DNA from: Candidatus Pacearchaeota archaeon
GTDB lineage: Archaea; Nanobdellota; Nanobdellia; Pacearchaeales; GW2011-AR1
Direction: 5' to 3'
DNA: 64,000 bases
Assembly (NCBI GenBank): GCA_038869755.1
Contig: JAWCQN010000001.1
Location: 33,876-97,875, forward strand
In this document: positions 1 through 64,000 of the stretch, in pieces
Numbering within the stretch: the first letter of the stretch is position 1
Layout: each line of letters opens with the position of its first letter
Made by a program: the position numbers and the translations under genes
Notes under the pieces: generated by a model
Seen by the model: only the letters and a program-made list of their open reading frames with translations
What the model was told of the DNA's origin: nothing
Database searches by the model: none

Positions 1-1
1 A

Positions 2-433
2 GAGTATGAAATAGAATTAGAACCAAAAGATGCTTTTCAGGAAAGGGACCCTTCCCTAGTAAAACTAATTCCATTAAAGATATTTAGTGAAAAAAATATT
101 TCGCCAAAATCTGGAATGGTGCTGGCTTTAGATAATACGCTTGTAAGGATTATTAGTGTTTCCGGCGGAAGAGTTTTGGTTGATTTCAATAACCCATTAT
201 CTGGTAAAATAATAGTCTACAAATATAAAATATTAAAGATAGTTGAAGATTTACGTGAAAAAATAACCTCCCTCTTTGATTACTTCCTAAAAGAAAGGTT
301 AAAATTTGAGGTAAAAGATAAAGTAGTTGAAGTTGAATGTGATAAAAAATATTCTTCTTTTATAAATATGCTTAATGAAAAGTTTAAAGATGCCTTGGGA
401 GTAGAATTAATAATAAAAGAAAAAGGTAACTAA
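2..433 (+). CDS. FKBP-type peptidyl-prolyl cis-trans isomerase, 3' portion (gene starts upstream of the window)
   Basis: The reading frame is open from position 2. The FGERDPSLV and VDFNNPLSGK motifs match archaeal long FKBP/SlyD-type PPIases. Confidence 0.7.
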   Translation, partial: EYEIELEPKDAFQERDPSLVKLIPLKIFSEKNISPKSGMVLALDNTLVRIISVSGGRVLVDFNNPLSGKIIVYKYKILKIVEDLREKITSLFDYFLKERLKFEVKDKVVEVECDKKYSSFINMLNEKFKDALGVELIIKEKGN

Positions 434-518
434 TAGATAAATCCAAAAAAGAGGTTATATTAAAAAATAAGGATTTATCACAAATTATTCTTTATGGGAA
501 ATATTGTATGCCAATTAA

Positions 519-602
519 TGCGGGAGATAGGATTCGAACCTATGCAAGCACTAAGCTATCACGGCCTAAACGTGACCCGTTTGACCACTCCGGCACTCCC
601 GC
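519..602 (-). tRNA. tRNA-Leu (anticodon UAG), type II tRNA with a long variable arm
   Basis: Cloverleaf folds by eye. Acceptor GCGGGAG/CTCCCGC, anticodon stem UCACG/CGUGA with loop UUUAGGC, T-arm AUAGG-UUCGAAU-CCUAU, 17-nt variable arm. Confidence 0.85.
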
Positions 603-651
603 GTAAAAAAAGTAGTATAAAAAGGTTTAAAAATACTTTTGTATAGAGAAT

Positions 652-765
<114 letters not shown>

Positions 766-766
<1 letters not shown>

Positions 767-780
767 ATTTTTTTAGAATT
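766..780 (+). terminator. Oligo-T tract after 5S rRNA (archaeal-type terminator)
   Basis: CACCTTATTTTTTT immediately 3' of the 5S terminal helix. Confidence 0.4.
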
Positions 781-805
781 AAAAATGTTTATTAATAAAA
801 TGTAG

Positions 806-1003
806 TTAAAACTTCTTGAATTTTGATGTTAACTCCAATAGATCGATCTGGCCTAAAAATATAGCCCTACAACAATATCTTTCCAAACCCAAATCATCCA
901 TTACTTTTCCTGGATCCTCTCCTGATTCTACTCTTTTCTTAAAATCTTCCCATAAATGAGCTATCGGCTTTCCACATGAAAAACAACGAATTGGTATTAT
1001 CAT
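806..1003 (-). CDS. rpoN: DNA-directed RNA polymerase subunit N (Rpo10/RpoN)
   Basis: MIIPIRCFSCGKPI...GEDP...LGLERYCCR is the canonical Rpb10/RpoN zinc-bundle signature. 65 aa. Confidence 0.9.
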   Translation of the reverse strand: MIIPIRCFSCGKPIAHLWEDFKKRVESGEDPGKVMDDLGLERYCCRAIFLGQIDLLELTSKFKKF

Positions 1004-1073
1004 AATAATCTTATAAAAAAATGCTTTTTAAACTTTTGCAAAAGTTTAAAACTAACAATTAACAAGGCCATAT

Positions 1074-1796
1074 ATGTCAAAATTAATAGAATTAAAAAAT
1101 GTGTCAAAACACTATAAAATGGGAGAGAGTATAGTTAAAGCTCTTGATGGAATTAATATTATCATTGAGAAAAAAGATTTTGTTGCAATTATAGGTCCTT
1201 CTGGAAGTGGTAAAAGCACTGGCATGAACCTTACTGGAAGTTTAGATTATGCAACTAAAGGAGAAGTATATTTAGATGGGCAAAATATTGAAAATCTTTC
1301 TGAAAGTGAACTGGCACAAATAAGGGGACAAAAAATAGGTTTTATATTTCAGAGTTTCAATTTAATACCTAATTTAACGGCTTTGGAAAATGTTGCTCTA
1401 CCCATGATGTTCCAAGGAATTGAAAAAAAAGAAAGAGAAGAAAGGGCTAAAAAAATGATGGAAATAGTCGGGTTAGGAGATAGGATATATCATTATCCAA
1501 ACCAGCTCTCTGGAGGACAACAACAAAGGTTAGCAATTGCAAGAGCATTGGTAAATAACCCTGAAATTATTTTAGCTGATGAACCAACAGGGAATTTAGA
1601 TACAAAAACAGGAGAAATAGTAATAGAATTTCTTGAAAAATTGAATAAAGATGGCAAAACAATAATTTTAGTTACACATGATATAAATCTCGCCATGCGC
1701 TATGCAAAAACAATTTACTGGTTAAAGGATGGTCGTGTTGAAAAACTAACGAAAAAAATTTCTGGAAAGTGGAAAGAAGTGAGTATTTTAAAATAA
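1074..1796 (+). CDS. ABC transporter ATP-binding protein (MacB/LolD-like)
   Basis: Walker A GPSGSGKST, ABC signature LSGGQQQRLAIARAL, Walker B ILADEPTGNLD, H-loop VTHD. Confidence 0.9.
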   Translation: MSKLIELKNVSKHYKMGESIVKALDGINIIIEKKDFVAIIGPSGSGKSTGMNLTGSLDYATKGEVYLDGQNIENLSESELAQIRGQKIGFIFQSFNLIPNLTALENVALPMMFQGIEKKEREERAKKMMEIVGLGDRIYHYPNQLSGGQQQRLAIARALVNNPEIILADEPTGNLDTKTGEIVIEFLEKLNKDGKTIILVTHDINLAMRYAKTIYWLKDGRVEKLTKKISGKWKEVSILK

Positions 1797-1874
1797 ATAA
1801 CCATCGGTATAGAGTAGTGACTAAATAATAGTAACAATAAGAAAGTTTAAATATTTAGGTATTTTAAAATTAAT

Positions 1875-2765
1875 ATGATAAAAAGAAACATGTATAAGTC
1901 CAAGATAATAACAATAGAGATACTATCTGTATTTTTTTCCATAATTGTAATTACTTCAAATATTCCTTTTTCTCAAGCAGTAATTGTTTCAGATGCTTCA
2001 CAAACCAGATTATTTCCTGGAAGTCAAGCAAATCTTCAAGTAATCTTAAAGAATAACTTAAATGAAGATGTAACAGATGTTTCTTTCAATTTGGCATTTG
2101 CAAACACCCAGTTTATTCCTATAGGTGGTAGTGAAACAGGCACTGATGAGATTCGGGAAGGAAAAAGCAAAACATTAAATTTTGTAATAAAGGCTTCTCA
2201 AAATATGGAACCTGGAAATTATAATATTCCCTACACTATAAAATATACTGATGCTAATGACAAGGAAATCCAAAGACAAGGAAGTATAGGTGTGGTTGTA
2301 GATGGAAAAACAGAACTTGATTTCAGTGTTGAAACTGAAAAACCAGTTATTGGTGAAAGAGGAAAAATTACCCTAAAAATAATCAATACAGGTTTTGGGG
2401 ATATTAAATTTGTCAATTTAAAGATTCAACCACAAGGATTTGTTTTGATAAGTAGTGAAAGTGAGTATATAGGAAGTATAGATAGTGATGATTTTGAAAC
2501 ATCAACATTTGAAGTTATTTTTAAAAATGAAAGCGCAAAACTTACAGCAACCATCAATTATAAAGACTTCAATAATAACCCTAAAACAGAGATTATCAAT
2601 CTTCCCGTTACTGTTTATTCAAAAGAAAAAGCAATTGAATTGGGAATTATAGAAAGGGATAACACATGGATTTATGTTTTAATATTTGTTATACTTATAT
2701 TTGGATGGTTTATTTACAGGAGTATAAGGAAGAAAAGAAAAAGAAATCAGATAAAGGAGGCATAA
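1875..2765 (+). CDS. Exported protein with N-terminal signal/TM and C-terminal TM anchor plus basic tail
   Basis: N-terminal hydrophobic segment, beta-rich body, C-terminal TM (WIYVLIFVILIFGWFIY) followed by RSIRKKRKRNQ. Likely co-operonic with the ABC transporter. Confidence 0.5.
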   Translation: MIKRNMYKSKIITIEILSVFFSIIVITSNIPFSQAVIVSDASQTRLFPGSQANLQVILKNNLNEDVTDVSFNLAFANTQFIPIGGSETGTDEIREGKSKTLNFVIKASQNMEPGNYNIPYTIKYTDANDKEIQRQGSIGVVVDGKTELDFSVETEKPVIGERGKITLKIINTGFGDIKFVNLKIQPQGFVLISSESEYIGSIDSDDFETSTFEVIFKNESAKLTATINYKDFNNNPKTEIINLPVTVYSKEKAIELGIIERDNTWIYVLIFVILIFGWFIYRSIRKKRKRNQIKEA

Positions 2766-2778
2766 AAGCCTTCTAAAA

Positions 2779-3993
2779 ATGGTTAAGGACTATTTTTCTT
2801 TAGCTTTTGAAAACCTTAAGCATAGGGGTTTAAGGTCGTGGCTTACTATACTTGGCATATTTATTGGAATTGCTGCAGTTGTATCTCTGATTTCCTTAGG
2901 TAGTGGATTACAAAATGCAATTGTCGGACAATTTGCAACCTTATCTATAGATGTTCTAACAATACAAAATGCAGGCACTGGATTTGGACCTCCTGGTAGC
3001 ACTGTAGTCAAAAAATTAAATGAACATGACCTTAACATTGTTGAATCAACAGATGGAATAAAAATAGCTGTTCCAAGGCTTATTAGGGTAACAAGTGTTG
3101 AATATAATAATGTAAAAAGTTTCAAATATATAGGAAGCATTCCAAAAAATAAAAATCAAAGAGATTTTATTTACAAAGAAATAAATCTAAAAACAGAACA
3201 AGGAAGACTCCTAAATGAAAATGACAGAGGCAGGATATTACTTGGAAATGATTTCTTAGGTGAAGAATTTGGAAAAACAATAAGGATTGGGTCTAAAGTC
3301 TTAATTAATGGCAAGGAATTTGAAGTTACAGGAATACTTGCAAAAACATCCACATTCACTATAAACAATGTTATAATGATGCCCGAAGATGATATGAAAG
3401 ATTTATTAGGTATAGGTAATGAAATAGATCTCATTGTCGCGCAAGTTGAAGATAAAAATAAAATAGAAGAGGTTGCTTTAGATTTAGAAAGAAGATTTAG
3501 AAAAGACCGTGGGTTGAAAGAGGGTGAAGAAGATTTTTCTATTCAAACACCTTTACAGGCTTTAGAGAGTGTTAATACTATCTTGAATGTAATAAATATA
3601 GTAATTATAGGAATTGCAGCTATTTCTCTTTTAGTCGGAGCAATTGGAATTACAAATACAATGTATACATCGGTATTGGAAAGGACAAAGGAAATAGGAA
3701 TTATGAAGGCAATAGGGGCCAAAAACCAAGATATTTTATTTATTTTTTTAATTGAATCTGGACTTTTAGGATTGGTTGGAGGAATTATTGGAGCAATCAT
3801 AGGGTTATGGCTCGCATATTTAGTGAGCCAGATAGCTGGAAGTTTATTAGGGAGTATTAACCTAAAAATCTCTGTTTCATACCCATTATTATTGGGCGCA
3901 GTATTATTTTCGTTTCTTATTGGAATTTTATCAGGTATTTTGCCTGCTTTGCAGGCAAGTAGATTAAAACCAGTTGAGGCATTAAGAAAATGA
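2779..3993 (+). CDS. ABC transporter permease, FtsX/MacB family (paralog 1)
   Basis: N-terminal TM, large extracytoplasmic domain, C-terminal FtsX-type 3-TM bundle. Stop overlaps the start of paralog 2. Confidence 0.8.
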   Translation: MVKDYFSLAFENLKHRGLRSWLTILGIFIGIAAVVSLISLGSGLQNAIVGQFATLSIDVLTIQNAGTGFGPPGSTVVKKLNEHDLNIVESTDGIKIAVPRLIRVTSVEYNNVKSFKYIGSIPKNKNQRDFIYKEINLKTEQGRLLNENDRGRILLGNDFLGEEFGKTIRIGSKVLINGKEFEVTGILAKTSTFTINNVIMMPEDDMKDLLGIGNEIDLIVAQVEDKNKIEEVALDLERRFRKDRGLKEGEEDFSIQTPLQALESVNTILNVINIVIIGIAAISLLVGAIGITNTMYTSVLERTKEIGIMKAIGAKNQDILFIFLIESGLLGLVGGIIGAIIGLWLAYLVSQIAGSLLGSINLKISVSYPLLLGAVLFSFLIGILSGILPALQASRLKPVEALRK

Positions 3994-5201
3994 TATCAGA
4001 CCATTTTTCATTGGCATGGAAAAACCTTAAGAAAAGGAAATTAAGGGTTTGGCTAACAATGATAGGCATATTTATTTCGGTTGCAACTATCTTCACTTTA
4101 ATTAGCTTATCTTTAGGGTTACAGAACACAGTAAAAAAACAATTTCAAATACTTGGTGGAGATAAATTCTTCATACAACCCAAGGGACAATTTGGACCTC
4201 CTTCTGCAGGATCATCTGTTTTAATGACAAAATCAGATCTAGAAGTAGTTAAAAAGATCAAAGGAGTTAAAAGAGTTAGTTATTGGATTGTAGGAAATGG
4301 GAAAATTGAATTTAATAATGAAAAAAGATTTTTTCCTGTTTACGGTCTGCCTGCCGAAGATATGGATCTCTATACGGAAATTGGTGGATTTGACATAGAT
4401 GAAGGAAGGATTTTGAAAAGTGGAGATAAAGGAAAGGTTGTTATTGGAAACCACTATAAAACAAGAAATATTTTCGGAAAACCTGTAAAAGAAGGAGATA
4501 AATTCCTTATAAATGATAAGGAATTTGAAGTAAAGGGAATATTTGAATTAATTGGCAACCCTGATGATGACAGAAATATATTAATGAGTGCTGAAGATGC
4601 TGAAAAACTCTTTAATACAGGAGGAAGGGTTGATGTTATAACAGTCCAAATATCAGAAGGTGAGGATATAAATAAAATTGCTGAAAATACTGAAAAGTCT
4701 TTGAGGAAATTTAGAGGTGTTAATGAAAAAACACAAGATTTCACAATATTGACGCCTGAAGAAATTTTAGAGACCTTTGGAAATATTTTAAAGGTAATAA
4801 CTGCTTTTCTCGGGGGAATTGCAGCTATTTCTCTTTTAGTCGGAGCAATTGGAATTACAAATACAATGTATACATCGGTATTGGAAAGGACAAAGGAAAT
4901 AGGAATTATGAAGGCAATAGGGGCCAAAAACCAAGATATTTTATTTATTTTTTTAATTGAATCTGGACTTTTAGGATTGGTTGGAGGAATTATTGGAGTG
5001 ATACTTGGATATGGGATTTCAAAAAGTATTGAGTATATTGCATTTTACCAATTAGGAACAACTTTGTTAAGCGTTTCATCTCCTTTATGGTTAGTTTTTA
5101 GTTGTTTGGCATTTGCATTTTTTACAGGAGTAATTGCTGGAACATGGCCTGCCTGGAAAGCATCAAAAATAAATGTAGTCGATGCTTTAAGATATGAATA
5201 A
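3990..5201 (+). CDS. ABC transporter permease, FtsX/MacB family (paralog 2)
   Basis: Same architecture as 2779-3993. It shares an identical 186-nt tract with paralog 1. Confidence 0.8.
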   Translation: MISDHFSLAWKNLKKRKLRVWLTMIGIFISVATIFTLISLSLGLQNTVKKQFQILGGDKFFIQPKGQFGPPSAGSSVLMTKSDLEVVKKIKGVKRVSYWIVGNGKIEFNNEKRFFPVYGLPAEDMDLYTEIGGFDIDEGRILKSGDKGKVVIGNHYKTRNIFGKPVKEGDKFLINDKEFEVKGIFELIGNPDDDRNILMSAEDAEKLFNTGGRVDVITVQISEGEDINKIAENTEKSLRKFRGVNEKTQDFTILTPEEILETFGNILKVITAFLGGIAAISLLVGAIGITNTMYTSVLERTKEIGIMKAIGAKNQDILFIFLIESGLLGLVGGIIGVILGYGISKSIEYIAFYQLGTTLLSVSSPLWLVFSCLAFAFFTGVIAGTWPAWKASKINVVDALRYE

Positions 5202-5298
5202 TTAAAGAAGTATTTGCCTAAAAAGAACTTATGGTGATTATAAATAAATTTAAAAACCAGAGAGTAATTAGTTATACATTAAAAGTATAAAGAGGGTA

Positions 5299-5472
5299 TA
5301 TGACAAAAAAATGTGTTTATTGTAAGACAAATATTTCTGAAAATTCAGTCATAGATTGTTGCGAATCTTGTGGTATTGGTGTTTGGGGGCCAAAAATGTT
5401 TGATACTATCAAAAAAAATATGGAAAATGCCCGTGAAAGAGGGGATATATATCAAGGATCTGTTGGAATTTA
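5299..5472 (+). CDS. Small zinc-ribbon protein (57 aa) with a CxxC...CCxxC motif. Not in the ORF track
   Basis: MTKKCVYCKTN...DCCESCGIGVWGPKMFD... Four Cys in a ribbon arrangement. AT-rich promoter-like sequence upstream. Coordinates +/-1. Confidence 0.45.
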
Positions 5473-5599
5473 ATAAAAATAATTTTTTACTATTTTTATC
5501 AATAATCTCTATGGTTTTTATTCATAGAATTTTAACATGTTAATAAGAAAGGCTTTTAAAGGCACTATTTTTAAATAATTACATAAAATAACAATAACA

Positions 5600-5851
5600 A
5601 TGTCAAAAAAGAAAAGTATAAAGGAACGTGGAAAGGTCAGACTTAGTGAATACTTTAAAACATTAAATAAAGGAGACAAAATTGCGCTAAAAAAAGAAAA
5701 AAGCATTAAAGCAGGATTTCCGGATAGATTCCAAGGTTTGAGCGGAGTTGTTGTGGGAAAACGTGGAAGAAGTTATATTGTCAAAATAAAGGATTTTAAA
5801 AAGGAGAAAACCTTAATAATTTCACCAATACATTTAAGGAAACTAAAATGA
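5600..5851 (+). CDS. rpl21e: 50S ribosomal protein L21e
   Basis: FPDRFQGLSGVVVGKRGRSYIVKI...KEKTLIISPIHLRKL aligns with the L21e C-terminal half (FHPRFDGQTG.V.GK.G.AY.V...KEKTIIV...HLR). The conserved L21e-rpoF-DUF655 gene order supports the call. Confidence 0.8.
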   Translation: MSKKKSIKERGKVRLSEYFKTLNKGDKIALKKEKSIKAGFPDRFQGLSGVVVGKRGRSYIVKIKDFKKEKTLIISPIHLRKLK

Positions 5852-6150
5852 TAAAAAATATGGAACCTATAACTTTAGCAGAAGCAAAAAAACTTGTAGA
5901 AGAAAATGAAGGAAGAGAAGATATTAAGGGGTATTTTAAAAAATTTCTTAAATTAAATGAAAAAGAATCTATTGAAATGAAAAAAGAAATTGAAAATTTA
6001 AATAATCATAAAATAAGGAAAGAAAATATAGTAAAAATCATAGATTTTCTTCCGATTGATGCGTCAGATATAAATAAAATATTCACAGATGTTTCCTTAG
6101 AGGAAAATGAAATTAAACAAATCACTGATATTGTTGCAAAATACAGATAA
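5848..6150 (+). CDS. rpoF: DNA-directed RNA polymerase subunit F (Rpo4)
   Basis: About 100 aa acidic helical protein. It sits in the conserved archaeal position between L21e and the DUF655 HhH protein. Start overlaps the L21e stop. Confidence 0.6.
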   Translation: MIKNMEPITLAEAKKLVEENEGREDIKGYFKKFLKLNEKESIEMKKEIENLNNHKIRKENIVKIIDFLPIDASDINKIFTDVSLEENEIKQITDIVAKYR

Positions 6151-6152
6151 AA

Positions 6153-6692
6153 ATGAAACAGAAAGAAGAATATGCAGTTATCTTAGATTATCTTCCATAT
6201 GGATATCCTTTAGAAGGGAAAATGATGCCGATAGCTCAAGCTATAGGGGAAAATAACTTTACACTTCTTCAATTAATCCCAAGAAAAGGAGTCTCTTTAC
6301 AATTAAAAGAAAGGGTTTACATTGGTGATGGAAAAAGGGACAAGATTTATTATATTTTGGGAAGATTACCGGCAGAAAAATTAACTGAAAATGCAAAACT
6401 TCAACTTGAAGAATTTATTTCAAAAGTCATAGAAATGAAAGAAGCTGAATTCCTTAATTTTTTTAATACAGCAAGTGCAATAAATACAAGGGTTCATCAA
6501 ATAGAACTTTTACCAGGATATGGAAAAAAACATACTAAAGAAATACTGGATGAAAGGGAAAAAAGCCGATTTGCTTCGTTTGAAGATTTAAAGAAAAGAA
6601 TTTCAAGTCTCCCTGATCCAAAAACAGCCATACAAAAAAGAATAATTGAAGAATTGACTGGAAAGGAAAGGCATAGGTTATTTGTAAATTAA
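6153..6692 (+). CDS. DUF655-family putative RNA-binding protein (OB/S1-like N-terminus plus HhH)
   Basis: EYAVILDYLPYGYP...IAQAIGENNFTLLQL N-terminus is typical of the archaeal protein encoded after rpoF. C-terminal helix-hairpin-helix. Confidence 0.65.
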   Translation: MKQKEEYAVILDYLPYGYPLEGKMMPIAQAIGENNFTLLQLIPRKGVSLQLKERVYIGDGKRDKIYYILGRLPAEKLTENAKLQLEEFISKVIEMKEAEFLNFFNTASAINTRVHQIELLPGYGKKHTKEILDEREKSRFASFEDLKKRISSLPDPKTAIQKRIIEELTGKERHRLFVN

Positions 6693-7193
6693 ATGGAAGA
6701 GAAAACAACACAAGTTCATAAAAAACCTGTATCAAAACAAGAAACAGAATCCCTATTCAGGATTCTCCAAACAGACATACCGGGAGAAAAAAATTTATTC
6801 GCGGGGCTCACAAAGATAAAGGGGGCCTCATTTTCAATTGTAACATCGATATGTAAAAATATAGGGATTGACAAAAAACGCAAAATAAATTCATTAACTC
6901 CTGCTGAAATAGATAAAATATCAAAAGAGATAAAAAACCCAAATGTGCCTTCCTTTATAAAAAACAGGAGGTTTGATTTTGAAAGTGGTGAATCCAGACA
7001 TTTAATTACAACAGAGTTAGATTTAACGAAAGAATTTGATATCAAGAGACTTAAAAAAATAAAGACTTATAAGGGAAATAGACATTCAAGAGGCCTTCCT
7101 GTAAGGGGACAAAGAACAAAAAGCCACTTTAGGAAAAAGGGAAAAAGCAGGGTGGTTGGCGTAAATAAAAAATCAGTAGGCAAAAAAGGATAA
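6693..7193 (+). CDS. rps13: 30S ribosomal protein S13 (uS13)
   Basis: GLTKIKGAS...CKNIGI..., KGNRHSRGLPVRGQRTKSHFRKKG. Confidence 0.9.
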   Translation: MEEKTTQVHKKPVSKQETESLFRILQTDIPGEKNLFAGLTKIKGASFSIVTSICKNIGIDKKRKINSLTPAEIDKISKEIKNPNVPSFIKNRRFDFESGESRHLITTELDLTKEFDIKRLKKIKTYKGNRHSRGLPVRGQRTKSHFRKKGKSRVVGVNKKSVGKKG

Positions 7194-7196
7194 AAA

Positions 7197-7724
7197 ATGA
7201 TAAGAAAACATAAAAAATTCAGAAAACCAAAGAAAGCTTACGACATAAATAGGATAAAGCAGGAAAATATAGTTGTTGAAAAATATGGATTAAAAAATAA
7301 AAGAGAAATTTGGAAAGCAAAGGCAAAATTGGATTCAATAAGAAGAAGAGCAAAAAAATTGATTAATGAAAGTGAGGAAAACCAAGAAAAATACCTCAAC
7401 AAACTAAAAGAGATGGGATTTAAAGTAAAAACAATGATTGATGTATTGGCCCTTACAGAAGAAGACATCCTAAAAAGAAGGTTGCAGACTATTGTCTTCC
7501 AAAAAGGAATTGCTACAACTCCGAGGGGAGCAAGACAATTAATTGTCCATAAACACATAAGAATTAATGAAAAAAAAGTTAATATCCCTTCATATCTTGT
7601 TCCAGTAGAAGAAGAGAATAAAATCAGTAAAGTTTTAAAAAACAAAGCAATGGCAGAAAAAAAAGAGAATAACAGAGAAATTGAAAATGAGAATAATCAA
7701 ATAACTATGGAGGTTTCTGCTTAA
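7197..7724 (+). CDS. rps4: 30S ribosomal protein S4 (uS4)
   Basis: [13 protein letters not shown]..., S4 domain [21 protein letters not shown]. Position after S13. Confidence 0.9.
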
Positions 7725-7725
7725 A

Positions 7726-8115
7726 ATGTCAAAAGAAAAAAAAGAATATACGGGTGTATTACATATATATTCTTCTTTCAATAATACAATTGTCCATGTA
7801 ACAGACCTTTCCGGCAGCACTATATCAAGATATTCAGGTGGCATGGTTACAAAACAAGATAGACTAAAGGCAAATCCAACAACGGGGATGTTTTTAGCAA
7901 AAAAAATTGGAGAAGAAATAAAAGAATTAGGAATAACATCTTTATATATTAAAATGAAAGCGAAAACTGGGGCTCCATCAATAGGGCCGGGTGCAAATAT
8001 GGTAGTAAAAACTCTTTCAAAAGATGGATTTAAAATATTAAGTATTTCAGACCTAACAAAAGTACCAAGAGGAGGACCAAAGAAAAAAGGAGGAAGGAGA
8101 GGAAGGAGAGTTTAA
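7726..8115 (+). CDS. rps11: 30S ribosomal protein S11 (uS11)
   Basis: GVLHIYSSFNNTIVHVTDLSG...AKTGAPSIGPGA...GRRGRRV. Confidence 0.9.
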   Translation: MSKEKKEYTGVLHIYSSFNNTIVHVTDLSGSTISRYSGGMVTKQDRLKANPTTGMFLAKKIGEEIKELGITSLYIKMKAKTGAPSIGPGANMVVKTLSKDGFKILSISDLTKVPRGGPKKKGGRRGRRV

Positions 8116-8201
8116 AAAAATGGCAATAAGGCAACAATTTTCCTAAAAATTTCAAAATAAAAAAATAAACCTTTAAAAAGAAACTTAGATTAAAAATAAA
8201 A

Positions 8202-8954
8202 ATGAAAGAAAAATCAAAAAACAGAATAACACTGGTAACAGATGTTAGTGAGAGTCTTGCAAATGCAATAAGAAGAAGTTCCTCTGAGATCCCTGTTCTC
8301 GCGATTAATGAGATTGAATTTCACAAAAATGACTCGGCTTTATATGATGAAATACTTGCCCATAGAATAGGGCTTATTCCATTAACAGACACAAGGAAAA
8401 TAAATGAAATTGAAAAATGTTCCTGTAATGGTAAAGGATGTAATAAATGCCAGATACAAATAACATTAAAGGCCAAAGGACCAACAACAGTTTACTCAGG
8501 AAATTTAAAAGGAGATGTTGGCATCGTCTATGATAAAATACCTATTGTCATATTGGATAAAGACCAAGAACTAGAATTTATAGGATTTGCCAGATTGGGA
8601 AAATCAATTAAACATGCAAAATTCTCTCCGGGTTTGATTTTTTATAGGCATCTCTCTAAAATAACAATAAATAACCCGGATAAATATGAAGAAATAATTA
8701 ATAAACTTGGAAACCATGTTATTTCGCCACAAAAAGGAAAGGTTAAGACTGGTGATGTTATTTACTCTAACAAAGATGTTGATGAAATAGAGTCTATGTT
8801 CGAAAATGAAAAAGATTTTAGTGTTGAACATGGGGAAAAATTAGTTTTTTTTGTTGAATCATGGGGACAAATTGATCCTAAAGACATAATCATTAATGCA
8901 GTTAAATCTCTTGAAAGCAATCTTAAAGAAGTTTTAAAAACAATTAAAAAATAA
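8202..8954 (+). CDS. rpoD: DNA-directed RNA polymerase subunit D (Rpo3)
   Basis: LANAIRRSSSEIPVLAINEIEFHKNDSALYDEILAHRIGLIPL dimerisation domain. Cys cluster CSCNGKGCNKC. Canonical position after S11. Confidence 0.9.
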   Translation: MKEKSKNRITLVTDVSESLANAIRRSSSEIPVLAINEIEFHKNDSALYDEILAHRIGLIPLTDTRKINEIEKCSCNGKGCNKCQIQITLKAKGPTTVYSGNLKGDVGIVYDKIPIVILDKDQELEFIGFARLGKSIKHAKFSPGLIFYRHLSKITINNPDKYEEIINKLGNHVISPQKGKVKTGDVIYSNKDVDEIESMFENEKDFSVEHGEKLVFFVESWGQIDPKDIIINAVKSLESNLKEVLKTIKK

Positions 8955-8963
8955 TTAAGATAT

Positions 8964-9047
8964 GCGAGAGTGCCGGAGTGGTCAAACGGGTCACGTTAAG
9001 GCCGTGATAGCTTAGTGCTTGCATAGGTTCGAATCCTATCTCTCGCA
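8964..9047 (+). tRNA. tRNA-Leu, type II. The anticodon loop reads UUAAGGC, so the apparent anticodon is AAG, which is unusual
   Basis: Near-identical to the minus-strand tRNA at 519-602. It has a compensatory acceptor-stem change (GCGAGAG/CTCTCGC). Position 34 is A instead of U. Confidence 0.75.
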
Positions 9048-9063
9048 TATCATCACTTTTAAA

Positions 9064-9444
9064 ATGAAAAAAACAAGAATTGAAAAAAAATTAAGAAGAA
9101 AAACAAATCCAAATTTAGTTGAAACAATAATAAAGTCTAAAAAAAGCAAAAATTGGCAAAAAATTTCTCATCTAATTTCAATGCCAAAAAGGAAAATGAT
9201 AGTAGCAAATCTTGACGAAATAGATAAACAATCAATTGATGGTGACTTCCTGGTAGTTCCCGGAAAGGTTCTGGGTGTTGGAGAATTAAATAAAAGGGTC
9301 AAAATAAGTGCGTATTCATTTTCATCTTCAGCAAAAGAAAAGTTAAATAATGCTAAAATTGAGGTTTTAACAATTCAAGAAGCAATACAAAAAAATCCTG
9401 AGGCTAAAAATATAAAAATCATAGTCAAAAAATGGAAAGAATAA
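9064..9444 (+). CDS. rpl18e: 50S ribosomal protein L18e
   Basis: Basic N-terminus MKKTRIEKKLRRKTNPNLVETI, L18e-like body. Start placed at the internal Met because the longer ORF overlaps the tRNA. Confidence 0.8.
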   Translation: MKKTRIEKKLRRKTNPNLVETIIKSKKSKNWQKISHLISMPKRKMIVANLDEIDKQSIDGDFLVVPGKVLGVGELNKRVKISAYSFSSSAKEKLNNAKIEVLTIQEAIQKNPEAKNIKIIVKKWKE

Positions 9445-9836
9445 TCGTTGATGGAAAAAATGCTGTATTGGGAAGGTTGGCAAGTTATGCTGCTAAACAA
9501 TCCTTGCTTGGAAGAGAGGTGATTATTTTAAATTCTGAAGATGTTGTTATCATAGGTAATAAAAAAGATATTTTGAATAAATATCTTTCCCTAATAAAAA
9601 AAGGTGGTAGTAGCTTAAAGGGTCCAAAGATACCTAGGACTCCTGAGAGAATATTAAAAAGAACCATAAGAGGGATGCTCCCTCATAAAAAAGGTAGGGG
9701 AGAAAAATCAATTGATAACATAAAATGTTACAATAATATCCCCGAAGAGTTTAAGGATTCAAAAAAGATAACAGCTGGAAGAGTTAAAACTGGAAAATTT
9801 ATGAAATTGAGCGAGTTAGTTTCTTTAATAAAATAA
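9432..9836 (+). CDS. rpl13: 50S ribosomal protein L13 (uL13)
   Basis: IIVDGKNAVLGRLAS.AAK..L.G..V.I.N.E...I.G. Canonical L18e-L13-S9 order. Confidence 0.9.
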   Translation: MERIIVDGKNAVLGRLASYAAKQSLLGREVIILNSEDVVIIGNKKDILNKYLSLIKKGGSSLKGPKIPRTPERILKRTIRGMLPHKKGRGEKSIDNIKCYNNIPEEFKDSKKITAGRVKTGKFMKLSELVSLIK

Positions 9837-9843
9837 AGATAAA

Positions 9844-10257
9844 ATGGCTATAAAAGAAAAAACATTAATAGTTAGCGGAAAAAGAAAGACAAGTGTAGCA
9901 AAGGCAAGAGTAGTTCCTGGAAATGGAAAGATTTTTGTAAATAATATTCTATATAATAATCTCCCAAGGATACATAAATTATCAATAGAAGAACCGATGA
10001 GAATTGCAAAAAAAACACTTAAAAACTTTGATTTTAATATTGATATAAAAATTTCCGGTGGCGGAAGAGAAAGTCAGATAGAAGCTGCCCGTCTTGCACT
10101 CGCAAAGGCATTGGTTGAAAAATCAAAATCACAACAACTTAGGAAAGCCTTCTTGGAGTATGACAAACATCTTTTAGTAGCAGATGTAAGAAGAAAAGAG
10201 GCCTATAAACCGGGAGATTCAAAGGCTAGGGCTAAAAGACAAACAAGTTATAGATAA
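9844..10257 (+). CDS. rps9: 30S ribosomal protein S9 (uS9)
   Basis: GKRKTSVAKARVVPGNGKI.VN, GGGRESQIEAARLALAKAL, C-terminal ...RQTSYR. Confidence 0.9.
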   Translation: MAIKEKTLIVSGKRKTSVAKARVVPGNGKIFVNNILYNNLPRIHKLSIEEPMRIAKKTLKNFDFNIDIKISGGGRESQIEAARLALAKALVEKSKSQQLRKAFLEYDKHLLVADVRRKEAYKPGDSKARAKRQTSYR

Positions 10258-10261
10258 ATAC

Positions 10262-10690
10262 TTACACACTCTCACGTACAACCACGCCTAACTTTTTTTT
10301 AATAATTTCAAGATCTTTTTTAATATCCCTTATCTCTTTTTCAGCTTTTCGGTTAACAGCATAATCATATTCTGCCCTAAGCCTGTCTCTTTCACTAGCT
10401 CTGTTCTGGGACATCAAAATTATAGGGGCCTGTATAGCTGCCAGGCATGATAAAACTAAATTTAAAAGAATAAAAGGGTAGGGGTCAAATGCCTTACGGC
10501 CATATTGAACGAGAAAATAAGAATTTGTCAAAAACCATAAAAGAATTATGATTAAAAAAATAAAAATAAATGTCCAGCTACCACCAAATGAAGTTATAGC
10601 ATCGGCAGCTTTTTGGCCAAAGGTTAATTTCTTTCTTCCTTCAGCATGTGAAAGCTGTTTTGAATCTAAAAAGTTTCTTTTTATAACCAT
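10262..10690 (-). CDS. DUF1003-family membrane protein
   Basis: TFGQKAAD.ITSFGGSW.FI...FDPYPFILLNLVLS.LAAIQAPIILMSQNR..ERDR matches the DUF1003 pattern. Start set at the internal Met; the ORF is open to 10768. Confidence 0.6.
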   Translation of the reverse strand: MVIKRNFLDSKQLSHAEGRKKLTFGQKAADAITSFGGSWTFIFIFLIIILLWFLTNSYFLVQYGRKAFDPYPFILLNLVLSCLAAIQAPIILMSQNRASERDRLRAEYDYAVNRKAEKEIRDIKKDLEIIKKKLGVVVRESV

Positions 10691-10752
10691 TAAAATAATA
10701 AAAGAAAAATTATATATAAATATTGCCTTATTTTTATTAAGGGTGTAATAAA

Positions 10753-11220
10753 ATGAAAAATAAAACAATAAGGTTTTTTATAGGAATAATATCTATAATA
10801 CTATTCTTACTATTATATTATCTTGCCTCGTTTGAAAATAGTGTTGCAGAAGAAAAAATAGTGACTAAAATAATCGATGGAGACACAATAATAGTTGAAG
10901 GTGGAGAAACCATCAGGTTAATAGGTATTGATTGTGATGAAAAAGGCAGAGAATGTTATGATGAATCAAAGGAAAGAATAGACACATTATTATTAAATAA
11001 AAAAGTCAGGCTTGGAAAGGATGTTGAAAATAAAGATAGATATGGAAGAAGTTTGAGATATGTCTTCTTGGATAATGAAAATATAAACATTAAAATGGTA
11101 AAAGAGGGATATTGCATAGCCAGATTTGAAAGCAAGGATTCTAAATATAAAACAGATATTCAAGAAGCTGAAAAGTATGCGATTACAAATAAAGTGGGAT
11201 GTAAATGGAATCAAAATTAA
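10753..11220 (+). CDS. Membrane-anchored thermonuclease (staphylococcal nuclease/SNase-like)
   Basis: N-terminal TM, DGDTIIV...IRLIGIDCDE...GRSLRYVF, which is the SNase fold signature. Confidence 0.75.
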   Translation: MKNKTIRFFIGIISIILFLLLYYLASFENSVAEEKIVTKIIDGDTIIVEGGETIRLIGIDCDEKGRECYDESKERIDTLLLNKKVRLGKDVENKDRYGRSLRYVFLDNENINIKMVKEGYCIARFESKDSKYKTDIQEAEKYAITNKVGCKWNQN

Positions 11221-11711
11221 ATAAAAAAAGAAATTTAGCAGTAAGTTTAGCAGTGATTTTTTTAATTATATCATCGATTGGATTTGCTATTTTGAGTTTA
11301 ATGATAAAAAGTAATTTTAAAGAAAATAAAAAGTATCCTATAAATTCAAGAGAGATATGTTTTAATAAAAGCCAAATATGTTTTAACACAGAAATAGCTG
11401 ATACAGAAAATGAAAGAAAAATTGGCTTAATGTCAAGAGAGTATCTTGAAGAGAATAAAGGAATGTTGTTTATATTTCATAAAGAAGACAAATATGGTTT
11501 TTGGATGAAGGATGTGTTAATTCCATTGGATATAATATGGATTAATTCTGATCTTGAAGTTGTGCATATAGAAAAAAATGTGTTGCCCTGTAAGTCAGTA
11601 ATTTGCAATACCTATTTCCCTGATAAAAACTCTTTATATGTCCTGGAAATAAATGGAAATTTAACTGAAAAAAATATTATTTCTATTGGAGATAAAATTA
11701 TTTTTAGATAA
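11205..11711 (+). CDS. DUF192 (COG1430) family protein with N-terminal TM
   Basis: GLMSREYL..NKGMLFIF......FWMKDVLIPLDIIWI..D..VV.I is the DUF192 pattern. Confidence 0.6.
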   Translation: MESKLNKKRNLAVSLAVIFLIISSIGFAILSLMIKSNFKENKKYPINSREICFNKSQICFNTEIADTENERKIGLMSREYLEENKGMLFIFHKEDKYGFWMKDVLIPLDIIWINSDLEVVHIEKNVLPCKSVICNTYFPDKNSLYVLEINGNLTEKNIISIGDKIIFR

Positions 11712-11718
11712 ATATTTA

Positions 11719-12552
11719 TCATTTCATTAAACCATCCAATGGGCTTTTAATTTTTTTAAGTTCTTCTTTTGATATATGGGTATATATCTGAGTTGTTGAT
11801 AAATCGCTGTGACCCAATAATTCTTGAATAATTCTTATGTCTGTTCCATTTTCCAAGAGATGGGTTGCAAAACTATGTCTTAATGTATGGCAGGAAACTT
11901 GTTTTTTTATTCCAGCCTTTAACGAGAGAAATTGAACTATTTTCTGTATATTTCTCGAGCTTAATTTACCATTCGGACCTGAAAACAGGTATTCTTGTTT
12001 CATATTTTTTTGATTTTCAACCTGGCTTATCAAATCATTTTTTAGAAAATTCGGGATGTTAAAAATCCTGTCTTTTTTTCCTTTAGCCTGCCTTATAATT
12101 CCTATATTTTCATCAAACTGCAAATCTTCAATTTTCAAATTGATTAACTCAGAGACCCTCATACCAGCAGCGTATAATAAAGACAACATAAGTTTGCTTT
12201 TTTTTGTTTCGCATTTATCCAGTAAAACCTTAACTTCTTCCTTGGTTAAAACAGTTGGTATTTTTTTCTCTCTTTTAGGCCTTTTAATTCCAATAGTCGG
12301 ATCTGTTTTTAAAATATTTAAGTAGGCATATTTTATAGCAGACAAAAAAAGAATTATTGACATTGAAGATTTATTTGATAGTTTTTCTGACATGTATTTT
12401 TTAATATCATCTTCTTTTATTTCTTCCGGTTTTTTGCCTGTAAAATCCAAAAGTCCCATATTTGCACTAAGATAATTCCTAATAGTATATTCTGAATTTT
12501 TAGATATTTTTAATTCAATTTTCAGTTTTTCTAAAAAATCATTTTTATCCAT
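11719..12552 (-). CDS. xerA: Tyrosine recombinase, XerA/XerCD-like integrase
   Basis: Catalytic box HTLRHSFATHLLENGTDIRIIQELLGHSDLSTTQIYTH with the R..H..R..Y tetrad, and an N-terminal SAM-like core-binding domain. Start placed at the internal Met (ORF open to 12591). Confidence 0.85.
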   Translation of the reverse strand: MDKNDFLEKLKIELKISKNSEYTIRNYLSANMGLLDFTGKKPEEIKEDDIKKYMSEKLSNKSSMSIILFLSAIKYAYLNILKTDPTIGIKRPKREKKIPTVLTKEEVKVLLDKCETKKSKLMLSLLYAAGMRVSELINLKIEDLQFDENIGIIRQAKGKKDRIFNIPNFLKNDLISQVENQKNMKQEYLFSGPNGKLSSRNIQKIVQFLSLKAGIKKQVSCHTLRHSFATHLLENGTDIRIIQELLGHSDLSTTQIYTHISKEELKKIKSPLDGLMK

Positions 12553-13114
12553 TGTTATAATTTTTATATAATGCCAAAATATTATCTTCATTAATTATTT
12601 CGACTCTTTTTTTATGCTCCATTATTTCATGAAATGGTTTTGTGTAGAGATCGTGGGCTAAAATGTGGGAAATGTATATAATTTTAAGGCAATAATGCAC
12701 ATTGCCTTTCTTAATAAAATGATCAACTGAAAAAAGTTTAAATATTGTACTGAAACAGTCCATTAAAAATTCTTTGTGCCATGGCCTAATTATTCCATCA
12801 AAATAACATTTTATACCGCCAATTTTTTCCTGACAAGAATCCAAAAAATCTTGTATTAAATATGGGGCAACTAACTGAAGATTAGGCTGCATATTTCTTA
12901 AATTTCTATCAAAAAGAGTTGCAAACCTATAATCATTATCATGGCATTCATGAAACCACCTTAATAATTGATCCATATCCTTCCTATTTTTAAACTTTTG
13001 AATTTTCGAATCTGATACATTAAAAGAAAATGAAGCTACAATAATATCTCCTTTTCTATCTCCAGCGTGATTTAAGTCGTCAAAACCAATAATTAAGGTT
13101 TTATCCTCTAACAT
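12545..13114 (-). CDS. Hypothetical protein with a possible RNase H-like N-terminus
   Basis: The N-terminus LIIGFDDLNHAGDRKGDIIVA loosely resembles the RNase HII GIDEAGRGPV motif. Otherwise no recognisable family. Confidence 0.3.
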   Translation of the reverse strand: MLEDKTLIIGFDDLNHAGDRKGDIIVASFSFNVSDSKIQKFKNRKDMDQLLRWFHECHDNDYRFATLFDRNLRNMQPNLQLVAPYLIQDFLDSCQEKIGGIKCYFDGIIRPWHKEFLMDCFSTIFKLFSVDHFIKKGNVHYCLKIIYISHILAHDLYTKPFHEIMEHKKRVEIINEDNILALYKNYNNG

Positions 13115-13199
13115 CTAACACCTCTTTTATATTGTGCGAACATATTATTTAAAACTATGGTGTGTAAGGTTTTGTAAAAGATATAATTAGAAATTTTAA

Positions 13200-13652
13200 T
13201 TAGCTTATAATAATTGGCATTTCTTTTACACTCGACAAAATCAATTGGGTTTGAGTTCTTTCTACAAATTCATATGCTTGAACTGTCTTTAAGTAATTAT
13301 CCAGTTCTCTTCTGTTTTTGAAACGGGCAATAACCATAATATCAAATTCTCCTGTCAAATCATAAATTGCAGTAACATTTGGTGAATTAAAAAGTTTTTT
13401 TCCCACTACTACTTCTTGGCCCTGAGATACGCGAATATTAATTATAACATGGACCTCATATCCGAGTAAGTCGTAATCTACCAGAGTAGTATAAGCTTTC
13501 AAAATACCATTATTTTTAAACTCTTTAAGTTTATTAGATATGGTAGCAACAGAAACCTTAGATTCTTTAGCTAACTCTCTATAGGATTTCCTGGAATCTT
13601 TTATTAAAGTATTGAGTATCCTTTTCTCTGATTCGTTTATTGGCTTTTTCAT
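13200..13652 (-). CDS. Lrp/AsnC-family transcriptional regulator
   Basis: N-terminal HTH (ILNTLIKDSRKSYRELAKESKVSVATISNKLKEF..NGIL), C-terminal RAM domain. Confidence 0.85.
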   Translation of the reverse strand: MKKPINESEKRILNTLIKDSRKSYRELAKESKVSVATISNKLKEFKNNGILKAYTTLVDYDLLGYEVHVIINIRVSQGQEVVVGKKLFNSPNVTAIYDLTGEFDIMVIARFKNRRELDNYLKTVQAYEFVERTQTQLILSSVKEMPIIIS

Positions 13653-13781
13653 TGTTACTTGTTAAATTTATTAAAATATTAAAAAGGTATAATAAACAAA
13701 TATATAAATATTTGCTTTTTTTTAAACGTTTGTTTAAAAAAAAATGATAAATTATATAAAGAATAAAAATATTTTTTAGTT

Positions 13782-14066
13782 ATGAGAATTGAAGATGGGG
13801 TTATAACAAGCTCAGATATTCCAAGGCCAAGATCGTTACTAGATATTGCAATTGAGCTACATGGATTGGAAGATATTGGAAGCGAGTTATGGATGAGATA
13901 TGACTATGAAAAAGCAAATTTAAATAGCGAAACAAAAACGTCTGTAGATACCCTTGCTTATTATTTAATAAACGGCTTATATGAAAGTGCGAGACAATTG
14001 GTAGATATAAATAAATATCCTTACAATTTAAAAAGAAGAATATATGCTTTAAAGCCATTAAAATAA
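13782..14066 (+). CDS. Hypothetical protein
   Basis: 94-aa ORF immediately followed by the next ORF. No recognisable motif. Confidence 0.35.
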   Translation: MRIEDGVITSSDIPRPRSLLDIAIELHGLEDIGSELWMRYDYEKANLNSETKTSVDTLAYYLINGLYESARQLVDINKYPYNLKRRIYALKPLK

Positions 14067-14363
14067 ATGAAAAACCATATCATCAAAAAGCCGGAATTAG
14101 GAAGGTACCTCTTAAGTGCTGATGTAAATCAGGGAGATATTGTTTTTATTGAAAATACAGATAAGAGATATCTTGCTATCTATGTGGAAAAAAATAAAAA
14201 AGTTCTTTTAGCAAGCAGAAATGGGGTTTTGACTAATGGAATTAGCCAGATAGAGATAATTGCCTATGAAAAATCAAATATGCCTCCATCAAAAATTTAC
14301 CTTAAAATAGGTGATCCTGCATATGAGTTTCAGGATTTAAATCTTAAAAATGTTTGCCTTTAA
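14067..14363 (+). CDS. Hypothetical protein
   Basis: 98-aa ORF abutting 13782-14066 as a two-gene cassette. No recognisable motif. Confidence 0.35.
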   Translation: MKNHIIKKPELGRYLLSADVNQGDIVFIENTDKRYLAIYVEKNKKVLLASRNGVLTNGISQIEIIAYEKSNMPPSKIYLKIGDPAYEFQDLNLKNVCL

Positions 14364-14415
14364 AATTGCCTCTAATTTTTGGGAATATTTAAATATGTTT
14401 TTTTCGTTATAGAAT

Positions 14416-14838
14416 ATGATTGTCCAAGTAAATGTTAACTATTTAACTATTTTGATAGCAAGTGTTATTTCTTTTTTAATAGGAGTGTTATGGTATTCTC
14501 CATTATTATTTGGAAAATGGTGGGCTAAACTTACAGATACTGGCAAGAAACCAGTAATTGAAATGATAAAAAAGAAAGCCATAGTTGGTTGTTTAGTTGG
14601 GTTTTTAGCACAATTAGTAATGACATATGTTTTAGCACATTTTATTATATACGCAGATGCCATTACTTTAATAGATGGTGCCATAATTGGGTTCTGGACA
14701 TGGTTTGGTTTTGTAGCCACAATATTTTTAGGAATGGCATTATGGGAAAACAAACCGGCACAGCTATATTTGTTAAACTCTGGTTATTGGTTGTTATCGT
14801 TAATAGTTCAAGGAATGATCCTCTCTGTGTGGCAATAA
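14416..14838 (+). CDS. Hypothetical polytopic membrane protein
   Basis: 4 predicted TM helices. 140 aa. Confidence 0.45.
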   Translation: MIVQVNVNYLTILIASVISFLIGVLWYSPLLFGKWWAKLTDTGKKPVIEMIKKKAIVGCLVGFLAQLVMTYVLAHFIIYADAITLIDGAIIGFWTWFGFVATIFLGMALWENKPAQLYLLNSGYWLLSLIVQGMILSVWQ

Positions 14839-14986
14839 TCCATGCAAAAGCTTAAATACAGTGTTTTTCTGTAAAATATACCTGTTAAGGAAAGGAAATT
14901 AATCTAATTCTTACAGCAAAATAAACAGAATTGAAGCATGAAAAAATCAAGTAAAAATTCAATTATCGGGTATAAGGGAGGAAATC

Positions 14987-15184
14987 ATGGAAAGAAGATT
15001 TAGTGGTCCTAGAAAACACCCTGGTGGATTCAATAGAGGATTTAGACAGGGGTTCAGACCAAGGGAAATGCATAAAGCAGTTTGTGCAGATTGTAAACAG
15101 GAATGTGAAGTTCCATTCAAACCAAATGAAGGCAAACCAGTTTATTGTAGAGATTGCTTTCAGAAAAGAAAAGAAACAGCATAA
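14987..15184 (+). CDS. Small Arg/Gly-rich zinc-ribbon protein (CxxC-x17-CxxC)
   Basis: RGG-like N-terminus (GGFNRGFRQGFRP), CADCKQEC...CRDCF. Strong RBS AGGGAGGA upstream. Confidence 0.6.
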   Translation: MERRFSGPRKHPGGFNRGFRQGFRPREMHKAVCADCKQECEVPFKPNEGKPVYCRDCFQKRKETA

Positions 15185-15487
15185 ATAATTTTTTATTCTA
15201 AAGGTTTAATTGTGTTTTATTTTGTCTTTTTCAGATATTAACAACCCAATAAAAAAAAGAAGTAACAAGAAACTTGACGCCCAAATTATTATTAAGGTCA
15301 AGAATAAAAATAAATTTACAAGAAAATTTGAATTTATAACAATTAAAAATAGAAAAATCGAAAAAAATAAGATAATGGCCAAAAAAATATTCTTTGAAAT
15401 TTCCATTTTATATTATTGAAGAAATATTTATAATAATTTATGTCTTAAAAAAGATAGGTTTATTAAAACATAAACAAAAATAATATT

Positions 15488-15919
15488 ATGGCAATTGAAT
15501 TGATATTGATTGGAATTATTGTTTTCTTAGTAATAATGGTTTGGTTTATGTATAAAATTGGTATTCAAAAAGGAAGAAATGAGAAAGAAATTGAGTGGCA
15601 ATCAAACTTAATCAAATTAAGAAAAGATATAGCAGATAAACAAAGAGTTAACATAAAGGGCAGAGTGGCTGAAATATTTGCTCCTTTTTTAGAAGGGTTC
15701 CCGTACAAAGCGTCAGAGAGTAAATTTATAGGAGATCCAATAGATTACCTGGTCTTTGAAGGACTTGAGGAAAGGAATATAAGAGGAGTACATCTTGTTG
15801 AAATAAAAACAGACAAATCGCAGTTAAATAAAGTCCAAAGGCAAATAAAAGAAATTATAGAGAATAATGCTAATGATAAAATTAGCTTCAAGACATTTGA
15901 ATTTAAAACAACAATTTAA
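15488..15919 (+). CDS. Membrane-anchored putative PD-(D/E)xK-fold nuclease-like protein
   Basis: N-terminal TM, then a GDPIDYLVFEG...VHLVEIKT arrangement (D...E.K) compatible with a restriction-endonuclease-like fold. This is an inference. Confidence 0.35.
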   Translation: MAIELILIGIIVFLVIMVWFMYKIGIQKGRNEKEIEWQSNLIKLRKDIADKQRVNIKGRVAEIFAPFLEGFPYKASESKFIGDPIDYLVFEGLEERNIRGVHLVEIKTDKSQLNKVQRQIKEIIENNANDKISFKTFEFKTTI

Positions 15920-15935
15920 ATAAATTAATATTAAA

Positions 15936-16223
15936 ATGAAAATAAACAAGCTTTGGTTAAAATATGGGATCTTCTCTTTAATTATTGGAGTAATTTTACT
16001 GATTGTATTACTTTTAATTGCCCATTTTTGTCAGATAATAACAGGCAATAACCCTTACTGCAAGAATTTTATATTTCCTCTCCATCTGTTTGTTGAATTA
16101 TCAAAAATTCCTTCTGAAAAAATAGCATTTGGAATAGGAATTGTAATTATCTTGTTATTTTTTATGTTTATTGGAATAGTCATCGGATTAAAAAAGGGTG
16201 ATTTAAATTCACAAAGAGCATAA
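15936..16223 (+). CDS. Hypothetical membrane protein
   Basis: Two or three TM helices. 95 aa. Confidence 0.4.
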   Translation: MKINKLWLKYGIFSLIIGVILLIVLLLIAHFCQIITGNNPYCKNFIFPLHLFVELSKIPSEKIAFGIGIVIILLFFMFIGIVIGLKKGDLNSQRA

Positions 16224-16317
16224 GATAGTAACCATTATCCAGTATGACAGTATATAAATATAATTATTATATTAGTTATATTTTTCTCTATATATTATAT
16301 TTAAATATAAAAGACTG

Positions 16318-16542
16318 GTGAAAATATATAAAATGAAGGTGATGAAAATAAGCCAAAATCACGGCAAGATAACTAGAGAGTTGATCTCAAACTTTGGTCA
16401 GAATCTTTATAAGTATGATGAAGTAAAAACAGTCCTAATCAAAGTGAAATTTAAAGATGGGTGTGAAATTGGTTTTAAAAGAGATGAGGAAGAAGACGAA
16501 TTAGAAGAATTCTTTAAAGAGAAAAAAAGTTCTGGTAATTAA
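16318..16542 (+). CDS. Hypothetical small protein
   Basis: 74-aa ORF with an acidic C-terminus. Confidence 0.3.
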   Translation: MKIYKMKVMKISQNHGKITRELISNFGQNLYKYDEVKTVLIKVKFKDGCEIGFKRDEEEDELEEFFKEKKSSGN

Positions 16543-16574
16543 TAATTTAATTTTATATTTATTTCAAATTTTTC

Positions 16575-17252
16575 CTAAGAACATTCACCCTCTATGTAAT
16601 ATAAAACTCTTTCATCAGAACAGGCAACACATGAATTGGAGAATGTTTCTGGAACAGGATTACATGGTACTCTAATACACTCTATCTGCCTGTATCCACA
16701 AACTGGTTTGTAAATCTGAATACAATGTGGCATGTTTCTTTGTCCAGGGAGGCAGTTTATTTTATCTTTATTTGGAATGTTATTTGAAATAAGTGAGATT
16801 ATCAATTCAACTTGGGATGTATTTGACGGAACAATATCAAATCTTTTTCCTAAATTATCCAAAAGAGTTTTCATTCCATTAAAAGTAATTGATTCGTCAG
16901 CAGAGGTATTTGATATGGTATTATCCATTATAAATTCTAATTTATTATTTTGAAATTTATAAATTCCTCCATAAGTTTCAACACCATCAAAATCCTTTTC
17001 CTCCAACCCAGTGTAAAACTCCATAAGCATTACTGGAGAAAAACCCTCTATTGGCCTTCCTTTCTCTCTAATATACTTGTTTTGTATAGAATTAAAAAAA
17101 TAGCTGTAAATTTCTTCTGAAGTTCTGCCTGAAGAAGTTTGAGTTTTTTTAATTATAAGGTATGAGTTTATTACTAAAAGAATGAAAATTAAAAGCAGAA
17201 TGAAAACAATCACTACAATAATTGTTAAAAATTTAGTATTACTTTTAGCCAT
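16575..17252 (-). CDS. Exported Cys-rich protein (N-terminal TM anchor)
   Basis: N-terminal hydrophobic helix. C-terminal region with 10 Cys (CLPGQRNMPHCIQIYKPVCGYRQIECIRVPCNPVPETFSNSCVACS...). Confidence 0.5.
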   Translation of the reverse strand: MAKSNTKFLTIIVVIVFILLLIFILLVINSYLIIKKTQTSSGRTSEEIYSYFFNSIQNKYIREKGRPIEGFSPVMLMEFYTGLEEKDFDGVETYGGIYKFQNNKLEFIMDNTISNTSADESITFNGMKTLLDNLGKRFDIVPSNTSQVELIISLISNNIPNKDKINCLPGQRNMPHCIQIYKPVCGYRQIECIRVPCNPVPETFSNSCVACSDERVLYYIEGECS

Positions 17253-18549
17253 AACTTCTCTAATAACCTAGTTTATTTAAATTTAATCAAAAATCCAAAA
17301 ACAATTGGAATCTTTTTACTTTATTAAGAAAAGATTAAACATCATAGATTTTAAATAACTTGATTAAGATCTAAATACGAATAAAACTCTCTTTTAGTTT
17401 TAATTGGATTATTAATAGTGAGGATGGTTAAATTTTTTATATCAAATAATTTATTTTCTAATTCAGGCGTTAGTACTAATTATTCTCTTGACATTATAAA
17501 AATGAAAAAAAATAAAAAACTTTCATCTTGATGGGGAGAATTTTAAATTTATCATGGATGGTGTAGAAAACTGATATCAGGGTTAAAAAAAGAGGTAAAG
17601 TAGAAATTGTTTTTGAGTCTTATTGTAGTGTTGGAAAGTATGGGGGAGAGAAAATGGTGTGAAGAGTAAATTAATAGTTGAGGAGTTTTCTAAGAGATGT
17701 TTATTTAATTTTACAACTTAACCACTATCTTCTTCAAATTCATTATAATTAAGCACTACCAATATAAGTTAAATATTTTAATTATTAATTAAATATTTTA
17801 GACATGTTTTTTTAAGGAAGGATATTTTTGAAAAAGGAGTATTTTTCCTTCATTTTTAGAGTGCTGACAATATATCTTGTGCGTAATTTTAAGTGATTTT
17901 TAGCCTATTTTTAAGTTTTTTATGAATTTGTGCGAACTTTTTAGCTTATTTTTAGTGGTACTAAAAGTTTTAAGTATTAATTAAATATTTTAAGTATATT
18001 TTTTAAGCCAATTATATCATCTTCAGTCTTGATTTAAACTATCTATGTATTAAACTATCTACATATCTTGAGAATCTTGAGGCCATTCTTTTATTTCTTA
18101 TAACTATTTCATATAATTAAGACCATAACTATATTGTTTGAATTAGTTCGGATTATAACCTTAAAAAGAATAGCTATTACTCTAAGTATAATCCAAAAGG
18201 TTAGAAAGTGATGAAAAATTGTTAAAATAGAACATATTTGAATTTATGGTTTTTCATACAATCAAAAAAATACAAAAAAATATTTAGAATAACACCGAAA
18301 ATAATAAAAATAGGCTATGCTAAAACTTTTAAGCAAAGATTAAAATTTTTAATAAGCTTAGTTTAAATCTTGATTTAGAGAAGTATAAGAAATATAGTCA
18401 TTATTAGTATTATATATTAAGCCCCGAATATGTTGATTAAATCCAATTAGACTAAGTAAACTAAGTAAAAAATAAGAAAAAACCTAAAAAGTGTTTTATT
18501 CAAAATTTTAGCAAGAAACCGGTATTTTCCAGCTATTCAAAATAAAATT

Positions 18550-18717
18550 TTATTTTATTAGCTTGTAATTCCTTATAAGCTTGGCTATACCTATGACTAA
18601 AACTGCAATTGCTATCAGCCACGGATTATATATTGCCAACTGAGGCAACACATTGGCAGCTTCAAGCAAGAGCAATAGCCCTATAATAGTTACAAGCCAT
18701 GCAGTTAGTTTTGCCAT
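18550..18717 (-). CDS. Possible small hydrophobic protein (55 aa) inside the ORF-free region
   Basis: MAKLTAWLVTIIGLLLLLEAANVLPQLAIYNPWLIAIAVLVIGIAKLIRNYKLIK. Two TM helices. Not in the ORF track (<60 aa). Confidence 0.3.
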   Translation of the reverse strand: MAKLTAWLVTIIGLLLLLEAANVLPQLAIYNPWLIAIAVLVIGIAKLIRNYKLIK

Positions 18718-19169
18718 TTTCTCTCCTTTATATTTTCCATTTTTTTATGTGTTTTTTTGTGTGTTTTGAACTAATAAAACATGGCCAGCCTAATAATTCC
18801 TAAAAATCTTTACAAAAGAAATTTAGAGTAAAACCGATCGTGTAAATTAGGATATCCAACCTAATTTCAAACAATTTTTAGCTCTTTTTTAGCTTAATAA
18901 TCTTAATATTTTAGAGATTTTAAAGTTTTCTAATTTTGATTGTACGAACTTAAGAGGAATTAATAAACCTGAAGAAACAGACTAATTTTTGTCGAGTTAA
19001 TTTTTTAAAAATGAATTTTTTTAAATAGTTAATTAAAAAAATAACAAAAAATATTTGTTTAAGCGATTTAAAAAAACAGAAAAACCTTATTTTTTGTTAA
19101 ATGTTCTGTGTTAACCTTTACTATTATTTGACTATTTTTGAACATCCTTAGTTTTTATTTTTATCGACG

Positions 19170-19230
19170 ATAAACAGCTGTTTAAGGCTGTTTAAACAGC
19201 TGTTTAAACAAAAAATGATGGTGTTTAAAC
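19170..19230. promoter_or_regulatory. Cluster of palindromic iteron-like motifs (AAACAGCTGTTTAA / GTTTAAAC), about 120 bp upstream of the wHTH gene
   Basis: GATAAACAGCTGTTTAAGGCTGTTTAAACAGCTGTTTAAAC ... GTGTTTAAAC. The same core recurs inside the downstream ORF at about 19611-19625. Confidence 0.45.
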
Positions 19231-19348
19231 TATATAAATTAGTCTTTTTATGGTATTTTTAGTAGATTTTTATATAGTTAATTTATATGATTTATTTAGT
19301 TTTTAGAAAGGTTTAAATAGTATTCTTCGTCTATAAATATTAAACAAT

Positions 19349-19981
19349 TTGTATTTTAATAAAATGTTTGAATGGTTTTTTGGAAAAAAGGATAAAAAAG
19401 AAGCTGATGAAATAAAAAAAGAAGTCAGAAATTCTTTTTCACTTGTAAAAAAAGATATAAATAAAATAACTACGTGGATTAATCACCTAAATGAATATGA
19501 TAAATCCTTAAGTAATGAAGTAAATAGTGTTAAAGAAGAAATATCGAATATAAATGACCAGATAGAACAAATAAAAGATTTAATCTCTATGATATCTGAC
19601 GGGTTTAATAAACAGCTGTTTAAAACATCAACGCCTGTTTATCGTAAACAAACAGGTGTTGATGTTGTTCAAACAGGTGTTCAAACAGGTGTTCAAACAG
19701 CTAATTTTTACGGATTTTCTAACTTGTCTGCAACAGAAAGAGCAATAATATGGATATTAATCAACAATGATTTAAAATTAAGTTATGATGATTTAGCAGC
19801 AATGTTAGGAAAAACAAGGTCAACAATAAGAGGGCAAATAAATAGTATAAAACAAAAAAGTGTGGGATTAATAGAGGAGTATATTGAAAAAAACGGAAAA
19901 AAGAGGGTTTACATACCTGAAGAAATAAAACAAAAAATATTGAAAAAGACGAAAGTGAGAGTTAAAAAAGATAAAGAGTAG
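19349..19981 (+). CDS. Coiled-coil + C-terminal winged-helix DNA-binding protein with an in-frame tandem repeat (QTGV x3)
   Basis: N-terminal heptad-rich region. 12-nt tandem repeat CAAACAGGTGTT x3 at 19648-19701 (QTGVDVVQTGVQTGVQT). C-terminal HTH-like SATERAIIWILINNDLKLSYDDLAAMLGKTRSTIRGQINSIK. Confidence 0.55.
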   Translation: MYFNKMFEWFFGKKDKKEADEIKKEVRNSFSLVKKDINKITTWINHLNEYDKSLSNEVNSVKEEISNINDQIEQIKDLISMISDGFNKQLFKTSTPVYRKQTGVDVVQTGVQTGVQTANFYGFSNLSATERAIIWILINNDLKLSYDDLAAMLGKTRSTIRGQINSIKQKSVGLIEEYIEKNGKKRVYIPEEIKQKILKKTKVRVKKDKE

Positions 19982-20325
19982 TTAGTAAAAATATTTTTTT
20001 AAGTTGTTATATTAAAAGTAGAGGGTAAAAAAAATACATAAAAAACAGAAAGTGATAGTTAGAATAGATAAAAATTAACAGAATTAAGGAAAAAAGAAAT
20101 GGAAAAAATCAGTGTAAAAAGGAAAGAGAGATAAAAAACCATAGAAAAAAATAATAAATCTAGGAAAGTGAGAAAAAACAAAAAAATGATAAGGAGGCAA
20201 TGGTGTGTAAGGGAATTAGATTTAAAATTGAAAAAAAATAAGTAGTGGATAAAGATATTGAAAAAAGACTAAAAAAGAGATTGAGTAGGAAAAAATAAAA
20301 AAATTAATTCGGTTTACCGATTTTC
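19982..20325 (+). other. Polypurine (A/G about 85%), C-depleted ORF-free spacer between convergent genes
   Basis: GAAAAAA/GGAAAG/GAGAGA-type words throughout. Almost no C on the + strand. Stops in all frames. Confidence 0.5.
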
Positions 20326-20988
20326 TTATTTAGACTCTCTTAGTAGTAGAATTGTATCTAAAGAAGCTAATTTTTTAAAATCGTCAGGGATATGGAGGAT
20401 GATATGTTTATTATTCTCTTTAGTTTTTATCAAAGGGGCCCCTTTATTTAAGATCCTTTGAACATAATCTCTAATGGAACTTTGGGAAAGAGATAATTTA
20501 GTAGCAAGGAAGTGATAATCTATAGTCGTTTGGTTGTTGTCATATTGGTAAATCGTTGAAAAAACAAGCATTTCCTGATTGGTTAAACTTTTGATTTTAT
20601 CTTTAAGTTCTTGTCTTAAACCATCTATTTGGTTTATTATTAGTGTTGATAAATTTCCTTTTTCACTTAATTTGTCTGTCTGTCTGATTGTCTGTCTGTC
20701 TGTCGAAACCCCTTCATTTCCTATGGAATTTTTTATATTTTGCCTTTTTAAGGCTTGAAATGGTAAAATATCTGTCGAAGTGTCTGTCGAAGTAACTTTA
20801 TGTGTCGAATTTGTCTGTCGAAGTGTTTGAACTTCAATATTAAGTGTCGAATTTAATTTAGTTAGATTAAGAATAGATGTTTGTATCTCTTCTAATTCTT
20901 TTTTTATACTATTTATTTCTATTTTTAAATCATATATATCTTGTTTTACCTTGTTAAATGCTTCTTTTATTTGATCCATTTTTTTCAA
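20326..20988 (-). CDS. Paralogous coiled-coil + winged-helix protein with in-frame STD/TDxS short repeats
   Basis: Same architecture as 19349-19981, convergent to it. DNA repeats TGTCTGTCGAAG/TGTCTGTCTG at 20683-20710 and 20771-20860 encode STDTSTD...STDRQTIRQTD. C-terminal wHTH-like LVFSTIYQYDNNQTTIDYHFLATKLSLSQSSIRDYVQRILNKG. Confidence 0.55.
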   Translation of the reverse strand: MKKMDQIKEAFNKVKQDIYDLKIEINSIKKELEEIQTSILNLTKLNSTLNIEVQTLRQTNSTHKVTSTDTSTDILPFQALKRQNIKNSIGNEGVSTDRQTIRQTDKLSEKGNLSTLIINQIDGLRQELKDKIKSLTNQEMLVFSTIYQYDNNQTTIDYHFLATKLSLSQSSIRDYVQRILNKGAPLIKTKENNKHIILHIPDDFKKLASLDTILLLRESK

Positions 20989-21021
20989 TAAAAATGTTTT
21001 AATATTTAAGGTTTTTTATTT

Positions 21022-21288
21022 TTATAGTTTTTTATAAGCGTCATATGCTTTATTAGATAATCTCCACCTTACCCTCCGAGTGTAATTTACTCCTTTTGGA
21101 TTTTTTATCACTTTAACTAATAACTCTTTTTTCTCAAGTTTTTCTAATAAAGATTTAATAAATTCCTCATCCCTAGCAACTTCCTGAGAAATATTTGCAG
21201 TAAATAAAGGTTTTGGATAAGAAGAATATAATAAAGATAAGATATGTTCTGAAATTTTGTCTTTCTTTTTATCTGATATTTTAGGCAT
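21022..21288 (-). CDS. Small winged-helix-like putative DNA-binding protein
   Basis: 88 aa. ILSLLYSSYPKPLFTANISQEVARDEEFIKSLLEKLEKKELLVKV resembles a wH recognition helix plus wing. Basic C-terminus. Confidence 0.4.
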   Translation of the reverse strand: MPKISDKKKDKISEHILSLLYSSYPKPLFTANISQEVARDEEFIKSLLEKLEKKELLVKVIKNPKGVNYTRRVRWRLSNKAYDAYKKL

Positions 21289-21322
21289 TAATAATCTATA
21301 AAAAAAAGATATTTAAGGTTTT

Positions 21323-21766
21323 TTAATTTAGTGAATCTTTAGATTTTCCTATTTTTGGTTTATCTACAAATTTTGGAGTTGGAATATGAAAAGGGATATT
21401 TAGTGTTTCTTCAAGCTCCATGGCTGTTAAATTACATTTATTGAAAATAATATTAAGTAAAGGAATTCTTAACTCATCTTCAACTTTTTTTTCCTTCCAA
21501 CTCTTTAAAATCTTTTTAAACAAATCATTTTCTGATTTTTCCATTAGTAGAGCAATATTTCCAGAAAAAAAAAGCTCGGCAAAATCAGGCATATATTTAA
21601 TTTTAAGTTCATAATCTATATTTAGAATATCCTGATCTTTAAATAAATCGTTAATCCTAGATTGGATATCTTTTATTTGAATATCTGTATTAATATTTAA
21701 TTCATTCGTAGGTTCTTTATTTTTTTCAATAGATATTTTCTTAAAATTAAATCCAATTAATCTCAT
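21323..21766 (-). CDS. Hypothetical protein
   Basis: 147-aa ORF with no recognisable motif. Confidence 0.35.
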   Translation of the reverse strand: MRLIGFNFKKISIEKNKEPTNELNINTDIQIKDIQSRINDLFKDQDILNIDYELKIKYMPDFAELFFSGNIALLMEKSENDLFKKILKSWKEKKVEDELRIPLLNIIFNKCNLTAMELEETLNIPFHIPTPKFVDKPKIGKSKDSLN

Positions 21767-21780
21767 TTTTAATATAAAAG

Positions 21781-22041
21781 CTACCTTAAATCTTCTTCAG
21801 AAATGACAACAAAATCGCCAATAGCCATAATTGAGTTATGAGGTACTAATAATTCTCCCTGACTAGATCTTTCTAAGTTTAAATTCTGAGAATAAGGAGT
21901 AGCATTTTTAATGACTAATTGAATTAATTCACCTGTTCTAGTCTCAAAAGTAAGGTCCTGAACAATACCAAGTCTTTTACCCTCTTTAGTCACAACCATC
22001 TTACCAACAAGATCTCTAAGTGGTCTTTTATCACTTACCAT
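21781..22041 (-). CDS. PRC-barrel domain protein
   Basis: L.GK.VVTKEGKRLGIVQDL.FETRTGELIQLVI ... IMAIGDFVVISEE is the typical archaeal stand-alone PRC barrel. Confidence 0.7.
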   Translation of the reverse strand: MVSDKRPLRDLVGKMVVTKEGKRLGIVQDLTFETRTGELIQLVIKNATPYSQNLNLERSSQGELLVPHNSIMAIGDFVVISEEDLR

Positions 22042-22439
22042 ATTTTGTAGAAATTAAGTTAATATTTAAACTTTTCTGTAGTCACCAAGTATTTTTAGTG
22101 TTTTTTGTTTTATTTTTTCTTAAATTTAATAATTTTAATACTTTTATTTGAAATTTATAAGTATTTAATCAATTATAAAAAACTAAAAAGATGAATAAGT
22201 ATAGTTAATTTTAAATAAAAGATATTATATTCAAAAAATATATTTAATAGTGGTTAAGAATTGAAATTAATATACATAATAGTGGTCAGGAAAAAGTTAT
22301 AACTATTTTTTTATGTAGTTCTTTTTAGGCAATATATTAGAAATAATAAAAAAATAGGTTTTAAAGAGTATTTGATTTTGTTTATTTTTTCTCTTTATTT
22401 TACCCTACCCCTTTATTTCATATAGAAATATTTAAAAAA

Positions 22440-22600
22440 GAAATGTTATTTTTTTGTTTTTAAAATTTATTTATAAATATTTATATATTATATAATACAT
22501 ATTGTATTATATTTATTCTATTAAATATATTATATTAATTTTATTTTAGCATACATACTAAATTACATATGATATATTATATATAATAGATAATCTAACT
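22440..22600. other. Near-pure A/T stretch, candidate DNA-unwinding element
   Basis: About 160 bp with only a handful of G/C. It lies within the 990-bp ORF-free region upstream of orc1/cdc6. Confidence 0.45.
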
Positions 22601-22747
22601 TATTTATTTTAATATATCTTATATCAAAATCTTATTTATTCTATATAACCTGCTGTTTTAATATATCTTATATCAAAATCTTATTTATTCTATATAACCT
22701 GCTGTTTTAATATATCTTATATCAAAATCTTATTTATTCTATATAAC
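22601..22747. repeat. Three perfect tandem 49-bp direct repeats (AATATATCTTATATCAAAATCTTATTTATTCTATATAACCTGCTGTTTT)
   Basis: Read directly; copies start at about 22601, 22650 and 22699. No spacers, so not CRISPR. About 290 bp upstream of orc1/cdc6. Confidence 0.85.
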
Positions 22748-23032
22748 CTGCTGTTGTATACTTAAAATATACTTAGTATGTAGACTTAGCTTCAATATTA
22801 ACCTTTAACTTTTAGCATTTTTTTTCCAAGAGAAATCATGGTGTGACTCTTTTTAATAAACTAAAGATTATATAAACTCTTATTAAATTGTACTAAAATT
22901 TATGGTAATACTTTTATTCGATAAGTGAACGTCTTATTATTTTTAATCAAAAGTTTAATTAATGTCTCCATATGAAATGAAGGTACTATTTTTTTCTATA
23001 ATAAAATTTATACAAAACTTTATAAAATATAT

Positions 23033-24292
23033 TTGGATTTAGACTTATACATTAAATTAAAAAGGGATGAAATGGACTTAAAAGTTAATTCAAAGGTAGA
23101 TAAAATTTTTGATTCTTTTATGGATAATAAGATTTTTCAGGACAAATTTGTTTTACAGACAGGTTATACTCCAAGTACTATACCTCATAGAGATGAGCTT
23201 ATTACCCAAATTGCTTCAATACTTGCCCCTTCATTAAGGGGTGAAAAAACCAGTAATCTTTTTGTTTATGGTAATACAGGGACCGGAAAAACACTTTCTA
23301 TTCAGTATGTAAGGGACGAATTACTAAGGAGAAACAACCATTTAAAAAATAACTTAGTAATAGAGTATGTAAATTGTAAATTAAAAAAAATATCAGATAC
23401 TGAATACAGGATTTTTGCGGAATTAATAAAAAAATTAGGAGGAAATGTTCCTGCAACAGGGTTGCCCACAGATCAGGTTTATAATAAGTTTATAGAATTA
23501 GTAGATAGTGGTAAAAAATTAATTATCTTAGTTTTTGATGAAATCGATCATGCAGTTGATAAAATATCAGATAATTTTTTATATAATTTAACAAGAATTA
23601 ATTCTGAATTAAAAAAATCACAAATAAGTATTATTGGAATTAGTAATAATTTAACTTTTTTGGAAAATTTAGATCCAAGAGTAAGAAGTTCATTGAGTGA
23701 AGAGGAAATTGTATTTCCACCATATAATGCCTTACAACTTAAAGATATATTAAAAGAGAGGGCTGAAAAAGCCTTTAAGAAAGGGGTTTTAGATGAAGGA
23801 GTCATTTCAAAATGTGCTGCCTTTGCAGCAAAAGAACATGGAGATGCAAGAAGAGCTTTGGATTTATTAAGAATTGCAGGAGAAATTGCAGAAAGGAAGA
23901 ATTCAGATAAAATAACTTTAGACGATATTGATTTAGCCAATGATAAAATTGAAAGAGATAAAATATTAGATAGTGTCACAAATGCTCCAAAACAATTCCA
24001 ATTATCTTTATTGGCAATAATAAGTTTAGTTGAGAAAAATAAAATCAAAGAAATATTTACAGGAGAAGTTTATAATGAATACCAAGATTTATGTAAAATT
24101 ACTAAAACAGAAGTTTTAACACAAAGAAGGGTTTCAGATATATTATCTGAATTTGATATGATGGGAATAATTAATTCAAATATTATTTCTAAAGGAAGGC
24201 AAGGAAGAACAAGAAAGATTAGGCTATCAATACCAGTCAAATTAATTCCAAAAGTTAAAGAAAACTTATACGAATCTCTTAATTTACCTTAA
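23033..24292 (+). CDS. orc1: Orc1/Cdc6 replication initiator
   Basis: AAA+ Walker A FVYGNTGTGKT, Walker B ILVFDEID, sensor motifs, C-terminal winged helix. Confidence 0.9.
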   Translation: MDLDLYIKLKRDEMDLKVNSKVDKIFDSFMDNKIFQDKFVLQTGYTPSTIPHRDELITQIASILAPSLRGEKTSNLFVYGNTGTGKTLSIQYVRDELLRRNNHLKNNLVIEYVNCKLKKISDTEYRIFAELIKKLGGNVPATGLPTDQVYNKFIELVDSGKKLIILVFDEIDHAVDKISDNFLYNLTRINSELKKSQISIIGISNNLTFLENLDPRVRSSLSEEEIVFPPYNALQLKDILKERAEKAFKKGVLDEGVISKCAAFAAKEHGDARRALDLLRIAGEIAERKNSDKITLDDIDLANDKIERDKILDSVTNAPKQFQLSLLAIISLVEKNKIKEIFTGEVYNEYQDLCKITKTEVLTQRRVSDILSEFDMMGIINSNIISKGRQGRTRKIRLSIPVKLIPKVKENLYESLNLP

Positions 24293-24316
24293 TAATATTA
24301 TTTTTCCTAATGAAAA

Positions 24317-25912
24317 ATGGATCAAGAAATTATACAATTTTGCAATCAGAGAGGTATTTTACTAGATAAGTATCTGATTAAACAATTAACTCATTTTAAT
24401 AATAATTATCTTTTAAAAAATTTGTTAGATAGAATTACCCTTCAGTATAAACAAAAAATAATTACTAAATCTTTTTTTAACGACAAAAAAAAGATTATTG
24501 AAATCTTATCTAACTATAATAATAATGAGCGTATCATTTTAGAGGATTTTTTTGAAAGTTTGGGAATAGATACTAATTTTTTTAATAACAAATCACCTTC
24601 AGACTATTCTTTTATTACCAATAATGAAAGTGGAGAGGTATCTATAAATAAAGTTTACCATAATAAGCCAAGGAAATTAAGTGTTGAAGATTTTATTAAT
24701 AATTTTAAAAACAGGTTTTTATTTTTGAAAAATATATTACAAGAGAGACCAGATCTTGATAATTTAGTTTCTATAAATAAGTTAGAAACATCTACAAATA
24801 AAAATTTTTCATTAATAGGCATAGTTTATGACAAACATACAACAAAAAATGGAAATGTCTTATTAACTATTGAAGATCTAACCGGTTCAATAAATGCATT
24901 GGTTAATAAAAATAAGAGTGATGTATTTGAGAAATCTAAAGAGATATTGTTTGATGAGGTAATAGCTTTAAAATGTTCTGGAAGTAAGGAAATGGTTTTT
25001 GTTAATGATATAATATTTCCTGATTCAAGAATTATAACTAAAAAAAAATCAAATTTTGAAGAATATGCCGCATTTACTTCAGATATTCATGTTGGAAGTG
25101 ATAAATTTTTGGAGAGCAATTTTATTAAATTTATTAATTGGCTTAATGGGAATATTGGTGATGAAAATCAGAGAAGAGAGGCATTAAAAGTAAAATATCT
25201 TTTTATAACAGGAGATTCAATAGATGGTGTTGGTATTTATCCCGGTCAAGAGTCACAATTAATTATCAAAGATGTTAATGAACAATATAAAAAATTAGCA
25301 GAATTGTTACTTGCTATCAGGCCTGATGTCAGCATAATTTTGTGTGCTGGACAACACGATGCTGTCAGAGTGGCAGAACCCCAACCAATTATTGGAGAAC
25401 ATTATGGTTCATCTTTAAATCTCATTAATAATTTATATTTAGTAAGTAATCCCTCAATTGTAAGTATAGGAAGGGATGTTAAGTTTAAAGTTTTAATGTA
25501 CCATGGAGCCAGCATTCACGGGATAATAAATGAAATTGATAGTTTAAGAATTAATAAGGCACATGATTCTCCAACCTCTGTTGTAAAGTATATGTTAAAA
25601 AAAAGACATTTGGCTCCAACTCACTCATTAGTAACATATACTCCTTTAGAGAAAGAGGATGCTTTATTAGTGAGTGAAATCCCTGACATACTGGCAACAG
25701 GAGATTTACATAGGCCAGAGATATCAGATTATAATGGAGTCATTTTGATAGCATCAAGTTGCTGGCAGTCTAAAACACCCTTTGAAGAGAAAGTAGGCAA
25801 TAATCCTGATCCTTGTAAAGTCCCTTTATTTAATCTTAAAACAAGAGAAATAAAAATTCTTGATTTTAGCGATAATTTAGTTGAGGAGAAAAAGATGGAA
25901 AATGCAGACTGA
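24317..25912 (+). CDS. polB... (DP1): DNA polymerase II (PolD) small subunit DP1
   Basis: N-terminal OB domain. C-terminal calcineurin-like phosphoesterase motifs (FTSDIHVGSD, ITGDSIDG, ATGDLH). Adjacent to DP2. Confidence 0.85.
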   Translation: MDQEIIQFCNQRGILLDKYLIKQLTHFNNNYLLKNLLDRITLQYKQKIITKSFFNDKKKIIEILSNYNNNERIILEDFFESLGIDTNFFNNKSPSDYSFITNNESGEVSINKVYHNKPRKLSVEDFINNFKNRFLFLKNILQERPDLDNLVSINKLETSTNKNFSLIGIVYDKHTTKNGNVLLTIEDLTGSINALVNKNKSDVFEKSKEILFDEVIALKCSGSKEMVFVNDIIFPDSRIITKKKSNFEEYAAFTSDIHVGSDKFLESNFIKFINWLNGNIGDENQRREALKVKYLFITGDSIDGVGIYPGQESQLIIKDVNEQYKKLAELLLAIRPDVSIILCAGQHDAVRVAEPQPIIGEHYGSSLNLINNLYLVSNPSIVSIGRDVKFKVLMYHGASIHGIINEIDSLRINKAHDSPTSVVKYMLKKRHLAPTHSLVTYTPLEKEDALLVSEIPDILATGDLHRPEISDYNGVILIASSCWQSKTPFEEKVGNNPDPCKVPLFNLKTREIKILDFSDNLVEEKKMENAD

Positions 25913-28900
25913 AAAATATTTTCATGAATTAGAAAAAGAAATAAAGAGGAACTATAAAATAGCAGAAGAGGCTAGAAAAAAAGGGTTAGATCCTGTGGAT
26001 TTTGTAGAGGTCCCTCTTGCACACAATTTAGCCGAGAAGTCAGTAGGGCTTATTTCAAGTTTATATCCCCAATTAAATGACAAGAAAATTGTAAACAGGA
26101 TAGTTGAGTTAGAGAAAGAATATGGCCGATTGGACGTTTCTGTTTGTTTGAAGATAGCAGAGGAAATAGCTAAAGAGAAATTCTGTAAATTTAAATCTCA
26201 TTTAGAGGCTATTGAAGCAGGAATCAGGGTAGGATTCGCATATATCACTTTAGGTGTTGTCTCAAGTCCAATAGAGGGCTTTACTTTTCTTAAAATTGGA
26301 AAAACAGAAAAAGGGAAGGAATATTTTATTCCATACTTTTCAGGACCTTTAAGAAGTGCAGGCGGAACAGGGGCAACATACTCGTTAATGATAATTGATC
26401 ATTTAAGAGAAGTGTTTGGGTATAGTAAATATGATCCTAATGAAAAAGAAGTTAAAAGGGCTGTAACAGAAATTTTTGATTTCCATGAGAGGGTTACAAA
26501 CTTACAATATCTCCCTGCCGTTGAAGAAATTGAGTTTTTAGTTAGGAATTTACCCATTCAAATTGCTGGAGAGCCAAGTGAGAATATAGAAGTTTCAAAT
26601 TATAAAGATCTTCCAAGAATTGATACAAATTATTTAAGAAGCGGTGTTTGTTTAATGATTGCAGAGGGCATTGCCCAAAAAGCCCCGAAAGCTTTAAGAG
26701 TTTTAAAAGGATTAAGAAAAAACGGATTTAAATTAAGTGACTGGGATTTTTTGGAAGGTTATTGTAAAATACATGAAAAGTCAAAATCAGGTGAAAAAGA
26801 TTTAGTTGCAACATATATAAAAGACATTGTTGCAGGAAGACCTATTTTTGGACATCCATCAAAGTCAGGAGGATTTAGGTTTAGATATGGTCGTTCAAGA
26901 GTATCTGGTTTTTCCGGTACTTCTATTCATCCGGCTACAATGGCCATTTCTGATAGTTTCTTGGCTATTGGAACCCAATTAAAACTTGAGAAGCCAAGTA
27001 AAGGATGTGCTATTTCTGTTTGTGACTCAATTGATGGACCAATAGTAAAGTTGAATGACGGAAGTGTTAAAAGAATTTCTGATTATCATGAAGCAAAAAA
27101 ACTTTCTAAAGATGTTTCTGAAATATTATATTTTGGAGATTTGCTTTTTCCATTTGGAGATGTAGTAAATAGGAATAGTCTTTTACTGAAACCCGGCTAT
27201 GTTGAAGAGTGGTGGTCTTTAGAGCTGGAAAAAGCAGGCCAGATGGTTAAAAATATTTATGATGTTGGATTTGATGAAGCAGTTAACCTATCAAAACAAT
27301 TTTGTCTGCCCCTTTATCCAAAATACATATTTTTCTGGAGCCAGATAACTTATAAAGATTTACTTGAGTTATTAAGATGGATGAGTTATGCAAGGCTAAA
27401 TGGAAAAATTATTTTACCTTACTCTCATCTTGAGGCAGAGAAATTTAAAGAAGGGAAAAGAGTATTGGAGCTTTTGGGTGTTGAGCACTATATTTGGGTT
27501 GAAAATGTCATAATTTCTCCTATTGATAGTAAGGCTTTATTTGTTAATTTAGGGTTAGACTTGGAATATCTTGATAAGGAAAATTATTTTATAGAGGATG
27601 AAATAAATAAAATTGCAGACAAGGTTTTATCTTATGAAGAAAAAGATGTTTTGAAGATTATTAATTCCTTATCTCATTTTGTTATTAAAGATAAGGCAGG
27701 AGATTTTATAGGAGCAAGAATGGGCAGGCCGGAAAAAGCCAAACTTAGAAAATTGACTGGAAGCCCACATGTTTTATTTCCAGTAGGCGAGGAAGGCGGG
27801 AGGTTCAGGAGCATACAGGAAGCATGTTTAAAAGAGGGTGTTGTTTCAGATTTCCCATTATTTTTCTGTGAAGTATGCAATAATGAAACTATTTATCCTT
27901 CTTGCGAAAAATGTGGTAAGAAAACTAAAAAGATGTATTATTGTCGCCAGTGCTTAAAAAAATTATCTCAGGAAAAATGCGAGGAACATGGAACAGGAAC
28001 TGGATTTTATAAGAGGAGAATAAATATTAATGATTATTTTAATCACTCTCTTAAACTTCTTAATTTAGGTAGTGGAGAAATACCCGGACTTATAAAAGGC
28101 GTTAGAGGAACGTCCTCTGAAGACCATGCTGTGGAAAGTTTAGCTAAAGGAATCATTAGAGCCAAATTTAACTTACATGTCAATAAAGATGGAACAATAA
28201 GATATGATATGACTGAACTGCCAATTACACATTTTAAACCGAAAGAGATTGGAATAAGTATTGAGAAGGCAAAAGAACTTGGATATACAAAAGATTTTTG
28301 TGGAAATCCGTTAGTGGGTGAAGATCAGATATTAGAGCTAATGCCTCATGATATAATTCTCCCGTGTTGCCCGGAATCTGGAGATGAAAAAGCAGATGAA
28401 GTTTTTGTCGCTGTTGCACATTTTATGGATTTTTTATTGAAAAATTTTTATTATTTAGATAGTTTTTATAATATAAAGAAAAAGGAGGATTTGATAGGTC
28501 ATTTGATGGTTTGTATGGCTCCTCATAATTGTGCAGGAGTAATTTCCAGAATTATAGGGTTTTCAAAAACACAGGGTTTGTTAGCCAGCCCATATATGCA
28601 TGCTGCAATGAGGAGAGATTGTGATGGGGATGAAGCTGCTTGTATGATGTTATTGGACGTATTAATTAACTTTTCCAGAAAGTATCTTCCAAGCCATAGA
28701 GGTGGAACACAAGATGCTCCTCTTGTTTTAAATGGCCGTATTGTTGCTGGTGAAGTTGACGATCAGATACTTGATTTTGAAGTAGTAAGCAGATACCCTT
28801 TGGAGCTTTATGAAAAAGCAGAACAAAGAGCACATAGCAGTGAGGTAAAAATTGAGATGGTTAAAGACCTACTAAGGAAATCTTTAGATCCGTTTAAAAA

Positions 28901-29369
28901 TATTTCTTATACACATGAAACAAATGATTTTAATGAGGGTGTTTTATGTTCTTCTTATAAGAAAATACCTACAATGCAAGAGAAAGTTGAAAGAGAAATG
29001 GAATTGGTAAAAAAATTAAGGTCTGTTGATTCTTCGGATGTTGCACGTTTGATAATAGAGAGGCATTTCATAAGAGATATTAGAGGTAATTTAAGAAAAT
29101 TTTCTATGCAGGGTTTTAGATGTGTAAAATGCAATGAAAAATTTAGAAGACCTCCTCTTCAAGGAACATGTCTTAAGTGTGGAGGCAGAATAATTTTTAC
29201 AATTTCAGAAGGAGGAATTATAAAATATCTGGAACCGGCCTTAAATTTGGCAAAATCTTATGATATCCCTGTTTATGTTAAACAAAATATTGAACTGACT
29301 AAAAAGTATATAGAAAGCATTTTTGGAAGGGAAGAGACTAAACAGACTCAACTTGAACAATGGTTTTGA
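25902..29369 (+). CDS. DNA polymerase II (PolD) large subunit DP2
   Basis: 1150-aa protein with the DP2 catalytic region and Cys clusters (CEVCNNET...CEKCG, CVKCNEKFRRPPLQGTCLKCGG). Start set at the Met overlapping the DP1 stop (ORF open from 25881). Confidence 0.9.
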   Translation: MQTEKYFHELEKEIKRNYKIAEEARKKGLDPVDFVEVPLAHNLAEKSVGLISSLYPQLNDKKIVNRIVELEKEYGRLDVSVCLKIAEEIAKEKFCKFKSHLEAIEAGIRVGFAYITLGVVSSPIEGFTFLKIGKTEKGKEYFIPYFSGPLRSAGGTGATYSLMIIDHLREVFGYSKYDPNEKEVKRAVTEIFDFHERVTNLQYLPAVEEIEFLVRNLPIQIAGEPSENIEVSNYKDLPRIDTNYLRSGVCLMIAEGIAQKAPKALRVLKGLRKNGFKLSDWDFLEGYCKIHEKSKSGEKDLVATYIKDIVAGRPIFGHPSKSGGFRFRYGRSRVSGFSGTSIHPATMAISDSFLAIGTQLKLEKPSKGCAISVCDSIDGPIVKLNDGSVKRISDYHEAKKLSKDVSEILYFGDLLFPFGDVVNRNSLLLKPGYVEEWWSLELEKAGQMVKNIYDVGFDEAVNLSKQFCLPLYPKYIFFWSQITYKDLLELLRWMSYARLNGKIILPYSHLEAEKFKEGKRVLELLGVEHYIWVENVIISPIDSKALFVNLGLDLEYLDKENYFIEDEINKIADKVLSYEEKDVLKIINSLSHFVIKDKAGDFIGARMGRPEKAKLRKLTGSPHVLFPVGEEGGRFRSIQEACLKEGVVSDFPLFFCEVCNNETIYPSCEKCGKKTKKMYYCRQCLKKLSQEKCEEHGTGTGFYKRRININDYFNHSLKLLNLGSGEIPGLIKGVRGTSSEDHAVESLAKGIIRAKFNLHVNKDGTIRYDMTELPITHFKPKEIGISIEKAKELGYTKDFCGNPLVGEDQILELMPHDIILPCCPESGDEKADEVFVAVAHFMDFLLKNFYYLDSFYNIKKKEDLIGHLMVCMAPHNCAGVISRIIGFSKTQGLLASPYMHAAMRRDCDGDEAACMMLLDVLINFSRKYLPSHRGGTQDAPLVLNGRIVAGEVDDQILDFEVVSRYPLELYEKAEQRAHSSEVKIEMVKDLLRKSLDPFKNISYTHETNDFNEGVLCSSYKKIPTMQEKVEREMELVKKLRSVDSSDVARLIIERHFIRDIRGNLRKFSMQGFRCVKCNEKFRRPPLQGTCLKCGGRIIFTISEGGIIKYLEPALNLAKSYDIPVYVKQNIELTKKYIESIFGREETKQTQLEQWF

Positions 29370-29459
29370 GTTTTAGAACAAGCCAGTAATTACTAAATAG
29401 GATTTTTTTTATCAGTTTTATTTTTTACTTGTAACAATTTTAGATGACCGCTTTTTATT

Positions 29460-30653
29460 TTATATTAAATAAAACAAGATTACTGGAACGACCAAACACC
29501 CCATTAAGTTAATTCTCCTTACTCCTGTTAAAATACCATAAAGTCCCGTGGCTGTTGATACAATGTATATAAAAAAACCTAAAAATCCAGAGAATAAGAA
29601 TACTATAACGGAAATTATCCCTAAAACAACAATAGAGAGTCTTGTATAATTATATTTACTTATAATTTTTGAAAAAAATTTTCCAAGGAACAATGTCCAA
29701 TAAAAACAAATAATCCCTACTAAAATTATTGTAACTATTATTGTTAATATGTTATTTAATGTTAGTTCATTTATTATTTTATTTAGGGCTACAGCCATGC
29801 CTGTTCTTTTTCTTTCAATAGAATACAAGACTATGAAACTTAATCCTAAAACTATTGTATTAACAGCACCTAAAAGTACAAGAAATTGTTCTCTCGACAT
29901 TTCTTTTATGGAAGATGCAAGAACAGCAGCCTGTCCACTACCAACACCAGGAAGAAAACTTGTTATTGGTGCTGTAAATGTTGAAGCTATTAGTGGAGGT
30001 ATTAGTGTCTTTTTATCTATTTTATATCTCTTTATGGTTTGTTTTGGAATTTTGGTTTTTGTTTTTATGCTTATTATCAGAGAAGATGCTCCAAATAACC
30101 CTGAAAGCATCGGAAGAAAAGGTTCTTGAATGTTTGAATTGAATACAGCCATCCCTAAAAAACCAGAAAGTATAAAGACAAATAGCGCATATAATTTATT
30201 TTTTTCTTTAAGTATTAAGAGCATACTTAATGTTATTAGTAAGTAAGGTATAAGGATTTTTATTGTTGTCTCAAATTTCGGAAGTGCAATAATAAATATA
30301 GGCGAGATAAGCATTATAATGAAAACAGCTCCAATGCTTCCATAAGTGGATAAAATGATTGCTTTATATCCCTCTCCATTTTTCAATAGCTCATGCCCTG
30401 GCAAAATAGATAAAACACTATCTTCATCAGGAGCTCCAAGAAAAATACTTGGTATAAAATCTATGAAAGTATGTGTTATGGCCATTGATACTATAAATAT
30501 TCCAATTGTAATCGGAGAAAAGAATTCAAGTAATGCAACAGAGACAGTTATCAACAACGCTCCAATCAAATTAATGTGTATTCCCGGTATTAAGCCTGTT
30601 AAGGTTCCTATTAAAATTCCAATAAATAATGCAAGGATTAGTTCTGCTAACAT
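29460..30653 (-). CDS. Polytopic membrane protein, possibly TctA/DUF112-like
   Basis: About 10 TM helices. PGVGSGQAAVLASSI-type motif. Family assignment is tentative. Confidence 0.4.
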   Translation of the reverse strand: MLAELILALFIGILIGTLTGLIPGIHINLIGALLITVSVALLEFFSPITIGIFIVSMAITHTFIDFIPSIFLGAPDEDSVLSILPGHELLKNGEGYKAIILSTYGSIGAVFIIMLISPIFIIALPKFETTIKILIPYLLITLSMLLILKEKNKLYALFVFILSGFLGMAVFNSNIQEPFLPMLSGLFGASSLIISIKTKTKIPKQTIKRYKIDKKTLIPPLIASTFTAPITSFLPGVGSGQAAVLASSIKEMSREQFLVLLGAVNTIVLGLSFIVLYSIERKRTGMAVALNKIINELTLNNILTIIVTIILVGIICFYWTLFLGKFFSKIISKYNYTRLSIVVLGIISVIVFLFSGFLGFFIYIVSTATGLYGILTGVRRINLMGCLVVPVILFYLI

Positions 30654-31114
30654 TTATTGAGTAATTTGGTTTCTAATATACAACCATTTACTATCAAACT
30701 TAATTCTTTTGCTCTTTCTTCTTCTAAAACATTTTTAGCTTGATGGCTTATGTAATATTTTTTTATACTTCCTGTTTTTAATATTCTGCATTCTCCACAT
30801 TGATTTCCACATTTATATTTTAGGGTTTTATCATTGTTTATTATCAAATCCAATGTTTTTATATCAAAATTATCTTCAGACGTTCTTTCCAAAGTTATTT
30901 CTATTTCATTTGTTTCTTGGTTTATGCAGGCATTATATATTCTCACAACTTTATTGAATTGAAGAATCGGACACGATTCTTCTGGAGAGAAGGCAGGGTT
31001 ATTAATTATTTTAAATAACGACATTGAAATAAGGAGTATAGAAGCTAAAATAAGCAAAACTATTATCATGTTTCCTATCAAGTTAGATAACCCCTTTTTA
31101 TTTACTCTAAACAT
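30647..31114 (-). CDS. Exported protein (N-terminal TM anchor), Cys-containing
   Basis: N-terminal hydrophobic helix. CGNQCGEC motif. Confidence 0.4.
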   Translation of the reverse strand: MFRVNKKGLSNLIGNMIIVLLILASILLISMSLFKIINNPAFSPEESCPILQFNKVVRIYNACINQETNEIEITLERTSEDNFDIKTLDLIINNDKTLKYKCGNQCGECRILKTGSIKKYYISHQAKNVLEEERAKELSLIVNGCILETKLLNKC

Positions 31115-32223
31115 GGTCTTGCTCCAATATCAAATAAATTTATTTCTCCAATTTTATTTTCATTTAAGTTTATTTCTAATGTTTTTGAATTTGGAATCTC
31201 AGGAACCCTAAGGAAGAAGCTTCTTTCCTGCAAATAAGTTTCTCCATTTATTTCGTAATTCATTGCCGGATCCTCTCCCGGAGAATCTGTAAAAATTAAT
31301 TCAGGATTAAATTCTGTTCCGTGTATTTCCGAGTTGTCTGTTTTAATTATTTTGTATGTAAATGGGCCGGCGCCATTATCTCCAAAACACCCGTTTTCAA
31401 TTGACTTATGGATTAATTTAATTTTATTATCCTCATATTTTGCCTCAATTAAATAATAATTTTCTCTTGAACAATCTTTTTCTTGACCAGAGATAACTCT
31501 TCCTGTAGTCTTTGTTTCATTTTTTCTATTTATTTTTTCCAACAGAAGTCTTTCATTATATGCTCCATATTTATTTGAGGATAAAGTCCTCATAACCCCA
31601 TTTTCTATAGACCTGTACGCATCACTTTTTGAACACTCTTTATAACAACCATCTTTTGGCTCTCCAAATTCTTTACATGAAAATAAGCAATTTTTGGACC
31701 CCTTTGGTATCTGGGCAGGAACGTATTCCTCTGCAAAATTTGCGAATGAATGTCCGAATTCATGGGAAAACACAGATAATGGATGGTTTGTATTTATGCT
31801 TAATACATTCATATAAGAAGAACTTCTTATTACTCTTTCTTCTTTTTTAAGTATAACAATGTAGTCATTGGGACAGGAAGAAGCCTTTTTTAATACCTCT
31901 TTTGAATAACATAATATGGCTATACCTTTATATATCTCGCAATCAGGAATAAAACTATCAATATAATAAACATTAAAATATTTTTTATTTTCATTAAAAG
32001 GGTTTGTTTGAAAGAAAAAATCCGAGTACCTTTTTGCATCTTCCTTAGTAGAAAAAAAGAGGATATTGAAAGCATTTTCTCCATTATAAACTATGTTTTT
32101 ACACTCTTCTAAAGAAGTATTTTTTGGGCTGTAACTGGTTTTTTGTGTGATTGCAATAAATATCGCAAATAAGATAATTACAATTGACGATAACACTATT
32201 ATGAGTAAAATTTTTTTGTCCAT
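31102..32223 (-). CDS. Exported putative zinc metalloprotease (HExxH)
   Basis: N-terminal TM. FSHEFGHSF zincin motif followed downstream by Glu-containing AEEY. Confidence 0.5.
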   Translation of the reverse strand: MDKKILLIIVLSSIVIILFAIFIAITQKTSYSPKNTSLEECKNIVYNGENAFNILFFSTKEDAKRYSDFFFQTNPFNENKKYFNVYYIDSFIPDCEIYKGIAILCYSKEVLKKASSCPNDYIVILKKEERVIRSSSYMNVLSINTNHPLSVFSHEFGHSFANFAEEYVPAQIPKGSKNCLFSCKEFGEPKDGCYKECSKSDAYRSIENGVMRTLSSNKYGAYNERLLLEKINRKNETKTTGRVISGQEKDCSRENYYLIEAKYEDNKIKLIHKSIENGCFGDNGAGPFTYKIIKTDNSEIHGTEFNPELIFTDSPGEDPAMNYEINGETYLQERSFFLRVPEIPNSKTLEINLNENKIGEINLFDIGARPCLE

Positions 32224-32256
32224 TTTATTAAGATAGGAGTTATTGGTATTTAATTA

Positions 32257-32598
32257 TTAGTATTTATATACCTTTATTATTTCTGCCCGGACTTCCAATC
32301 CTTCAGCGTATTCAATAACTTTCCCGATTACTTCAATAGTTTCGTTATTTTTAATATCCGGACAATTACAGGTAACTTTAATTTTTCCGGTTTCGTCACT
32401 TAAACTAAAAATCGTAAAGTTATTTTTATTTACAATCATATTATCTGGCTTTCCAACAATTTTGATTGATTTATGAAGTAGGTTTTCATTTATATCAGAT
32501 ACCTTGTTTATTTCATTTTCTCTTAAATTATTTAGGGCAAGCAAAATAATTATTCCTGTCATACTTATTAGTAGGGATATTTTTGAAATTTTGTCCAT
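32257..32598 (-). CDS. Exported OB-fold (BOF/tRNA_anti-like) protein
   Basis: N-terminal TM/signal. FTIFSLSDETGKIKVTCN... is OB-fold-like. Confidence 0.4.
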   Translation of the reverse strand: MDKISKISLLISMTGIIILLALNNLRENEINKVSDINENLLHKSIKIVGKPDNMIVNKNNFTIFSLSDETGKIKVTCNCPDIKNNETIEVIGKVIEYAEGLEVRAEIIKVYKY

Positions 32599-32647
32599 TA
32601 TCTAAATTTATAGAAACATTTAATAATAAAATTTCTCTTTTTTTGAA

Positions 32648-33667
32648 ATGGACCTTGAAAAAAAATTTAAGCTTATTAAAAGAAATACAGAAGAGATTAT
32701 ATCAGAAGAAGAACTTAGAAATTTACTAACTAAGAAAAATAAACCTGTTGTGTATCTTGGTACTGCTATTACCGGCAGACCACATGTAGGTTATTTTGTT
32801 TGGGTATTAAAACTAAGTGACTTTTTAAAAGCCGGATTTAAAGTTAAAATTTTGCTGGCAGATTTACATGGAGCTTTAGATAATACTCCTTGGCCTGTTT
32901 TGGAACAAAGATACAAATACTACTTAAAAACCATTCCTTTAATGTTTGAGGCTCTTGGAATTAACCCAAAAGATTTAGAATTTATAAAAGGAAGCGAGTT
33001 TCAGTTAAAACCGGAATATATGTATGATTTACTTCAATTGGCGACATTCAATTCCATAAATGATACAAGAAAGGCTGCCTCTGAAGTTGTTAAGTTTGGG
33101 GATAACCCGAAACTTTCTGGATTGATATATCCTATAATGCAGGCTCTTGATGAGGTATATCTTAATGCTGATGTCCAGTATGGTGGAATTGATCAGAGAA
33201 AAATACTTATGTTTGCCCGAGAGAATCTTCCAAAATTAGGCTATGATCCAAGGGTTGAGGTTATGACGCCATTAATTCCAGGACTTGTTGGAAAGAAAAT
33301 GTCAGCTTCTGATAATAAATCTAAAATAGATTTGTTGGATAGTGAGGAAGAAGTTTTCAGGAAGGTTAAAAATGCTGAATGTATTGAAGGGAATCCTGAT
33401 AACGGGATTATGGCCTTTTTAAAATATGTTATCATGCCATTAAAATCTGATAATAATAAAAAATTTATAGTTAAAAGGGACAAAAAATTTGGAGGAAATT
33501 TATCATACGAATCTTATTTTGAAATAGAAAAAGATTTTATATCTAAAAAATTACATCCATTAGACCTGAAAAATACAGTTGCTACAGAAATAAATTTCAT
33601 GTTAAATGTTTTTAGGAAAAATAAAAAAGTTCTTGAAAGTTTATCCAAGGAAGCATATCAAAATTAA
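32648..33667 (+). CDS. tyrS: Tyrosyl-tRNA synthetase (archaeal type)
   Basis: HVGYF (HIGH-class motif), KMSAS (KMSKS variant), GGIDQR. Confidence 0.85.
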   Translation: MDLEKKFKLIKRNTEEIISEEELRNLLTKKNKPVVYLGTAITGRPHVGYFVWVLKLSDFLKAGFKVKILLADLHGALDNTPWPVLEQRYKYYLKTIPLMFEALGINPKDLEFIKGSEFQLKPEYMYDLLQLATFNSINDTRKAASEVVKFGDNPKLSGLIYPIMQALDEVYLNADVQYGGIDQRKILMFARENLPKLGYDPRVEVMTPLIPGLVGKKMSASDNKSKIDLLDSEEEVFRKVKNAECIEGNPDNGIMAFLKYVIMPLKSDNNKKFIVKRDKKFGGNLSYESYFEIEKDFISKKLHPLDLKNTVATEINFMLNVFRKNKKVLESLSKEAYQN

Positions 33668-33979
33668 AAAAATCGCTATAGGAGTTTAATTTAATGGATA
33701 AACCCGTTCTATCTGAAAAATATTTCAAAAAAGATGGGTTAAATGAACGAGAATGATTGTTCCACCAAAAAAATTGTGAAATGGATTTCCCAGATAAAAA
33801 ATGGATATGAAGATATTAATGGATATGAAGATATTACTTATGTAAAAAGATCCAACCTCAAAAATTCAAGGCTCAAAAGAATGGGTCGGGTAAAATATTT
33901 GGTATAGTTTAATAAAAGTGATAAAATTATGTTGTAACTTTAGTCTCTACAAAATTAAAAAAAAAGAAAAATTAAAAAT

Positions 33980-34330
33980 TTAGTTTTTTGCTAATGAAAA
34001 GACATTCTTTACTGCCACTACTATTACTGCTGGCACAAAAATAGCCAATAATGCTTCAAGGACTCCGCTTAATTGCGAGACTGTTTCCATTGCACTTTTT
34101 CCAAATTGGCTTGCAATTATCAAGACAGTTCCAGACATCAAAAAAGGCCCTGATTCATCATGTCCAACATTCAAGAATCCTGCTATTAGACCGATTATTA
34201 CCAGAATATAGACTATTCCTTCTGTTAATCCACCAAATAGCCCGAATCCAAGAACGAAAGCAACAATTACTGCTATTAAAAATGCCCAGTTGCCTATCAT
34301 CCTCATTGTGTTCTTAGATGATTTTGCCAT
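33980..34330 (-). CDS. Hypothetical membrane protein (3-4 TM)
   Basis: Hydrophobic 116-aa ORF. Confidence 0.4.
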   Translation of the reverse strand: MAKSSKNTMRMIGNWAFLIAVIVAFVLGFGLFGGLTEGIVYILVIIGLIAGFLNVGHDESGPFLMSGTVLIIASQFGKSAMETVSQLSGVLEALLAIFVPAVIVVAVKNVFSLAKN

Positions 34331-34411
34331 TTTTTACCTCCTTTCACATTATATTTTATTATATATATTAAATAGCATATATTAAGGTTTCGGTTTTTAT
34401 CACCCTTCTAT

Positions 34412-35326
34412 TTATCTTGTTTTGAATTCGACTATATCTTTATCCTTTATTTCATGATTAAATCCAACTTTTTGGTTCGGAAATTTGCTTGAAGGTCCCC
34501 AGATATGTATTTCTTTTATTGATTTTAAAAAATTTTTCCCTATTTTCTCTGCAACATCTTTTATTAGTGCAGGAGATTTTATTGTTAATGGTATTTGTCC
34601 CGGAGATTTTCCGGGCTCTTTAAGGTAAACTCTTATTATATTAAAACTTGAAAATATTTTTTCCTTTAATTCTTCAATTCCCTCTTTTGTTAATGTAGAA
34701 ACCATTACAAAATTCATCTTTTTGCTTTTTAATGTTTCTGATAATTTTCTTTTTTCATTTTCACTTATGAGATCTATTTTGTTTAATACAATTATCTTTT
34801 TTCCATGTGTTTTTTCCAGGAAGATTTCACTTTCTTTTATTTCGTTTAGGTTTGTTATGACTATTAATATCAAATCAGTATTATTTAATATGCCCACATC
34901 AAAATTTTCATTCTTGAAACTTGGTTCGTCAATTATCTGAAATTTAACACCTCCATACTCCATTGTCCCAATTTCAGGGTTGTTGGTTGAATATGGATAT
35001 TCTGTAATTACAGGTTTGGCATTTGTCAGTACGCTTAATAATGAAGATTTTCCTGAGTTGGTGAAACCAACTAATACTACTTGCATCTCGCCCTTTTTTA
35101 TTCCCGGTTTATTTGAAGTTTTTTTTGATTTTTTTATTCTTTCAATCTTTTCCAGTAATTTTATGCGCCTTGTTTTTAAGTTGGCCAGCATTTTTTCGGC
35201 CGATTTATGTTTTGGACACTCTTTAATCATTTCATCAAGCCAGTAGAGTTTCTCATTATCATTCTGGGCATTTAAGTATTTCTCTTCGGCTTTTTTGTAA
35301 AATGGAGATTGGTTTGTGGATGCCAT
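34412..35326 (-). CDS. Predicted GTP-binding protein
   Basis: G1 VVLVGFTNSGKSSLL, G2-like T, G3 IIDEPS, NKID. N-terminal helical domain. Confidence 0.55.
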   Translation of the reverse strand: MASTNQSPFYKKAEEKYLNAQNDNEKLYWLDEMIKECPKHKSAEKMLANLKTRRIKLLEKIERIKKSKKTSNKPGIKKGEMQVVLVGFTNSGKSSLLSVLTNAKPVITEYPYSTNNPEIGTMEYGGVKFQIIDEPSFKNENFDVGILNNTDLILIVITNLNEIKESEIFLEKTHGKKIIVLNKIDLISENEKRKLSETLKSKKMNFVMVSTLTKEGIEELKEKIFSSFNIIRVYLKEPGKSPGQIPLTIKSPALIKDVAEKIGKNFLKSIKEIHIWGPSSKFPNQKVGFNHEIKDKDIVEFKTR

Positions 35327-35445
35327 GCAAGTCTAACTGGTTTTTTATTTATCAATTTTTTCTTTTGGGTTTTATGCCAAATTTTTATAAGAGTTTTATA
35401 AAAGGGCATAGTTAGCTTTAAAAATAAAGCTATGTTTTTATAAAA

Positions 35446-36633
35446 ATGATCCAAAGAAAAGTTCTCAATAATGGCATGACTCTTGTTTACAAAGAAAGAA
35501 AAAACAAGGTTGTAAGTGTTGCCTTTGCAGTCAGGTTTGGTGGAATGAATGAAAAAAAAGAACATAAGGGAATTGCACATTTTATTGAACATATGTTGTA
35601 TAAAGGCACTCCGACAAGAAATTCCCAGGAAATTTCAATAGAGATTGAAAGAAACGGAGGAATATTGAATGGATTTACAGCCGAACAGGTTACGGCTTAC
35701 TGGTGTAAGATGCCTTATAGGCATTTAGATGTTGCTCTTGATGTTTTGTCAGATATGGTTAAGAATCCCTTATTTGATCCCAAAGAAGTAGCTAAGGAAA
35801 GGCAGGTAATTTTTGAAGAAATGAAAATGTATCAGGATAACCCAAAGATGCATGTATTTGATAAAATAAAATCTTTAATGTATAAAGGAGATTTTGCAAT
35901 CCCGATTATAGGAACCAAGGAGTCCATGAACTCAAATACAAAGGAAAGGCTTCAAGAATTTTTTGATAGGATTTATGTTCCGGAAAATATGGTTTTGTGT
36001 GTTGTTGGCGATGCTGATTTTTATAAGTTATGCAGTTATGTAGAGGAAAACTTCAAAAAATCTGGAAAAAAGGCAAGTTATCCAAAAATAAGGTTAAATA
36101 ACGGGGAACTAATTGAAAAAAGAAAAGGGATTGATCAGGCTAATCTTGTCTTTGCTTACCATGTTCCATTGGATAAAAAATCAAATTATATCGCAGAGGT
36201 ATTAAGTGTTTTAATGGCCGGAGGTATGTCTTCAAGGCTTTTTTCCGAAATAAGAGAAAAAAGGAATATGGCATATGCAGTAAAAGGAAGCCACGAATCT
36301 GAGGGCAATTATGCATTTAACCAAATATATATTGGAACAACTCCTGATAATGTATCAAAAGTAAAAAAATTAATTCTAAAGGAGTTTGATAAGGTATCTA
36401 AAAGCCTTGAAGAAAAGGAGTTAAATAGCGTTAAAGAACAGATAATTGGCAATTATTTTATTTCACAAGAAGATTCTCATAATGTAATGATAGATTTACT
36501 GGTTTCTGAAATAAAAGGCGATGCCAAGGAATCTGAAAAATATATAGAGAATATAAGGGCTGTAAAGCTTGAAGATGTTAAGAGAATGGCGAAAATAAAA
36601 AATTATAGTTTTTTTGCCCTTGTTCCTGAATAA
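35446..36633 (+). CDS. M16-family (insulinase/pitrilysin-like) zinc peptidase
   Basis: Inverted zinc motif HFIEHMLYKGT (HxxEH) and a downstream Glu. Confidence 0.8.
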   Translation: MIQRKVLNNGMTLVYKERKNKVVSVAFAVRFGGMNEKKEHKGIAHFIEHMLYKGTPTRNSQEISIEIERNGGILNGFTAEQVTAYWCKMPYRHLDVALDVLSDMVKNPLFDPKEVAKERQVIFEEMKMYQDNPKMHVFDKIKSLMYKGDFAIPIIGTKESMNSNTKERLQEFFDRIYVPENMVLCVVGDADFYKLCSYVEENFKKSGKKASYPKIRLNNGELIEKRKGIDQANLVFAYHVPLDKKSNYIAEVLSVLMAGGMSSRLFSEIREKRNMAYAVKGSHESEGNYAFNQIYIGTTPDNVSKVKKLILKEFDKVSKSLEEKELNSVKEQIIGNYFISQEDSHNVMIDLLVSEIKGDAKESEKYIENIRAVKLEDVKRMAKIKNYSFFALVPE

Positions 36634-36707
36634 GGTGTTTTTGGTATTTTCTCCTATATTTGTTTTAAGAAATAAAGATATAAAAACATTCTTTTTTTAA
36701 GTCTTTA

Positions 36708-37502
36708 ATGATTATTGTCAAAGTACCAATAGAAAATAGCCATGATAGTAATGGTTGCAGAAAGGCAGGCAATGAAATTATCAATAAAATTCCTAACAAG
36801 TTCATTAATGAATCAAAAAAAATTATCGAAAAGCCAAATCTTTTATTTGAAGAAATACATTTAGATAATGCCAATCTTTCCCAAGCCAATGATTTAATCT
36901 ATAAAAATTCTCTTGATATTATAAGTGGAAATGAGAAATCTATTTTCATTGGCGGAGATCATTCAAAATCCTTTTCAATAGGGAAGGCATTTATAGATGT
37001 TTGCAGAAGAGAGGGCCACGAACCTTTTTTGATTGTATTTGATGCTCATGCAGATTGTTGTAAATATACTAATGGGCATCCAAATAATATCCAATGGCTT
37101 AGGGCTTTGATAGATAACAACTTCCCGAAAGATAAGGTAATTTTGATTGGATTAAGAAGTTATAGTGAAGATGAAATTTCTTATCTTGGTGAAAATATGA
37201 TAAGAAGATATGAAATGAAAGATATGCTTGATATCCAAGAAATATGTGATATTGTAATGGAGCTGTCAAGGAAATTTTATATTTATCTGTCTATAGATAT
37301 AGATGTTGTTGATTCTGCATTTGTTCCTGGTACTTTTAGAAGAGAGTCTGGTGGAATGACTTCCCGCCAGCTTATTTATTTTGTCCAGAGGCTGAATCTT
37401 TTAAAAAATTTAAGAGTTATTGATTTAAGTGAAATAAATCCCGATTTGGAAAATGATGTAACTGTTTCCTTGGGAGCAAAGATAGTTACGGAATTCATAT
37501 AA
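36708..37502 (+). CDS. Arginase/agmatinase-family ureohydrolase
   Basis: GGDHS, DAHAD, SIDIDVVD manganese-binding motifs. Confidence 0.75.
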   Translation: MIIVKVPIENSHDSNGCRKAGNEIINKIPNKFINESKKIIEKPNLLFEEIHLDNANLSQANDLIYKNSLDIISGNEKSIFIGGDHSKSFSIGKAFIDVCRREGHEPFLIVFDAHADCCKYTNGHPNNIQWLRALIDNNFPKDKVILIGLRSYSEDEISYLGENMIRRYEMKDMLDIQEICDIVMELSRKFYIYLSIDIDVVDSAFVPGTFRRESGGMTSRQLIYFVQRLNLLKNLRVIDLSEINPDLENDVTVSLGAKIVTEFI

Positions 37503-37544
37503 CAAAACATTTATTAGCAAGTATATTTTATTTATCTTATTAAA

Positions 37545-38105
37545 ATGAGAGTTTTTATATCTATAGATCTGCCAGAAAGAATCAAAAATGATTTGATTTT
37601 GATTCAGAAAGAAATTGACAAGCTTGGTTTGATAAGGGGGAAGTTCATAGAACCAGAGAATATTCATTTAACTTTGAAATTTTTGGGAGAGATAAGTGAA
37701 AGCGAACTTAGGGCTGTTCAAGATAAATTATCTGGTTTTAGGTTTAAGAAATTTAATATCTCCCCTGACAAGCTTGGTGTGTTTTCAGAGAATTTTGTAA
37801 GAATTATATGGGTAAGTATTAAGGGTGAAGGCTTGTTTGGGCTGCAGAAAAATATTGATAGTCTTTTGGAGGATATTTTTCCAAAAGAATACCATTTTAT
37901 GGCACATATAACTCTTGCAAGGCCCAAGTTTGTTGAAGATAGAAGGATGTTACTTGATGAACTTGAAAAAATCAAAATTCCAAACCATAGTTTTCAGGTG
38001 AATAGGATTTTTATCAAGGAATCGAGACTGACAAAAAGAGGTCCTGTCTATAGGACATTAAATGTGTTAAATTCTATAGAAGAAGAGCCAGAAATAGCTG
38101 TTTAG
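37545..38105 (+). CDS. thpR: RNA 2',3'-cyclic phosphodiesterase / 2'-5' RNA ligase (ThpR/LigT, 2H family)
   Basis: Two H-x-T/S-x motifs (HLTLKFLG and HITLAR). Confidence 0.8.
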   Translation: MRVFISIDLPERIKNDLILIQKEIDKLGLIRGKFIEPENIHLTLKFLGEISESELRAVQDKLSGFRFKKFNISPDKLGVFSENFVRIIWVSIKGEGLFGLQKNIDSLLEDIFPKEYHFMAHITLARPKFVEDRRMLLDELEKIKIPNHSFQVNRIFIKESRLTKRGPVYRTLNVLNSIEEEPEIAV

Positions 38106-38223
38106 ACACGGTTATTTTTGAAATATAATATAAAAAGATTTTATCTATTTATAAGATTTTTGTATTTTTACCTATATTTTTCCGGATAGATTTTTTTTTA
38201 AACCCCAATTTCTTTTTTGTATT

Positions 38224-38568
38224 TTGATGAGCAGCTTAGAAAAAAGAGGAAATAAACCTGTTTATGATTTGGATTCATTCTCAAAAAATATTTTTGATGA
38301 GTTTTGTTTATGTCTCTCAAATCCTGATATTGCCCGAAGATTTGATGGAATAATCTTGTATGGTTTAGATGACTTTTATACTTTAAATTATATAAGGGAA
38401 AAAGTCTCCGGATTTTTAAATGAACAAAATCTTGATTATCTTGTTATAGCTTCCCCTTCTCTTCCAGAAGATTTTCCAACCCTTCACCATAAAAGTAACA
38501 ACAACAAATATCAATTAGTGGATGTTGGCTGGTTTGTTAAACAAGGATGGTTGAAAATGTACCGGTAA
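38224..38568 (+). CDS. Hypothetical protein
   Basis: 114-aa ORF with no motif. Confidence 0.3.
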   Translation: MMSSLEKRGNKPVYDLDSFSKNIFDEFCLCLSNPDIARRFDGIILYGLDDFYTLNYIREKVSGFLNEQNLDYLVIASPSLPEDFPTLHHKSNNNKYQLVDVGWFVKQGWLKMYR

Positions 38569-38592
38569 ATTATATTTAATTCTAACTCAATA

Positions 38593-39270
38593 TTAATCTT
38601 TGTATTTTTTATCAATTATATTAAATATCTCGGCTTTTTTTCCAATTATTCTTTTTAGTTCTTCATTTGACGAGTTAATTATGTTTCTTATTGTTTTCAG
38701 TTCTTTCAAAAGTTTTTTTGCCGATTTTGGGCCTATTCCCGGGAAGCCCTCCATTATATACTGGAGTTGTTCGTTTATATCCTTTGATTTTCTTTTTGCA
38801 TTTATACTAATTTCTTTGGATTTTTCTTCTTTCTTTGCAAGGACTTTCAGAAAACCTGCGCTGTCTTCGTAATCTTTGGTAAATATTATTGGAGTATTAT
38901 ATGTTAGTATTATTGTTAAAAGAAAGCCCCTTATCGCATTTCCATTGACACCACTTTTTGTGCCATAAATATCATCTTCTTCTATGCCTTCTATTATCAA
39001 CAGTTTTTTTTCTATGCTTTTCATTGATTCAAGCTGGTTAAGTAGCCTTTTATTAATCATTGAAGATATAAAATCTGAAACTGTTTTTCTTTCTATTACA
39101 ATGTTTTTTACTATATAATCTCCAACTTCAAGATTTTTGAATTCTATTTCTATTCCACTACTGGCTAATTCAGATGGGACAGGAGAATTTTTTTCTCTTG
39201 TATCAATTATTACTTTAGGTTTTTTTTCAACCATTTCTTTTTTCCTGTTAAATATATCTAAAAATGGCAT
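38593..39270 (-). CDS. ERCC4-type nuclease (XPF/Hef nuclease domain) with HhH2
   Basis: IIDTREKNS...GDY...ERKTVSDF (ERK motif), C-terminal GIGPKSAKKLLKEL helix-hairpin-helix. Confidence 0.8.
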   Translation of the reverse strand: MPFLDIFNRKKEMVEKKPKVIIDTREKNSPVPSELASSGIEIEFKNLEVGDYIVKNIVIERKTVSDFISSMINKRLLNQLESMKSIEKKLLIIEGIEEDDIYGTKSGVNGNAIRGFLLTIILTYNTPIIFTKDYEDSAGFLKVLAKKEEKSKEISINAKRKSKDINEQLQYIMEGFPGIGPKSAKKLLKELKTIRNIINSSNEELKRIIGKKAEIFNIIDKKYKD

Positions 39271-39372
39271 TTTCTTGATTTTTAATCAGATTTTCAGTTT
39301 TTTTCTTTTTTTATCTCAATATAGACAAAATCAAAAAGTATATATATAATTTTTCCTTAAAAATTTTGAATT

Positions 39373-40962
39373 TTAAAACAAAGTTTTTTGTTCATGATCT
39401 TCTTTATCTGGTTTTAGTTTATTGTTAGTTAAATTTTCTTTTATTTCATCTATTGCTTTGTGCATTTTTTTTTCTTTTGAAATTGATGCCCAGTAAAATG
39501 CCTCATCTCTTGTACCCTTTGTAATGAGCATAATCAATTCTCCGGGCATTAACCTTGCAGTTCTGCCAGCTCTTTGTATTTTTCTTATTGCTGAGGGAAC
39601 AGGTTCATAAAAAATAACTGCATTAACTTCTGGAATATCCAGTCCTTCTTCTCCTATTGAAGTTGCACACAATACATTAAATTTTTTATCTGAAAAATCT
39701 TTTATTATTTCTTGCTGTTCTTTCTGTGATAATCCTTTGTCTTTGCTATTTTTTTTAGTTTGCCCTACAAATACTTTTGCAATTACTCCAGATATTGAAT
39801 TTAGCTCTTTGCATATTTTTATTACGCTATCCCTATATTGTGTGAATACTATAATTTTTGCATTTTTATTTTTTTTAATTTTATTTTCTACTACAGATTT
39901 TAGCTTCAGTAATTTTGGATGCTCTACATTTTTCGAAACGAGTTCTTTTACGATTGTATTTGCCATGATGAAATTTGGATTTGTAACCAATTTTTTTACA
40001 GCCTTGCTTTTGTTTTTATCTGCTTGATCAATTAAATTATCCATGTAATTTGACAAGGTGAATATTGTTTGTGTTTCAATTAATTCTATGGCGTGTTGTA
40101 CTTTTAATGCTTGGGCACACGTTGAGATTAAATGGAACAATCCAAAATTTTTTGATCCGGTAGCCAAAGATTTCATCATTTTATTTTGACATTCCAATAA
40201 GGTTACTTTATTTGCTGGACCAACTAAAACATTTTTTTTCTTAAGACTCTCTATTTTCTCGTCATACATTTTTTTCAATAGTTCCCTTATTTCGCGGAAT
40301 TCTTTTGGAAATTCTATTTTTATTGTTTTATAATTCATTTTTTGAAGGTATTCTTTAACATCATCACTATCCCTTGTTCTTACTTCTACAGCTTCTATAG
40401 AAAGATTCTTACATATAACTTCTATGGATTTTTTATCAGTGCCAGGAGAAGCAGTTAAACCCAATACCCTTTTATTTGAATGACTTTCCAAATATTTTTT
40501 TGCTACATATGTATAAGAATAATTTTTTACACATCTATGGACTTCATCTTCTATAAGAAGGGAAACATTGTTTAAACTATATAACTGGTTTTTTAGGTCG
40601 TTAGCAATACACTGTGGTGTTGAAAATATTATATCTGATCTTTCCCATATTTTTTTTCTTTTTTCAGCCCGGATTTTTCCTGTAAATAACTCCATTTGCC
40701 CAAATAAGTCAGGGAGGTGTTTTTTAAAATAATTAAGATGTTGTTGTGCCAAAGGCCTTGTTGGCGCCAAGAACAGGATTTTTTCAGCAGGGAATTTTTG
40801 CATTCTGTCTATCGAGAGCATTAAGGCAATCAATGTTTTTCCCACGCCTGTTGGTAGTATAACAAGGCTGTTTTTATCTTTTATTTCTTCAAATATCTTT
40901 TTTTGATACTCTCTTGGTTTAATATTTAAGAGAAAATTTTCCACCATTTTTTGCTGGCACAC
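39373..40962 (-). CDS. hef: Hef/FANCM-like SF2 helicase (helicase portion only)
   Basis: Motif I LPTGVGKT, II DEVH, III LTASPG, VI QRAGRTAR. The nuclease partner is encoded by the next gene downstream. Confidence 0.8.
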   Translation of the reverse strand: MCQQKMVENFLLNIKPREYQKKIFEEIKDKNSLVILPTGVGKTLIALMLSIDRMQKFPAEKILFLAPTRPLAQQHLNYFKKHLPDLFGQMELFTGKIRAEKRKKIWERSDIIFSTPQCIANDLKNQLYSLNNVSLLIEDEVHRCVKNYSYTYVAKKYLESHSNKRVLGLTASPGTDKKSIEVICKNLSIEAVEVRTRDSDDVKEYLQKMNYKTIKIEFPKEFREIRELLKKMYDEKIESLKKKNVLVGPANKVTLLECQNKMMKSLATGSKNFGLFHLISTCAQALKVQHAIELIETQTIFTLSNYMDNLIDQADKNKSKAVKKLVTNPNFIMANTIVKELVSKNVEHPKLLKLKSVVENKIKKNKNAKIIVFTQYRDSVIKICKELNSISGVIAKVFVGQTKKNSKDKGLSQKEQQEIIKDFSDKKFNVLCATSIGEEGLDIPEVNAVIFYEPVPSAIRKIQRAGRTARLMPGELIMLITKGTRDEAFYWASISKEKKMHKAIDEIKENLTNNKLKPDKEDHEQKTLF

Positions 40963-41004
40963 AGAATACTTCTTTATATATAAGTCTATTCTTCTTAATT
41001 ATTC

Positions 41005-41649
41005 CTAAGGCAAGAACAAAACATAACTTAAAAATATTGATGTTATCACTGCTAATGTGAACCACACCACCCTATTACCAAAAAATATCTTTGTTCCATC
41101 AAGTGAGCCAAAAGGCAATAGCGAATATGCTGCATAGAATATACTCCACCTACCTAATAGTGAAAGATCTGCAAGGTAGGCAAAAACAGCTAACAATAAA
41201 TTAAATACTACTCCTGATGCTAAAATCATCCCTAAATTATTTTCTGTTAATTCTGTGAACCTGTAAATGCCATGTCTTTTGGAAGCACGGGCGCTTGTGC
41301 CTTCAGCATCTGACTCTAAGACAGCCATAAAAATAAAAAAGCCTTTTGTTATGAGCGCAATTATGGCAGAGAGCAAGATTCCTAAAGGAATAGGGGTGTT
41401 TAAATATTCATGTCTTTTAAATCCATATCTTTCCCACATCCAAATTTTAACATATAATTCAGATTCGAAATAATATGCAGATATTTTTTTTGTAAGAATG
41501 TTCCCCACCAGTATTATTGAGATAAAGATTAAAGATAGAAAAAGAGTTATATAGGTAAGAGTTTGGTTAAGTGCTTGGCCATATACAACAGCAAAAGTTA
41601 AAACAATTATTGCGAATAGTATATGGTAACTTTCTTCTTTTTTAATCAT
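41005..41649 (-). CDS. Hypothetical polytopic membrane protein
   Basis: About 6 TM helices. No motif recognised. Confidence 0.4.
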   Translation of the reverse strand: MIKKEESYHILFAIIVLTFAVVYGQALNQTLTYITLFLSLIFISIILVGNILTKKISAYYFESELYVKIWMWERYGFKRHEYLNTPIPLGILLSAIIALITKGFFIFMAVLESDAEGTSARASKRHGIYRFTELTENNLGMILASGVVFNLLLAVFAYLADLSLLGRWSIFYAAYSLLPFGSLDGTKIFFGNRVVWFTLAVITSIFLSYVLFLP

Positions 41650-41739
41650 TTACTTAAAAATTTTCTGTTTTTTATAAATGTTCTGTCATTTATTTTGAAG
41701 GATAGAAAAGTATATAAATGGCTGGTTTGTCAAATTCTT

Positions 41740-42024
41740 ATGTTGCAGATAAAAAAGATAAGTGACGTGATTGGAAAAAAAGTTTATACTGATGCAGGTA
41801 ATTTTTTTGGAGAAGTTGAGGAGGTTAATCTTGTAAATAATAAGGTTGATGGCTGGAGAATCAGGGTTGGTGGAAGAGTGAGTAATGTTTTTAGTGGTGC
41901 CAGAGGAGTAATCATTCCTCATAGTTATGTTAAGTCTGTAGGAGATGTTTTTATTATTAGCCAGATTGCAATGCCTTCCCAACATGAACTACCTGAGCTA
42001 TCTGAAGAATCTCTGTCAGCTTAA
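41740..42024 (+). CDS. PRC-barrel domain protein
   Basis: KISDVIGKKVYTDAGNFFGEVEEV......DGWRIRV... is PRC-barrel-like. Start set at the internal Met (ORF open from 41623). Confidence 0.6.
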   Translation: MLQIKKISDVIGKKVYTDAGNFFGEVEEVNLVNNKVDGWRIRVGGRVSNVFSGARGVIIPHSYVKSVGDVFIISQIAMPSQHELPELSEESLSA

Positions 42025-42032
42025 GAGGTGAA

Positions 42033-42539
42033 ATGGCTTTTGCAGAGAATATATTTATGAGTGATTTTGCAGTTTATATTATTTATCCATTCCTTCTTAT
42101 ATTTACTTTGATTTTTGCCATTCTGGAAAAATCAAAAATTTTGGGAGAGGATAAAAGACAGATCAATGCCATGGTGTCTCTTTCTATTGCTTTAATATTT
42201 GTTTCATTTTCATGGGCAACCGGGATTATTGTTGATTTAATACCTTTCCTTGCCGTATCTGTTGTCGTTTTACTGGTTTTTATGGTTTTGTTCGGATTTG
42301 TATCCAGTACAAAAGAGGAAGGATTGAAATTACCCGGCTGGTTAATTTGGAGCTTTTTTGTTTTAATAGTCCTTTTCATAGTTATAGTTTTACTTGTAAT
42401 TACAGGACAATGGGATTATGTTTATGGTTCTTTATTTATAGGAGGCCAGCCAACTAATTTAATGTCTAATATTTTTCTTCTTTTTATTATAGGTGCAGCC
42501 CTTGTTGTTGTGTTTTTATCAGGAAAAAAATCTAAATGA
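42033..42539 (+). CDS. Small polytopic membrane protein, paralog 1 of 3 in tandem
   Basis: 4-5 TM. It shares the IFA(I/V)L(E/A)K(S/T)KILGE motif with 43137-43610. Confidence 0.5.
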   Translation: MAFAENIFMSDFAVYIIYPFLLIFTLIFAILEKSKILGEDKRQINAMVSLSIALIFVSFSWATGIIVDLIPFLAVSVVVLLVFMVLFGFVSSTKEEGLKLPGWLIWSFFVLIVLFIVIVLLVITGQWDYVYGSLFIGGQPTNLMSNIFLLFIIGAALVVVFLSGKKSK

Positions 42540-42589
42540 AAATATTAATTATGCGAAAGGTATATAAATAATATTTATATTTTAATGAT

Positions 42590-43135
42590 ATGGCTTTACC
42601 AATAGGTGTGATTCTTCAGCAATGGGCAGATTTAGGAATTTTTTATTATGTTCTTCCATTCTTATTGGTGTTCGCCCTTGTTTATGCAATACTTTATAAA
42701 ATCAATATTATGGGTGGACAGGATGCAAGCGATAATCGTGGAGTTTATGCAATTATTGCTCTTGCTATTGCTTTGATGTCCCTTCAGTTTGATTTTGTTC
42801 CTGTATTTTTTCAGATACTTTTTCCAAAAGTCGGAGTTGGCCTTTCTATTATTTTAATGGCTATGATTTTGGTTGGCCTTTTTCTTGATTTCAGAAAAAG
42901 CCAGGGTTTGAATCTTGCCTTTCTTGGTGGAGCTGGAGTTATTGGGTTGGTTATTTTATTAACTACTTTTGAAAATTTTTCTTGGTGGACAGGAAGCTTT
43001 TGGCTTAATAGGGATAATCTTTCAGCTATTGTAGCAGGAATTATAATTGTGGTTTTGGTTTTAGTTATTGTAAATTCTGGAAAGACAACGGGGACAAATA
43101 TTTTTTATAGAGAGGTTCCTGGTAATGTGAGGTAA
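42590..43135 (+). CDS. Small polytopic membrane protein, paralog 2 of 3
   Basis: Same size and topology as its neighbours. Confidence 0.5.
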   Translation: MALPIGVILQQWADLGIFYYVLPFLLVFALVYAILYKINIMGGQDASDNRGVYAIIALAIALMSLQFDFVPVFFQILFPKVGVGLSIILMAMILVGLFLDFRKSQGLNLAFLGGAGVIGLVILLTTFENFSWWTGSFWLNRDNLSAIVAGIIIVVLVLVIVNSGKTTGTNIFYREVPGNVR

Positions 43136-43136
43136 A

Positions 43137-43610
43137 ATGGCAATTGATTTGACCTGGCTTTCATATTATGTTCCAATATTTGGATTTTTATTTGTTTCTA
43201 CCCTTATTTTTGCAGTACTTGCAAAAACGAAAATTCTTGGAGAAAGTCCTGCTGCTAATCTTTTAATAGCTTTTATTTTTGGCATAATTTTTGTTACATT
43301 TGTTCCAGGAGTAATTTACGTTCAGACAATAATTCCATGGTTTGTTATATTAATGATTTCACTTTTTTTCCTTCTAATGATTGTCGGGTTTTCTCAGAAA
43401 GAAATGGATAAATTTATGAAGCCTTGGATTGCATGGGTGTTTATAGGATTATTGGTTGTAATTTTTGTCTGGTCAGCTATTATTGTTTTTAATCCTTTTT
43501 TACAAAATTATGTTAATCGTATTTTATATTCACAGAGAGTTTATGGGGCATTATTATTATTTATAGTTGCACTTCTTGCTTCATGGGTTTTAACAAGAAG
43601 TAATAAGTAA
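43137..43610 (+). CDS. Small polytopic membrane protein, paralog 3 of 3
   Basis: FAVLAKTKILGES motif, 4-5 TM. Confidence 0.5.
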   Translation: MAIDLTWLSYYVPIFGFLFVSTLIFAVLAKTKILGESPAANLLIAFIFGIIFVTFVPGVIYVQTIIPWFVILMISLFFLLMIVGFSQKEMDKFMKPWIAWVFIGLLVVIFVWSAIIVFNPFLQNYVNRILYSQRVYGALLLFIVALLASWVLTRSNK

Positions 43611-43611
43611 A

Positions 43612-44439
43612 TTATTTTTTTCTTTTCCTTGTTTTCCTTTTATGGTGGGTTGAATGAACAGGATATGTAGTTTTTGTATTTTCTTGTTTTTCAATTTCCC
43701 TTGCTTTATCAACTAAAGGGTTTATTATTTTTCCAAAACCTCTTTGCATTTCAATCATTTCAGATTTTATATCTTCAATGTTCTGCTCCTGCTCCGTTGC
43801 CTTTCTTATAAGCATTAGCTGCAACTGGTCTATAATAGATTCAATTTTATTTAGTCTTTCATCTATTCTATCAACTTTTGCATCTATCAGTGTTTTAAAT
43901 TCTGTTAGTTCTTTAATTATTTTATTTGTTTTAACCATTTTTTCATCAAGAATTTGTGAGGCTATTTCACTCACAGTATCTGTGTTTGTTGCATAATACC
44001 CACCATAATTCTGTTCCCCATAACCTTGTGGATATCCTTGTTGATATTGGTCACCATATTCAATTTCATTTCCTTGAGGTTGCTCTCCATAACCTTGTGG
44101 ATATACTTGTGATTGCTCTCCATATCCTTGCTGGTTTCCATAAGGACTATACTCAGGCATGTAGGTTTGGTTTTCAGCTCCGTAATTATACTGGTCCTGT
44201 GCTTCTTGTGGTATTGGAGCCATCATTGATGGCTGCATTCCACTAATTTGCATGTCTTCATTCATTTCTTGAGGCATTTCTATTGGAGAGTTATTTATTA
44301 TTTCTTCCTTAATTTTTGATTGGGCAAGAGCGTCATTAATTTCTCTTGGTCTTATTCCCTGCTCCTGCAGTGTTTTTATAATATCTGAGTCATTATACCC
44401 TTGTTGTCTTAGCTGTTTGACCAAATCTATTGTTGCCAT
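43612..44439 (-). CDS. UBA-like N-terminal domain + Q/G/Y-rich low-complexity region + C-terminal coiled-coil protein
   Basis: DLVKQLRQQGYNDSDIIKTLQEQGIRPREINDAL (UBA-like), then about 100 aa of YGxQ/QGYGEQ repeats, then heptad coiled coil and a KRKTRKRKK tail. Start set at the internal Met (ORF open to 44517). Confidence 0.5.
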   Translation of the reverse strand: MATIDLVKQLRQQGYNDSDIIKTLQEQGIRPREINDALAQSKIKEEIINNSPIEMPQEMNEDMQISGMQPSMMAPIPQEAQDQYNYGAENQTYMPEYSPYGNQQGYGEQSQVYPQGYGEQPQGNEIEYGDQYQQGYPQGYGEQNYGGYYATNTDTVSEIASQILDEKMVKTNKIIKELTEFKTLIDAKVDRIDERLNKIESIIDQLQLMLIRKATEQEQNIEDIKSEMIEMQRGFGKIINPLVDKAREIEKQENTKTTYPVHSTHHKRKTRKRKK

Positions 44440-44443
44440 TTTC

Positions 44444-44857
44444 CTAAATTTTCCCGCTCCAGAATCCGGATTTATTTTCCGGTTCTTGTTTATGTGCTTT
44501 ATGGTGTATTTTTTCATCTATTACTTTTTCAACATCTTCAATCCTTACATATTTTAGTGGTTCAAACATTTTGTATTGCCTTGACAATATCGCCAATTCC
44601 TCTTTTCTTGCACTTTTTGAGACTTCATCAGATATTGTTTCAATTATGCTTTTCATCCTTTTAATGTCTGTTTTTAAATCCTGTATTTCTTTCTTTATTT
44701 CAATTATTTCTGAAGAGTTTTTTTCTTGAGATTCAATAAGGTTTTGTCCTATTAAGAAAATCCTTTCTTTCATTAGTTTTTGTCCCTCTTCCAAATCTCT
44801 CAGCTTTAATGCCAGCTCATAGGAAATATTGTCTTGAGAAATTTGATTTTGTACCAT
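44444..44857 (-). CDS. Coiled-coil protein
   Basis: 137 aa. Heptad-rich with no enzymatic motif. Co-directional with, and directly upstream of, the Q/G/Y-rich protein. Confidence 0.45.
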   Translation of the reverse strand: MVQNQISQDNISYELALKLRDLEEGQKLMKERIFLIGQNLIESQEKNSSEIIEIKKEIQDLKTDIKRMKSIIETISDEVSKSARKEELAILSRQYKMFEPLKYVRIEDVEKVIDEKIHHKAHKQEPENKSGFWSGKI

Positions 44858-45002
44858 TTTTTATCTATAATAATGGGTGAATGGGTTTAAAATACTTTGC
44901 TAATAATTTCCGGCAACCAAATCTTTAAATTACCAAAGCCTATAATTATTTAAGTAAGAATTTTTATAAATACAAAATAATTAATGAATATTAAGAAATA
45001 AA

Positions 45003-47270
45003 ATGATTTTTGAAAAAGGGGCTAAACTATACTCATATGAAGTTAGGAGAGAGTCTGGAGAAAATGTTGCTTATGTAAATTATCTTGGAGCACCATATAT
45101 TCCGAGCATTGCCAAGTCTCCTGAGATAATGGCAAGAGTTATTGATTTATTGATTGAATCTCCAAATATATCCCGGCTTGTGCTGGTCCAACAAAGGAAT
45201 TATAACTACAATTCTAATCAAATTAATTTATTGGCAGGGATTGCAAGCCTCTATACTTTTTTGATTAAACAAGAGAAAATTCTTTCTGTAGAAAAGATGA
45301 CTTCTGATCAAAAACTTGTTTCTCAAAGATATAATTTTATTAATTACTTTTTACAGATATTGAAAACAGATCCTGTATTGGCTTATAAAAAAATATTAAA
45401 TGCCCTTATTGAAGAGAAGGCTGCATCAAAGGCTGGACAGCCGGATAATACATATATGAGGTTGCTGGAAAAAGTATCTTCTTTGCTTGAAAAAACTGAT
45501 TTGATTCAGGAGGTTATTTCAGACATAGACTCAATTCCTTATGGAGATAGAAATATTTACGACGAATTTTTTTCTCCGGATATTGTTCCCAATTATGCTT
45601 TTGCAAGACTTGTCTCTAAACTTCCTGATAATTCAAAAATGGTTTCCCAATATGAAATCGGAAAAGGAAATGATAAATCTATTGTTACAATATTAAAAAA
45701 ACCAAATGAGCTTAAGTATTTATACCATATAATGCCTCCGGAATATTTCCTTAATGAAGACCATCAAATGCTTTTAAATCTTGCAAGGAATGTTCTTATT
45801 GAACACCAACCCAAAGCAGAAGAGTTTATTGATCCGGAAAGAACAAGACAGGTTTTTTTTAATGTTGCAAGGGATTTATTGAGCGAGTTGTCACAAAATA
45901 AAAATATCAACATTTCCTACAACGACTTAAATAAATTAGCATCTATTTTGGTAAGACATACAATAGGTTTTGGATTAATGGAAGTATTATTACATGACCA
46001 AAATCTTCAGGATATTGTTTTAAATGCACCTATAAGCTTAAATCCTATTTTTGTTAGACATGGGCTTTATGATGAGTGTTATACAAATATTTTACTTAGT
46101 CAGGAAGATGCAGACTCTTGGGCTGCTAAATTGAGGATGGTTTCCGGAAGGGCTTTGGACGAATCAAATCCCGTGCTTGATACTGATTTATCTCTGGAGC
46201 ATGCTCGGGCAAGAATTTCTGTTGTTCAAAAGCCACTATCTCCAAATGGGTTAGCATATGCTATCAGAAGACATAGGGATTACCCATGGACTTTGCCATT
46301 GTTTATTAAAAATAAGATGATTGATTCTTTTTCAGCAGGTCTATTAAGTTTTTTAATTGATGGTGCGAGAACAATATTAATAGCTGGAACAAGGTCAAGT
46401 GGAAAAACCTCTTTATTGGGCGCTTTAATGCTTGAAATGAAACCGAAATACAGGATGATTCTTGTAGAAGATACTTTAGAGCTGCCTGCAGATTATTTCA
46501 GGAAGCTTAGTTATGATGTGCTTAGTATGAAAGTCAGGTCTGCATTGTCTGAAACTACGAATGAAGTTTCTGCTGAAGATGGTATAAGGACAAGTTTGAG
46601 GTTAGGAGACTCGAGTTTAATAGTTGGTGAGATAAGAAGTTCTGAAGCTAAAGCATTATATGAAGCTATGCGTGTAGGAGCTTTAGCAAATGTTGTAGCA
46701 GGAACTGTCCATGGAAGCTCTCCATATAGTGTATTTGACAGGATAGTCAATGATTTGCAGGTTCCTATAACTTCATTTAAAGCTACTGATTTGATATTGG
46801 TTGCTAATCCTGTTAGGTCTCCTGATGGATTACACTCTTCAAGAAGGGTTATTCAACTCACGGAAGTCAGAAAACATTGGACTAAAGATCCTTTGGAAGA
46901 GGGAGGTTTTGTTGATTTGTTAAATTATAATGTTGAAAAAGATATTTTAGAGCCAAGTGACGATTTAATAAACGGAAATTCTGAAGTTATTAAGGCCATT
47001 GCTTCACAGGTCAGAGGTTGGGCTGGTGACTGGAATGCAGTTTATGATAATATTGTTTTGAGGGGAAAAATTAAACAGGAAATAGTTGAACTTGCCGAGA
47101 AGCTGAATAAACCAGAGTTGTTAGAAGCGGAATTTAGTTTATTGGCAAACAGTATTTTTTACGAAGTTTCAGATGAAATCTCAAAAACAATGGGTGTGCC
47201 GCATTCGTCTAAGGTTTTTCCGGAATGGAAGAAAAGGATAATGAAAGAAATAAAGATTTTTAACATTTAA
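45003..47270 (+). CDS. Type IV pilus/archaellum-type secretion ATPase (FlaI/TadA/VirB11 family)
   Basis: Walker A AGTRSSGKTS, Walker B RMILVEDT, Asp/His boxes (VGEIRSSEA, GTVHGSS). Long N-terminal extension. Confidence 0.8.
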   Translation: MIFEKGAKLYSYEVRRESGENVAYVNYLGAPYIPSIAKSPEIMARVIDLLIESPNISRLVLVQQRNYNYNSNQINLLAGIASLYTFLIKQEKILSVEKMTSDQKLVSQRYNFINYFLQILKTDPVLAYKKILNALIEEKAASKAGQPDNTYMRLLEKVSSLLEKTDLIQEVISDIDSIPYGDRNIYDEFFSPDIVPNYAFARLVSKLPDNSKMVSQYEIGKGNDKSIVTILKKPNELKYLYHIMPPEYFLNEDHQMLLNLARNVLIEHQPKAEEFIDPERTRQVFFNVARDLLSELSQNKNINISYNDLNKLASILVRHTIGFGLMEVLLHDQNLQDIVLNAPISLNPIFVRHGLYDECYTNILLSQEDADSWAAKLRMVSGRALDESNPVLDTDLSLEHARARISVVQKPLSPNGLAYAIRRHRDYPWTLPLFIKNKMIDSFSAGLLSFLIDGARTILIAGTRSSGKTSLLGALMLEMKPKYRMILVEDTLELPADYFRKLSYDVLSMKVRSALSETTNEVSAEDGIRTSLRLGDSSLIVGEIRSSEAKALYEAMRVGALANVVAGTVHGSSPYSVFDRIVNDLQVPITSFKATDLILVANPVRSPDGLHSSRRVIQLTEVRKHWTKDPLEEGGFVDLLNYNVEKDILEPSDDLINGNSEVIKAIASQVRGWAGDWNAVYDNIVLRGKIKQEIVELAEKLNKPELLEAEFSLLANSIFYEVSDEISKTMGVPHSSKVFPEWKKRIMKEIKIFNI

Positions 47271-47338
47271 TGAAAACAATACTTTTATTAACAATTTTTT
47301 CTTCATAATTTTAAAAATACAGGGATAAAAAAAGGTGT

Positions 47339-49525
47339 GTGAATTTTATTATTATGTCTGATGTTGATGATATTATGAAGAAGTATAGCAGTAAAATATC
47401 AAAGAGTTTTAATGAGGAATATGTTTCTGGAGATGTTTCTAAGGAATATTTAACATTCAAGGAAGATATGATGCCCTCACAAACAAGGTTTGAGAAATTT
47501 GCAAGGGCCTTTTCATTCGTTGATATAAAACTGACAGAGAAAGACAGAACAAGGATTCAAAAATATTTAGATATGGCACATCTTGATTTGACTCCGGGAC
47601 AGGTTGTTGCATACGCTTTTTTTTCAGCATTTTTAATAATTTTAATTGGTATTCTTATTTCACTCGGGGTTTTTTATTATTCTGGAGAATTCCCAACACC
47701 GGTTGCTATATTCTTGGGATTGATGGTTATAACTTCAATGTTTGTTTTCTATTATATTTATAGCTCTCCTCAAAGATTGGCAAATATCTGGAGGTTAAGG
47801 GCAGGATCTCAAATGGTTCCATGTATCTTATATGTAGTAGTTTATATGAAACATACCTCTAATTTGGAAAGAGCTATTGCTTTTGCTGCAAAACATGTTC
47901 AACCACCCCTTTCTTTGGATTTGAAGAAAATATTTTATGATGTTGAAACAGGAAAATTTTCATCCATTAAAGAAAGCCTTGATAATTACCTTAAAACATG
48001 GGAGAATGACTCTTTAGAGTTTGTTGAAGCATTTCATTTAATTGAATCAAGTCTGTATGAGCCAAGCGATTCAAGAAGGATATTGACTTTGGAAAAAGCC
48101 TTACAGGTAATACTGGATGGAGTTTATGAAAACATGCTTTCTTTTTCAAGAGAAGTAAGGAGCCCTTTAACAAATGTCTACATGTTAGGAGTTGTCCTTC
48201 CAACTTTAGGACTTGCACTACTCCCTCTTGCTTCAACTTTGCTTGGAGGAGCCATTCTTCCATATCATGTTTTTATCTTATTTAATCTTATTGTGCCTTT
48301 TTTTGTTTTTTATCTTACCAACTCTGTTTTATTGAAGAGGCCATTGGGGCATGGAGAAACCGAAATTTTAGAATTAAACCCACAATATTATCTATATAAA
48401 AGCAAAAAACCATATGTCATTGCTTTTATAATTTGTTTCCCTTTGTTTTTGCTGGGATTAACCCCTTTTTTATTTCAGAACCAGTTTTTTCTTGAGCAAA
48501 CTGGTTTAAAGAGTGATTATGATTTATCTGAGTTTGGTCTTGGTTTTTTGGAAGGCATAAAGCTTTTTGATTTTAAGAGAGCTCCTGAAAGTCAAGAAAT
48601 TGTCGGTCCTTTTGGAATTGGCGCCCTTCTTTTTGGTATATTTATTCCACTTTCTATAGCTTTATTTTTTTCTTTATCTTACAGATTAAAGACCAAGAAA
48701 TTAATTGTTGCCAGAAATGACACTAAACAGCTTGAAATGGAATTCACAAACTCACTTTTTCAGCTTGGGAATAGGATTGGAGATGGTTTGCCTGCTGAAA
48801 TTGCATTTTCACGGGTTGCCGAATCTACAAGAGGGCAAAAAACAGAGGAATTTTTTAGAAAAGTTAGTATTAATTTACATCAGGTAGGCATGTCTCTGGA
48901 TGAAGCAATTTTTAATAAACAAAGGGGAGCTGTTATATTTTTTCCATCTTCGCTTATTGCTACGAGTATGAAAATACTTCTGGAGTCGGTTAAAAAAGGT
49001 TTGAAAATAGCTGCCCAAAGTCTGATGAGCATTTCCGAATATATGAAAAATATCAATAAAGTTGAGCAGAGATTGAAGGATTTATTGGCAGAGGTTGTTT
49101 CTGACATGAAAAGCAATATAGTATTTTTAGCACCTCTTTTGTCAGGAATTGTTGTCGGATTATCCAGCATGATTACTCTGATATTAAATAAACTGACTAC
49201 TATATTTACCCAGGCAATAAGTTCTGGCAGTTCGCCCGAATTTGGTATAGGAAATATAGGTGATTTGCTAAATTTATTCAGAATTTACGAGATGATTCCT
49301 CCTTACTATATACAAGTTGCCATTGGTATTTATATGATTCAGATTACTTTTATTTTAACTAATGTTTTGACAATAATTGACTCAGGGGACGATAGGCTTC
49401 AAAAAACCTATTCCATTTCCAAAAATTTGTTAACTGGAATGGTTTTTTATTTAGTAGTAACTTTAATTTCTGTTATTACTTTGTCTTTGTTAGCAGCATT
49501 TGCTTTACAGGGTGTGACAGCATAA
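47339..49525 (+). CDS. Polytopic membrane platform protein (FlaJ/TadC-like)
   Basis: 728 aa with about 9 TM and two cytoplasmic domains. Directly downstream of the ATPase. Confidence 0.55.
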   Translation: MNFIIMSDVDDIMKKYSSKISKSFNEEYVSGDVSKEYLTFKEDMMPSQTRFEKFARAFSFVDIKLTEKDRTRIQKYLDMAHLDLTPGQVVAYAFFSAFLIILIGILISLGVFYYSGEFPTPVAIFLGLMVITSMFVFYYIYSSPQRLANIWRLRAGSQMVPCILYVVVYMKHTSNLERAIAFAAKHVQPPLSLDLKKIFYDVETGKFSSIKESLDNYLKTWENDSLEFVEAFHLIESSLYEPSDSRRILTLEKALQVILDGVYENMLSFSREVRSPLTNVYMLGVVLPTLGLALLPLASTLLGGAILPYHVFILFNLIVPFFVFYLTNSVLLKRPLGHGETEILELNPQYYLYKSKKPYVIAFIICFPLFLLGLTPFLFQNQFFLEQTGLKSDYDLSEFGLGFLEGIKLFDFKRAPESQEIVGPFGIGALLFGIFIPLSIALFFSLSYRLKTKKLIVARNDTKQLEMEFTNSLFQLGNRIGDGLPAEIAFSRVAESTRGQKTEEFFRKVSINLHQVGMSLDEAIFNKQRGAVIFFPSSLIATSMKILLESVKKGLKIAAQSLMSISEYMKNINKVEQRLKDLLAEVVSDMKSNIVFLAPLLSGIVVGLSSMITLILNKLTTIFTQAISSGSSPEFGIGNIGDLLNLFRIYEMIPPYYIQVAIGIYMIQITFILTNVLTIIDSGDDRLQKTYSISKNLLTGMVFYLVVTLISVITLSLLAAFALQGVTA

Positions 49526-49643
49526 ATTTTTTAAATACTTTTTAAAAAATTATTATAATATCTTAATATAGCTATTTAACCAATTAAAATCTTGTAAAAC
49601 ATGGCAAACAAACCTTTATTAATTATCTTCATTTATTATTAGA

Positions 49644-49799
49644 ATGAAGAATAAAAAAGGTATTGAGATTGAGGTGCTTGGATGGTGGATAATGGCTATA
49701 GTTGTTTTGGTGATTATATTGCTGGCAGGAATAATTTTAATAAACAAGGGTCAGGGAGGATTATCTTATTTTAGGGAGCTTTTCAGGTTTGGAAAATGA
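49644..49799 (+). CDS. Small type IV pilin-like protein (51 aa), class III signal peptide. Not in the ORF track
   Basis: MKNKKGIEIEVLGWWIMAIVVLVIILLAGIILI... Basic stretch, Gly, then hydrophobic helix. ATGA overlap with the next ORF. Confidence 0.5.
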   Translation: MKNKKGIEIEVLGWWIMAIVVLVIILLAGIILINKGQGGLSYFRELFRFGK

Positions 49800-50830
49800 A
49801 TTCATTAGTATCAGATAATAAGGCTATACTGGCAATAAATAAGCTAATTATTGCTATTATTGTTATTTTTGTTGTAGTTTTAGTAATTTGGTTTTGGTTT
49901 AAATTAAATATCCCCGGAAAATTAAATATAATTCTTCCGGGATTTGGTAGTTCCGGAGCTGGAGAAAAAGAGGATAATCAAAATACTCCCCAACATATTT
50001 TTTGTAAGGGCATTTCATGTTTCCCATCTGGAGAGTGTAAGAATCAAGAAAGTGCTGGTTCAGATGAAATTTTGGTAGAAAATATACTTTGTCCAAATAA
50101 TCAGAAATGTTTTGTAAAAGAAAGCGAGAGTATTCTTGAAAATGAAGGGCTTAAAATAGAAATGTTTGAAACTAATATTAAGGGTATTTCTAAAGATTTA
50201 CTCTTCGCTCCTAGCTCTGTTAATTTTATCTCTCATTATGGAGAGATAAACAAGTTAAGTTTTGTTGTTACATATCCAAAAGATTTTTGTTATATTCTTA
50301 GGACAAATAAAGCAGTTTTATTACAGACAGGAGAGATATGGAGAGCTCCGGAAATAGATAATCCATGGAAATATTCATGGGAACAGACCCCTAAAGACAG
50401 GTTTATTGAATTGTTGGCATGGGATGTTAATGATAAAAATAAATTTGTTTCCAAAAGAATAAAAATTATTCAGCCGGATTTCAAATACTTTGATGGCAAG
50501 AGAATTGAAGATACTAAATTTAAAGAAGAAATGTTAAACTCAAAAATAGGACAAAGGTTTTATGTTGTTGGAATAAAAACTGACGTGCTTAGCGATAAGA
50601 ATTATAATAATGTTCCACTTGATTTTGGTATTGAGGTCATTGATAATGGTGATGGAAAAAGAGGGTATAGTGTTTATATCTCACCAATACTTCAATCTGA
50701 TAGGAAAATAAGCTACATGCAAGAATGGAAGCAGCTAGATTGTTCCTATTGGCCATGGGATTCTGTTTTACAAGAAAAAAATCTCAAAAATAGTTTTAAG
50801 GAAACACTTGAATCAAATTGCAATTTTTAA
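49796..50830 (+). CDS. Pilin-like/pilus-associated exported protein
   Basis: N-terminal hydrophobic helix. Cys-rich extracellular domain. Confidence 0.45.
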   Translation: MNSLVSDNKAILAINKLIIAIIVIFVVVLVIWFWFKLNIPGKLNIILPGFGSSGAGEKEDNQNTPQHIFCKGISCFPSGECKNQESAGSDEILVENILCPNNQKCFVKESESILENEGLKIEMFETNIKGISKDLLFAPSSVNFISHYGEINKLSFVVTYPKDFCYILRTNKAVLLQTGEIWRAPEIDNPWKYSWEQTPKDRFIELLAWDVNDKNKFVSKRIKIIQPDFKYFDGKRIEDTKFKEEMLNSKIGQRFYVVGIKTDVLSDKNYNNVPLDFGIEVIDNGDGKRGYSVYISPILQSDRKISYMQEWKQLDCSYWPWDSVLQEKNLKNSFKETLESNCNF

Positions 50831-50831
50831 A

Positions 50832-51416
50832 ATGAATAAAAGAGGATTTTTATTGGGAGAACATACAATAAATATCATAATTGCAATTTTAGCCATAGTT
50901 GTATTGGTGTTTTTGGGAATTGGTATTTTCGGAATATTCTCTTCAAATAATGATTTTAGAATAGCAGAAGCCCATGTAAATAATATTAAAGCCATTATTT
51001 TAGGGCTTAAAGAAAAAGGTGGTGGAACACAAAATTATGTTTTGGTTTCTCCAAAAAAATGGGCTATTATTTCATGGCCTGCTTATGATGTTAAACCAAT
51101 TCCTGGTGGTCCTGGCGGAATACCATACTCCGGCCCTATTATGATTTCTAATGGAGATATTCCTATTGCCTGTAAAACCAATGAATGGAATAAATGTGTT
51201 TGTTTATGCGATTATTCTTCCGGAATATCGCTGAAAAAATGTAATGAAAATGGAGTGTGTTTTGGAGATAAAGACTTAGATATTATTGTCAAAAATTCAA
51301 AAGATCTGGCAGATAACCAAAGATCTTACATTGATATAAAATCACTTATTAAATCTGGAAAGGAGATTGAGATTTCTTTGGATAATAATAAGGTTATTAT
51401 TTCAAGAAATCCATAA
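50832..51416 (+). CDS. Type IV pilin-like protein
   Basis: MNKRG|FLLGEH: Gly(-1), Phe(+1), Glu(+5) prepilin signature, then hydrophobic helix. Start at the internal Met (ORF open from 50808). Confidence 0.55.
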   Translation: MNKRGFLLGEHTINIIIAILAIVVLVFLGIGIFGIFSSNNDFRIAEAHVNNIKAIILGLKEKGGGTQNYVLVSPKKWAIISWPAYDVKPIPGGPGGIPYSGPIMISNGDIPIACKTNEWNKCVCLCDYSSGISLKKCNENGVCFGDKDLDIIVKNSKDLADNQRSYIDIKSLIKSGKEIEISLDNNKVIISRNP

Positions 51417-51426
51417 GAAGAATAAA

Positions 51427-51540
51427 ATGAACAATAAAGCTGATCAGGATTCATTGGTAAAAATAATCTTGTGGATAATATTTTTTCTTATAGCATCTTT
51501 TATAGCTTATTATCTTGTTGGTTTTTTAACCGGAAGGTAA
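51427..51540 (+). CDS. Possible tiny membrane protein (37 aa)
   Basis: MNNKADQDSLVKIILWIIFFLIASFIAYYLVGFLTGR. Intergenic position in the pilus locus. Confidence 0.25.
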   Translation: MNNKADQDSLVKIILWIIFFLIASFIAYYLVGFLTGR

Positions 51541-51577
51541 AAGATAATAATATAAATGATATTTTATTTAATTTAAA

Positions 51578-52606
51578 ATGGATAGAAAGGGTGAAATTAC
51601 ATCAAGCCAGTTAGTTATGATTATTATTCTTGTTTTTAGTTTTGTTGTTATTATGTTCTTTTATTTCCAAATCTTTCCAGACACAGGAAAGGGTTTGGCT
51701 GGTGATGCTGCCTGTAAAGAGTCTATAGCATTGAGACATTCCCTTAATATCGGGAGTTTAGTTGAATTAGGAAAAAATTACATTCCTTTAAGATGCAAGA
51801 CCCATAAAATCTGCCTTAGCACAGGAAAGTATCTGTGTGAAAAAGAGTTTACTGCACTTGCGAAAGATGATCCCTTTCAGAGAATAAAAGTTAGTGAAGA
51901 TATGGAAAAAGCGAAAGAAAAAGTTTTAAATGAAGTTTCAGAGGCTTTAATTAATTGCCATGTTGTTCTCGGCCAAGGTAGTCTGGATTTTATGCCACAC
52001 AAAACTTTTGAGCAAAATTATTGTTTAGTATGCTCCAGAATCGCTTTTGATGATAAAACTTATGAAAATGTCGAAAATTTGAACATTCAGGATTTGTATA
52101 ATTATCTACACTTCAAAAAAACACAGGACGGGACTTCATACCTTGAGATATTATATGGAATTAAGGATCCAAGAATTTTGCCCTTGATTTATAATGGAAT
52201 AATTAGCTCTTCGGATTTTCCTAATTTGAAACAACCAGAACTTTATGAGGGTATTGCTGTAGAGGATATCAAATTATTTCCTACTAAAGATACAGCAATT
52301 ATTGCGCAAATAAGGGCTCCTGGGAAATGGCTAAATTATCTAACTTCAGGAGGAACTGCTGTAGCAGGCATTGCAGCTGTTGCTTATATGGCCTCAATTC
52401 CACTAAGTGGAGGTTTAAGTCTTGCTGCTGTAGGTGGCGCTGTAGCTATTCTGAAATTTGGGTCTATAGGAGTTGGTGGCGCAACTGGGCTTGTTTATTA
52501 TTGGACAACTCCTGGAGGAAGCACTTATTCTCCTCCTATTTTGGTGCCATATAATGCAGAAGAGCTTTCCAAACTAGGTTGCACAAGCTTTGAGGAATCA
52601 CCATGA
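51578..52606 (+). CDS. Pilin-like exported protein with a C-terminal Gly/Ala-rich segment
   Basis: MDRKG|EITSSQLVMIIILVF class III signal-like N-terminus. C-terminal GIAAVAYMASIPLSGGLSLAAVGGAVAIL. Confidence 0.45.
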   Translation: MDRKGEITSSQLVMIIILVFSFVVIMFFYFQIFPDTGKGLAGDAACKESIALRHSLNIGSLVELGKNYIPLRCKTHKICLSTGKYLCEKEFTALAKDDPFQRIKVSEDMEKAKEKVLNEVSEALINCHVVLGQGSLDFMPHKTFEQNYCLVCSRIAFDDKTYENVENLNIQDLYNYLHFKKTQDGTSYLEILYGIKDPRILPLIYNGIISSSDFPNLKQPELYEGIAVEDIKLFPTKDTAIIAQIRAPGKWLNYLTSGGTAVAGIAAVAYMASIPLSGGLSLAAVGGAVAILKFGSIGVGGATGLVYYWTTPGGSTYSPPILVPYNAEELSKLGCTSFEESP

Positions 52607-52679
52607 TTTTTCTCCATGTTTTTTATGAAAATTATTGAGCAAGACAAACCTTTATTAATTATTTTAAGTTATTAGAAAT

Positions 52680-53102
52680 ATGGATTTATTTAGAAATAAA
52701 AAAGGGGTTGATCTATTACACAGCACTATTATTTTTTTAATATTAAATCTAATGTTTTTTGGAATTATGTTTGGAGTTGTCTATAAAGCAGGAACAAATG
52801 CAGCATTTTATGAACAACTATATTCAAAACAGATTGCTCTTTTAATTGATAGTTCTAAACCAGGAACTACCTTATCTATTAACTTAAACCATATAGAAGA
52901 AATATTGGAGAGCGAAAATATCTCTCCAAATGAAATTTTTGATTTTCAAAATGGCAAGGTAACAGTCAAATTAACCCGTGGCACAAAAGGTTACTCTTTT
53001 TTTTATTTTAGCAATTATAATGTAGAGAAATCTCTGGAAAGAGGAGGTAATGGGGATTTATTCCTGAAATTAATTATTTCAGAGAAGTCAAAAAATGGAT
53101 AG
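52680..53102 (+). CDS. Pilin-like protein
   Basis: RNKKG|VDLL + hydrophobic helix. Confidence 0.45.
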   Translation: MDLFRNKKGVDLLHSTIIFLILNLMFFGIMFGVVYKAGTNAAFYEQLYSKQIALLIDSSKPGTTLSINLNHIEEILESENISPNEIFDFQNGKVTVKLTRGTKGYSFFYFSNYNVEKSLERGGNGDLFLKLIISEKSKNG

Positions 53103-53628
53103 TTTAAAAATTTTTTCAATAAAGGGAAAGAAAGGTGATGAAAAAATCATGTTTGGATTTATGGTTTTTGTCTGGTTTTTGGTTGGATTAGGGGTTATGC
53201 TTGGAATTTATTTTGTTTATGGAGAGGAATCTGATATAAAGGAATTTCAGGCAGAAATTTTGTCTGATAGGATAGCTGGATGTTTAGTAAGGGATTCAAA
53301 ATTAGCTCCCGAGTTATATAAGGAAAATAATGAATTTGATTTATATAAATTGTGTAATTTTAATAAAGACACTCTTTCCGGAAACAAGTTTTATGTTAGT
53401 ATAAATTTTAATTATATTGATGGAGATAAGGTCGGAGAAAAATTTAGAGAGCAGGTTGTTACTGGCAATCCAGATGCCATTACCCAGTGTGCTTTAAGGG
53501 AAAAAAATATTCGTGCAGAAAGATATTTTAGGTGTGTTGGGAAAAAGTATTATGCCTTAACATCAGAGAATAAAGTAGTTTTGGTTGACATATTTACAGG
53601 CTCCAATAATGAGGGAGGAAGATTTTAA
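53095..53628 (+). CDS. Pilin-like protein
   Basis: KGKKGDEKIMFGFMVFVWFLVGL N-terminus. Confidence 0.4.
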   Translation: MDSLKIFSIKGKKGDEKIMFGFMVFVWFLVGLGVMLGIYFVYGEESDIKEFQAEILSDRIAGCLVRDSKLAPELYKENNEFDLYKLCNFNKDTLSGNKFYVSINFNYIDGDKVGEKFREQVVTGNPDAITQCALREKNIRAERYFRCVGKKYYALTSENKVVLVDIFTGSNNEGGRF

Positions 53629-54228
53629 ATGATTTTAAAAAACAAAAAAGCAGTTATAGGAACTACTTTAACATGGGTGGTTGCATCAATTATACTTGTT
53701 TTTGTTTTAGTAATTTATTTTATTGTATTGAATTTATTATTTGGGGTAAATTTTATTTCACAATCCAGTATTATGGTAGAGAAGGGCATATATTACAATT
53801 TAAACGAGAATAAAAATATTCTTTTATTTATTGATAAAAATAAAGAAGTCGTTGATAAATGGGTTGATAGTGATTTGGTAGTTTCAAGAGAAGAGTTTAT
53901 TAATGGAGAAATTTCTGAAGAAAAAAAGAAATTATATGACGATTTATTTTATTCATATACTTCTTTTGCCAAAAATTTGGATTATAAAGATCCTTATTTT
54001 TATATAAGGACAAAAGAAAAGGAAATGAAAATTAGGAAATCTCCTTTATCAAACAATTTGGAATTTGATAAATGGAGTATAAATAACCCGACTAATGGTA
54101 TTTTTTATCATGACATAGAGGCAGACAAGATTGAAGGAGATCCAAATTATTTAAATAGGTATTATTTTGTTTCAGAGGGAGGAAATTTAATACTAATTAT
54201 TTTTTATGATGAATCAAAAATCTATTAA
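53629..54228 (+). CDS. Pilin-like protein
   Basis: MILKNKKA|VIGTTLTWVVASIILVFVLVIYF N-terminus. Confidence 0.4.
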   Translation: MILKNKKAVIGTTLTWVVASIILVFVLVIYFIVLNLLFGVNFISQSSIMVEKGIYYNLNENKNILLFIDKNKEVVDKWVDSDLVVSREEFINGEISEEKKKLYDDLFYSYTSFAKNLDYKDPYFYIRTKEKEMKIRKSPLSNNLEFDKWSINNPTNGIFYHDIEADKIEGDPNYLNRYYFVSEGGNLILIIFYDESKIY

Positions 54229-54718
54229 AATTGTTAAGAATAAAAAAGGAGGGGTGCCTTTGTCTATTGTTTTGATAGTTATACTTACAATAATACTATT
54301 ATCCACAAGTCTTGTCTTATTTTTATCAAGAGAAAAACAATTTTCAAATTCTATTTATTCAACTTCTATACTAAATGATATCTATGTAAGAGAGAATATG
54401 CTGAATTACCAGATTCAAAATTTAATTGAAAATTCCCTGAAAAATGCCAATTCAGAAGAAGAGTTTATTGAAAGTTTTAAAAACCAGTTAAATTCCTATA
54501 AAAATCTGCAAGGAGTTTATTTAAATCCTGATTTGGCTCAGATAGAAAAACAGCTAAATGAAAGAGACAAAACAAGGGTTAGTTTTCAAAATCAAGGAGA
54601 TATAAAAATAATTTCAATTAGTTTTAATATCTATTTGAATAATGAGTTATTGGATAGGGATAAAAAAGTTTTTAATACAGAGTATAGTTATTTAAAAAAT
54701 TTTGAAGCTGAAACTTAG
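54206..54718 (+). CDS. Pilin-like protein
   Basis: KNKKGG|VPLSIVLIVILTIILL N-terminus. Confidence 0.4.
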   Translation: MMNQKSIKIVKNKKGGVPLSIVLIVILTIILLSTSLVLFLSREKQFSNSIYSTSILNDIYVRENMLNYQIQNLIENSLKNANSEEEFIESFKNQLNSYKNLQGVYLNPDLAQIEKQLNERDKTRVSFQNQGDIKIISISFNIYLNNELLDRDKKVFNTEYSYLKNFEAET

Positions 54719-54720
54719 TA

Positions 54721-55185
54721 ATGTTTATAAATACAAATAAATTAATTATTGATAAGCATATGATGGTGATTAAAAATAAAATAGGTCAGGAATTTTCTGT
54801 TGTTACCCTTGTTATTCTGGGGCTTGCTATTTTTACTGCACTTATTATTGCATGGGGCTTTTATACTAATTGGACATTTATTACAGGCAAAACTGATGTT
54901 CTTCCATCTGATTTGGCATTAAAGGCCACAGCATGTAAGAGTCTTGTTTCAAATCAACAAGCTTATTGCGAGTTTGGGCCGCCTTTAAGAGTTCCAGGAA
55001 TTTCAGGAGATTTATATGTTAATTGCGAATACCCTGATCCTAATTTCAAGAAATTGCTTGAAGATATTACCAATAAACCTGAATGTGATCTGAATACATC
55101 TCAAAGTTTTTGTGATAAATTAAAAGCTAATACTCGCTTTAAAGGCGCCACGGTTAATGATATTGTGTGTGAAAAAAATAGTTAA
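54721..55185 (+). CDS. Pilin-like protein (Cys-containing)
   Basis: KNKIG|QEFSVVTLVILGLAIFTALII N-terminus. 6 Cys in the extracellular domain. Confidence 0.4.
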   Translation: MFINTNKLIIDKHMMVIKNKIGQEFSVVTLVILGLAIFTALIIAWGFYTNWTFITGKTDVLPSDLALKATACKSLVSNQQAYCEFGPPLRVPGISGDLYVNCEYPDPNFKKLLEDITNKPECDLNTSQSFCDKLKANTRFKGATVNDIVCEKNS

Positions 55186-55463
55186 TAAGTATTAATTTTT
55201 ATTTATGGATGTTTTGTATATAAGAAAATGTCTGATGATTATGTTTTTGCAGGGAAGAGAAAGACAAAGAAGGATCTCTGGAGAAAAAGAAAAAACAGAG
55301 GGTATAAAAAGGGCGGCCAAAACAGGAGTGTTAAATAATTATTTAATTTATAATTGAATTAGTGTTAGCTTAGGAAAATTATTCCTCGTTAAAATTATTT
55401 TTATTAAATCCTCTTAAATTTGAAAAAAATATTCCTTTATTTTTCATTTTAGTTATATATTTT

Positions 55464-56456
55464 TTATTTTGATTCATGTGTTGCTATTTCTTCTGCCAAG
55501 CTTAGGGCTATACTTAATATTAGGGGACCTATAATAAATCCTGTAATACCAAATATTCTTATTCCACCTATTACACCTATCAACATTATTATAGGGTGTA
55601 TTTCTGACCTTTTTTGAAGTATCTTGATTCTTAATAACCAGTCAATTCCAACACTTAATATTAGGCCTAAAATTAATAGCAGTGTTGCATTTAGATAGTT
55701 ACCGTTGATTATTTCTATTACCATTAGAGGCAGCCATATTATTATTGGCCCTAATAAAGGGATGACTGCAAAAATTCCAATTATTATTCCGAATAATACT
55801 GCAAGTTTAATGCCTAAAAGAGAGAATCCTATTATTGCTACAACAGCTTCAATAATCCCGATTATCAGGGTTCCATAAATAATTTCTGAGCTAACTTTTT
55901 CAATTCTTTTTAGTATTATTGCTTTATTTTTGAAGGGCATAGCATTTATTATTCTTGCTTTAATATTATACCAGTCGACTAATATGTAATACATCAAAAA
56001 GAAAATAATGAATAAACTGAATAGTGTTTTCGGAACCAAAAATGCCAGCGAAGGTAACTTTGAGATTAAATAATTTCCAATAGATCCTTTAATAGAATCC
56101 ATATTATTTATTATAATTTCTGATTCTGGAAATTTTGATACTAAATTAATAATCTCGTTTGGAGTTGACGAATTAATTAAGATATAAACTTCCTTAAGAA
56201 TCGATTTGGCAATAAATGTGATAGAAATTGTTATTATTGTCAATAAACTTATTACAGAAATCAGTGCAGCTACTGGCCTTGATATTTTTTCAGCAAGTTT
56301 ATCTGTCAAAGGTTTTATTAAAAATGCCAACACGATTGCAGTTATTGATTCTATGAAAAAATCCTTTACAATAAAATATGATACAATGAAAATAGCTGCA
56401 AGAACCCCATAAAAGAAATATCTCTTAAGGTTGTTACCCTCTTCTTGTTTATGCAT
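55464..56456 (-). CDS. AI-2E family (PerM/UPF0118) transporter
   Basis: 8-TM topology. Conserved C-terminal half pattern ...IPLLGPIIIWLP...HPIIMLIGVIGG..IFGITGFIIGPLIL. Confidence 0.65.
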   Translation of the reverse strand: MHKQEEGNNLKRYFFYGVLAAIFIVSYFIVKDFFIESITAIVLAFLIKPLTDKLAEKISRPVAALISVISLLTIITISITFIAKSILKEVYILINSSTPNEIINLVSKFPESEIIINNMDSIKGSIGNYLISKLPSLAFLVPKTLFSLFIIFFLMYYILVDWYNIKARIINAMPFKNKAIILKRIEKVSSEIIYGTLIIGIIEAVVAIIGFSLLGIKLAVLFGIIIGIFAVIPLLGPIIIWLPLMVIEIINGNYLNATLLLILGLILSVGIDWLLRIKILQKRSEIHPIIMLIGVIGGIRIFGITGFIIGPLILSIALSLAEEIATHESK

Positions 56457-56506
56457 TCTTTTTCAAGGCAGGAAACCTTAATAAAGCTTTTTCCCTTTTC
56501 ATTGAG

Positions 56507-57367
56507 ATGATTGAGTTCCTTGCAATTATTGGAGTAATATGGATAGTTGCAGCCATGGTTCAGGATTTTAAGCAGAGGGAGATTGCCAACTGGATAAATT
56601 TTTCTCTAATAATCTTTGCTTTAACTTTCAGACTATTTTATAGTGTTTTTTCAGATAACTACAGTTTTTTTGTTTTTGGTTTATTCGGACTAGCTGTGCT
56701 TTTTATTGTTGGGCATTTGCTATATTATGCAAGGGTTTTTGCAGGAGGAGACGCTAAGCTATTCATTGCTCTTGGTTCAGTAATTCCATTTGCTTCAGAT
56801 TATTATCTTAACACCCTGATATTTTTTCTATTTTTAATTTCTCTTCTGGCAGGAGGAGCCTTATATAGTATTGCTTATACTCTTTTTTTGGTTTATAAGA
56901 ATAAAGAAGAATTTAAAAAAGAATTCAGGAAAAACTTCAATTCCAGATTAAAGCTTTTTATTTCTTTAATATTTGTTTTTTTTATTTTTTTATTATTTTC
57001 ATTAATGTTAAAGAATTTTATAATTATTTTATTTCCATTATTTTTGATTTTAACCTTTTTTCTTTATATTTATGCGAAATCTATTGAGAAAACCTGTATG
57101 TTTGTTTATACTAATCCGAAGCGTTTAACCGTTGGAGACTGGTTAGCCGAGACAATAATGGTTAAAGGAAAAAAGATTGAACCTTATTGGGAAGGATTAT
57201 CCCAAGAACAAATTGATTTTATAAAAAAATATTATAAAAAACCAGTATTGGTAAAACAGGGAATTCCCTTTTCTCCAGCCTTTCTTATAGCTTTTTTGGT
57301 AATTTTATATATTCAGTTTTTAGGGAATGCGGATTGGGGCCTTTGGAAGTTTAATTTCTTTTTTTGA
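56507..57367 (+). CDS. Type IV prepilin peptidase (A24 family; PibD/FlaK-like)
   Basis: Polytopic membrane protein with a conserved catalytic Asp box FAGGDAKLFIALG and a C-terminal extension domain. Confidence 0.7.
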   Translation: MIEFLAIIGVIWIVAAMVQDFKQREIANWINFSLIIFALTFRLFYSVFSDNYSFFVFGLFGLAVLFIVGHLLYYARVFAGGDAKLFIALGSVIPFASDYYLNTLIFFLFLISLLAGGALYSIAYTLFLVYKNKEEFKKEFRKNFNSRLKLFISLIFVFFIFLLFSLMLKNFIIILFPLFLILTFFLYIYAKSIEKTCMFVYTNPKRLTVGDWLAETIMVKGKKIEPYWEGLSQEQIDFIKKYYKKPVLVKQGIPFSPAFLIAFLVILYIQFLGNADWGLWKFNFFF

Positions 57368-58000
57368 ATTTTGTTTTATTTTGGTATTTTTACCTTTTGT
57401 AATTTTCCGGTTTTTTGAATCAATTTTTGTCCTTTCTTTTTTCTTTTGTCCTAATATTTCCTGATATGATTTAAGCTCTTCTTCTGCAGCTTTTCTTCTT
57501 GGCATGCCTAAGTGTTCATCATTATATACTGGCAGAACCTGTATAATTCCCTCACCAATTATTTCAGATGTCGAGATGCTGACTTTTGAACATTTAAACT
57601 TCAACTTTATTTTTTTTGCCACTTTATTGGCTAAAGAGAATGCCTGACTTGGAATATCATTTTCTTTTACAGGCCTTTTAGGTATTATTATTGTATGCCC
57701 CTTTGTTATGGGGTTTATTTCCAAAACCGCTAATGCTTTTGAATTTTCGGCTATTTTATATGCAGGTATTTTACCTTCTATTATAAGCCTGAAAGGAGAT
57801 TCTTGTCCTTTGAAATGGCTTTTTTCATTTCCCTCATTTTGTATGGATATAAGCTTGTTTTTTACAAGAAATTCCTCAAATTGCTCATCACTCATTTCCT
57901 CTATTTGTGTTTTCATAGAAGACTTTTGCGGTTCTGGAAAACTTTCTATCTGTTTTATCAGTTGTTCTTTAACACTTGCCAATTGCTCTTTTGATAACAT
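57320..58000 (-). CDS. HIT-like fold protein lacking a canonical His triad, with a Lys-rich C-terminal tail
   Basis: FRLIIEGKIPAYKIAENSKALAVLEINPITKGHTIIIPKRPV resembles a HIT-domain core. No HxHxH motif. Confidence 0.35.
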   Translation of the reverse strand: MLSKEQLASVKEQLIKQIESFPEPQKSSMKTQIEEMSDEQFEEFLVKNKLISIQNEGNEKSHFKGQESPFRLIIEGKIPAYKIAENSKALAVLEINPITKGHTIIIPKRPVKENDIPSQAFSLANKVAKKIKLKFKCSKVSISTSEIIGEGIIQVLPVYNDEHLGMPRRKAAEEELKSYQEILGQKKKERTKIDSKNRKITKGKNTKIKQNSKKEIKLPKAPIRIP

Positions 58001-58107
58001 ATAAATTTAAGTTATTTCAGCTTTATAATCCTATAGCTATCTGTATTTCAGAACTAAATTTATAAAATCATAGAAAATATTAAATATATCTGTCGTTATG
58101 GTTAATA

Positions 58108-58671
58108 ATGATAAGAGGCACTGATGATAAAACTATTCTCGATGAATTTGCCGAAAAATTTGCCCAAATAGTTGAAAAACATTGCAGGTATATAGTAGTT
58201 TCTGGCTTTGTTGCTATTGCCCATGGCAGAAGTAGAGCAACTGAAGATATTGATATGATAATAGAAAAAATATCTAAAGATAAATTTATAGAATTACATA
58301 ACGATTTGGTAAAAAACGGATTTGAGTGCATGCAATCAGAAGACCCAAATATTATTTATGATAATTATCTGTTACATAAAACAAGTGTAAGATATACTAA
58401 AAAAGGAGAGTTTATTCCAGAGATGGAAATAAAATTTACTAAAGACCATTTAGACGAATTGCAGATTAAATCAAGAAAGAAGCTTCCATTGACTGGAATC
58501 GACATCTATTTTTCCTCAATTGAATCAAATATCGCATTTAAAGAAGAGTATTTAAGGTCAAAAAAAGATTTGGAAGATGCTATGCATTTAAGAATCATTT
58601 ATAAAGATAGCATTAATGAAAACGAAATAAATGAAATAAAGAAAGAGATAAAAAGGTTTAGAAGAAAATGA
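58108..58671 (+). CDS. Nucleotidyltransferase-fold (MNT-like) protein
   Basis: VVSGFVAIAHGRSRATEDIDMII is the GS...(D/E)xD minimal nucleotidyltransferase signature. Confidence 0.55.
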   Translation: MIRGTDDKTILDEFAEKFAQIVEKHCRYIVVSGFVAIAHGRSRATEDIDMIIEKISKDKFIELHNDLVKNGFECMQSEDPNIIYDNYLLHKTSVRYTKKGEFIPEMEIKFTKDHLDELQIKSRKKLPLTGIDIYFSSIESNIAFKEEYLRSKKDLEDAMHLRIIYKDSINENEINEIKKEIKRFRRK

Positions 58672-58865
58672 GCAATAAAGTAAGAGAGGAACATAAAGAG
58701 CAAATAATCAGGTGGGCTAATTTTGTCAGGGAAAATCCAGAAGAGTGGAAAAAACATCTGAAGCCTTTTTTAGACGCCCAGATTATAATTGCACAGAGAT
58801 TTTATAAAAACCTCTCCAAAAGTGAAGAAGGTAGGGAGAAAATTAAACTACTTAAGGCAATTTAG
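58668..58865 (+). CDS. Small hypothetical protein, translationally coupled to the NTase
   Basis: 65-aa ORF overlapping the upstream stop (ATGA). Confidence 0.3.
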   Translation: MSNKVREEHKEQIIRWANFVRENPEEWKKHLKPFLDAQIIIAQRFYKNLSKSEEGREKIKLLKAI

Positions 58866-58967
58866 TTTTTGTTTAATGTTTACTTAATTGTTATTGCTAA
58901 CATAAGATTTAAATATTATTTTTTCTTTTGTGTTGTTAGGTTTATACTAAAAAACTAAAGAGGTTGA

Positions 58968-59222
58968 ATGAACAGAACTATAGGTTATTTGATAAGTGTT
59001 GCAGGGCTCGTGGTTTTGGTGTTGGGAATTGCCCCTTTTAACGAGGAGCTTGTTTCTTACTTTCCTGTTTTGTCAGGAATACCTTATTATCTTTTTTTTG
59101 GTTCGGGCCTTATAATTGTTATTGTCGGAATTCTTTTTCTGAGAAAGTCATCAGGAAGGCAGCCTGCAGAAGTTCCTATATATCACGGGAAGAATATTGT
59201 TGGATATAGAAGAATGAAGTAA
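58968..59222 (+). CDS. Small membrane protein (2 TM)
   Basis: Hydrophobic 84-aa ORF. Confidence 0.35.
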   Translation: MNRTIGYLISVAGLVVLVLGIAPFNEELVSYFPVLSGIPYYLFFGSGLIIVIVGILFLRKSSGRQPAEVPIYHGKNIVGYRRMK

Positions 59223-59260
59223 GGATTTAAAGTATTATGATAAATTTAATATCAACAAAT

Positions 59261-60091
59261 TTATGTTTCATATCTTGCTCCCAAACGTCTTAATCTTTTT
59301 CTTATTCTTTCTATTGTCCTTTTTTGTTCAGGAGAGGGAGATGGGCCAGCATTTACCATTATCCTATGAAGGTCTGCCTGTAAATTTGCTATTTCATTTT
59401 CTATAGAAACTCTTTCAAATTCTTTTATATTCATGCCACTAAAATAAGCATGTATTCTTCTATCAAATAGTAACATGCCCCCTATTAGAATTATTATCCA
59501 TAGATATATTTGGTTTCCAATAGGGTTTATTTGATCTGCTTTGTATATCCATAGTATTATAAATATTATTCCAAAAAATATCCATGCAACCTTTCTTCCA
59601 ATACCTGGAAGACCTATTACATGGACACCATATGCAAAAATTAAGAAAGGAACTATCGTGGTAATAGCTATACCTAAAGTCGTATATGGAAGCAATAATC
59701 CCAGGATAAAATTATTTTCAGACATAAATCTTACTGATAATACAGAAACTATTAGTGCAACTAACATAGCTATATTTCTAAATCCTTCAAAAAATGGAAC
59801 TCTATCCAAAATAACAAAAATTATAATGAATAATAATATTAAGAATAAAGCTTTAATGAAAAAATATTCTCCGTTAGAATAATCTCCAATAATCACTTCA
59901 AATATTGGGGTAAAAAATCCTACCGCCTGATCTATTAACTGCTGCATTCCTATCTTTAAATCAATTTGATTAATCAAAGAGCTTTGCGCAGATACTGATT
60001 TTAATGAAAAAAATATTAAGGATAAAGATGTTGTGAGAATTATAAATGAAGTATTGTTTAACCAATTATCTTTTCCAATTTTTTTATTCAT
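59261..60091 (-). CDS. Membrane protein, paralog family A (signal peptide, polytopic, basic C-terminal helix)
   Basis: Clear similarity to 60190-61056 (VLDRVPFFEGFRNIAMLVALIVSVLSVRF vs VLDNVDFFNGRIWLQIGVGSIISILGIRF). Confidence 0.5.
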   Translation of the reverse strand: MNKKIGKDNWLNNTSFIILTTSLSLIFFSLKSVSAQSSLINQIDLKIGMQQLIDQAVGFFTPIFEVIIGDYSNGEYFFIKALFLILLFIIIFVILDRVPFFEGFRNIAMLVALIVSVLSVRFMSENNFILGLLLPYTTLGIAITTIVPFLIFAYGVHVIGLPGIGRKVAWIFFGIIFIILWIYKADQINPIGNQIYLWIIILIGGMLLFDRRIHAYFSGMNIKEFERVSIENEIANLQADLHRIMVNAGPSPSPEQKRTIERIRKRLRRLGARYET

Positions 60092-60189
60092 GCTATTTTT
60101 AAGGTTATTTAGTTTAAAAATATTAACTTAGTTGAATATATATTGAAATTTAGTCTCGAAATATTTATAAAGAAACTTTTCATTCATAT

Positions 60190-61056
60190 GTGATGAGTAA
60201 AAAGAGAAAGTTAAGGAATAAATTTTATTTTTATTCTATTTTATTAATTATTTCTTTATTGTTCTTTCTTTCATTTATAAATGCCCAAAGTGATAATCCA
60301 AAAGCTACTGAAATAACAAGCGGAGCTAATTCACCTAAAGGATTTGTGGATAGTATTGTTTTGTTTGTAAACCAGGTTATTAATTTATTTACTCAAGTAG
60401 GCAACCCACTTTTTTCCACTTTATTAGGAAATGTAGGTGCTGGCGGCGATTTATTCACTAAGGTGTTAATATTTTTTCTTGTTGTTATTGTTACTATTGC
60501 TGTTCTTGACAATGTTGATTTCTTTAACGGCAGAATTTGGCTTCAAATAGGTGTTGGGTCTATTATTTCTATTTTAGGAATAAGGTTTATCCCAAATGAT
60601 ATGATACAATCTATTATTCTTCCTTCAGGAGCTTATGTAGCCGCCCTTACAATGATTATTCCATTGGCATTATATTTTTATGTTATGGAAAAGTTTATTC
60701 CAAATTTTATTATAAGGAGAATTGGGTGGATTTTATTTGCAGTTGCAGCTGTTATTTTATGGGGATATAATTACAATAAACCTTTTTATTGGATATATCC
60801 AATCACTACTGTCATTTGTATTGTATTGTTTTTTATTGATGGAACATTAAATAATTGGATGTCCAGAGCAAAGGCAAAAAGAAGTTTGGAACATGCAAAT
60901 AGCGAAGAGATAGAGCTTCTTGAATCACGTATGAAAGCTACAAGGGAAGCAATAGGTAGAGCTCGTGATCCAGCTAAATTAGCGTTACTTCAGAAACAGT
61001 ATGCTGAACAGAAGAAGGCATTAAAGGCATTAACAAGTTCAAGATATACTCCTTAA
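60190..61056 (+). CDS. Membrane protein, paralog family A
   Basis: Divergently transcribed paralog of 59261-60091. Confidence 0.5.
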   Translation: MMSKKRKLRNKFYFYSILLIISLLFFLSFINAQSDNPKATEITSGANSPKGFVDSIVLFVNQVINLFTQVGNPLFSTLLGNVGAGGDLFTKVLIFFLVVIVTIAVLDNVDFFNGRIWLQIGVGSIISILGIRFIPNDMIQSIILPSGAYVAALTMIIPLALYFYVMEKFIPNFIIRRIGWILFAVAAVILWGYNYNKPFYWIYPITTVICIVLFFIDGTLNNWMSRAKAKRSLEHANSEEIELLESRMKATREAIGRARDPAKLALLQKQYAEQKKALKALTSSRYTP

Positions 61057-61087
61057 TTACCTTTAAAAATAAGTTATTCTTATTTTA

Positions 61088-61756
61088 TTGATGAAAAAAG
61101 AGTTAAATCTATTCTTTATTTTTTTGTTTTTGATTAATTTTTTTATTGTAAATGTTTATTCTTTAGAAATTCAAAGTCCTGAGCAAACTATAGGAATAAA
61201 TATAGATAATCTTCCAAGGAATGAAGATGAAGCAAAAGATGTTACTAAAGAGTATTTAAAGCAGGAATGGGATAGTATCTTAGAGAGGGGCCAATTTGGA
61301 AGATTTTTATTAGGAGTAAATAAAATATTTGTAGCTTTAAGTCCATTCTTTAAAAGTATTATTGGAGTTGAATATTCTTTGAGCTGGTATTTTTTCATAT
61401 CTTTATTTTTATGGGTTTTTATTTTTATAATAATTTTCCATACATTAAAAGACATTATTTTATTTAATATATGGGGGGTAATAGGTATTAGTTGTATTAT
61501 TCCAACCATTGCGGCTCAGGCTAATTTTTTTAAATTATCTGTTGACTTTTTATTAGATTTTATTGATAATGCTTGGCTGGTAATAACTTTTCTTTTATTA
61601 ATGCTTATAACAATTTATTTTTATGAGGCATTTATGAATTCTTTTGGTAAGATAATGAAGAAAAAGCTTAATAAAGATATTGAAAGAAGAAGAGAGCTTA
61701 AGGCAGCTACAGTTGAAAGATTACATGATATAGAACTTAAGTCAAGAGGGAGTTAG
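61088..61756 (+). CDS. Membrane protein, probable third member of paralog family A
   Basis: Signal peptide, polytopic core, basic/charged C-terminal helix of the same style. Confidence 0.4.
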   Translation: MMKKELNLFFIFLFLINFFIVNVYSLEIQSPEQTIGINIDNLPRNEDEAKDVTKEYLKQEWDSILERGQFGRFLLGVNKIFVALSPFFKSIIGVEYSLSWYFFISLFLWVFIFIIIFHTLKDIILFNIWGVIGISCIIPTIAAQANFFKLSVDFLLDFIDNAWLVITFLLLMLITIYFYEAFMNSFGKIMKKKLNKDIERRRELKAATVERLHDIELKSRGS

Positions 61757-61804
61757 CCAAAAGTCCGTTTTCATTTGAATTCATTTATTATGCAGAAAGA
61801 ATGT

Positions 61805-62077
61805 TCATCCAAAAGCCCTGCGGAAATCAATTATTTCTGCTGAGTTTACATGAGGAATTTTTGAAAGTTTTTCCTCTAATTTTTCTCTTTCAGCATCTTC
61901 TTCCCAGGAAAATGTAATTATCAGTGCTTTAATGCCAAAAGCTATTGGTTCATGTTCTACTTTGCCTATCTTTCCCCTTTCTGTTTTAATTATCTTTTCA
62001 GCTTTTTCTTCTATATCCAAGAGATTTGCATTAGGAGAATCCGGCATTATTTTTATTTTAACTGCTGCCTTCCCCAT
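61805..62077 (-). CDS. ef1b: Elongation factor 1-beta (aEF-1beta)
   Basis: 90 aa. KIKIMPDSP...EHEPIAFGIKALII...VNSAEII matches aEF1B. Confidence 0.8.
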   Translation of the reverse strand: MGKAAVKIKIMPDSPNANLLDIEEKAEKIIKTERGKIGKVEHEPIAFGIKALIITFSWEEDAEREKLEEKLSKIPHVNSAEIIDFRRAFG

Positions 62078-62242
62078 TTTTTATTGAGTAGATAATTGTT
62101 TTTAAACTTTTATGCTACCCTTAATTGTTTAACTTTTATCACTTGAAAGTTTATTTCAGGTTTTATTAGTGCTATTTTGGATATGACAATGCTTAAAAAT
62201 ACTGAATATTTTTAGGATTTGTAAATAGAAAGAGGACGAGAA

Positions 62243-63175
62243 ATGTTACAGAATTATCAACAGCTTATTGAGAAAATATCTAGGGCTTCTGGTTTGAGTG
62301 TTGAAGAAGTGGACAGGAAGGTTGAGGCGAAATGTGCCAAGCTTTCAGGGCTTATAAGTAAGGAAGGAAGCGCACAGATAGTCGCTTCTGAGCTTGGAAT
62401 TTCGTTTGAGAAGGAAAAGATGAAAATTTCTGAACTGGTTTCAGGAATGAAAAGAGTAAATATTATTGGAAAAGTCATAAGTGACCCACTAATTAGGGAA
62501 TTTAACAAAAATGGAAGAGGGGGCAAGGTGCTTTCCATGGACATTGCTGATGACACAGGAAATATAAGGGTTGTATTGTGGGATACAAATCATATCTCTT
62601 TATTTGAGAAAAATGAACTTAATAAGGATGATGTGATTGAGATTTCAAATTCCAGCGTCAGAAATGACGAATTGCATTTAGGAAGTTTTTCAGATATTAA
62701 AAAAAGTAAGGAAATTTTTAGTTCTATTATTATGGAGAAATCAGTCCCCGAGAGAAAAATATCCGAGTTAAAGGCCGGAATGAGGGCTAAGTTAAGGGCT
62801 TTTGTAGTCCAAATTTTTGAACCAAGGTTTTTTGAAGTATGTCCTGAATGCGGGAAAAAATCCATGAGTTCTGAATGTGCAACACATGGAACAATAATAC
62901 CTGAAAAAAGGGCTTTAATTGGAATTGTTTTAGATGACGGCTCTGAAACTATAAGAGGTGTTTTGTTTCAGGAGCAAATCTCCCAGATCGGGATTAGTAT
63001 TGAAGAGTTAAGTGATGCTGCTTTATTTATGAGAAAAAAAATGGATTTGCTTGGAAATGAATTTTATTTTATTTGCAATACAAGGAATAACAACCTTTTT
63101 AATACCATGGAGCTAATTATTCAAGAGGTGAAACCTTTGGATCTTGATGTTTTGATACATGATCTAAGAGCTTAG
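62243..63175 (+). CDS. rpa: Replication protein A (RPA/SSB) with OB fold and zinc ribbon
   Basis: Archaeal RPA N-terminus LIEKISRASGLSVEEV...EGSAQIVASELGI. OB fold (NIIGKVIS...RVVLWD). CPECGKK...C..HG zinc finger. Confidence 0.75.
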   Translation: MLQNYQQLIEKISRASGLSVEEVDRKVEAKCAKLSGLISKEGSAQIVASELGISFEKEKMKISELVSGMKRVNIIGKVISDPLIREFNKNGRGGKVLSMDIADDTGNIRVVLWDTNHISLFEKNELNKDDVIEISNSSVRNDELHLGSFSDIKKSKEIFSSIIMEKSVPERKISELKAGMRAKLRAFVVQIFEPRFFEVCPECGKKSMSSECATHGTIIPEKRALIGIVLDDGSETIRGVLFQEQISQIGISIEELSDAALFMRKKMDLLGNEFYFICNTRNNNLFNTMELIIQEVKPLDLDVLIHDLRA

Positions 63176-63178
63176 TGA

Positions 63179-63628
63179 ATGTTAGTAAGAACCCATTTTT
63201 CAATAAGTATTTTCGCAATGATTTTGTTTCTTCCTTTAGTTAATTCTCCTGTTATTTTTATTATAATGGTTTTATTAGGAACCTTTTTGCCAGATATAGC
63301 TGCTATTCTTGTTCAAGTGGAAAAAAGGCAAAACAAACTTATTCATTTTATAAGTATTCACCACAATTTTTTGCATAGCTTGACAATTTGTCTCTTGGTC
63401 TCAATTATTTTTTCTATTTTTATCCCTATTTTAGCATTTGGATTTTTTTTAGGTTATTCTTTACATTTGCTGGCAGATAGTTTTACAAAAACAGGGATAA
63501 CTCCTTTCTGGCCTTATCCAAGGAAAATTGAGGGTCCTTTGAATTATGGGAGTGTTGTTGAGAAATCTCTCTTTTTTACGTTTGTTATTTTAGATGTGTT
63601 GCTACTTTTTTTTACATTAACTAAATAA
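63179..63628 (+). CDS. DUF457-family membrane-bound metal-dependent hydrolase
   Basis: HSLT...LGYSLHLLADSFTKTGITPFWPY pattern. Confidence 0.55.
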   Translation: MLVRTHFSISIFAMILFLPLVNSPVIFIIMVLLGTFLPDIAAILVQVEKRQNKLIHFISIHHNFLHSLTICLLVSIIFSIFIPILAFGFFLGYSLHLLADSFTKTGITPFWPYPRKIEGPLNYGSVVEKSLFFTFVILDVLLLFFTLTK

Positions 63629-63697
63629 TTAATATTATTATGGTGTTGGTTTTTTTACTGAAATAATATTTATATACTCTTTTTGTGAAAATTAGGT

Positions 63698-64000
63698 ATG
63701 TCAAAAGATGAGGTAAAGAAAATTAAAGACGCGATTGACGAGCAACCAAGTTTAAAAGATTTACCAGGAATAGGTCCTGCAGCTATATCAAAATTAGAGG
63801 CTGCCGGGATTTATGATTTAATGGGAATTGCAACCCTTTCTCCCCCAGCATTATCTGAAATTTCAGGATTAGGGGAGAGTGTTGCAAGAAAAGCTATTCA
63901 GGCTGCGAGAAAAATGTTAAATTTGGGGTTTATAGATGCATCTGAGTATGCAAAGAAACGTGAAGATATCAACTTTATTACAACTGGTAGTAAAAATTTA
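63698..64000 (+). CDS. radA: DNA repair and recombination protein RadA, 5' portion (continues beyond the window)
   Basis: N-terminal HhH domain LKDLPGIGPAAISKLEAAGIYDLMGIA...ISGLGESVARKAIQAAR, then the start of the RecA core. Confidence 0.8.
   Translation, partial: MSKDEVKKIKDAIDEQPSLKDLPGIGPAAISKLEAAGIYDLMGIATLSPPALSEISGLGESVARKAIQAARKMLNLGFIDASEYAKKREDINFITTGSKNL

Follow-up and report, generated by a model that had tools for sequence, protein, structure and literature searches.

The 1030-bp spacer at positions 22042-23071 (16.6% GC) of the window analysed, a 64-kb stretch of a Pacearchaeota (DPANN) contig, is likely to be a chromosomal replication origin of the oriC1 type, in which a conspicuous array of 49-bp repeats probably represents a young minisatellite lodged in the variable part, and not an initiator-binding element. 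As read from the sequence, the spacer very probably has the ordinary archaeal build, with predicted initiator boxes placed around an easily melted AT tract. The original prediction of an origin beside orc1/cdc6-polD is thus supported by origin recognition boxes (ORBs), a duplex unwinding element (DUE), a layout conserved among relatives and a switch in A/T skew within the 64-kb window, while the atypical architecture that it proposed is not supported, three canonical ORBs facing each other around the DUE.

Gene context of the spacer

Pacearchaeota, members of the DPANN archaea, are uncultured organisms, and the one studied here has a GC content of roughly 30%. The context of the spacer is chromosomal, with 5S rRNA, tRNAs and PolD all on one contig. 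No ORF of 60 aa or more was detected between 22042 and 23032 in an ORF scan, as had been predicted, and Rfam recognized no RNA family in the spacer, whether the window was searched with the gathering threshold or the 17.2-23.1 kb region with E<=1. The PRC-barrel gene flanks the spacer on the left in the closest relatives too (loci L034/L035, whose Orc1 shares 87% identity), as it does in many further loci. Its promoter shares 90.6% identity over 32 nt with L034/L035 (blastn) and lies about 20 nt from the ATG, a distance at which the mRNA is probably leaderless.

On the right, Pfam matches bear out the earlier statement that orc1/cdc6 and both PolD subunits lie directly downstream, arranged on the + strand in the order orc1/cdc6, DP1 and DP2 (Table 1). 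The Orc1 product that starts at ATG 23072 (406 aa) is on record and is 100% identical to an NCBI Pacearchaeota protein, whereas the version starting at TTG 23033 remained unmatched in the exact-protein look-up, so that ATG 23072 is taken as the true start. Its Cdc6_C and Cdc6_lid domains were recognized with E-values of 9.9e-29 and 5e-27, respectively, and its best solved relatives are Orc1-1 of S. solfataricus (2qby_A, E=1.6e-101) and ORC1 of A. pernix (2v1u_A, E=1.1e-93).

Table 1. Features of the putative origin and its surroundings (window coordinates; PWM, ORB matrix score; A1, alignment A1).
Feature	Position	Strand	Evidence or remark
Satellite ORB (AATTCCATAGGAAATGAAGGGGTTTCG), followed by (ACAG)n	20704..20730	-	PWM 29.0, second-best of the window
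PRC-barrel protein gene	21781..22041	-	Pfam PF05239, E=4.5e-10; left boundary of the spacer
PRC-barrel gene promoter, BRE/TATA-like (TTAATATTTAAACTTTTCTGT on +)	22059..22079	-	conserved block in A1
AATAGTGGTYA word pair, 32 nt apart	22246 and 22278 (22246..22288)	+	no evidence of function
ORB-L (ATTTCTATATGAAATAAAGGGGTAGGG on - strand)	22403..22429	-	PWM 21.6; inverted partner of ORB-R
AT-rich DUE	22427..22600		least GC-rich and, by nearest-neighbour energy, least stable DNA in the 64 kb
49-bp x 3.0 perfect tandem array (unit TTTTAATATATCTTATATCAAAATCTTATTTATTCTATATAACCTGCTG)	22607..22755	+	TRF score 298, 100% match
ORB-M (TTTTCCAAGAGAAATCATGGTGTGACT)	22822..22848	+	PWM 31.3, top score of the whole window
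ORB-R (GTCTCCATATGAAATGAAGGTACTATT)	22964..22990	+	PWM 18.9; just upstream of the orc1 promoter
orc1 promoter, BRE/TATA-like (ATACAAAACTTTATAAAATA)	23010..23029	+	conserved block TTATACAAAACTTTATAAAA in A1
Initiator gene orc1/cdc6 (Orc1-1 / oriC1 type; 406 aa)	23072..24292	+	Pfam Cdc6_C, Cdc6_lid, AAA
PolD small subunit DP1	24317-25912	+	Pfam PF04042
PolD large subunit DP2	after DP1, to 29369	+	Pfam PF03833, PF24844, PF24846

Predicted initiator boxes, unwinding element and strand polarity

ORBs were searched for with a position weight matrix (PWM) derived from relatives only, for which the maximum in shuffled sequences averages 14. Three of its four top matches in the 64-kb window fall in the spacer (31.3, 21.6 and 18.9). 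These elements combine a TTCC-N4-GAA core with a GG(T/G)GT/GGGG tail in a facing arrangement around the DUE, the consensus for Pacearchaeota being aTTTCCATAaGAAATnAaGGtGTgagt. ORB-L and ORB-R deviate from TTCC at one position each (TTCT and CTCC), and the G-strings are short or degenerate (GGGGTAGGG, GGTGTGAC and GGTAC). In Pyrococcus, the TTCC and GAA motifs are perfectly conserved in both ORBs and mini-ORBs (PMC1904270).

ORB-L adjoins the DUE with its core while its G-string points outward, its columns are invariant in alignment A1, and blastn shows it to be conserved along with the DUE in over 15 loci (75-83% identity). ORB-M faces it across the DUE and the 49-bp array, and has orthologues in L034 (TTCCACTAGAAATCGAGGTGTGAGGT) and in L037-L039 (TTCCATTGGAAATAGGGGTGTAGGGT). 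ORB-R, which precedes the orc1 BRE/TATA by about 25 nt, agrees by eye at 11/15 positions with the mORB of S. solfataricus Orc1-1 (GATTTTCAGATGAAACG; PMC3089459), and most relatives keep a + strand ORB between about -80 and -125. Lying where it does, ORB-R might act in autoregulation besides being an origin element. The closest relatives keep all three ORBs and the DUE. More widely, 47/49 related loci carry, upstream of orc1, an ORB(-) and an ORB(+) that face each other across an AT-rich gap, with the layout of one ORB(-), the DUE, one or two ORB(+) and orc1, and an inter-ORB gap of 222 nt in the median (range 111-600). ORB matches concentrate between -1000 and 0, being nearly absent elsewhere.

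The region 22440-22600, described earlier as almost pure A/T, contains 15 G/C in 161 nt (9.3% GC) and is therefore not pure, but it does belong to the lowest-GC region of the window and stands as the candidate DUE. The lowest-GC 161-mer of the 64 kb is 22427-22587 (7.5% GC), and the least stable 100-mer, 22448-22547, shows a dG of -89 kcal/mol relative to a mean of -118.5 +/- 6.9 over the 64 kb, that is, 4.2 SD above the mean (less negative values being less stable). A conserved core at about 22457-22503 (TTTATTTATAAATATTTATATATTATATAATA...) appears as a run of invariant columns in A1, and in most relatives there is a comparable tract, 65-185 nt long, whose GC content is 4% or less.

The duplicated AATAGTGGTYA word, originally placed at 22248-22295, was also considered as a mini-ORB and rejected. 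Both words exist, though at 22246 and 22278, and their frequency does not exceed that of shuffled sequences (4 matches at <=1 mismatch versus 2.8 expected); they are not conserved in A1, and no ORB PWM score above 4 was obtained in this segment.

In the model proposed here, Orc1/Cdc6 produced from the downstream gene would bind ORB-L on the - strand and ORB-M and ORB-R on the + strand, with the cores of the boxes facing inward and their G-rich tails outward. The bound initiators would thereby bracket the roughly 170-bp AT-rich unwinding element, at which duplex opening and MCM loading would take place, and Orc1 on ORB-R, just upstream of the orc1 promoter, might also regulate its own gene.

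Strand composition was evaluated within the 64-kb window. An unbiased change-point analysis of strand-corrected third-position A/T skew placed the best change-point at 24.3 kb and the second at 22.4 kb, with the RSS falling from 425 to 185, a reduction reached by 0/300 permutations. To the right of the change-point T exceeds A on the + strand, and the seven nearest relatives with both flanks available show the same sign. More distant relatives show mixed signs on short flanks, and the skew pooled over relatives is not significant (-0.018 +/- 0.022), since these flanks span only 3-6 kb. The GC3 skew step is small and its change-point cannot be localised in the window, while raw cumulative GC skew rises monotonically throughout and is uninformative because it is dominated by the coding strand. 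A T-rich leading strand is not a universal rule, Firmicutes being discordant (PMC8941118), so that the sign alone cannot separate an origin from a terminus, and with 64 kb analysed a stronger skew switch may lie elsewhere on the chromosome.

These observations also bear on a reading of the spacer as a purely divergent promoter and regulatory region, in which the ORBs would act as Orc1 operators for orc1-polD, with replication beginning at another site or from no fixed origin. The closeness of ORB-R to the orc1 BRE/TATA and the conserved promoters at both spacer ends agree with it, as do accounts of non-initiator Orc1 paralogues that regulate transcription in Sulfolobus (PMC9738581) and of T. 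kodakarensis replicating without Cdc6 or an origin (PMC5663688). Nonetheless, promoter control does not need a conserved AT core of ~170 bp between facing ORBs, the locus coincides with the switch in A/T-skew polarity, and its Orc1 belongs with the Orc1-1 initiators. One spacer could, moreover, serve both regulation and replication initiation, and the promoter-only reading is regarded as very improbable.

A further ORB, with the orientation of ORB-L, lies 2.3 kb away inside a coiled-coil/wHTH coding sequence (20326-20979, - strand). Matches of this satellite type recur in at least 15 of the 37 loci scanned; 15 matches lie between -2.0 and -2.5 kb, all on the - strand, and a few are further out. 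The element is conserved at synonymous sites, and its rare codons are fixed, TCC, GGG and GAC each appearing in 8/8 cases against backgrounds of 5%, 21% and 21%, respectively.

The 49-bp tandem array

The three exact 49-bp repeats announced at 22601-22747 are real but lie 6 nt further right, with copies at 22607-22655, 22656-22704 and 22705-22753. The array abuts the DUE and fills the non-conserved spacer between it and ORB-M, stretching the inter-ORB gap to 392 bp compared with the median of 222 bp in relatives, a widening that the putative origin evidently accommodates. Its unit has 18% GC, moderate complexity and a CCTGCTG block, and no other copy of it occurs in the 64-kb window, nor any in shuffled sequences.

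Perfect identity of the copies, along with an array length (149-152 nt) that would be close to read length and assembler k, raises the issue of a spurious duplication introduced by assembly in AT-rich low-complexity DNA. Contigs of relatives likewise tend to end in this spacer, the 900 nt upstream of orc1 holding 21 contig ends compared with 8 on the downstream side (p=0.024). Such an artefact is countered by the Logan unitigs (k=31) of run SRR27730039, an independent assembly in which two separate unitigs end precisely k-1 bases into the array, one at either edge. The reads must thus contain the junction inside the array (CTGCTGTTT...) as well as the one at its exit (CTGCTGTTG...). Unitigs break in this manner at a genuine repeat in a de Bruijn graph, and hence at least two copies are present in the reads; the complexity of the unit also argues against this explanation. 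Any doubt touches only the copy number, and not the existence of the repeat: an array of ~150 nt, near the k of common assemblers and the length of reads, may have been collapsed to 3 copies by assembly. An assembly origin of the triple repeat is accordingly the least credible of the alternatives considered.

The original prediction had the array standing in for G-string ORBs. Its unit, however, contains no ORB-like sequence, with best PWM values of -16 to -18 on either strand (22596-22760) compared with 19-31 for the ORBs, and canonical ORBs are present in the spacer. Folding of the array as single-strand DNA revealed no structure (z=0.16). A binding protein shared with the wHTH genes had also been suggested from the likeness of the repeat core CCTGCTGTTTTAA to the palindrome AAACAGCTGTTT/CAGCTGTTTAAAC, but 2 mismatches in 12 are at chance level. 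Perfect palindromes were found only at 19172, 19194 and 19610, and the match in the array is like other scattered ones, so this candidate was rejected.

The conservation data point in the same direction. Absence of the repeats from related genomes that retain orc1 had been named at the outset as counting against a role in the origin, and this is the situation found in L034/L035, where orc1, the ORBs and the DUE are kept and the array is missing. No homologue of the unit was detected in 88 loci, and the repeat junction had no exact match in viral contigs.

On these grounds the array is best read as a recent, slippage-type and lineage-specific minisatellite, and its non-conservation suggests that it is nearly neutral. 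It consists of head-to-tail 49-bp copies with 100% identity in non-coding DNA, and its presence differs between lineages (A1), in line with prokaryotic minisatellites/VNTRs, whose 10-100 bp units are repeated perfectly in tandem outside coding sequences, vary in presence between close lineages and can be different at one locus across lineages. It differs from them in sitting inside a replication origin. Slipped-strand or unequal-exchange events probably gave rise to it at a place where the origin would be free to vary.

The array might instead be made of functional iteron-like elements, serving as sites for Orc1 or for a lineage-specific protein, such as one of the neighbouring wHTH proteins, or extending a T-rich unwinding platform contacted by Orc1 in single-stranded form, which would make the architecture atypical. 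Like the iterons of plasmid and viral origins, it is formed by head-to-tail direct repeats beside an AT-rich region and next to an initiator gene; it lies inside the ORB-bracketed origin, abutting the DUE, its AT-rich composition gives it low stability, and A. pernix Orc1 prefers T-rich ssDNA (PMC8287685). Unlike iterons, it is embedded in a chromosomal context, lacks the recognition sequence of the cognate initiator and is absent even from the closest relatives, which share that initiator and whose origin skeleton is intact. Iteron units measure about 17-22 bp, in contrast to the 49 bp found here. An inter-ORB spacing as variable as that of the related loci also speaks against a functional array.

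Perfect but unrelated repeats occur in other lineages, mostly in the same spacer (31x2.1 and 40x2.7 in L004, 34x2 in L006, 41x2 in L060 and 31x2.1 in L062). The repeat of L060 sits just outside its ORB(-), and the unit of L062 itself carries an ORB core, which favours the iteron-like reading. So does the recurrence of near-perfect long-period repeats, of which 8 were counted in 45.6 kb (<=900 nt upstream of orc1) versus 7 in 442 kb elsewhere. This 11-fold enrichment over all DNA nevertheless shrinks to some 3.5-fold (p about 0.07) once non-coding DNA alone serves as the control, so it is suggestive only, and the units of one lineage show no relation to those of another in sequence, period or base composition. 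Altogether, an iteron-like function is judged unlikely, the young minisatellite being preferred.

Perfect repeats at the spot of the array in about 15% of lineages (6/43 loci) could still reflect a recurrently selected function. The DUE-to-ORB spacer might be a hot spot of initiation-associated slippage, whose arrays would tune origin firing through a T-rich unwinding or ssDNA platform or through the ORB-ORB distance, an idea to which we assign a low probability. If true, an origin-embedded VNTR would be a rapidly evolving replication regulator in ultra-small archaea.

Relation to described origins and implications

The closest parallel is oriC of Pyrococcus and the Thermococcales, where the origin, orc1/cdc6, dp1 and dp2 follow in the same order, ORBs with TTCC/GAA cores form an inverted pair around AT-rich DNA, and an extra ORB occurs in a nearby coding gene, dp1 there and the wHTH gene here (PMC1904270). 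On the contrary, the Pacearchaeota locus has no cluster of many 13-bp mini-ORBs, but three ORBs plus one satellite on the other side, 2.3 kb upstream; its dp1 is devoid of ORBs, no PWM match above 12 being found in 24317-25912; its elements are AT-shifted (TCCATAnGAAAT), the organism being a DPANN archaeon of low GC content; and a 49-bp minisatellite is embedded in its spacer.

With Sulfolobus oriC1 and Aeropyrum Ori1 it shares an initiator nearest to Sso Orc1-1 and Ape ORC1, and a DUE between ORBs of opposite orientation, as in the general definition of such origins (PMC5333045), and its ORB core resembles the Sso mORB. It differs from both in its short or degenerate G-strings and in that its ORBs are predicted from sequence. 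Sulfolobus has, in addition, a ucm/UBP element (PMC12141716).

No description of a DPANN origin was found in the literature searched, which included a search aimed at DPANN origins, and the present analysis provides a concrete and comparatively validated origin model for Pacearchaeota. It corrects the tempting view of the conspicuous 49-bp repeat as a functional origin element, and explains the frequent assembly breaks just upstream of orc1. The ORB kept within a coding sequence by synonymous-site constraint, in parallel with the dp1 ORB cluster of Pyrococcus, is the most testable of its unexpected items. The ORB PWM, in turn, can serve to anchor DPANN MAGs and set their orientation, and as a basis for designing peak-to-trough estimates of growth rate.

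Genes, AT tract and origin recognition boxes of the spacer

The window is a fragment of a Candidatus Pacearchaeota (DPANN) chromosome. Its Orc1 is 100% identical to a protein of an NCBI Pacearchaeota MAG (120,062-bp contig), and the solved structures most similar to it, 2qby_A (1.6e-101) and 2v1u_A (1.1e-93), are both initiators that bind origin recognition boxes (ORBs). A 5S rRNA gene and two tRNA-Leu genes are also present in the window. In line with the original prediction, no ORF of at least 60 aa was found in 22042-23032, and orc1/cdc6 and then both PolD subunits follow downstream, all on the + strand, the gene order oriC-orc1-dp1-dp2 being the same as in Pyrococcus (PMC1904270). The 406-aa Orc1 product on record starts at the ATG, the product from TTG 23033 being absent from record, and the spacer therefore measures 1030 bp, with a GC content of 16.6%. 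The AT tract described within it exists and is extreme, with both the 161-mer of lowest GC and the 100-mer of lowest stability in the entire 64 kb, but its GC content is 9.3% rather than that of almost pure A/T. The duplicated AATAGTGGTYA word is likewise present, though at a frequency only at chance.

A repeat scan detected an inverted pair of TCYATATGAAATRAAGG, whose left copy runs on into GGGGTAGGG on the - strand and has the shape of an archaeal ORB. A position weight matrix was built from 108 instances, taken from relatives only (87 related loci fetched through Orc1; consensus aTTTCCATAaGAAATnAaGGtGTgagt), and scanning of the entire window returned five matches above 12, the mean maximum for Markov shuffles being 14. 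Three of the top four sites in 64 kb are located in the spacer, with ORB-L on one side of the AT tract and, facing it, ORB-M and ORB-R on the other. The TTCC-N4-GAA core corresponds to a motif pair reported as perfectly conserved in the Pyrococcus ORB and mini-ORB (e.g., TTCCAGTGGAACT; PMC1904270), and ORB-R is similar to GATTTTCAGATGAAACG, an Orc1-1 site of S. solfataricus (PMC3089459). The presence of these three facing ORBs, together with the lack of any in the 49-bp array, contradicts the atypical origin first envisaged, in which long direct repeats stood in place of G-string ORBs.

Features of the spacer and its surroundings (window positions)
Feature	Position	Strand	Remarks
Stretch next to small membrane protein ORF	17253-18549		~1.3 kb
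Small membrane protein ORF	18550-18717	-
Palindrome block	19156-19274
AAACAGCTGTTT palindromes	19172, 19194, 19610		perfect, 12 bp
wHTH gene	19349-19981
Linker, first wHTH paralogue	19666-19700		TGTTCAAACAGG x2.9
Coiled-coil/wHTH gene	20326-20979	-
Linker, second wHTH paralogue	20673-20704		(TGTC)8
ORB in wHTH gene	20704-20730	-	AATTCCATAGGAAATGAAGGGGTTTCG; score 29.0
PRC-barrel gene	left of spacer	-
AATAGTGGTYA words	22246, 22278
ORB-L	22403-22429	-	score 21.6
TCYATATGAAATRAAGG, left copy	22410-22426	-
AT tract	22440-22600
49-bp array	22607-22755		exact units start at 22607, 22656, 22705
ORB-M	22822-22848	+	score 31.3
ORB-R	22964-22990	+	score 18.9
TCYATATGAAATRAAGG, right copy	22967-22983	+
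orc1/cdc6, PolD DP1, PolD DP2	right of spacer	+	Orc1 start ATG 23072
Weak ORB match	51132		score 16.1

Conservation in related loci and strand asymmetry

Nearly every one of the 87 related loci has TTTCCAnnnGAAAYnAnGG(T/G)GTGAG elements upstream of orc1, at about -80 to -250 for + strand copies and about -300 to -700 for those of the - strand. Among the 49 loci with enough upstream sequence, 47 have ORB(-) and ORB(+) facing each other across an AT-rich gap, usually as a single - strand ORB opposite one or two + strand ORBs. The median gap length is 222 nt (interquartile range 141-298, range 111-600), that of the window, 392 nt, being the fifth largest. Aligned with four relatives, the spacer shows conserved blocks in the order PRC-gene promoter, ORB-L with a CCCC run, AT-only core (TTTATTTATAAATATTTATAT(T/A)ATATATAATA), ORB-M, ORB-R and orc1 BRE/TATA (ATACAAAACTTTATAAAA), separated by unalignable stretches. 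In over 15 loci, with Orc1 identities of no more than 65-87%, blastn recovers ORB-L plus the core of the AT-rich duplex unwinding element (DUE; 22397-22535) at 75-83% identity.

Raw GC skew climbs through the whole window, mostly following the coding strand, and third-codon-position skews of the 71 ORF-called genes were therefore fitted by regression with gene strand and a left/right step as predictors, every gene boundary being scanned. The best boundary for A/T skew is 24,304, between orc1 and dp1, followed by 22,419, which falls within the spacer; the step lowers the residual sum of squares from 425 to 185, a value that none of 300 gene-order permutations came near (minimum 344). Genes of both strands move alike in the + strand sense, indicating an asymmetry of the replication type rather than codon usage. 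To the right of the boundary T exceeds A on the + strand, the sign predicted for an origin with a G/T-rich leading strand, a rule that is not without exceptions (PMC8941118). The GC3 step is concordant in sign but weak, with no localisable position. Pooled over relatives, whose flanks are short, the effect was not significant; in each of the seven nearest relatives that have both flanks, the sign is that of the window. The skew test is supportive of an origin but not decisive.

wHTH genes, a putative satellite ORB and neighbouring DNA

Two perfect AAACAGCTGTTT palindromes precede a wHTH gene and a third lies inside it, the surrounding block being conserved upstream of the orthologous gene in loci L003, L004, L005, L006, L009 and L010. 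This block probably serves a dimeric regulator as its operator, and the regulation may be autoregulatory. The array core AACCTGCTGTTT differs from this palindrome at 2 of 12 positions, just as unrelated matches elsewhere in the window do, so the suggestion of a protein binding both is not sustained.

Inside the coiled-coil/wHTH gene is the ORB with the second-highest score in the window; an (ACAG)n run follows it, and it encodes SIGNEGVSTDRQT (S-I-G-N-E-G-V-S-T-D-R-Q-T). ORB matches in the bin from -2.0 to -2.5 kb, without exception on the - strand, were found in at least 15 of the 37 scanned loci, a few more lying further out; such an ORB occurs in L003-L006, L009, L010, L019, L042, L046, L049 and L081, at positions of ~-1.9 to -3.3 kb relative to orc1. 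Across the wHTH protein family the peptide motif is invariant. Considering that in 8 distinct DNA versions (i) Ser TCC, Gly GGG and Asp GAC are each used 8/8 times (backgrounds 5%, 21% and 21%) and (ii) free positions vary, the data point to a constraint at the DNA level. This ORB may be a satellite Orc1 site, recalling the cluster of ORBs that Cdc6 binds within dp1 of Pyrococcus (PMC1904270).

The linkers of the two wHTH paralogues are of low complexity, encoded by in-frame microsatellites that yield VQTG repeats in the first and, from coding-strand (GACA)n, TDRQ repeats in the second; linker length varies widely in the family alignment. Further left, 17253-18549 has no ORF of at least 60 aa, no Rfam match at E<=1 and essentially no conservation in relatives' loci, the adjacent membrane protein ORF being the only conserved piece there. 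It could be decayed DNA, lineage-specific DNA or an undescribed RNA.

The 49-bp array and repeats at related origins

The array was confirmed as 3.0 copies at 100% identity, its coordinates lying 6 nt to the right of those first assigned. Its unit occurs nowhere else in the window. No ORB-like sequence (best matrix score -16), no excess of secondary structure over shuffles (z=0.16) and no RNA family match were found in it, and blastn returned no homologue among related loci beyond the Logan contig of its own genome; viral contigs yielded none either. Conservation of the repeat, proposed as a check, did not hold: the closest relative (L034/L035, two independent samples; Orc1 87% identical) lacks the array despite keeping ORB-L, DUE, ORB-M and ORB-R, with ORB-M within about 55 nt after the DUE, and the array falls in an unalignable part of the spacer alignment. 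Unit and adjoining DUE share TTATTTATTCTAT-type words, which would fit a local origin by slippage. In the Logan (k=31) assembly of SRR27730039, one unitig (L088) stops 30 nt into the first copy and another (L001) begins 30 nt before the exit junction of the last; internal and exit junctions thus occur in the reads, and the repeat is real. The ~150-nt array might be short-read assembler output for three or more copies, copy number not being fixed by this k=31 assembly.

In the 900 nt that precede orc1, several other lineages carry perfect or near-perfect repeats of unrelated sequence, the majority between the facing ORBs: 31 bp x2.1 and 40 bp x2.7 in L004 (both 100% identical), 34 bp x2 in L006, 28 bp x4.5 in L017 and 22 bp x2.1 in L082 (both AT-only, within the AT tract), 41 bp x2 just outside ORB(-) in L060, and 31 bp x2.1 in L062, which duplicates an ORB core and starts at the first + strand ORB match. 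Repeat density there is 11-fold that of the remaining locus DNA, but the excess over other non-coding DNA is only about 3.5-fold (p about 0.07), so a repeat hot spot is suggestive only. A different kind of origin-flanking repeat, of 18-19 bp and G/T-rich (TTTGGAGGGATTTGGGGG, present in about 16 copies and alternatively scored as 78 bp x2.6), lies just outside ORB(-) in L008 (58-346), with possible G-quadruplex potential.

Relatives' contigs end within 900 nt upstream of orc1 in 21 cases (L007, L011-L015, L018, L024, L025, L036-L041, L045, L047, L064, L070, L071, L078) versus 8 within 900 nt downstream (p=0.024). This excess is consistent with difficult DNA there, and Pacearchaeota metagenomic assemblies seem to break systematically in the origin region. 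One lineage (Orc1 86% identical) carries a ~230-nt insertion between orc1 BRE/TATA and ATG (L037 ~200-425, L038 ~245-471, L039 ~350-577), with two related GC-richer segments (…CACAGCAAGCTGTGGGGTATTC… and …ATCGTAGCAAGCTAAGGGGTATTAC…), that has the look of a small element, either mobile or structured; the lineage's three assemblies differ from one another directly upstream of ORB-M.

Most probably, the array is a young minisatellite, specific to the lineage, that is tolerated in the variable spacer of the origin, and it is likely to be non-essential. The spacer itself is very probably a replication origin, as predicted, this being borne out by the ORBs, the DUE, the conserved skeleton and the type of Orc1, with skew supportive but not decisive. 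Resting on both of these judgements, the combined reading of an origin with a dispensable array is held with good confidence. As an origin, the locus falls into the classical archaeal ORB-DUE class, of which it is a new and well-conserved example.

Follow-up and report, generated by a model that had tools for sequence, protein, structure and literature searches.

The LC275-CC137 gene pair

The window analysed here, a 64,000-nucleotide stretch of a Candidatus Pacearchaeota contig (JAWCQN010000001.1, positions 33,876 to 97,875), carries on its minus strand the gene for CC137, a protein of 137 aa (44444..44857), and, downstream of it across a 4-nt gap, the gene for the 275-aa protein LC275 (43612..44439). 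Both genes lie where the original prediction had placed them, and LC275, which it took for an archaeal protein, is 100% identical to a protein from a Candidatus Pacearchaeota MAG. The LC275 gene model draws on the ORF and its sequence, on 30 homologues that share its start and on an AlphaFold2 (AF2) model. The ATG at 44439 is the real start: extending the ORF to 44517 makes it run into the upstream gene, and the equivalent Met opens the protein in 30 of 30 homologues. The anticipated pairing with a second coiled-coil protein is borne out by the adjacency of the two genes in 44 of 44 loci, and the pair is predicted to be co-transcribed as one bicistronic operon. A 14-nt BRE/TATA-like promoter motif with the consensus ACAATTTTAAACCC (44883..44896, minus strand) lies ~25-40 nt upstream of the CC137 start and can be recognized by eye in most of 38 orthologous intergenic regions. 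This motif has a single match in the window; as it is not enriched there, its candidacy as a genome-wide element was rejected.

LC275 is built from distinct modules. Its head (aa 1-49; 44293..44439, minus strand, as for all segments of the protein) is a three-helix bundle (helices 3-12, 17-26 and 31-49; pLDDT 89-94) with a conserved G14 and conserved G-[IV]-S-P-R-E-I-N motifs. The head is followed by a linker that is of low complexity by its composition statistics (aa 50-152; 43984..44292) and predicted to be disordered from pLDDT values below 40 over aa 51-152, and then by a single helix of ~104 residues (aa 153-256; 43672..43983; pLDDT >90), in which 5-7 of 8 heptad a/d positions are hydrophobic over most of its length. 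The protein ends in a polybasic tail (aa 257-275; 43615..43671) containing the sequence HHKRKTRKRKK, such that net charge is distributed as -1 in the head, -14 in the linker, -4 in the long helix and +8 in the tail. The heptad coiled coil and poly-basic tail attributed to this protein beforehand are thus both present. CC137 is predicted to form a single helix (aa 10-121; pLDDT >90 in its core) and has a conserved C-terminal F-W-x-G-K-[LI] sequence. In AF2 monomer predictions the helices of the two proteins are similar in length (~105-110 residues), and hydrophobic residues occupy 5-8 of 8 a/d positions in most 28-residue segments, in keeping with coiled coils. The possibility that LC275 and CC137 are paralogues was rejected (hhalign probability 1%).

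The LC275 family comprises at least 1,900 clusters (1,909 at 50% identity), all of which share one architecture. Measured on 170 family representatives, every module of LC275 is under selection. The best-conserved part is the long helix, with the sequences RIDERLxRIESIIDQLQ, NIEDIKxEM and NPLxD, and a local HMM of this helix matches in all 46 species loci with E-values of 1e-29 to 1e-40; the charge of the tail averages +6.4 +/- 4.4 across the representatives. A local HMM search of the 46 loci detected no LC275 paralogues, and a head-only profile search for domain shuffling returned only fragments of the same family. All named homologues of LC275 and CC137 come from Pacearchaeota or Nanoarchaeota MAGs. 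Pfam and NCBIfam, searched with both proteins and every member of the alignments, yielded nothing beyond coiled-coil noise and small three-helix families below threshold, PDB profile searches gave only designed HHH miniproteins and generic coiled coils, and Foldseek against the PDB returned nothing at E <1 with either model. No homology to any characterised pilus or archaellum component was found in the Pfam, NCBIfam and PDB searches. A viral or mobile origin was considered and rejected, there being no relatives on IMG/VR contigs and a chromosomal context of housekeeping genes.

The original prediction described the N-terminal domain as helical and UBA/NAC-like. The three-helix bundle was confirmed; the UBA/NAC identity was not. 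Like a UBA domain, the LC275 head is a compact three-helix bundle of ~45 residues in which helix 1 leads into a Gly-aromatic loop, but UBA_3 matched in two scanned proteins only below threshold (E=0.066-0.067; 13.5 bits against a cut-off of 20.4), and the recurring, likewise sub-threshold matches to DUF7626, RecX_HTH and IF2_N score better. The top Foldseek neighbours of the head in the PDB, all at E >=1, are the HTH of TerS, the N-terminal domain of PEX14 and RecX, with no UBA domains among them, and its closest PDB sequences are designed HHH miniproteins. We regard the head as a generic three-helix bundle.

A nucleic-acid binder would fit the polybasic tail and an HTH-like head as well. LC275 might be a dimeric regulator, in which the coiled coil dimerises the protein, the acidic linker is auto-inhibitory, and the protein controls the divergent pilus promoter or has a broader affinity for DNA or RNA. 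Sub-threshold head matches to RecX_HTH1/2, HTH_68, Raf1_HTH and the HTH regions of KorB and DesR recur, the tail is rich in Lys and Arg, divergence from the neighbouring ATPase gene (described below) is an arrangement typical for local regulators, and the 14-nt motif is strongly conserved in the intergenic region that they share. However, this motif resembles an ordinary BRE/TATA box at promoter distance rather than a palindromic operator, the head is not basic, all of its HTH matches fall under curated cut-offs, and its best PDB sequence matches are the designed miniproteins. An acidic disordered region of 100 aa and an obligatory second coiled-coil partner would also be atypical of archaeal regulators, and we consider this role quite improbable.

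Composition and conservation of the disordered linker

The LC275 linker contains 19 Q (18%), 15 Y (15%) and 14 G (14%), along with E (11%) and P (10%), and lacks K, R and L altogether. The ~100-aa Q/G/Y-rich region that had been proposed is therefore real: these residues fill 48 of 103 positions, whereas their share in the remaining window ORFs is 11.8% (binomial P=2e-18), and the peptide that had been quoted, YGNQQGYGEQ...NYGGYY, is present. The best 50-aa segment of the linker is 70% Q/Y/G, against at most 30% in every other ORF of the window of at least 120 aa, and the linker also has the lowest 50-aa sequence entropy of the window, in which it is unique. A 12-nt micro-repeat at 44020-44047, within the linker, encodes PQGY.

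Across the 170 representatives the linker keeps its composition, length and charge, whereas its sequence is not conserved. It measures 95 +/- 21 aa, consists of Q 19%, P 13%, E 11% and Y 10% with 1.6% K+R and ~14% D+E, and has a net charge of -12 +/- 3.7; tyrosines recur at a modal spacing of 3-5 residues in a Q/P-rich context. The possibility raised at the outset that the segment is a lineage-specific insertion lacking conservation can thus be set aside. The G-richness of the linker in the window is itself lineage-specific, the family mean for G being 7%. Within the disordered region lies a short linear motif, G-M-Q-P-S-[IMLV]-[MIL] (aa 67-73; 44221..44241), which is carried by ~90% of members (M in 149 and S in 155 of the 170 representatives) and whose M68 is invariant in alignment A1. 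We regard this GMQPS motif as a candidate docking peptide.

The region had been likened to FUS/prion-like and FG-like domains, and these likenesses did not survive comparison with the family. In common with FUS/EWS-type domains, the LC275 linker is disordered and of low entropy, with Tyr as essentially the sole aromatic residue (10-15%) among Q, G, S and P. FUS-type domains are, however, almost uncharged and composed of [G/S]Y[G/S] repeats, whereas linkers of the LC275 family combine their acidic residues and 13% Pro with a mean of 0.72 [G/S]Y[G/S] motifs each (three in the LC275 of the window). Phe accounts for 1.2% of linker residues, which is at odds with an FG-like domain. Taking at least 30 Q+N in an 80-residue segment as the criterion for Q/N-rich, yeast-type prions, LC275 has 22, and 11 of 170 members reach 30. 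It could nevertheless be argued that the linker is a true prion-like, phase-separating domain whose main function is to form condensates or amyloid independently of any pilus system, given its conserved and regularly spaced tyrosines and given that predicted prion-like domains are rare in archaea (0.10% of proteins; bioRxiv 10.1101/2020.07.20.212902). The negative charge, the scarcity of Q/N-rich members and of [G/S]Y[G/S] motifs, and a proline content that disfavours amyloid make this very unlikely in our view. The linker would also be a clean prokaryotic case of a disordered segment in which composition, length and charge are conserved while sequence is not, which is uncommon in archaea.

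Genomic neighbourhood of the pair

Divergent from the pair is a gene (45003..47270, plus strand) for a type IV filament ATPase of the CpaF/TadA/FlaI family, a 755-aa protein with a ~290-aa N-terminal extension that matches T2SSE in Pfam (5.8e-13), TadA and FlaI in NCBIfam (2.8e-37 and 1e-36) and, in the PDB, afGspE (2OAP; 4.5e-29) and CpaF (2e-22). The gene that comes after it in most loci (47339..49525, plus strand) encodes a polytopic membrane protein of 728 aa, without a Pfam, NCBIfam or PDB match, which we designate a putative TadC/FlaJ-type platform by its position and topology. Downstream on the same strand are ~10 pilin-like genes (49644..55185), whose products begin with a short basic leader and a hydrophobic helix of the class III signal peptide type, and a gene for a FlaK/PibD-like prepilin peptidase (56507..57367; NCBIfam FlaK_Arch 8.3e-14, below the curated cut-off). 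Judged by the ATPase, the peptidase and the pilin-like N-termini, the pair lies beside a type IV filament system with a putative platform. Neither FlaH/ArlH nor archaellin genes were found near the pair, nor were GroEL, GatE or Mpg, which belong to 'Locus 1' of Hamm et al.

On its other side, LC275 is convergent with three genes (42033..43610, plus strand) for 5-TM proteins of 168, 181 and 157 aa, the stop codons lying 1 nt apart. These had been described as three tandem paralogous membrane proteins, which they are (29% identity over 140 aa, E=5e-10), encoded on the strand opposite to the pair. They are preceded by a gene for a PRC-barrel protein (41740..42024, plus strand; Pfam PRC 1.4e-7; start inferred from orthologues of 88-92 aa), the first of a PRC-TM-TM-TM operon. 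Further along is a gene for a 214-aa polytopic membrane protein (41005..41649, minus strand) with faint, sub-threshold similarity to M50 proteases (E=0.005-0.02 in 2 of 4 members); the protein keeps LLPFGSLDG and has no HExxH, and its assignment as an M50 protease is tentative.

The ATPase gene is divergent from, and within 5 kb of, the pair in 34 of 36 species, among which LC275 identity is just 28-48%, and the linkage between the pair and the pilus-like genes survives four different rearrangements. In two loci (L046 and L047) the cluster has been reshuffled into two different orders, with the loss of the PRC-barrel gene and of Hef, and the genes for the ATPase, platform, TM paralogues, CC137, LC275 and 214-aa protein are still together, the last of these directly after LC275. 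In L049, from a distant clade, CC137 is divergent from homologues of the pilin-like genes of the window, and in L008 the pair is 2 kb from genes with class-III signal peptides, with no ATPase gene within 10 kb. As all 46 loci come from one order-level lineage, common descent instead of selection may account for part of this synteny. Linkage of the pair to the PRC-barrel/TM operon, to the 214-aa protein (32 of 33 loci) and to Hef is nearly as tight.

PRC-barrel proteins act in haloarchaeal FtsZ-based division. In an alternative reading, LC275 and CC137 would be a scaffold for cell division or for membrane organisation in general, with the PRC-barrel protein and the TM paralogues as its partners. 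Such a scaffold would be comparable to CdpB-type PRC-barrel divisome proteins or to ZapB-, DivIVA- or EzrA-like coiled coils, and its proximity to the pilus-like genes would be merely inherited gene order. The immediate convergence of these genes with LC275 is consistent with such a scaffold, as is their frequency (PRC-barrel gene in 31 of 33 loci, TM paralogues downstream of the pair in 31 of 34) and the presence of the TM paralogues after the pair also in L050, a locus of the distant clade. However, L046 and L047 lack the PRC gene and the pair stays with the ATPase, platform and TM paralogues, the neighbours in L049 and L008 are pilin-like genes, and no FtsZ, SepF or Cdv gene lies near the pair in the window. 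On balance, a division or general membrane scaffold appears unlikely.

A further possibility was raised by Hamm et al. (2024, Nat Commun 15:6449, PMC11291902), who, in the part of their account drawn on here, describe uncharacterised DPANN-specific coiled-coil proteins (CCPs) in type IV pilus-like loci, including those of Pacearchaeota. In this account the CCPs number one or two per genome, have long predicted coiled coils, have genes for a CpaF-type ATPase and a TadC-type platform as neighbours, and are expressed in Ca. Nanohaloarchaeum antarcticus; the Nanohaloarchaeum CCPs are NAR1_03220 and NAR1_01690. CCPs are predicted to resemble the reovirus attachment protein sigma-1 (6GAO), and a role in cell-cell interaction is proposed for them. 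LC275 and CC137 are comparable by description and gene context, being coiled-coil proteins with DPANN-only homologues and an adjacent ATPase gene; unlike the CCPs as portrayed in that part of the paper, LC275 has a three-helix head, a GMQPS motif, an acidic Q/P/Y-rich linker and a polybasic tail. If the pair were exported, surface-exposed attachment fibres, the predicted likeness of DPANN pilus-locus coiled-coil proteins to sigma-1 and the adjoining pilin-like genes would be readily accommodated. Counter to the attachment-fibre leaning of Hamm et al., however, the LC275 and CC137 sequences have neither a signal peptide (Sec, Tat or class III) nor a TM segment, so that a cytoplasmic location is the default for both; sigma-1 was not among the Foldseek PDB matches of either model, and the PDB profiles matched generic coiled coils only. 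We judge exported fibres to be highly improbable.

A possible scaffold for the pilus-like machine

Collectively, these results partly support the original interpretation, including its suggestion of a scaffold, which the architecture of LC275 fits; the adjacent type IV pilus-like locus, which it missed, is the strongest functional clue. Our preferred reading, still tentative and with somewhat less than an even chance of being correct, is that LC275 and CC137, with their coiled coils and disordered linker, serve the pilus-like machine as a cytoplasmic tether or hub, by analogy with PodJ or PopZ. The two proteins would form a coiled-coil rod of ~15 nm, their helices oligomerising with themselves, with each other or both, and this rod would scaffold or tether the neighbouring CpaF/TadC-type machine of Pacearchaeota. 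At one end of the rod the polybasic tail of LC275 would attach electrostatically to an acidic surface, most likely the inner membrane leaflet, with nucleic acid as the alternative. From the other end the ~100-residue acidic, Q/P/E/Y-rich linker would hold out the head and GMQPS motif, which may capture a partner such as the ATPase (by its N-terminal extension), the platform protein or the small membrane proteins encoded in the cluster. The regularly spaced tyrosines of the linker could add weak multivalent self-association, which would gather or place the machine at a single site, such as a point of host contact. Homotypic condensation is disfavoured by the linker's strongly negative net charge.

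DPANN archaea depend on host contact, for which their type IV pilus-like loci are the leading candidates. The pair constitutes a large, invariant and so far unannotated family fixed beside such a machine. The modular design of LC275 means that each module can be deleted or mutated, and the size and solubility of both proteins suit them to study in vitro.

Uncharacterised cytoplasmic coiled-coil proteins have been linked to archaeal type IV pilus (T4P) loci before, and a role as structural or regulatory subunits surrounding the ATPase has been suggested for ArlX and ArlC/D/E-type proteins (Makarova et al. 2016, PMC4858521). LC275 and CC137 resemble ArlX, ArlC/D/E and the halobacterial arCOG07564, the last by description only, in being cytoplasmic, helical or coiled-coil proteins from T4P/archaellum loci. 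Neither protein matches FlaC_arch or Arch_fla_DE in Pfam at E up to 0.1 and, unlike ArlX, neither has a TM anchor.

PopZ binds clients through a helical N-terminus, oligomerises through a helical C-terminal region and has an acidic, proline-rich disordered linker between the two. PodJ, a condensate-forming scaffold of coiled coils and disordered regions, recruits CpaE, a protein of the Tad pilus (PMC9684454). LC275 resembles both in architecture only, in that its acidic disordered linker lies between helical modules at the N- and C-terminal ends, and the CpaF-like ATPase encoded beside it parallels the link between PodJ and the Tad pilus. LC275 differs from both in having no PopZ or PodJ family match in Pfam and a linker that is also Q/Y-rich, and from PodJ in that the latter has a TM segment and periplasmic domains. 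In a stronger form of this comparison, LC275 with CC137 would be the archaeal counterpart of PopZ/PodJ, in which a Tyr-studded acidic linker on an oligomeric coiled coil gives rise to a membrane-attached condensate that nucleates and positions the type IV pilus-like host-attachment machine of ultra-small DPANN cells. We consider this stronger form distinctly unlikely. Were it true, it would represent the first archaeal scaffold in which a disordered region drives condensate formation in the service of a defined machine, and a scaffold or condensate of this kind would show that disordered regions organise envelope machines in Archaea too.

Architecture and operon structure of the LC275-CC137 pair

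The LC275 gene (43612-44439, minus strand) encodes a 275-aa protein that begins MATIDLVKQL; a longer reading to 44517 overlaps the upstream gene, is used by no homologue and was rejected. In an AlphaFold2 model built with a 30-sequence alignment, the head is a confident three-helix bundle (helices 3-12, 17-26 and 31-49, pLDDT about 90), residues 51-152 are disordered (pLDDT below 40), residues 153-256 form one unbroken helix (pLDDT above 90), and the tail after 256 is of low confidence. Net charges are -1 for the head, -14 for the linker, -4 for the helix and +8 for the tail, and hydrophobic residues occupy 5-7/8 of the heptad a/d positions across most of the helix, in agreement with the original prediction of a long heptad coiled coil with a polybasic tail.

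Its partner CC137 (44444-44857, minus strand; 137 aa) is predicted to form a single helix (10-121) and ends 4 nt upstream of LC275. Both proteins are annotated as hypothetical in a Candidatus Pacearchaeota MAG 100% identical to the window. Paralogy between them was rejected (hhalign probability 1%), and CC137, at 55-80% identity among homologues, is the better conserved. Our synteny count covered 46 genomes at species level (LC275 identity 28-48%), with testable loci as denominators, and placed CC137 upstream of LC275 in 44/44. A BRE/TATA-like 14-nt motif, ACAATTTTAAACCC (44883-44896, minus strand), precedes the CC137 start by a distance typical of promoters. Of 38 orthologous intergenic regions (L003-L048), most have it at a fixed distance 5' of that start, with a conservation exceeding what a TATA box requires. 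The window holds no second close match, nor is the motif enriched elsewhere in it; this lone motif fits one promoter serving a bicistronic CC137-LC275 operon, in line with the proposed co-transcription of the two genes. No relatives of the pair were found on viral contigs.

The disordered linker and its labels

The linker contains 19 Q, 15 Y, 14 G, 11 E and 10 P, with zero K, R or L. Q, Y and G account for 48/103 residues versus 11.8% in the remaining window (P=2e-18), and the best 50-aa Q/Y/G share is 70% in LC275, whereas no other ORF of 120 aa or more exceeds 30%, confirming the predicted low-complexity region of roughly 100 aa. A PQGY-encoding 12-nt micro-repeat in the linker DNA suggests growth by replication slippage. 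Such domains had also been called rare in archaea; the rarity holds, yet they are already catalogued, about 0.10% of archaeal proteins having a PLAAC-predicted prion-like domain (bioRxiv 10.1101/2020.07.20.212902).

An LC275 profile search spanning 1.84 billion representatives recovered 1,909 proteins at E 1e-3 or better, 825 of them at 1e-30 or better; the best 150 of the 1,909 are 204-346 aa long, and most align over the whole profile. What the linkers of 170 representatives conserve is not sequence but properties: length (95 +/- 21 aa), composition (Q 18.8%, P 13.0%, E 10.6%, Y 10.0%, S 8.6%, G 6.9%, K+R 1.6%, F 1.2%, W 0%), net charge (-12 +/- 3.7) and tyrosine spacing (mode 3-5 residues), the most frequent tripeptides being YPQ, PQQ and QYP. 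A G-M-Q-P-S-[IMLV]-[MIL] motif within the linker is almost universal (Met 149/170, Ser 155/170), the tail has a mean charge of +6.4, and selection acts on every module. The original prediction had allowed for an unconserved, lineage-specific insertion; because length, composition and charge are conserved while sequence varies, the linker is a selected trait and not such an insertion. The observation behind the original prediction is real, extreme in statistical terms and conserved in evolution.

None of the eukaryote-type labels first attached to LC275 (UBA, FUS, FG, prion) survives testing. UBA_3 was the sole UBA match to the head, at E=0.066 and under its cut-off, and RecX_HTH, IF2_N, HTH_68 and DUF7626 (in 15/30 members, best 25.5 bits vs a cut-off of 27) match it more often. 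Among PDB sequences, the nearest to the head belong to three-helix miniproteins designed de novo, and Foldseek against the PDB returned no match to the LC275 model at E below 1, the weak neighbours of the head being the TerS HTH, the PEX14 N-terminal domain and RecX. The most fitting description of the modelled head is a three-helix bundle of generic, idealised form. A role for LC275 as a nucleic-acid-binding regulator is rather improbable, since the HTH-like matches fall below threshold and the head lacks basic character. Within the linker, the FUS-type [G/S]Y[G/S] motif averages 0.72 copies and the segment is strongly acidic; Q+N reaches 22 per 80 aa in the window protein, and 30 in 11/170 members; as for FG-like character, Phe stands at 1.2%. 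That LC275 acts as a free-standing prion or condensate protein appears distinctly improbable given an acidic, Pro-rich composition.

The pilus-like neighbourhood

The original prediction overlooked the pilus-like context of the pair. Divergent from it, 145 bp apart, a 755-aa type IV filament ATPase begins at 45003 (plus strand), with matches to Pfam T2SSE (5.8e-13), NCBIfam TadA (2.8e-37) and FlaI (1e-36), and afGspE (4.5e-29) and CpaF (2e-22) in the PDB; it is of CpaF/FlaI type with an unusual N-terminal extension of about 290 aa. Next on the same strand is a polytopic protein of 728 aa, a putative platform for which neither a T2SSF nor a FlaJ profile match could be detected. About ten genes with N-termini of pilin type come after it, and a FlaK-like prepilin peptidase closes the series; an AI-2E family transporter lies within on the opposite strand. 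Together these genes make 45003-57367 a complete type IV pilus-like locus.

Convergent with LC275, a PRC-barrel gene and three paralogous 5-TM genes form an operon (41740-43610, plus strand), consistent with the tandem membrane paralogues first noted there. The paralogues match no known family and share an N-terminal P-F-L-L-x-F-x-L-x-[FY]-A-[IV]-L-x-K-[ST]-K-I-L-G motif. Beyond them lies a 214-aa polytopic membrane protein (41005-41649, minus strand) with faint M50 similarity, which may be an inactive site-2 protease relative because HExxH is missing while an LLPFGSLDG-type motif is kept. The wider window comprises housekeeping genes (Orc1/Cdc6, PolD, an aminoacyl-tRNA synthetase, XPF and Hef). 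In the region 18000-29369, the most AT-rich stretch of the window (GC 0.23-0.26 at 18-24 kb) immediately precedes Orc1/Cdc6 (23033-24292) and both subunits of DNA polymerase D (24317-29369), and may be a replication origin region. A 5S rRNA (653-765, plus strand) adjoins an 84-nt tRNA match on the opposite strand (519-602); a second 84-nt match lies at 8964-9047.

Genomic linkage extends across the testable loci: the ATPase is divergent within 5 kb in 34/36, the TM paralogues are downstream of the pair in 31/34, and the PRC-barrel and 214-aa genes are nearby in 31/33 and 32/33, respectively. Three records with this Pacearchaeal locus in full synteny (L016, L017, L019) carry the titles 'Paceibacterota bacterium', 'Aenigmarchaeum sp.' and 'Omnitrophota bacterium', and are likely mislabelled or contaminated bins. 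Hef is a single ORF about 500 aa longer than the window's in L005 (15750-18881), L009 (15435-18494) and L038 (14339-17392), as is the pilus ATPase in L035 (5633-9433); the in-frame insertions and an HN[CST] motif indicate that these ORFs probably carry inteins missing from the window's copies.

The informative cases are loci whose gene order has changed. L046 and L047 keep the ATPase, platform, TM paralogues, CC137, LC275 and 214-aa gene in two differing orders, with the PRC-barrel gene and Hef both absent and the 214-aa gene immediately 3' of LC275, as though in one operon (10432-11058 and 4271-4894, respectively). In L049, from a distant CC137 clade, homologues of the pilin-like genes in the window are transcribed divergently from CC137; L050 keeps CC137, LC275 and one TM paralogue together, and L008 has no ATPase within 10 kb, with class-III signal peptide genes 2 kb away. 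The TM paralogues stay with the ATPase upon rearrangement. A division or membrane scaffold formed by the pair with the PRC-barrel/TM operon is unlikely, being weakened by L046, L047 and L049.

A candidate tether and its relation to known systems

We tentatively favour, as the most likely mechanism, a coiled-coil/disordered-linker tether for the adjacent machine. Both proteins are taken as cytoplasmic because they have neither export signals nor TM segments. Each of the two helices spans about 105-110 residues, or roughly 15 nm if fully helical; they are co-produced and probably oligomerise. At one end of the rod the polybasic tail would bind an acidic surface, with a membrane favoured and nucleic acid the alternative; from the opposite end the acidic Q/P/E/Y linker, a few tens of nanometres in contour length, would offer the head and GMQPS motif to a partner in the machine, candidates being the ATPase N-terminal extension, the platform and the membrane proteins of the same cluster. 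Weak multivalent self-association may also come from the spaced tyrosines. The pair offers a well-defined system that lends itself to experiment.

A study by Hamm et al. 2024 (PMC11291902) describes two conserved type IV pilus-like loci (CpaF + TadC) in cluster-2 DPANN, Pacearchaeota included, which encode one or two DPANN-specific coiled-coil proteins (CCPs) per genome; these were first flagged via weak nucleoporin (Nup155) HHpred matches, are predicted to resemble the sigma-1 attachment fibre, and were detected in the Ca. Nanohaloarchaeum antarcticus proteome. A Nup155 C-terminal fragment stands at rank 35 (E=8.8) in the LC275 Foldseek list. An exported attachment fibre, as proposed for CCPs, is very improbable for our pair, which has no signal peptide and for which structure and profile searches found no sigma-1 similarity. 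In lineage, fold class and neighbourhood, LC275/CC137 match the published description of CCPs, and LC275 is best filed as a distinctive CCP variant, set apart by the combination of a head, a candidate docking motif, a Tyr-rich acidic linker that is disordered, a coiled coil and a polybasic tail. Other uncharacterised cytoplasmic proteins, including coiled-coil arCOG07564, were tied to archaeal T4P loci earlier by Makarova et al. 2016 (PMC4858521). In bacteria, PodJ, a condensate-forming scaffold with coiled coils and disordered regions, recruits CpaE, a protein of the Tad pilus, to the cell pole (PMC9684454). A PodJ/PopZ-like role for LC275 would be notable if true.
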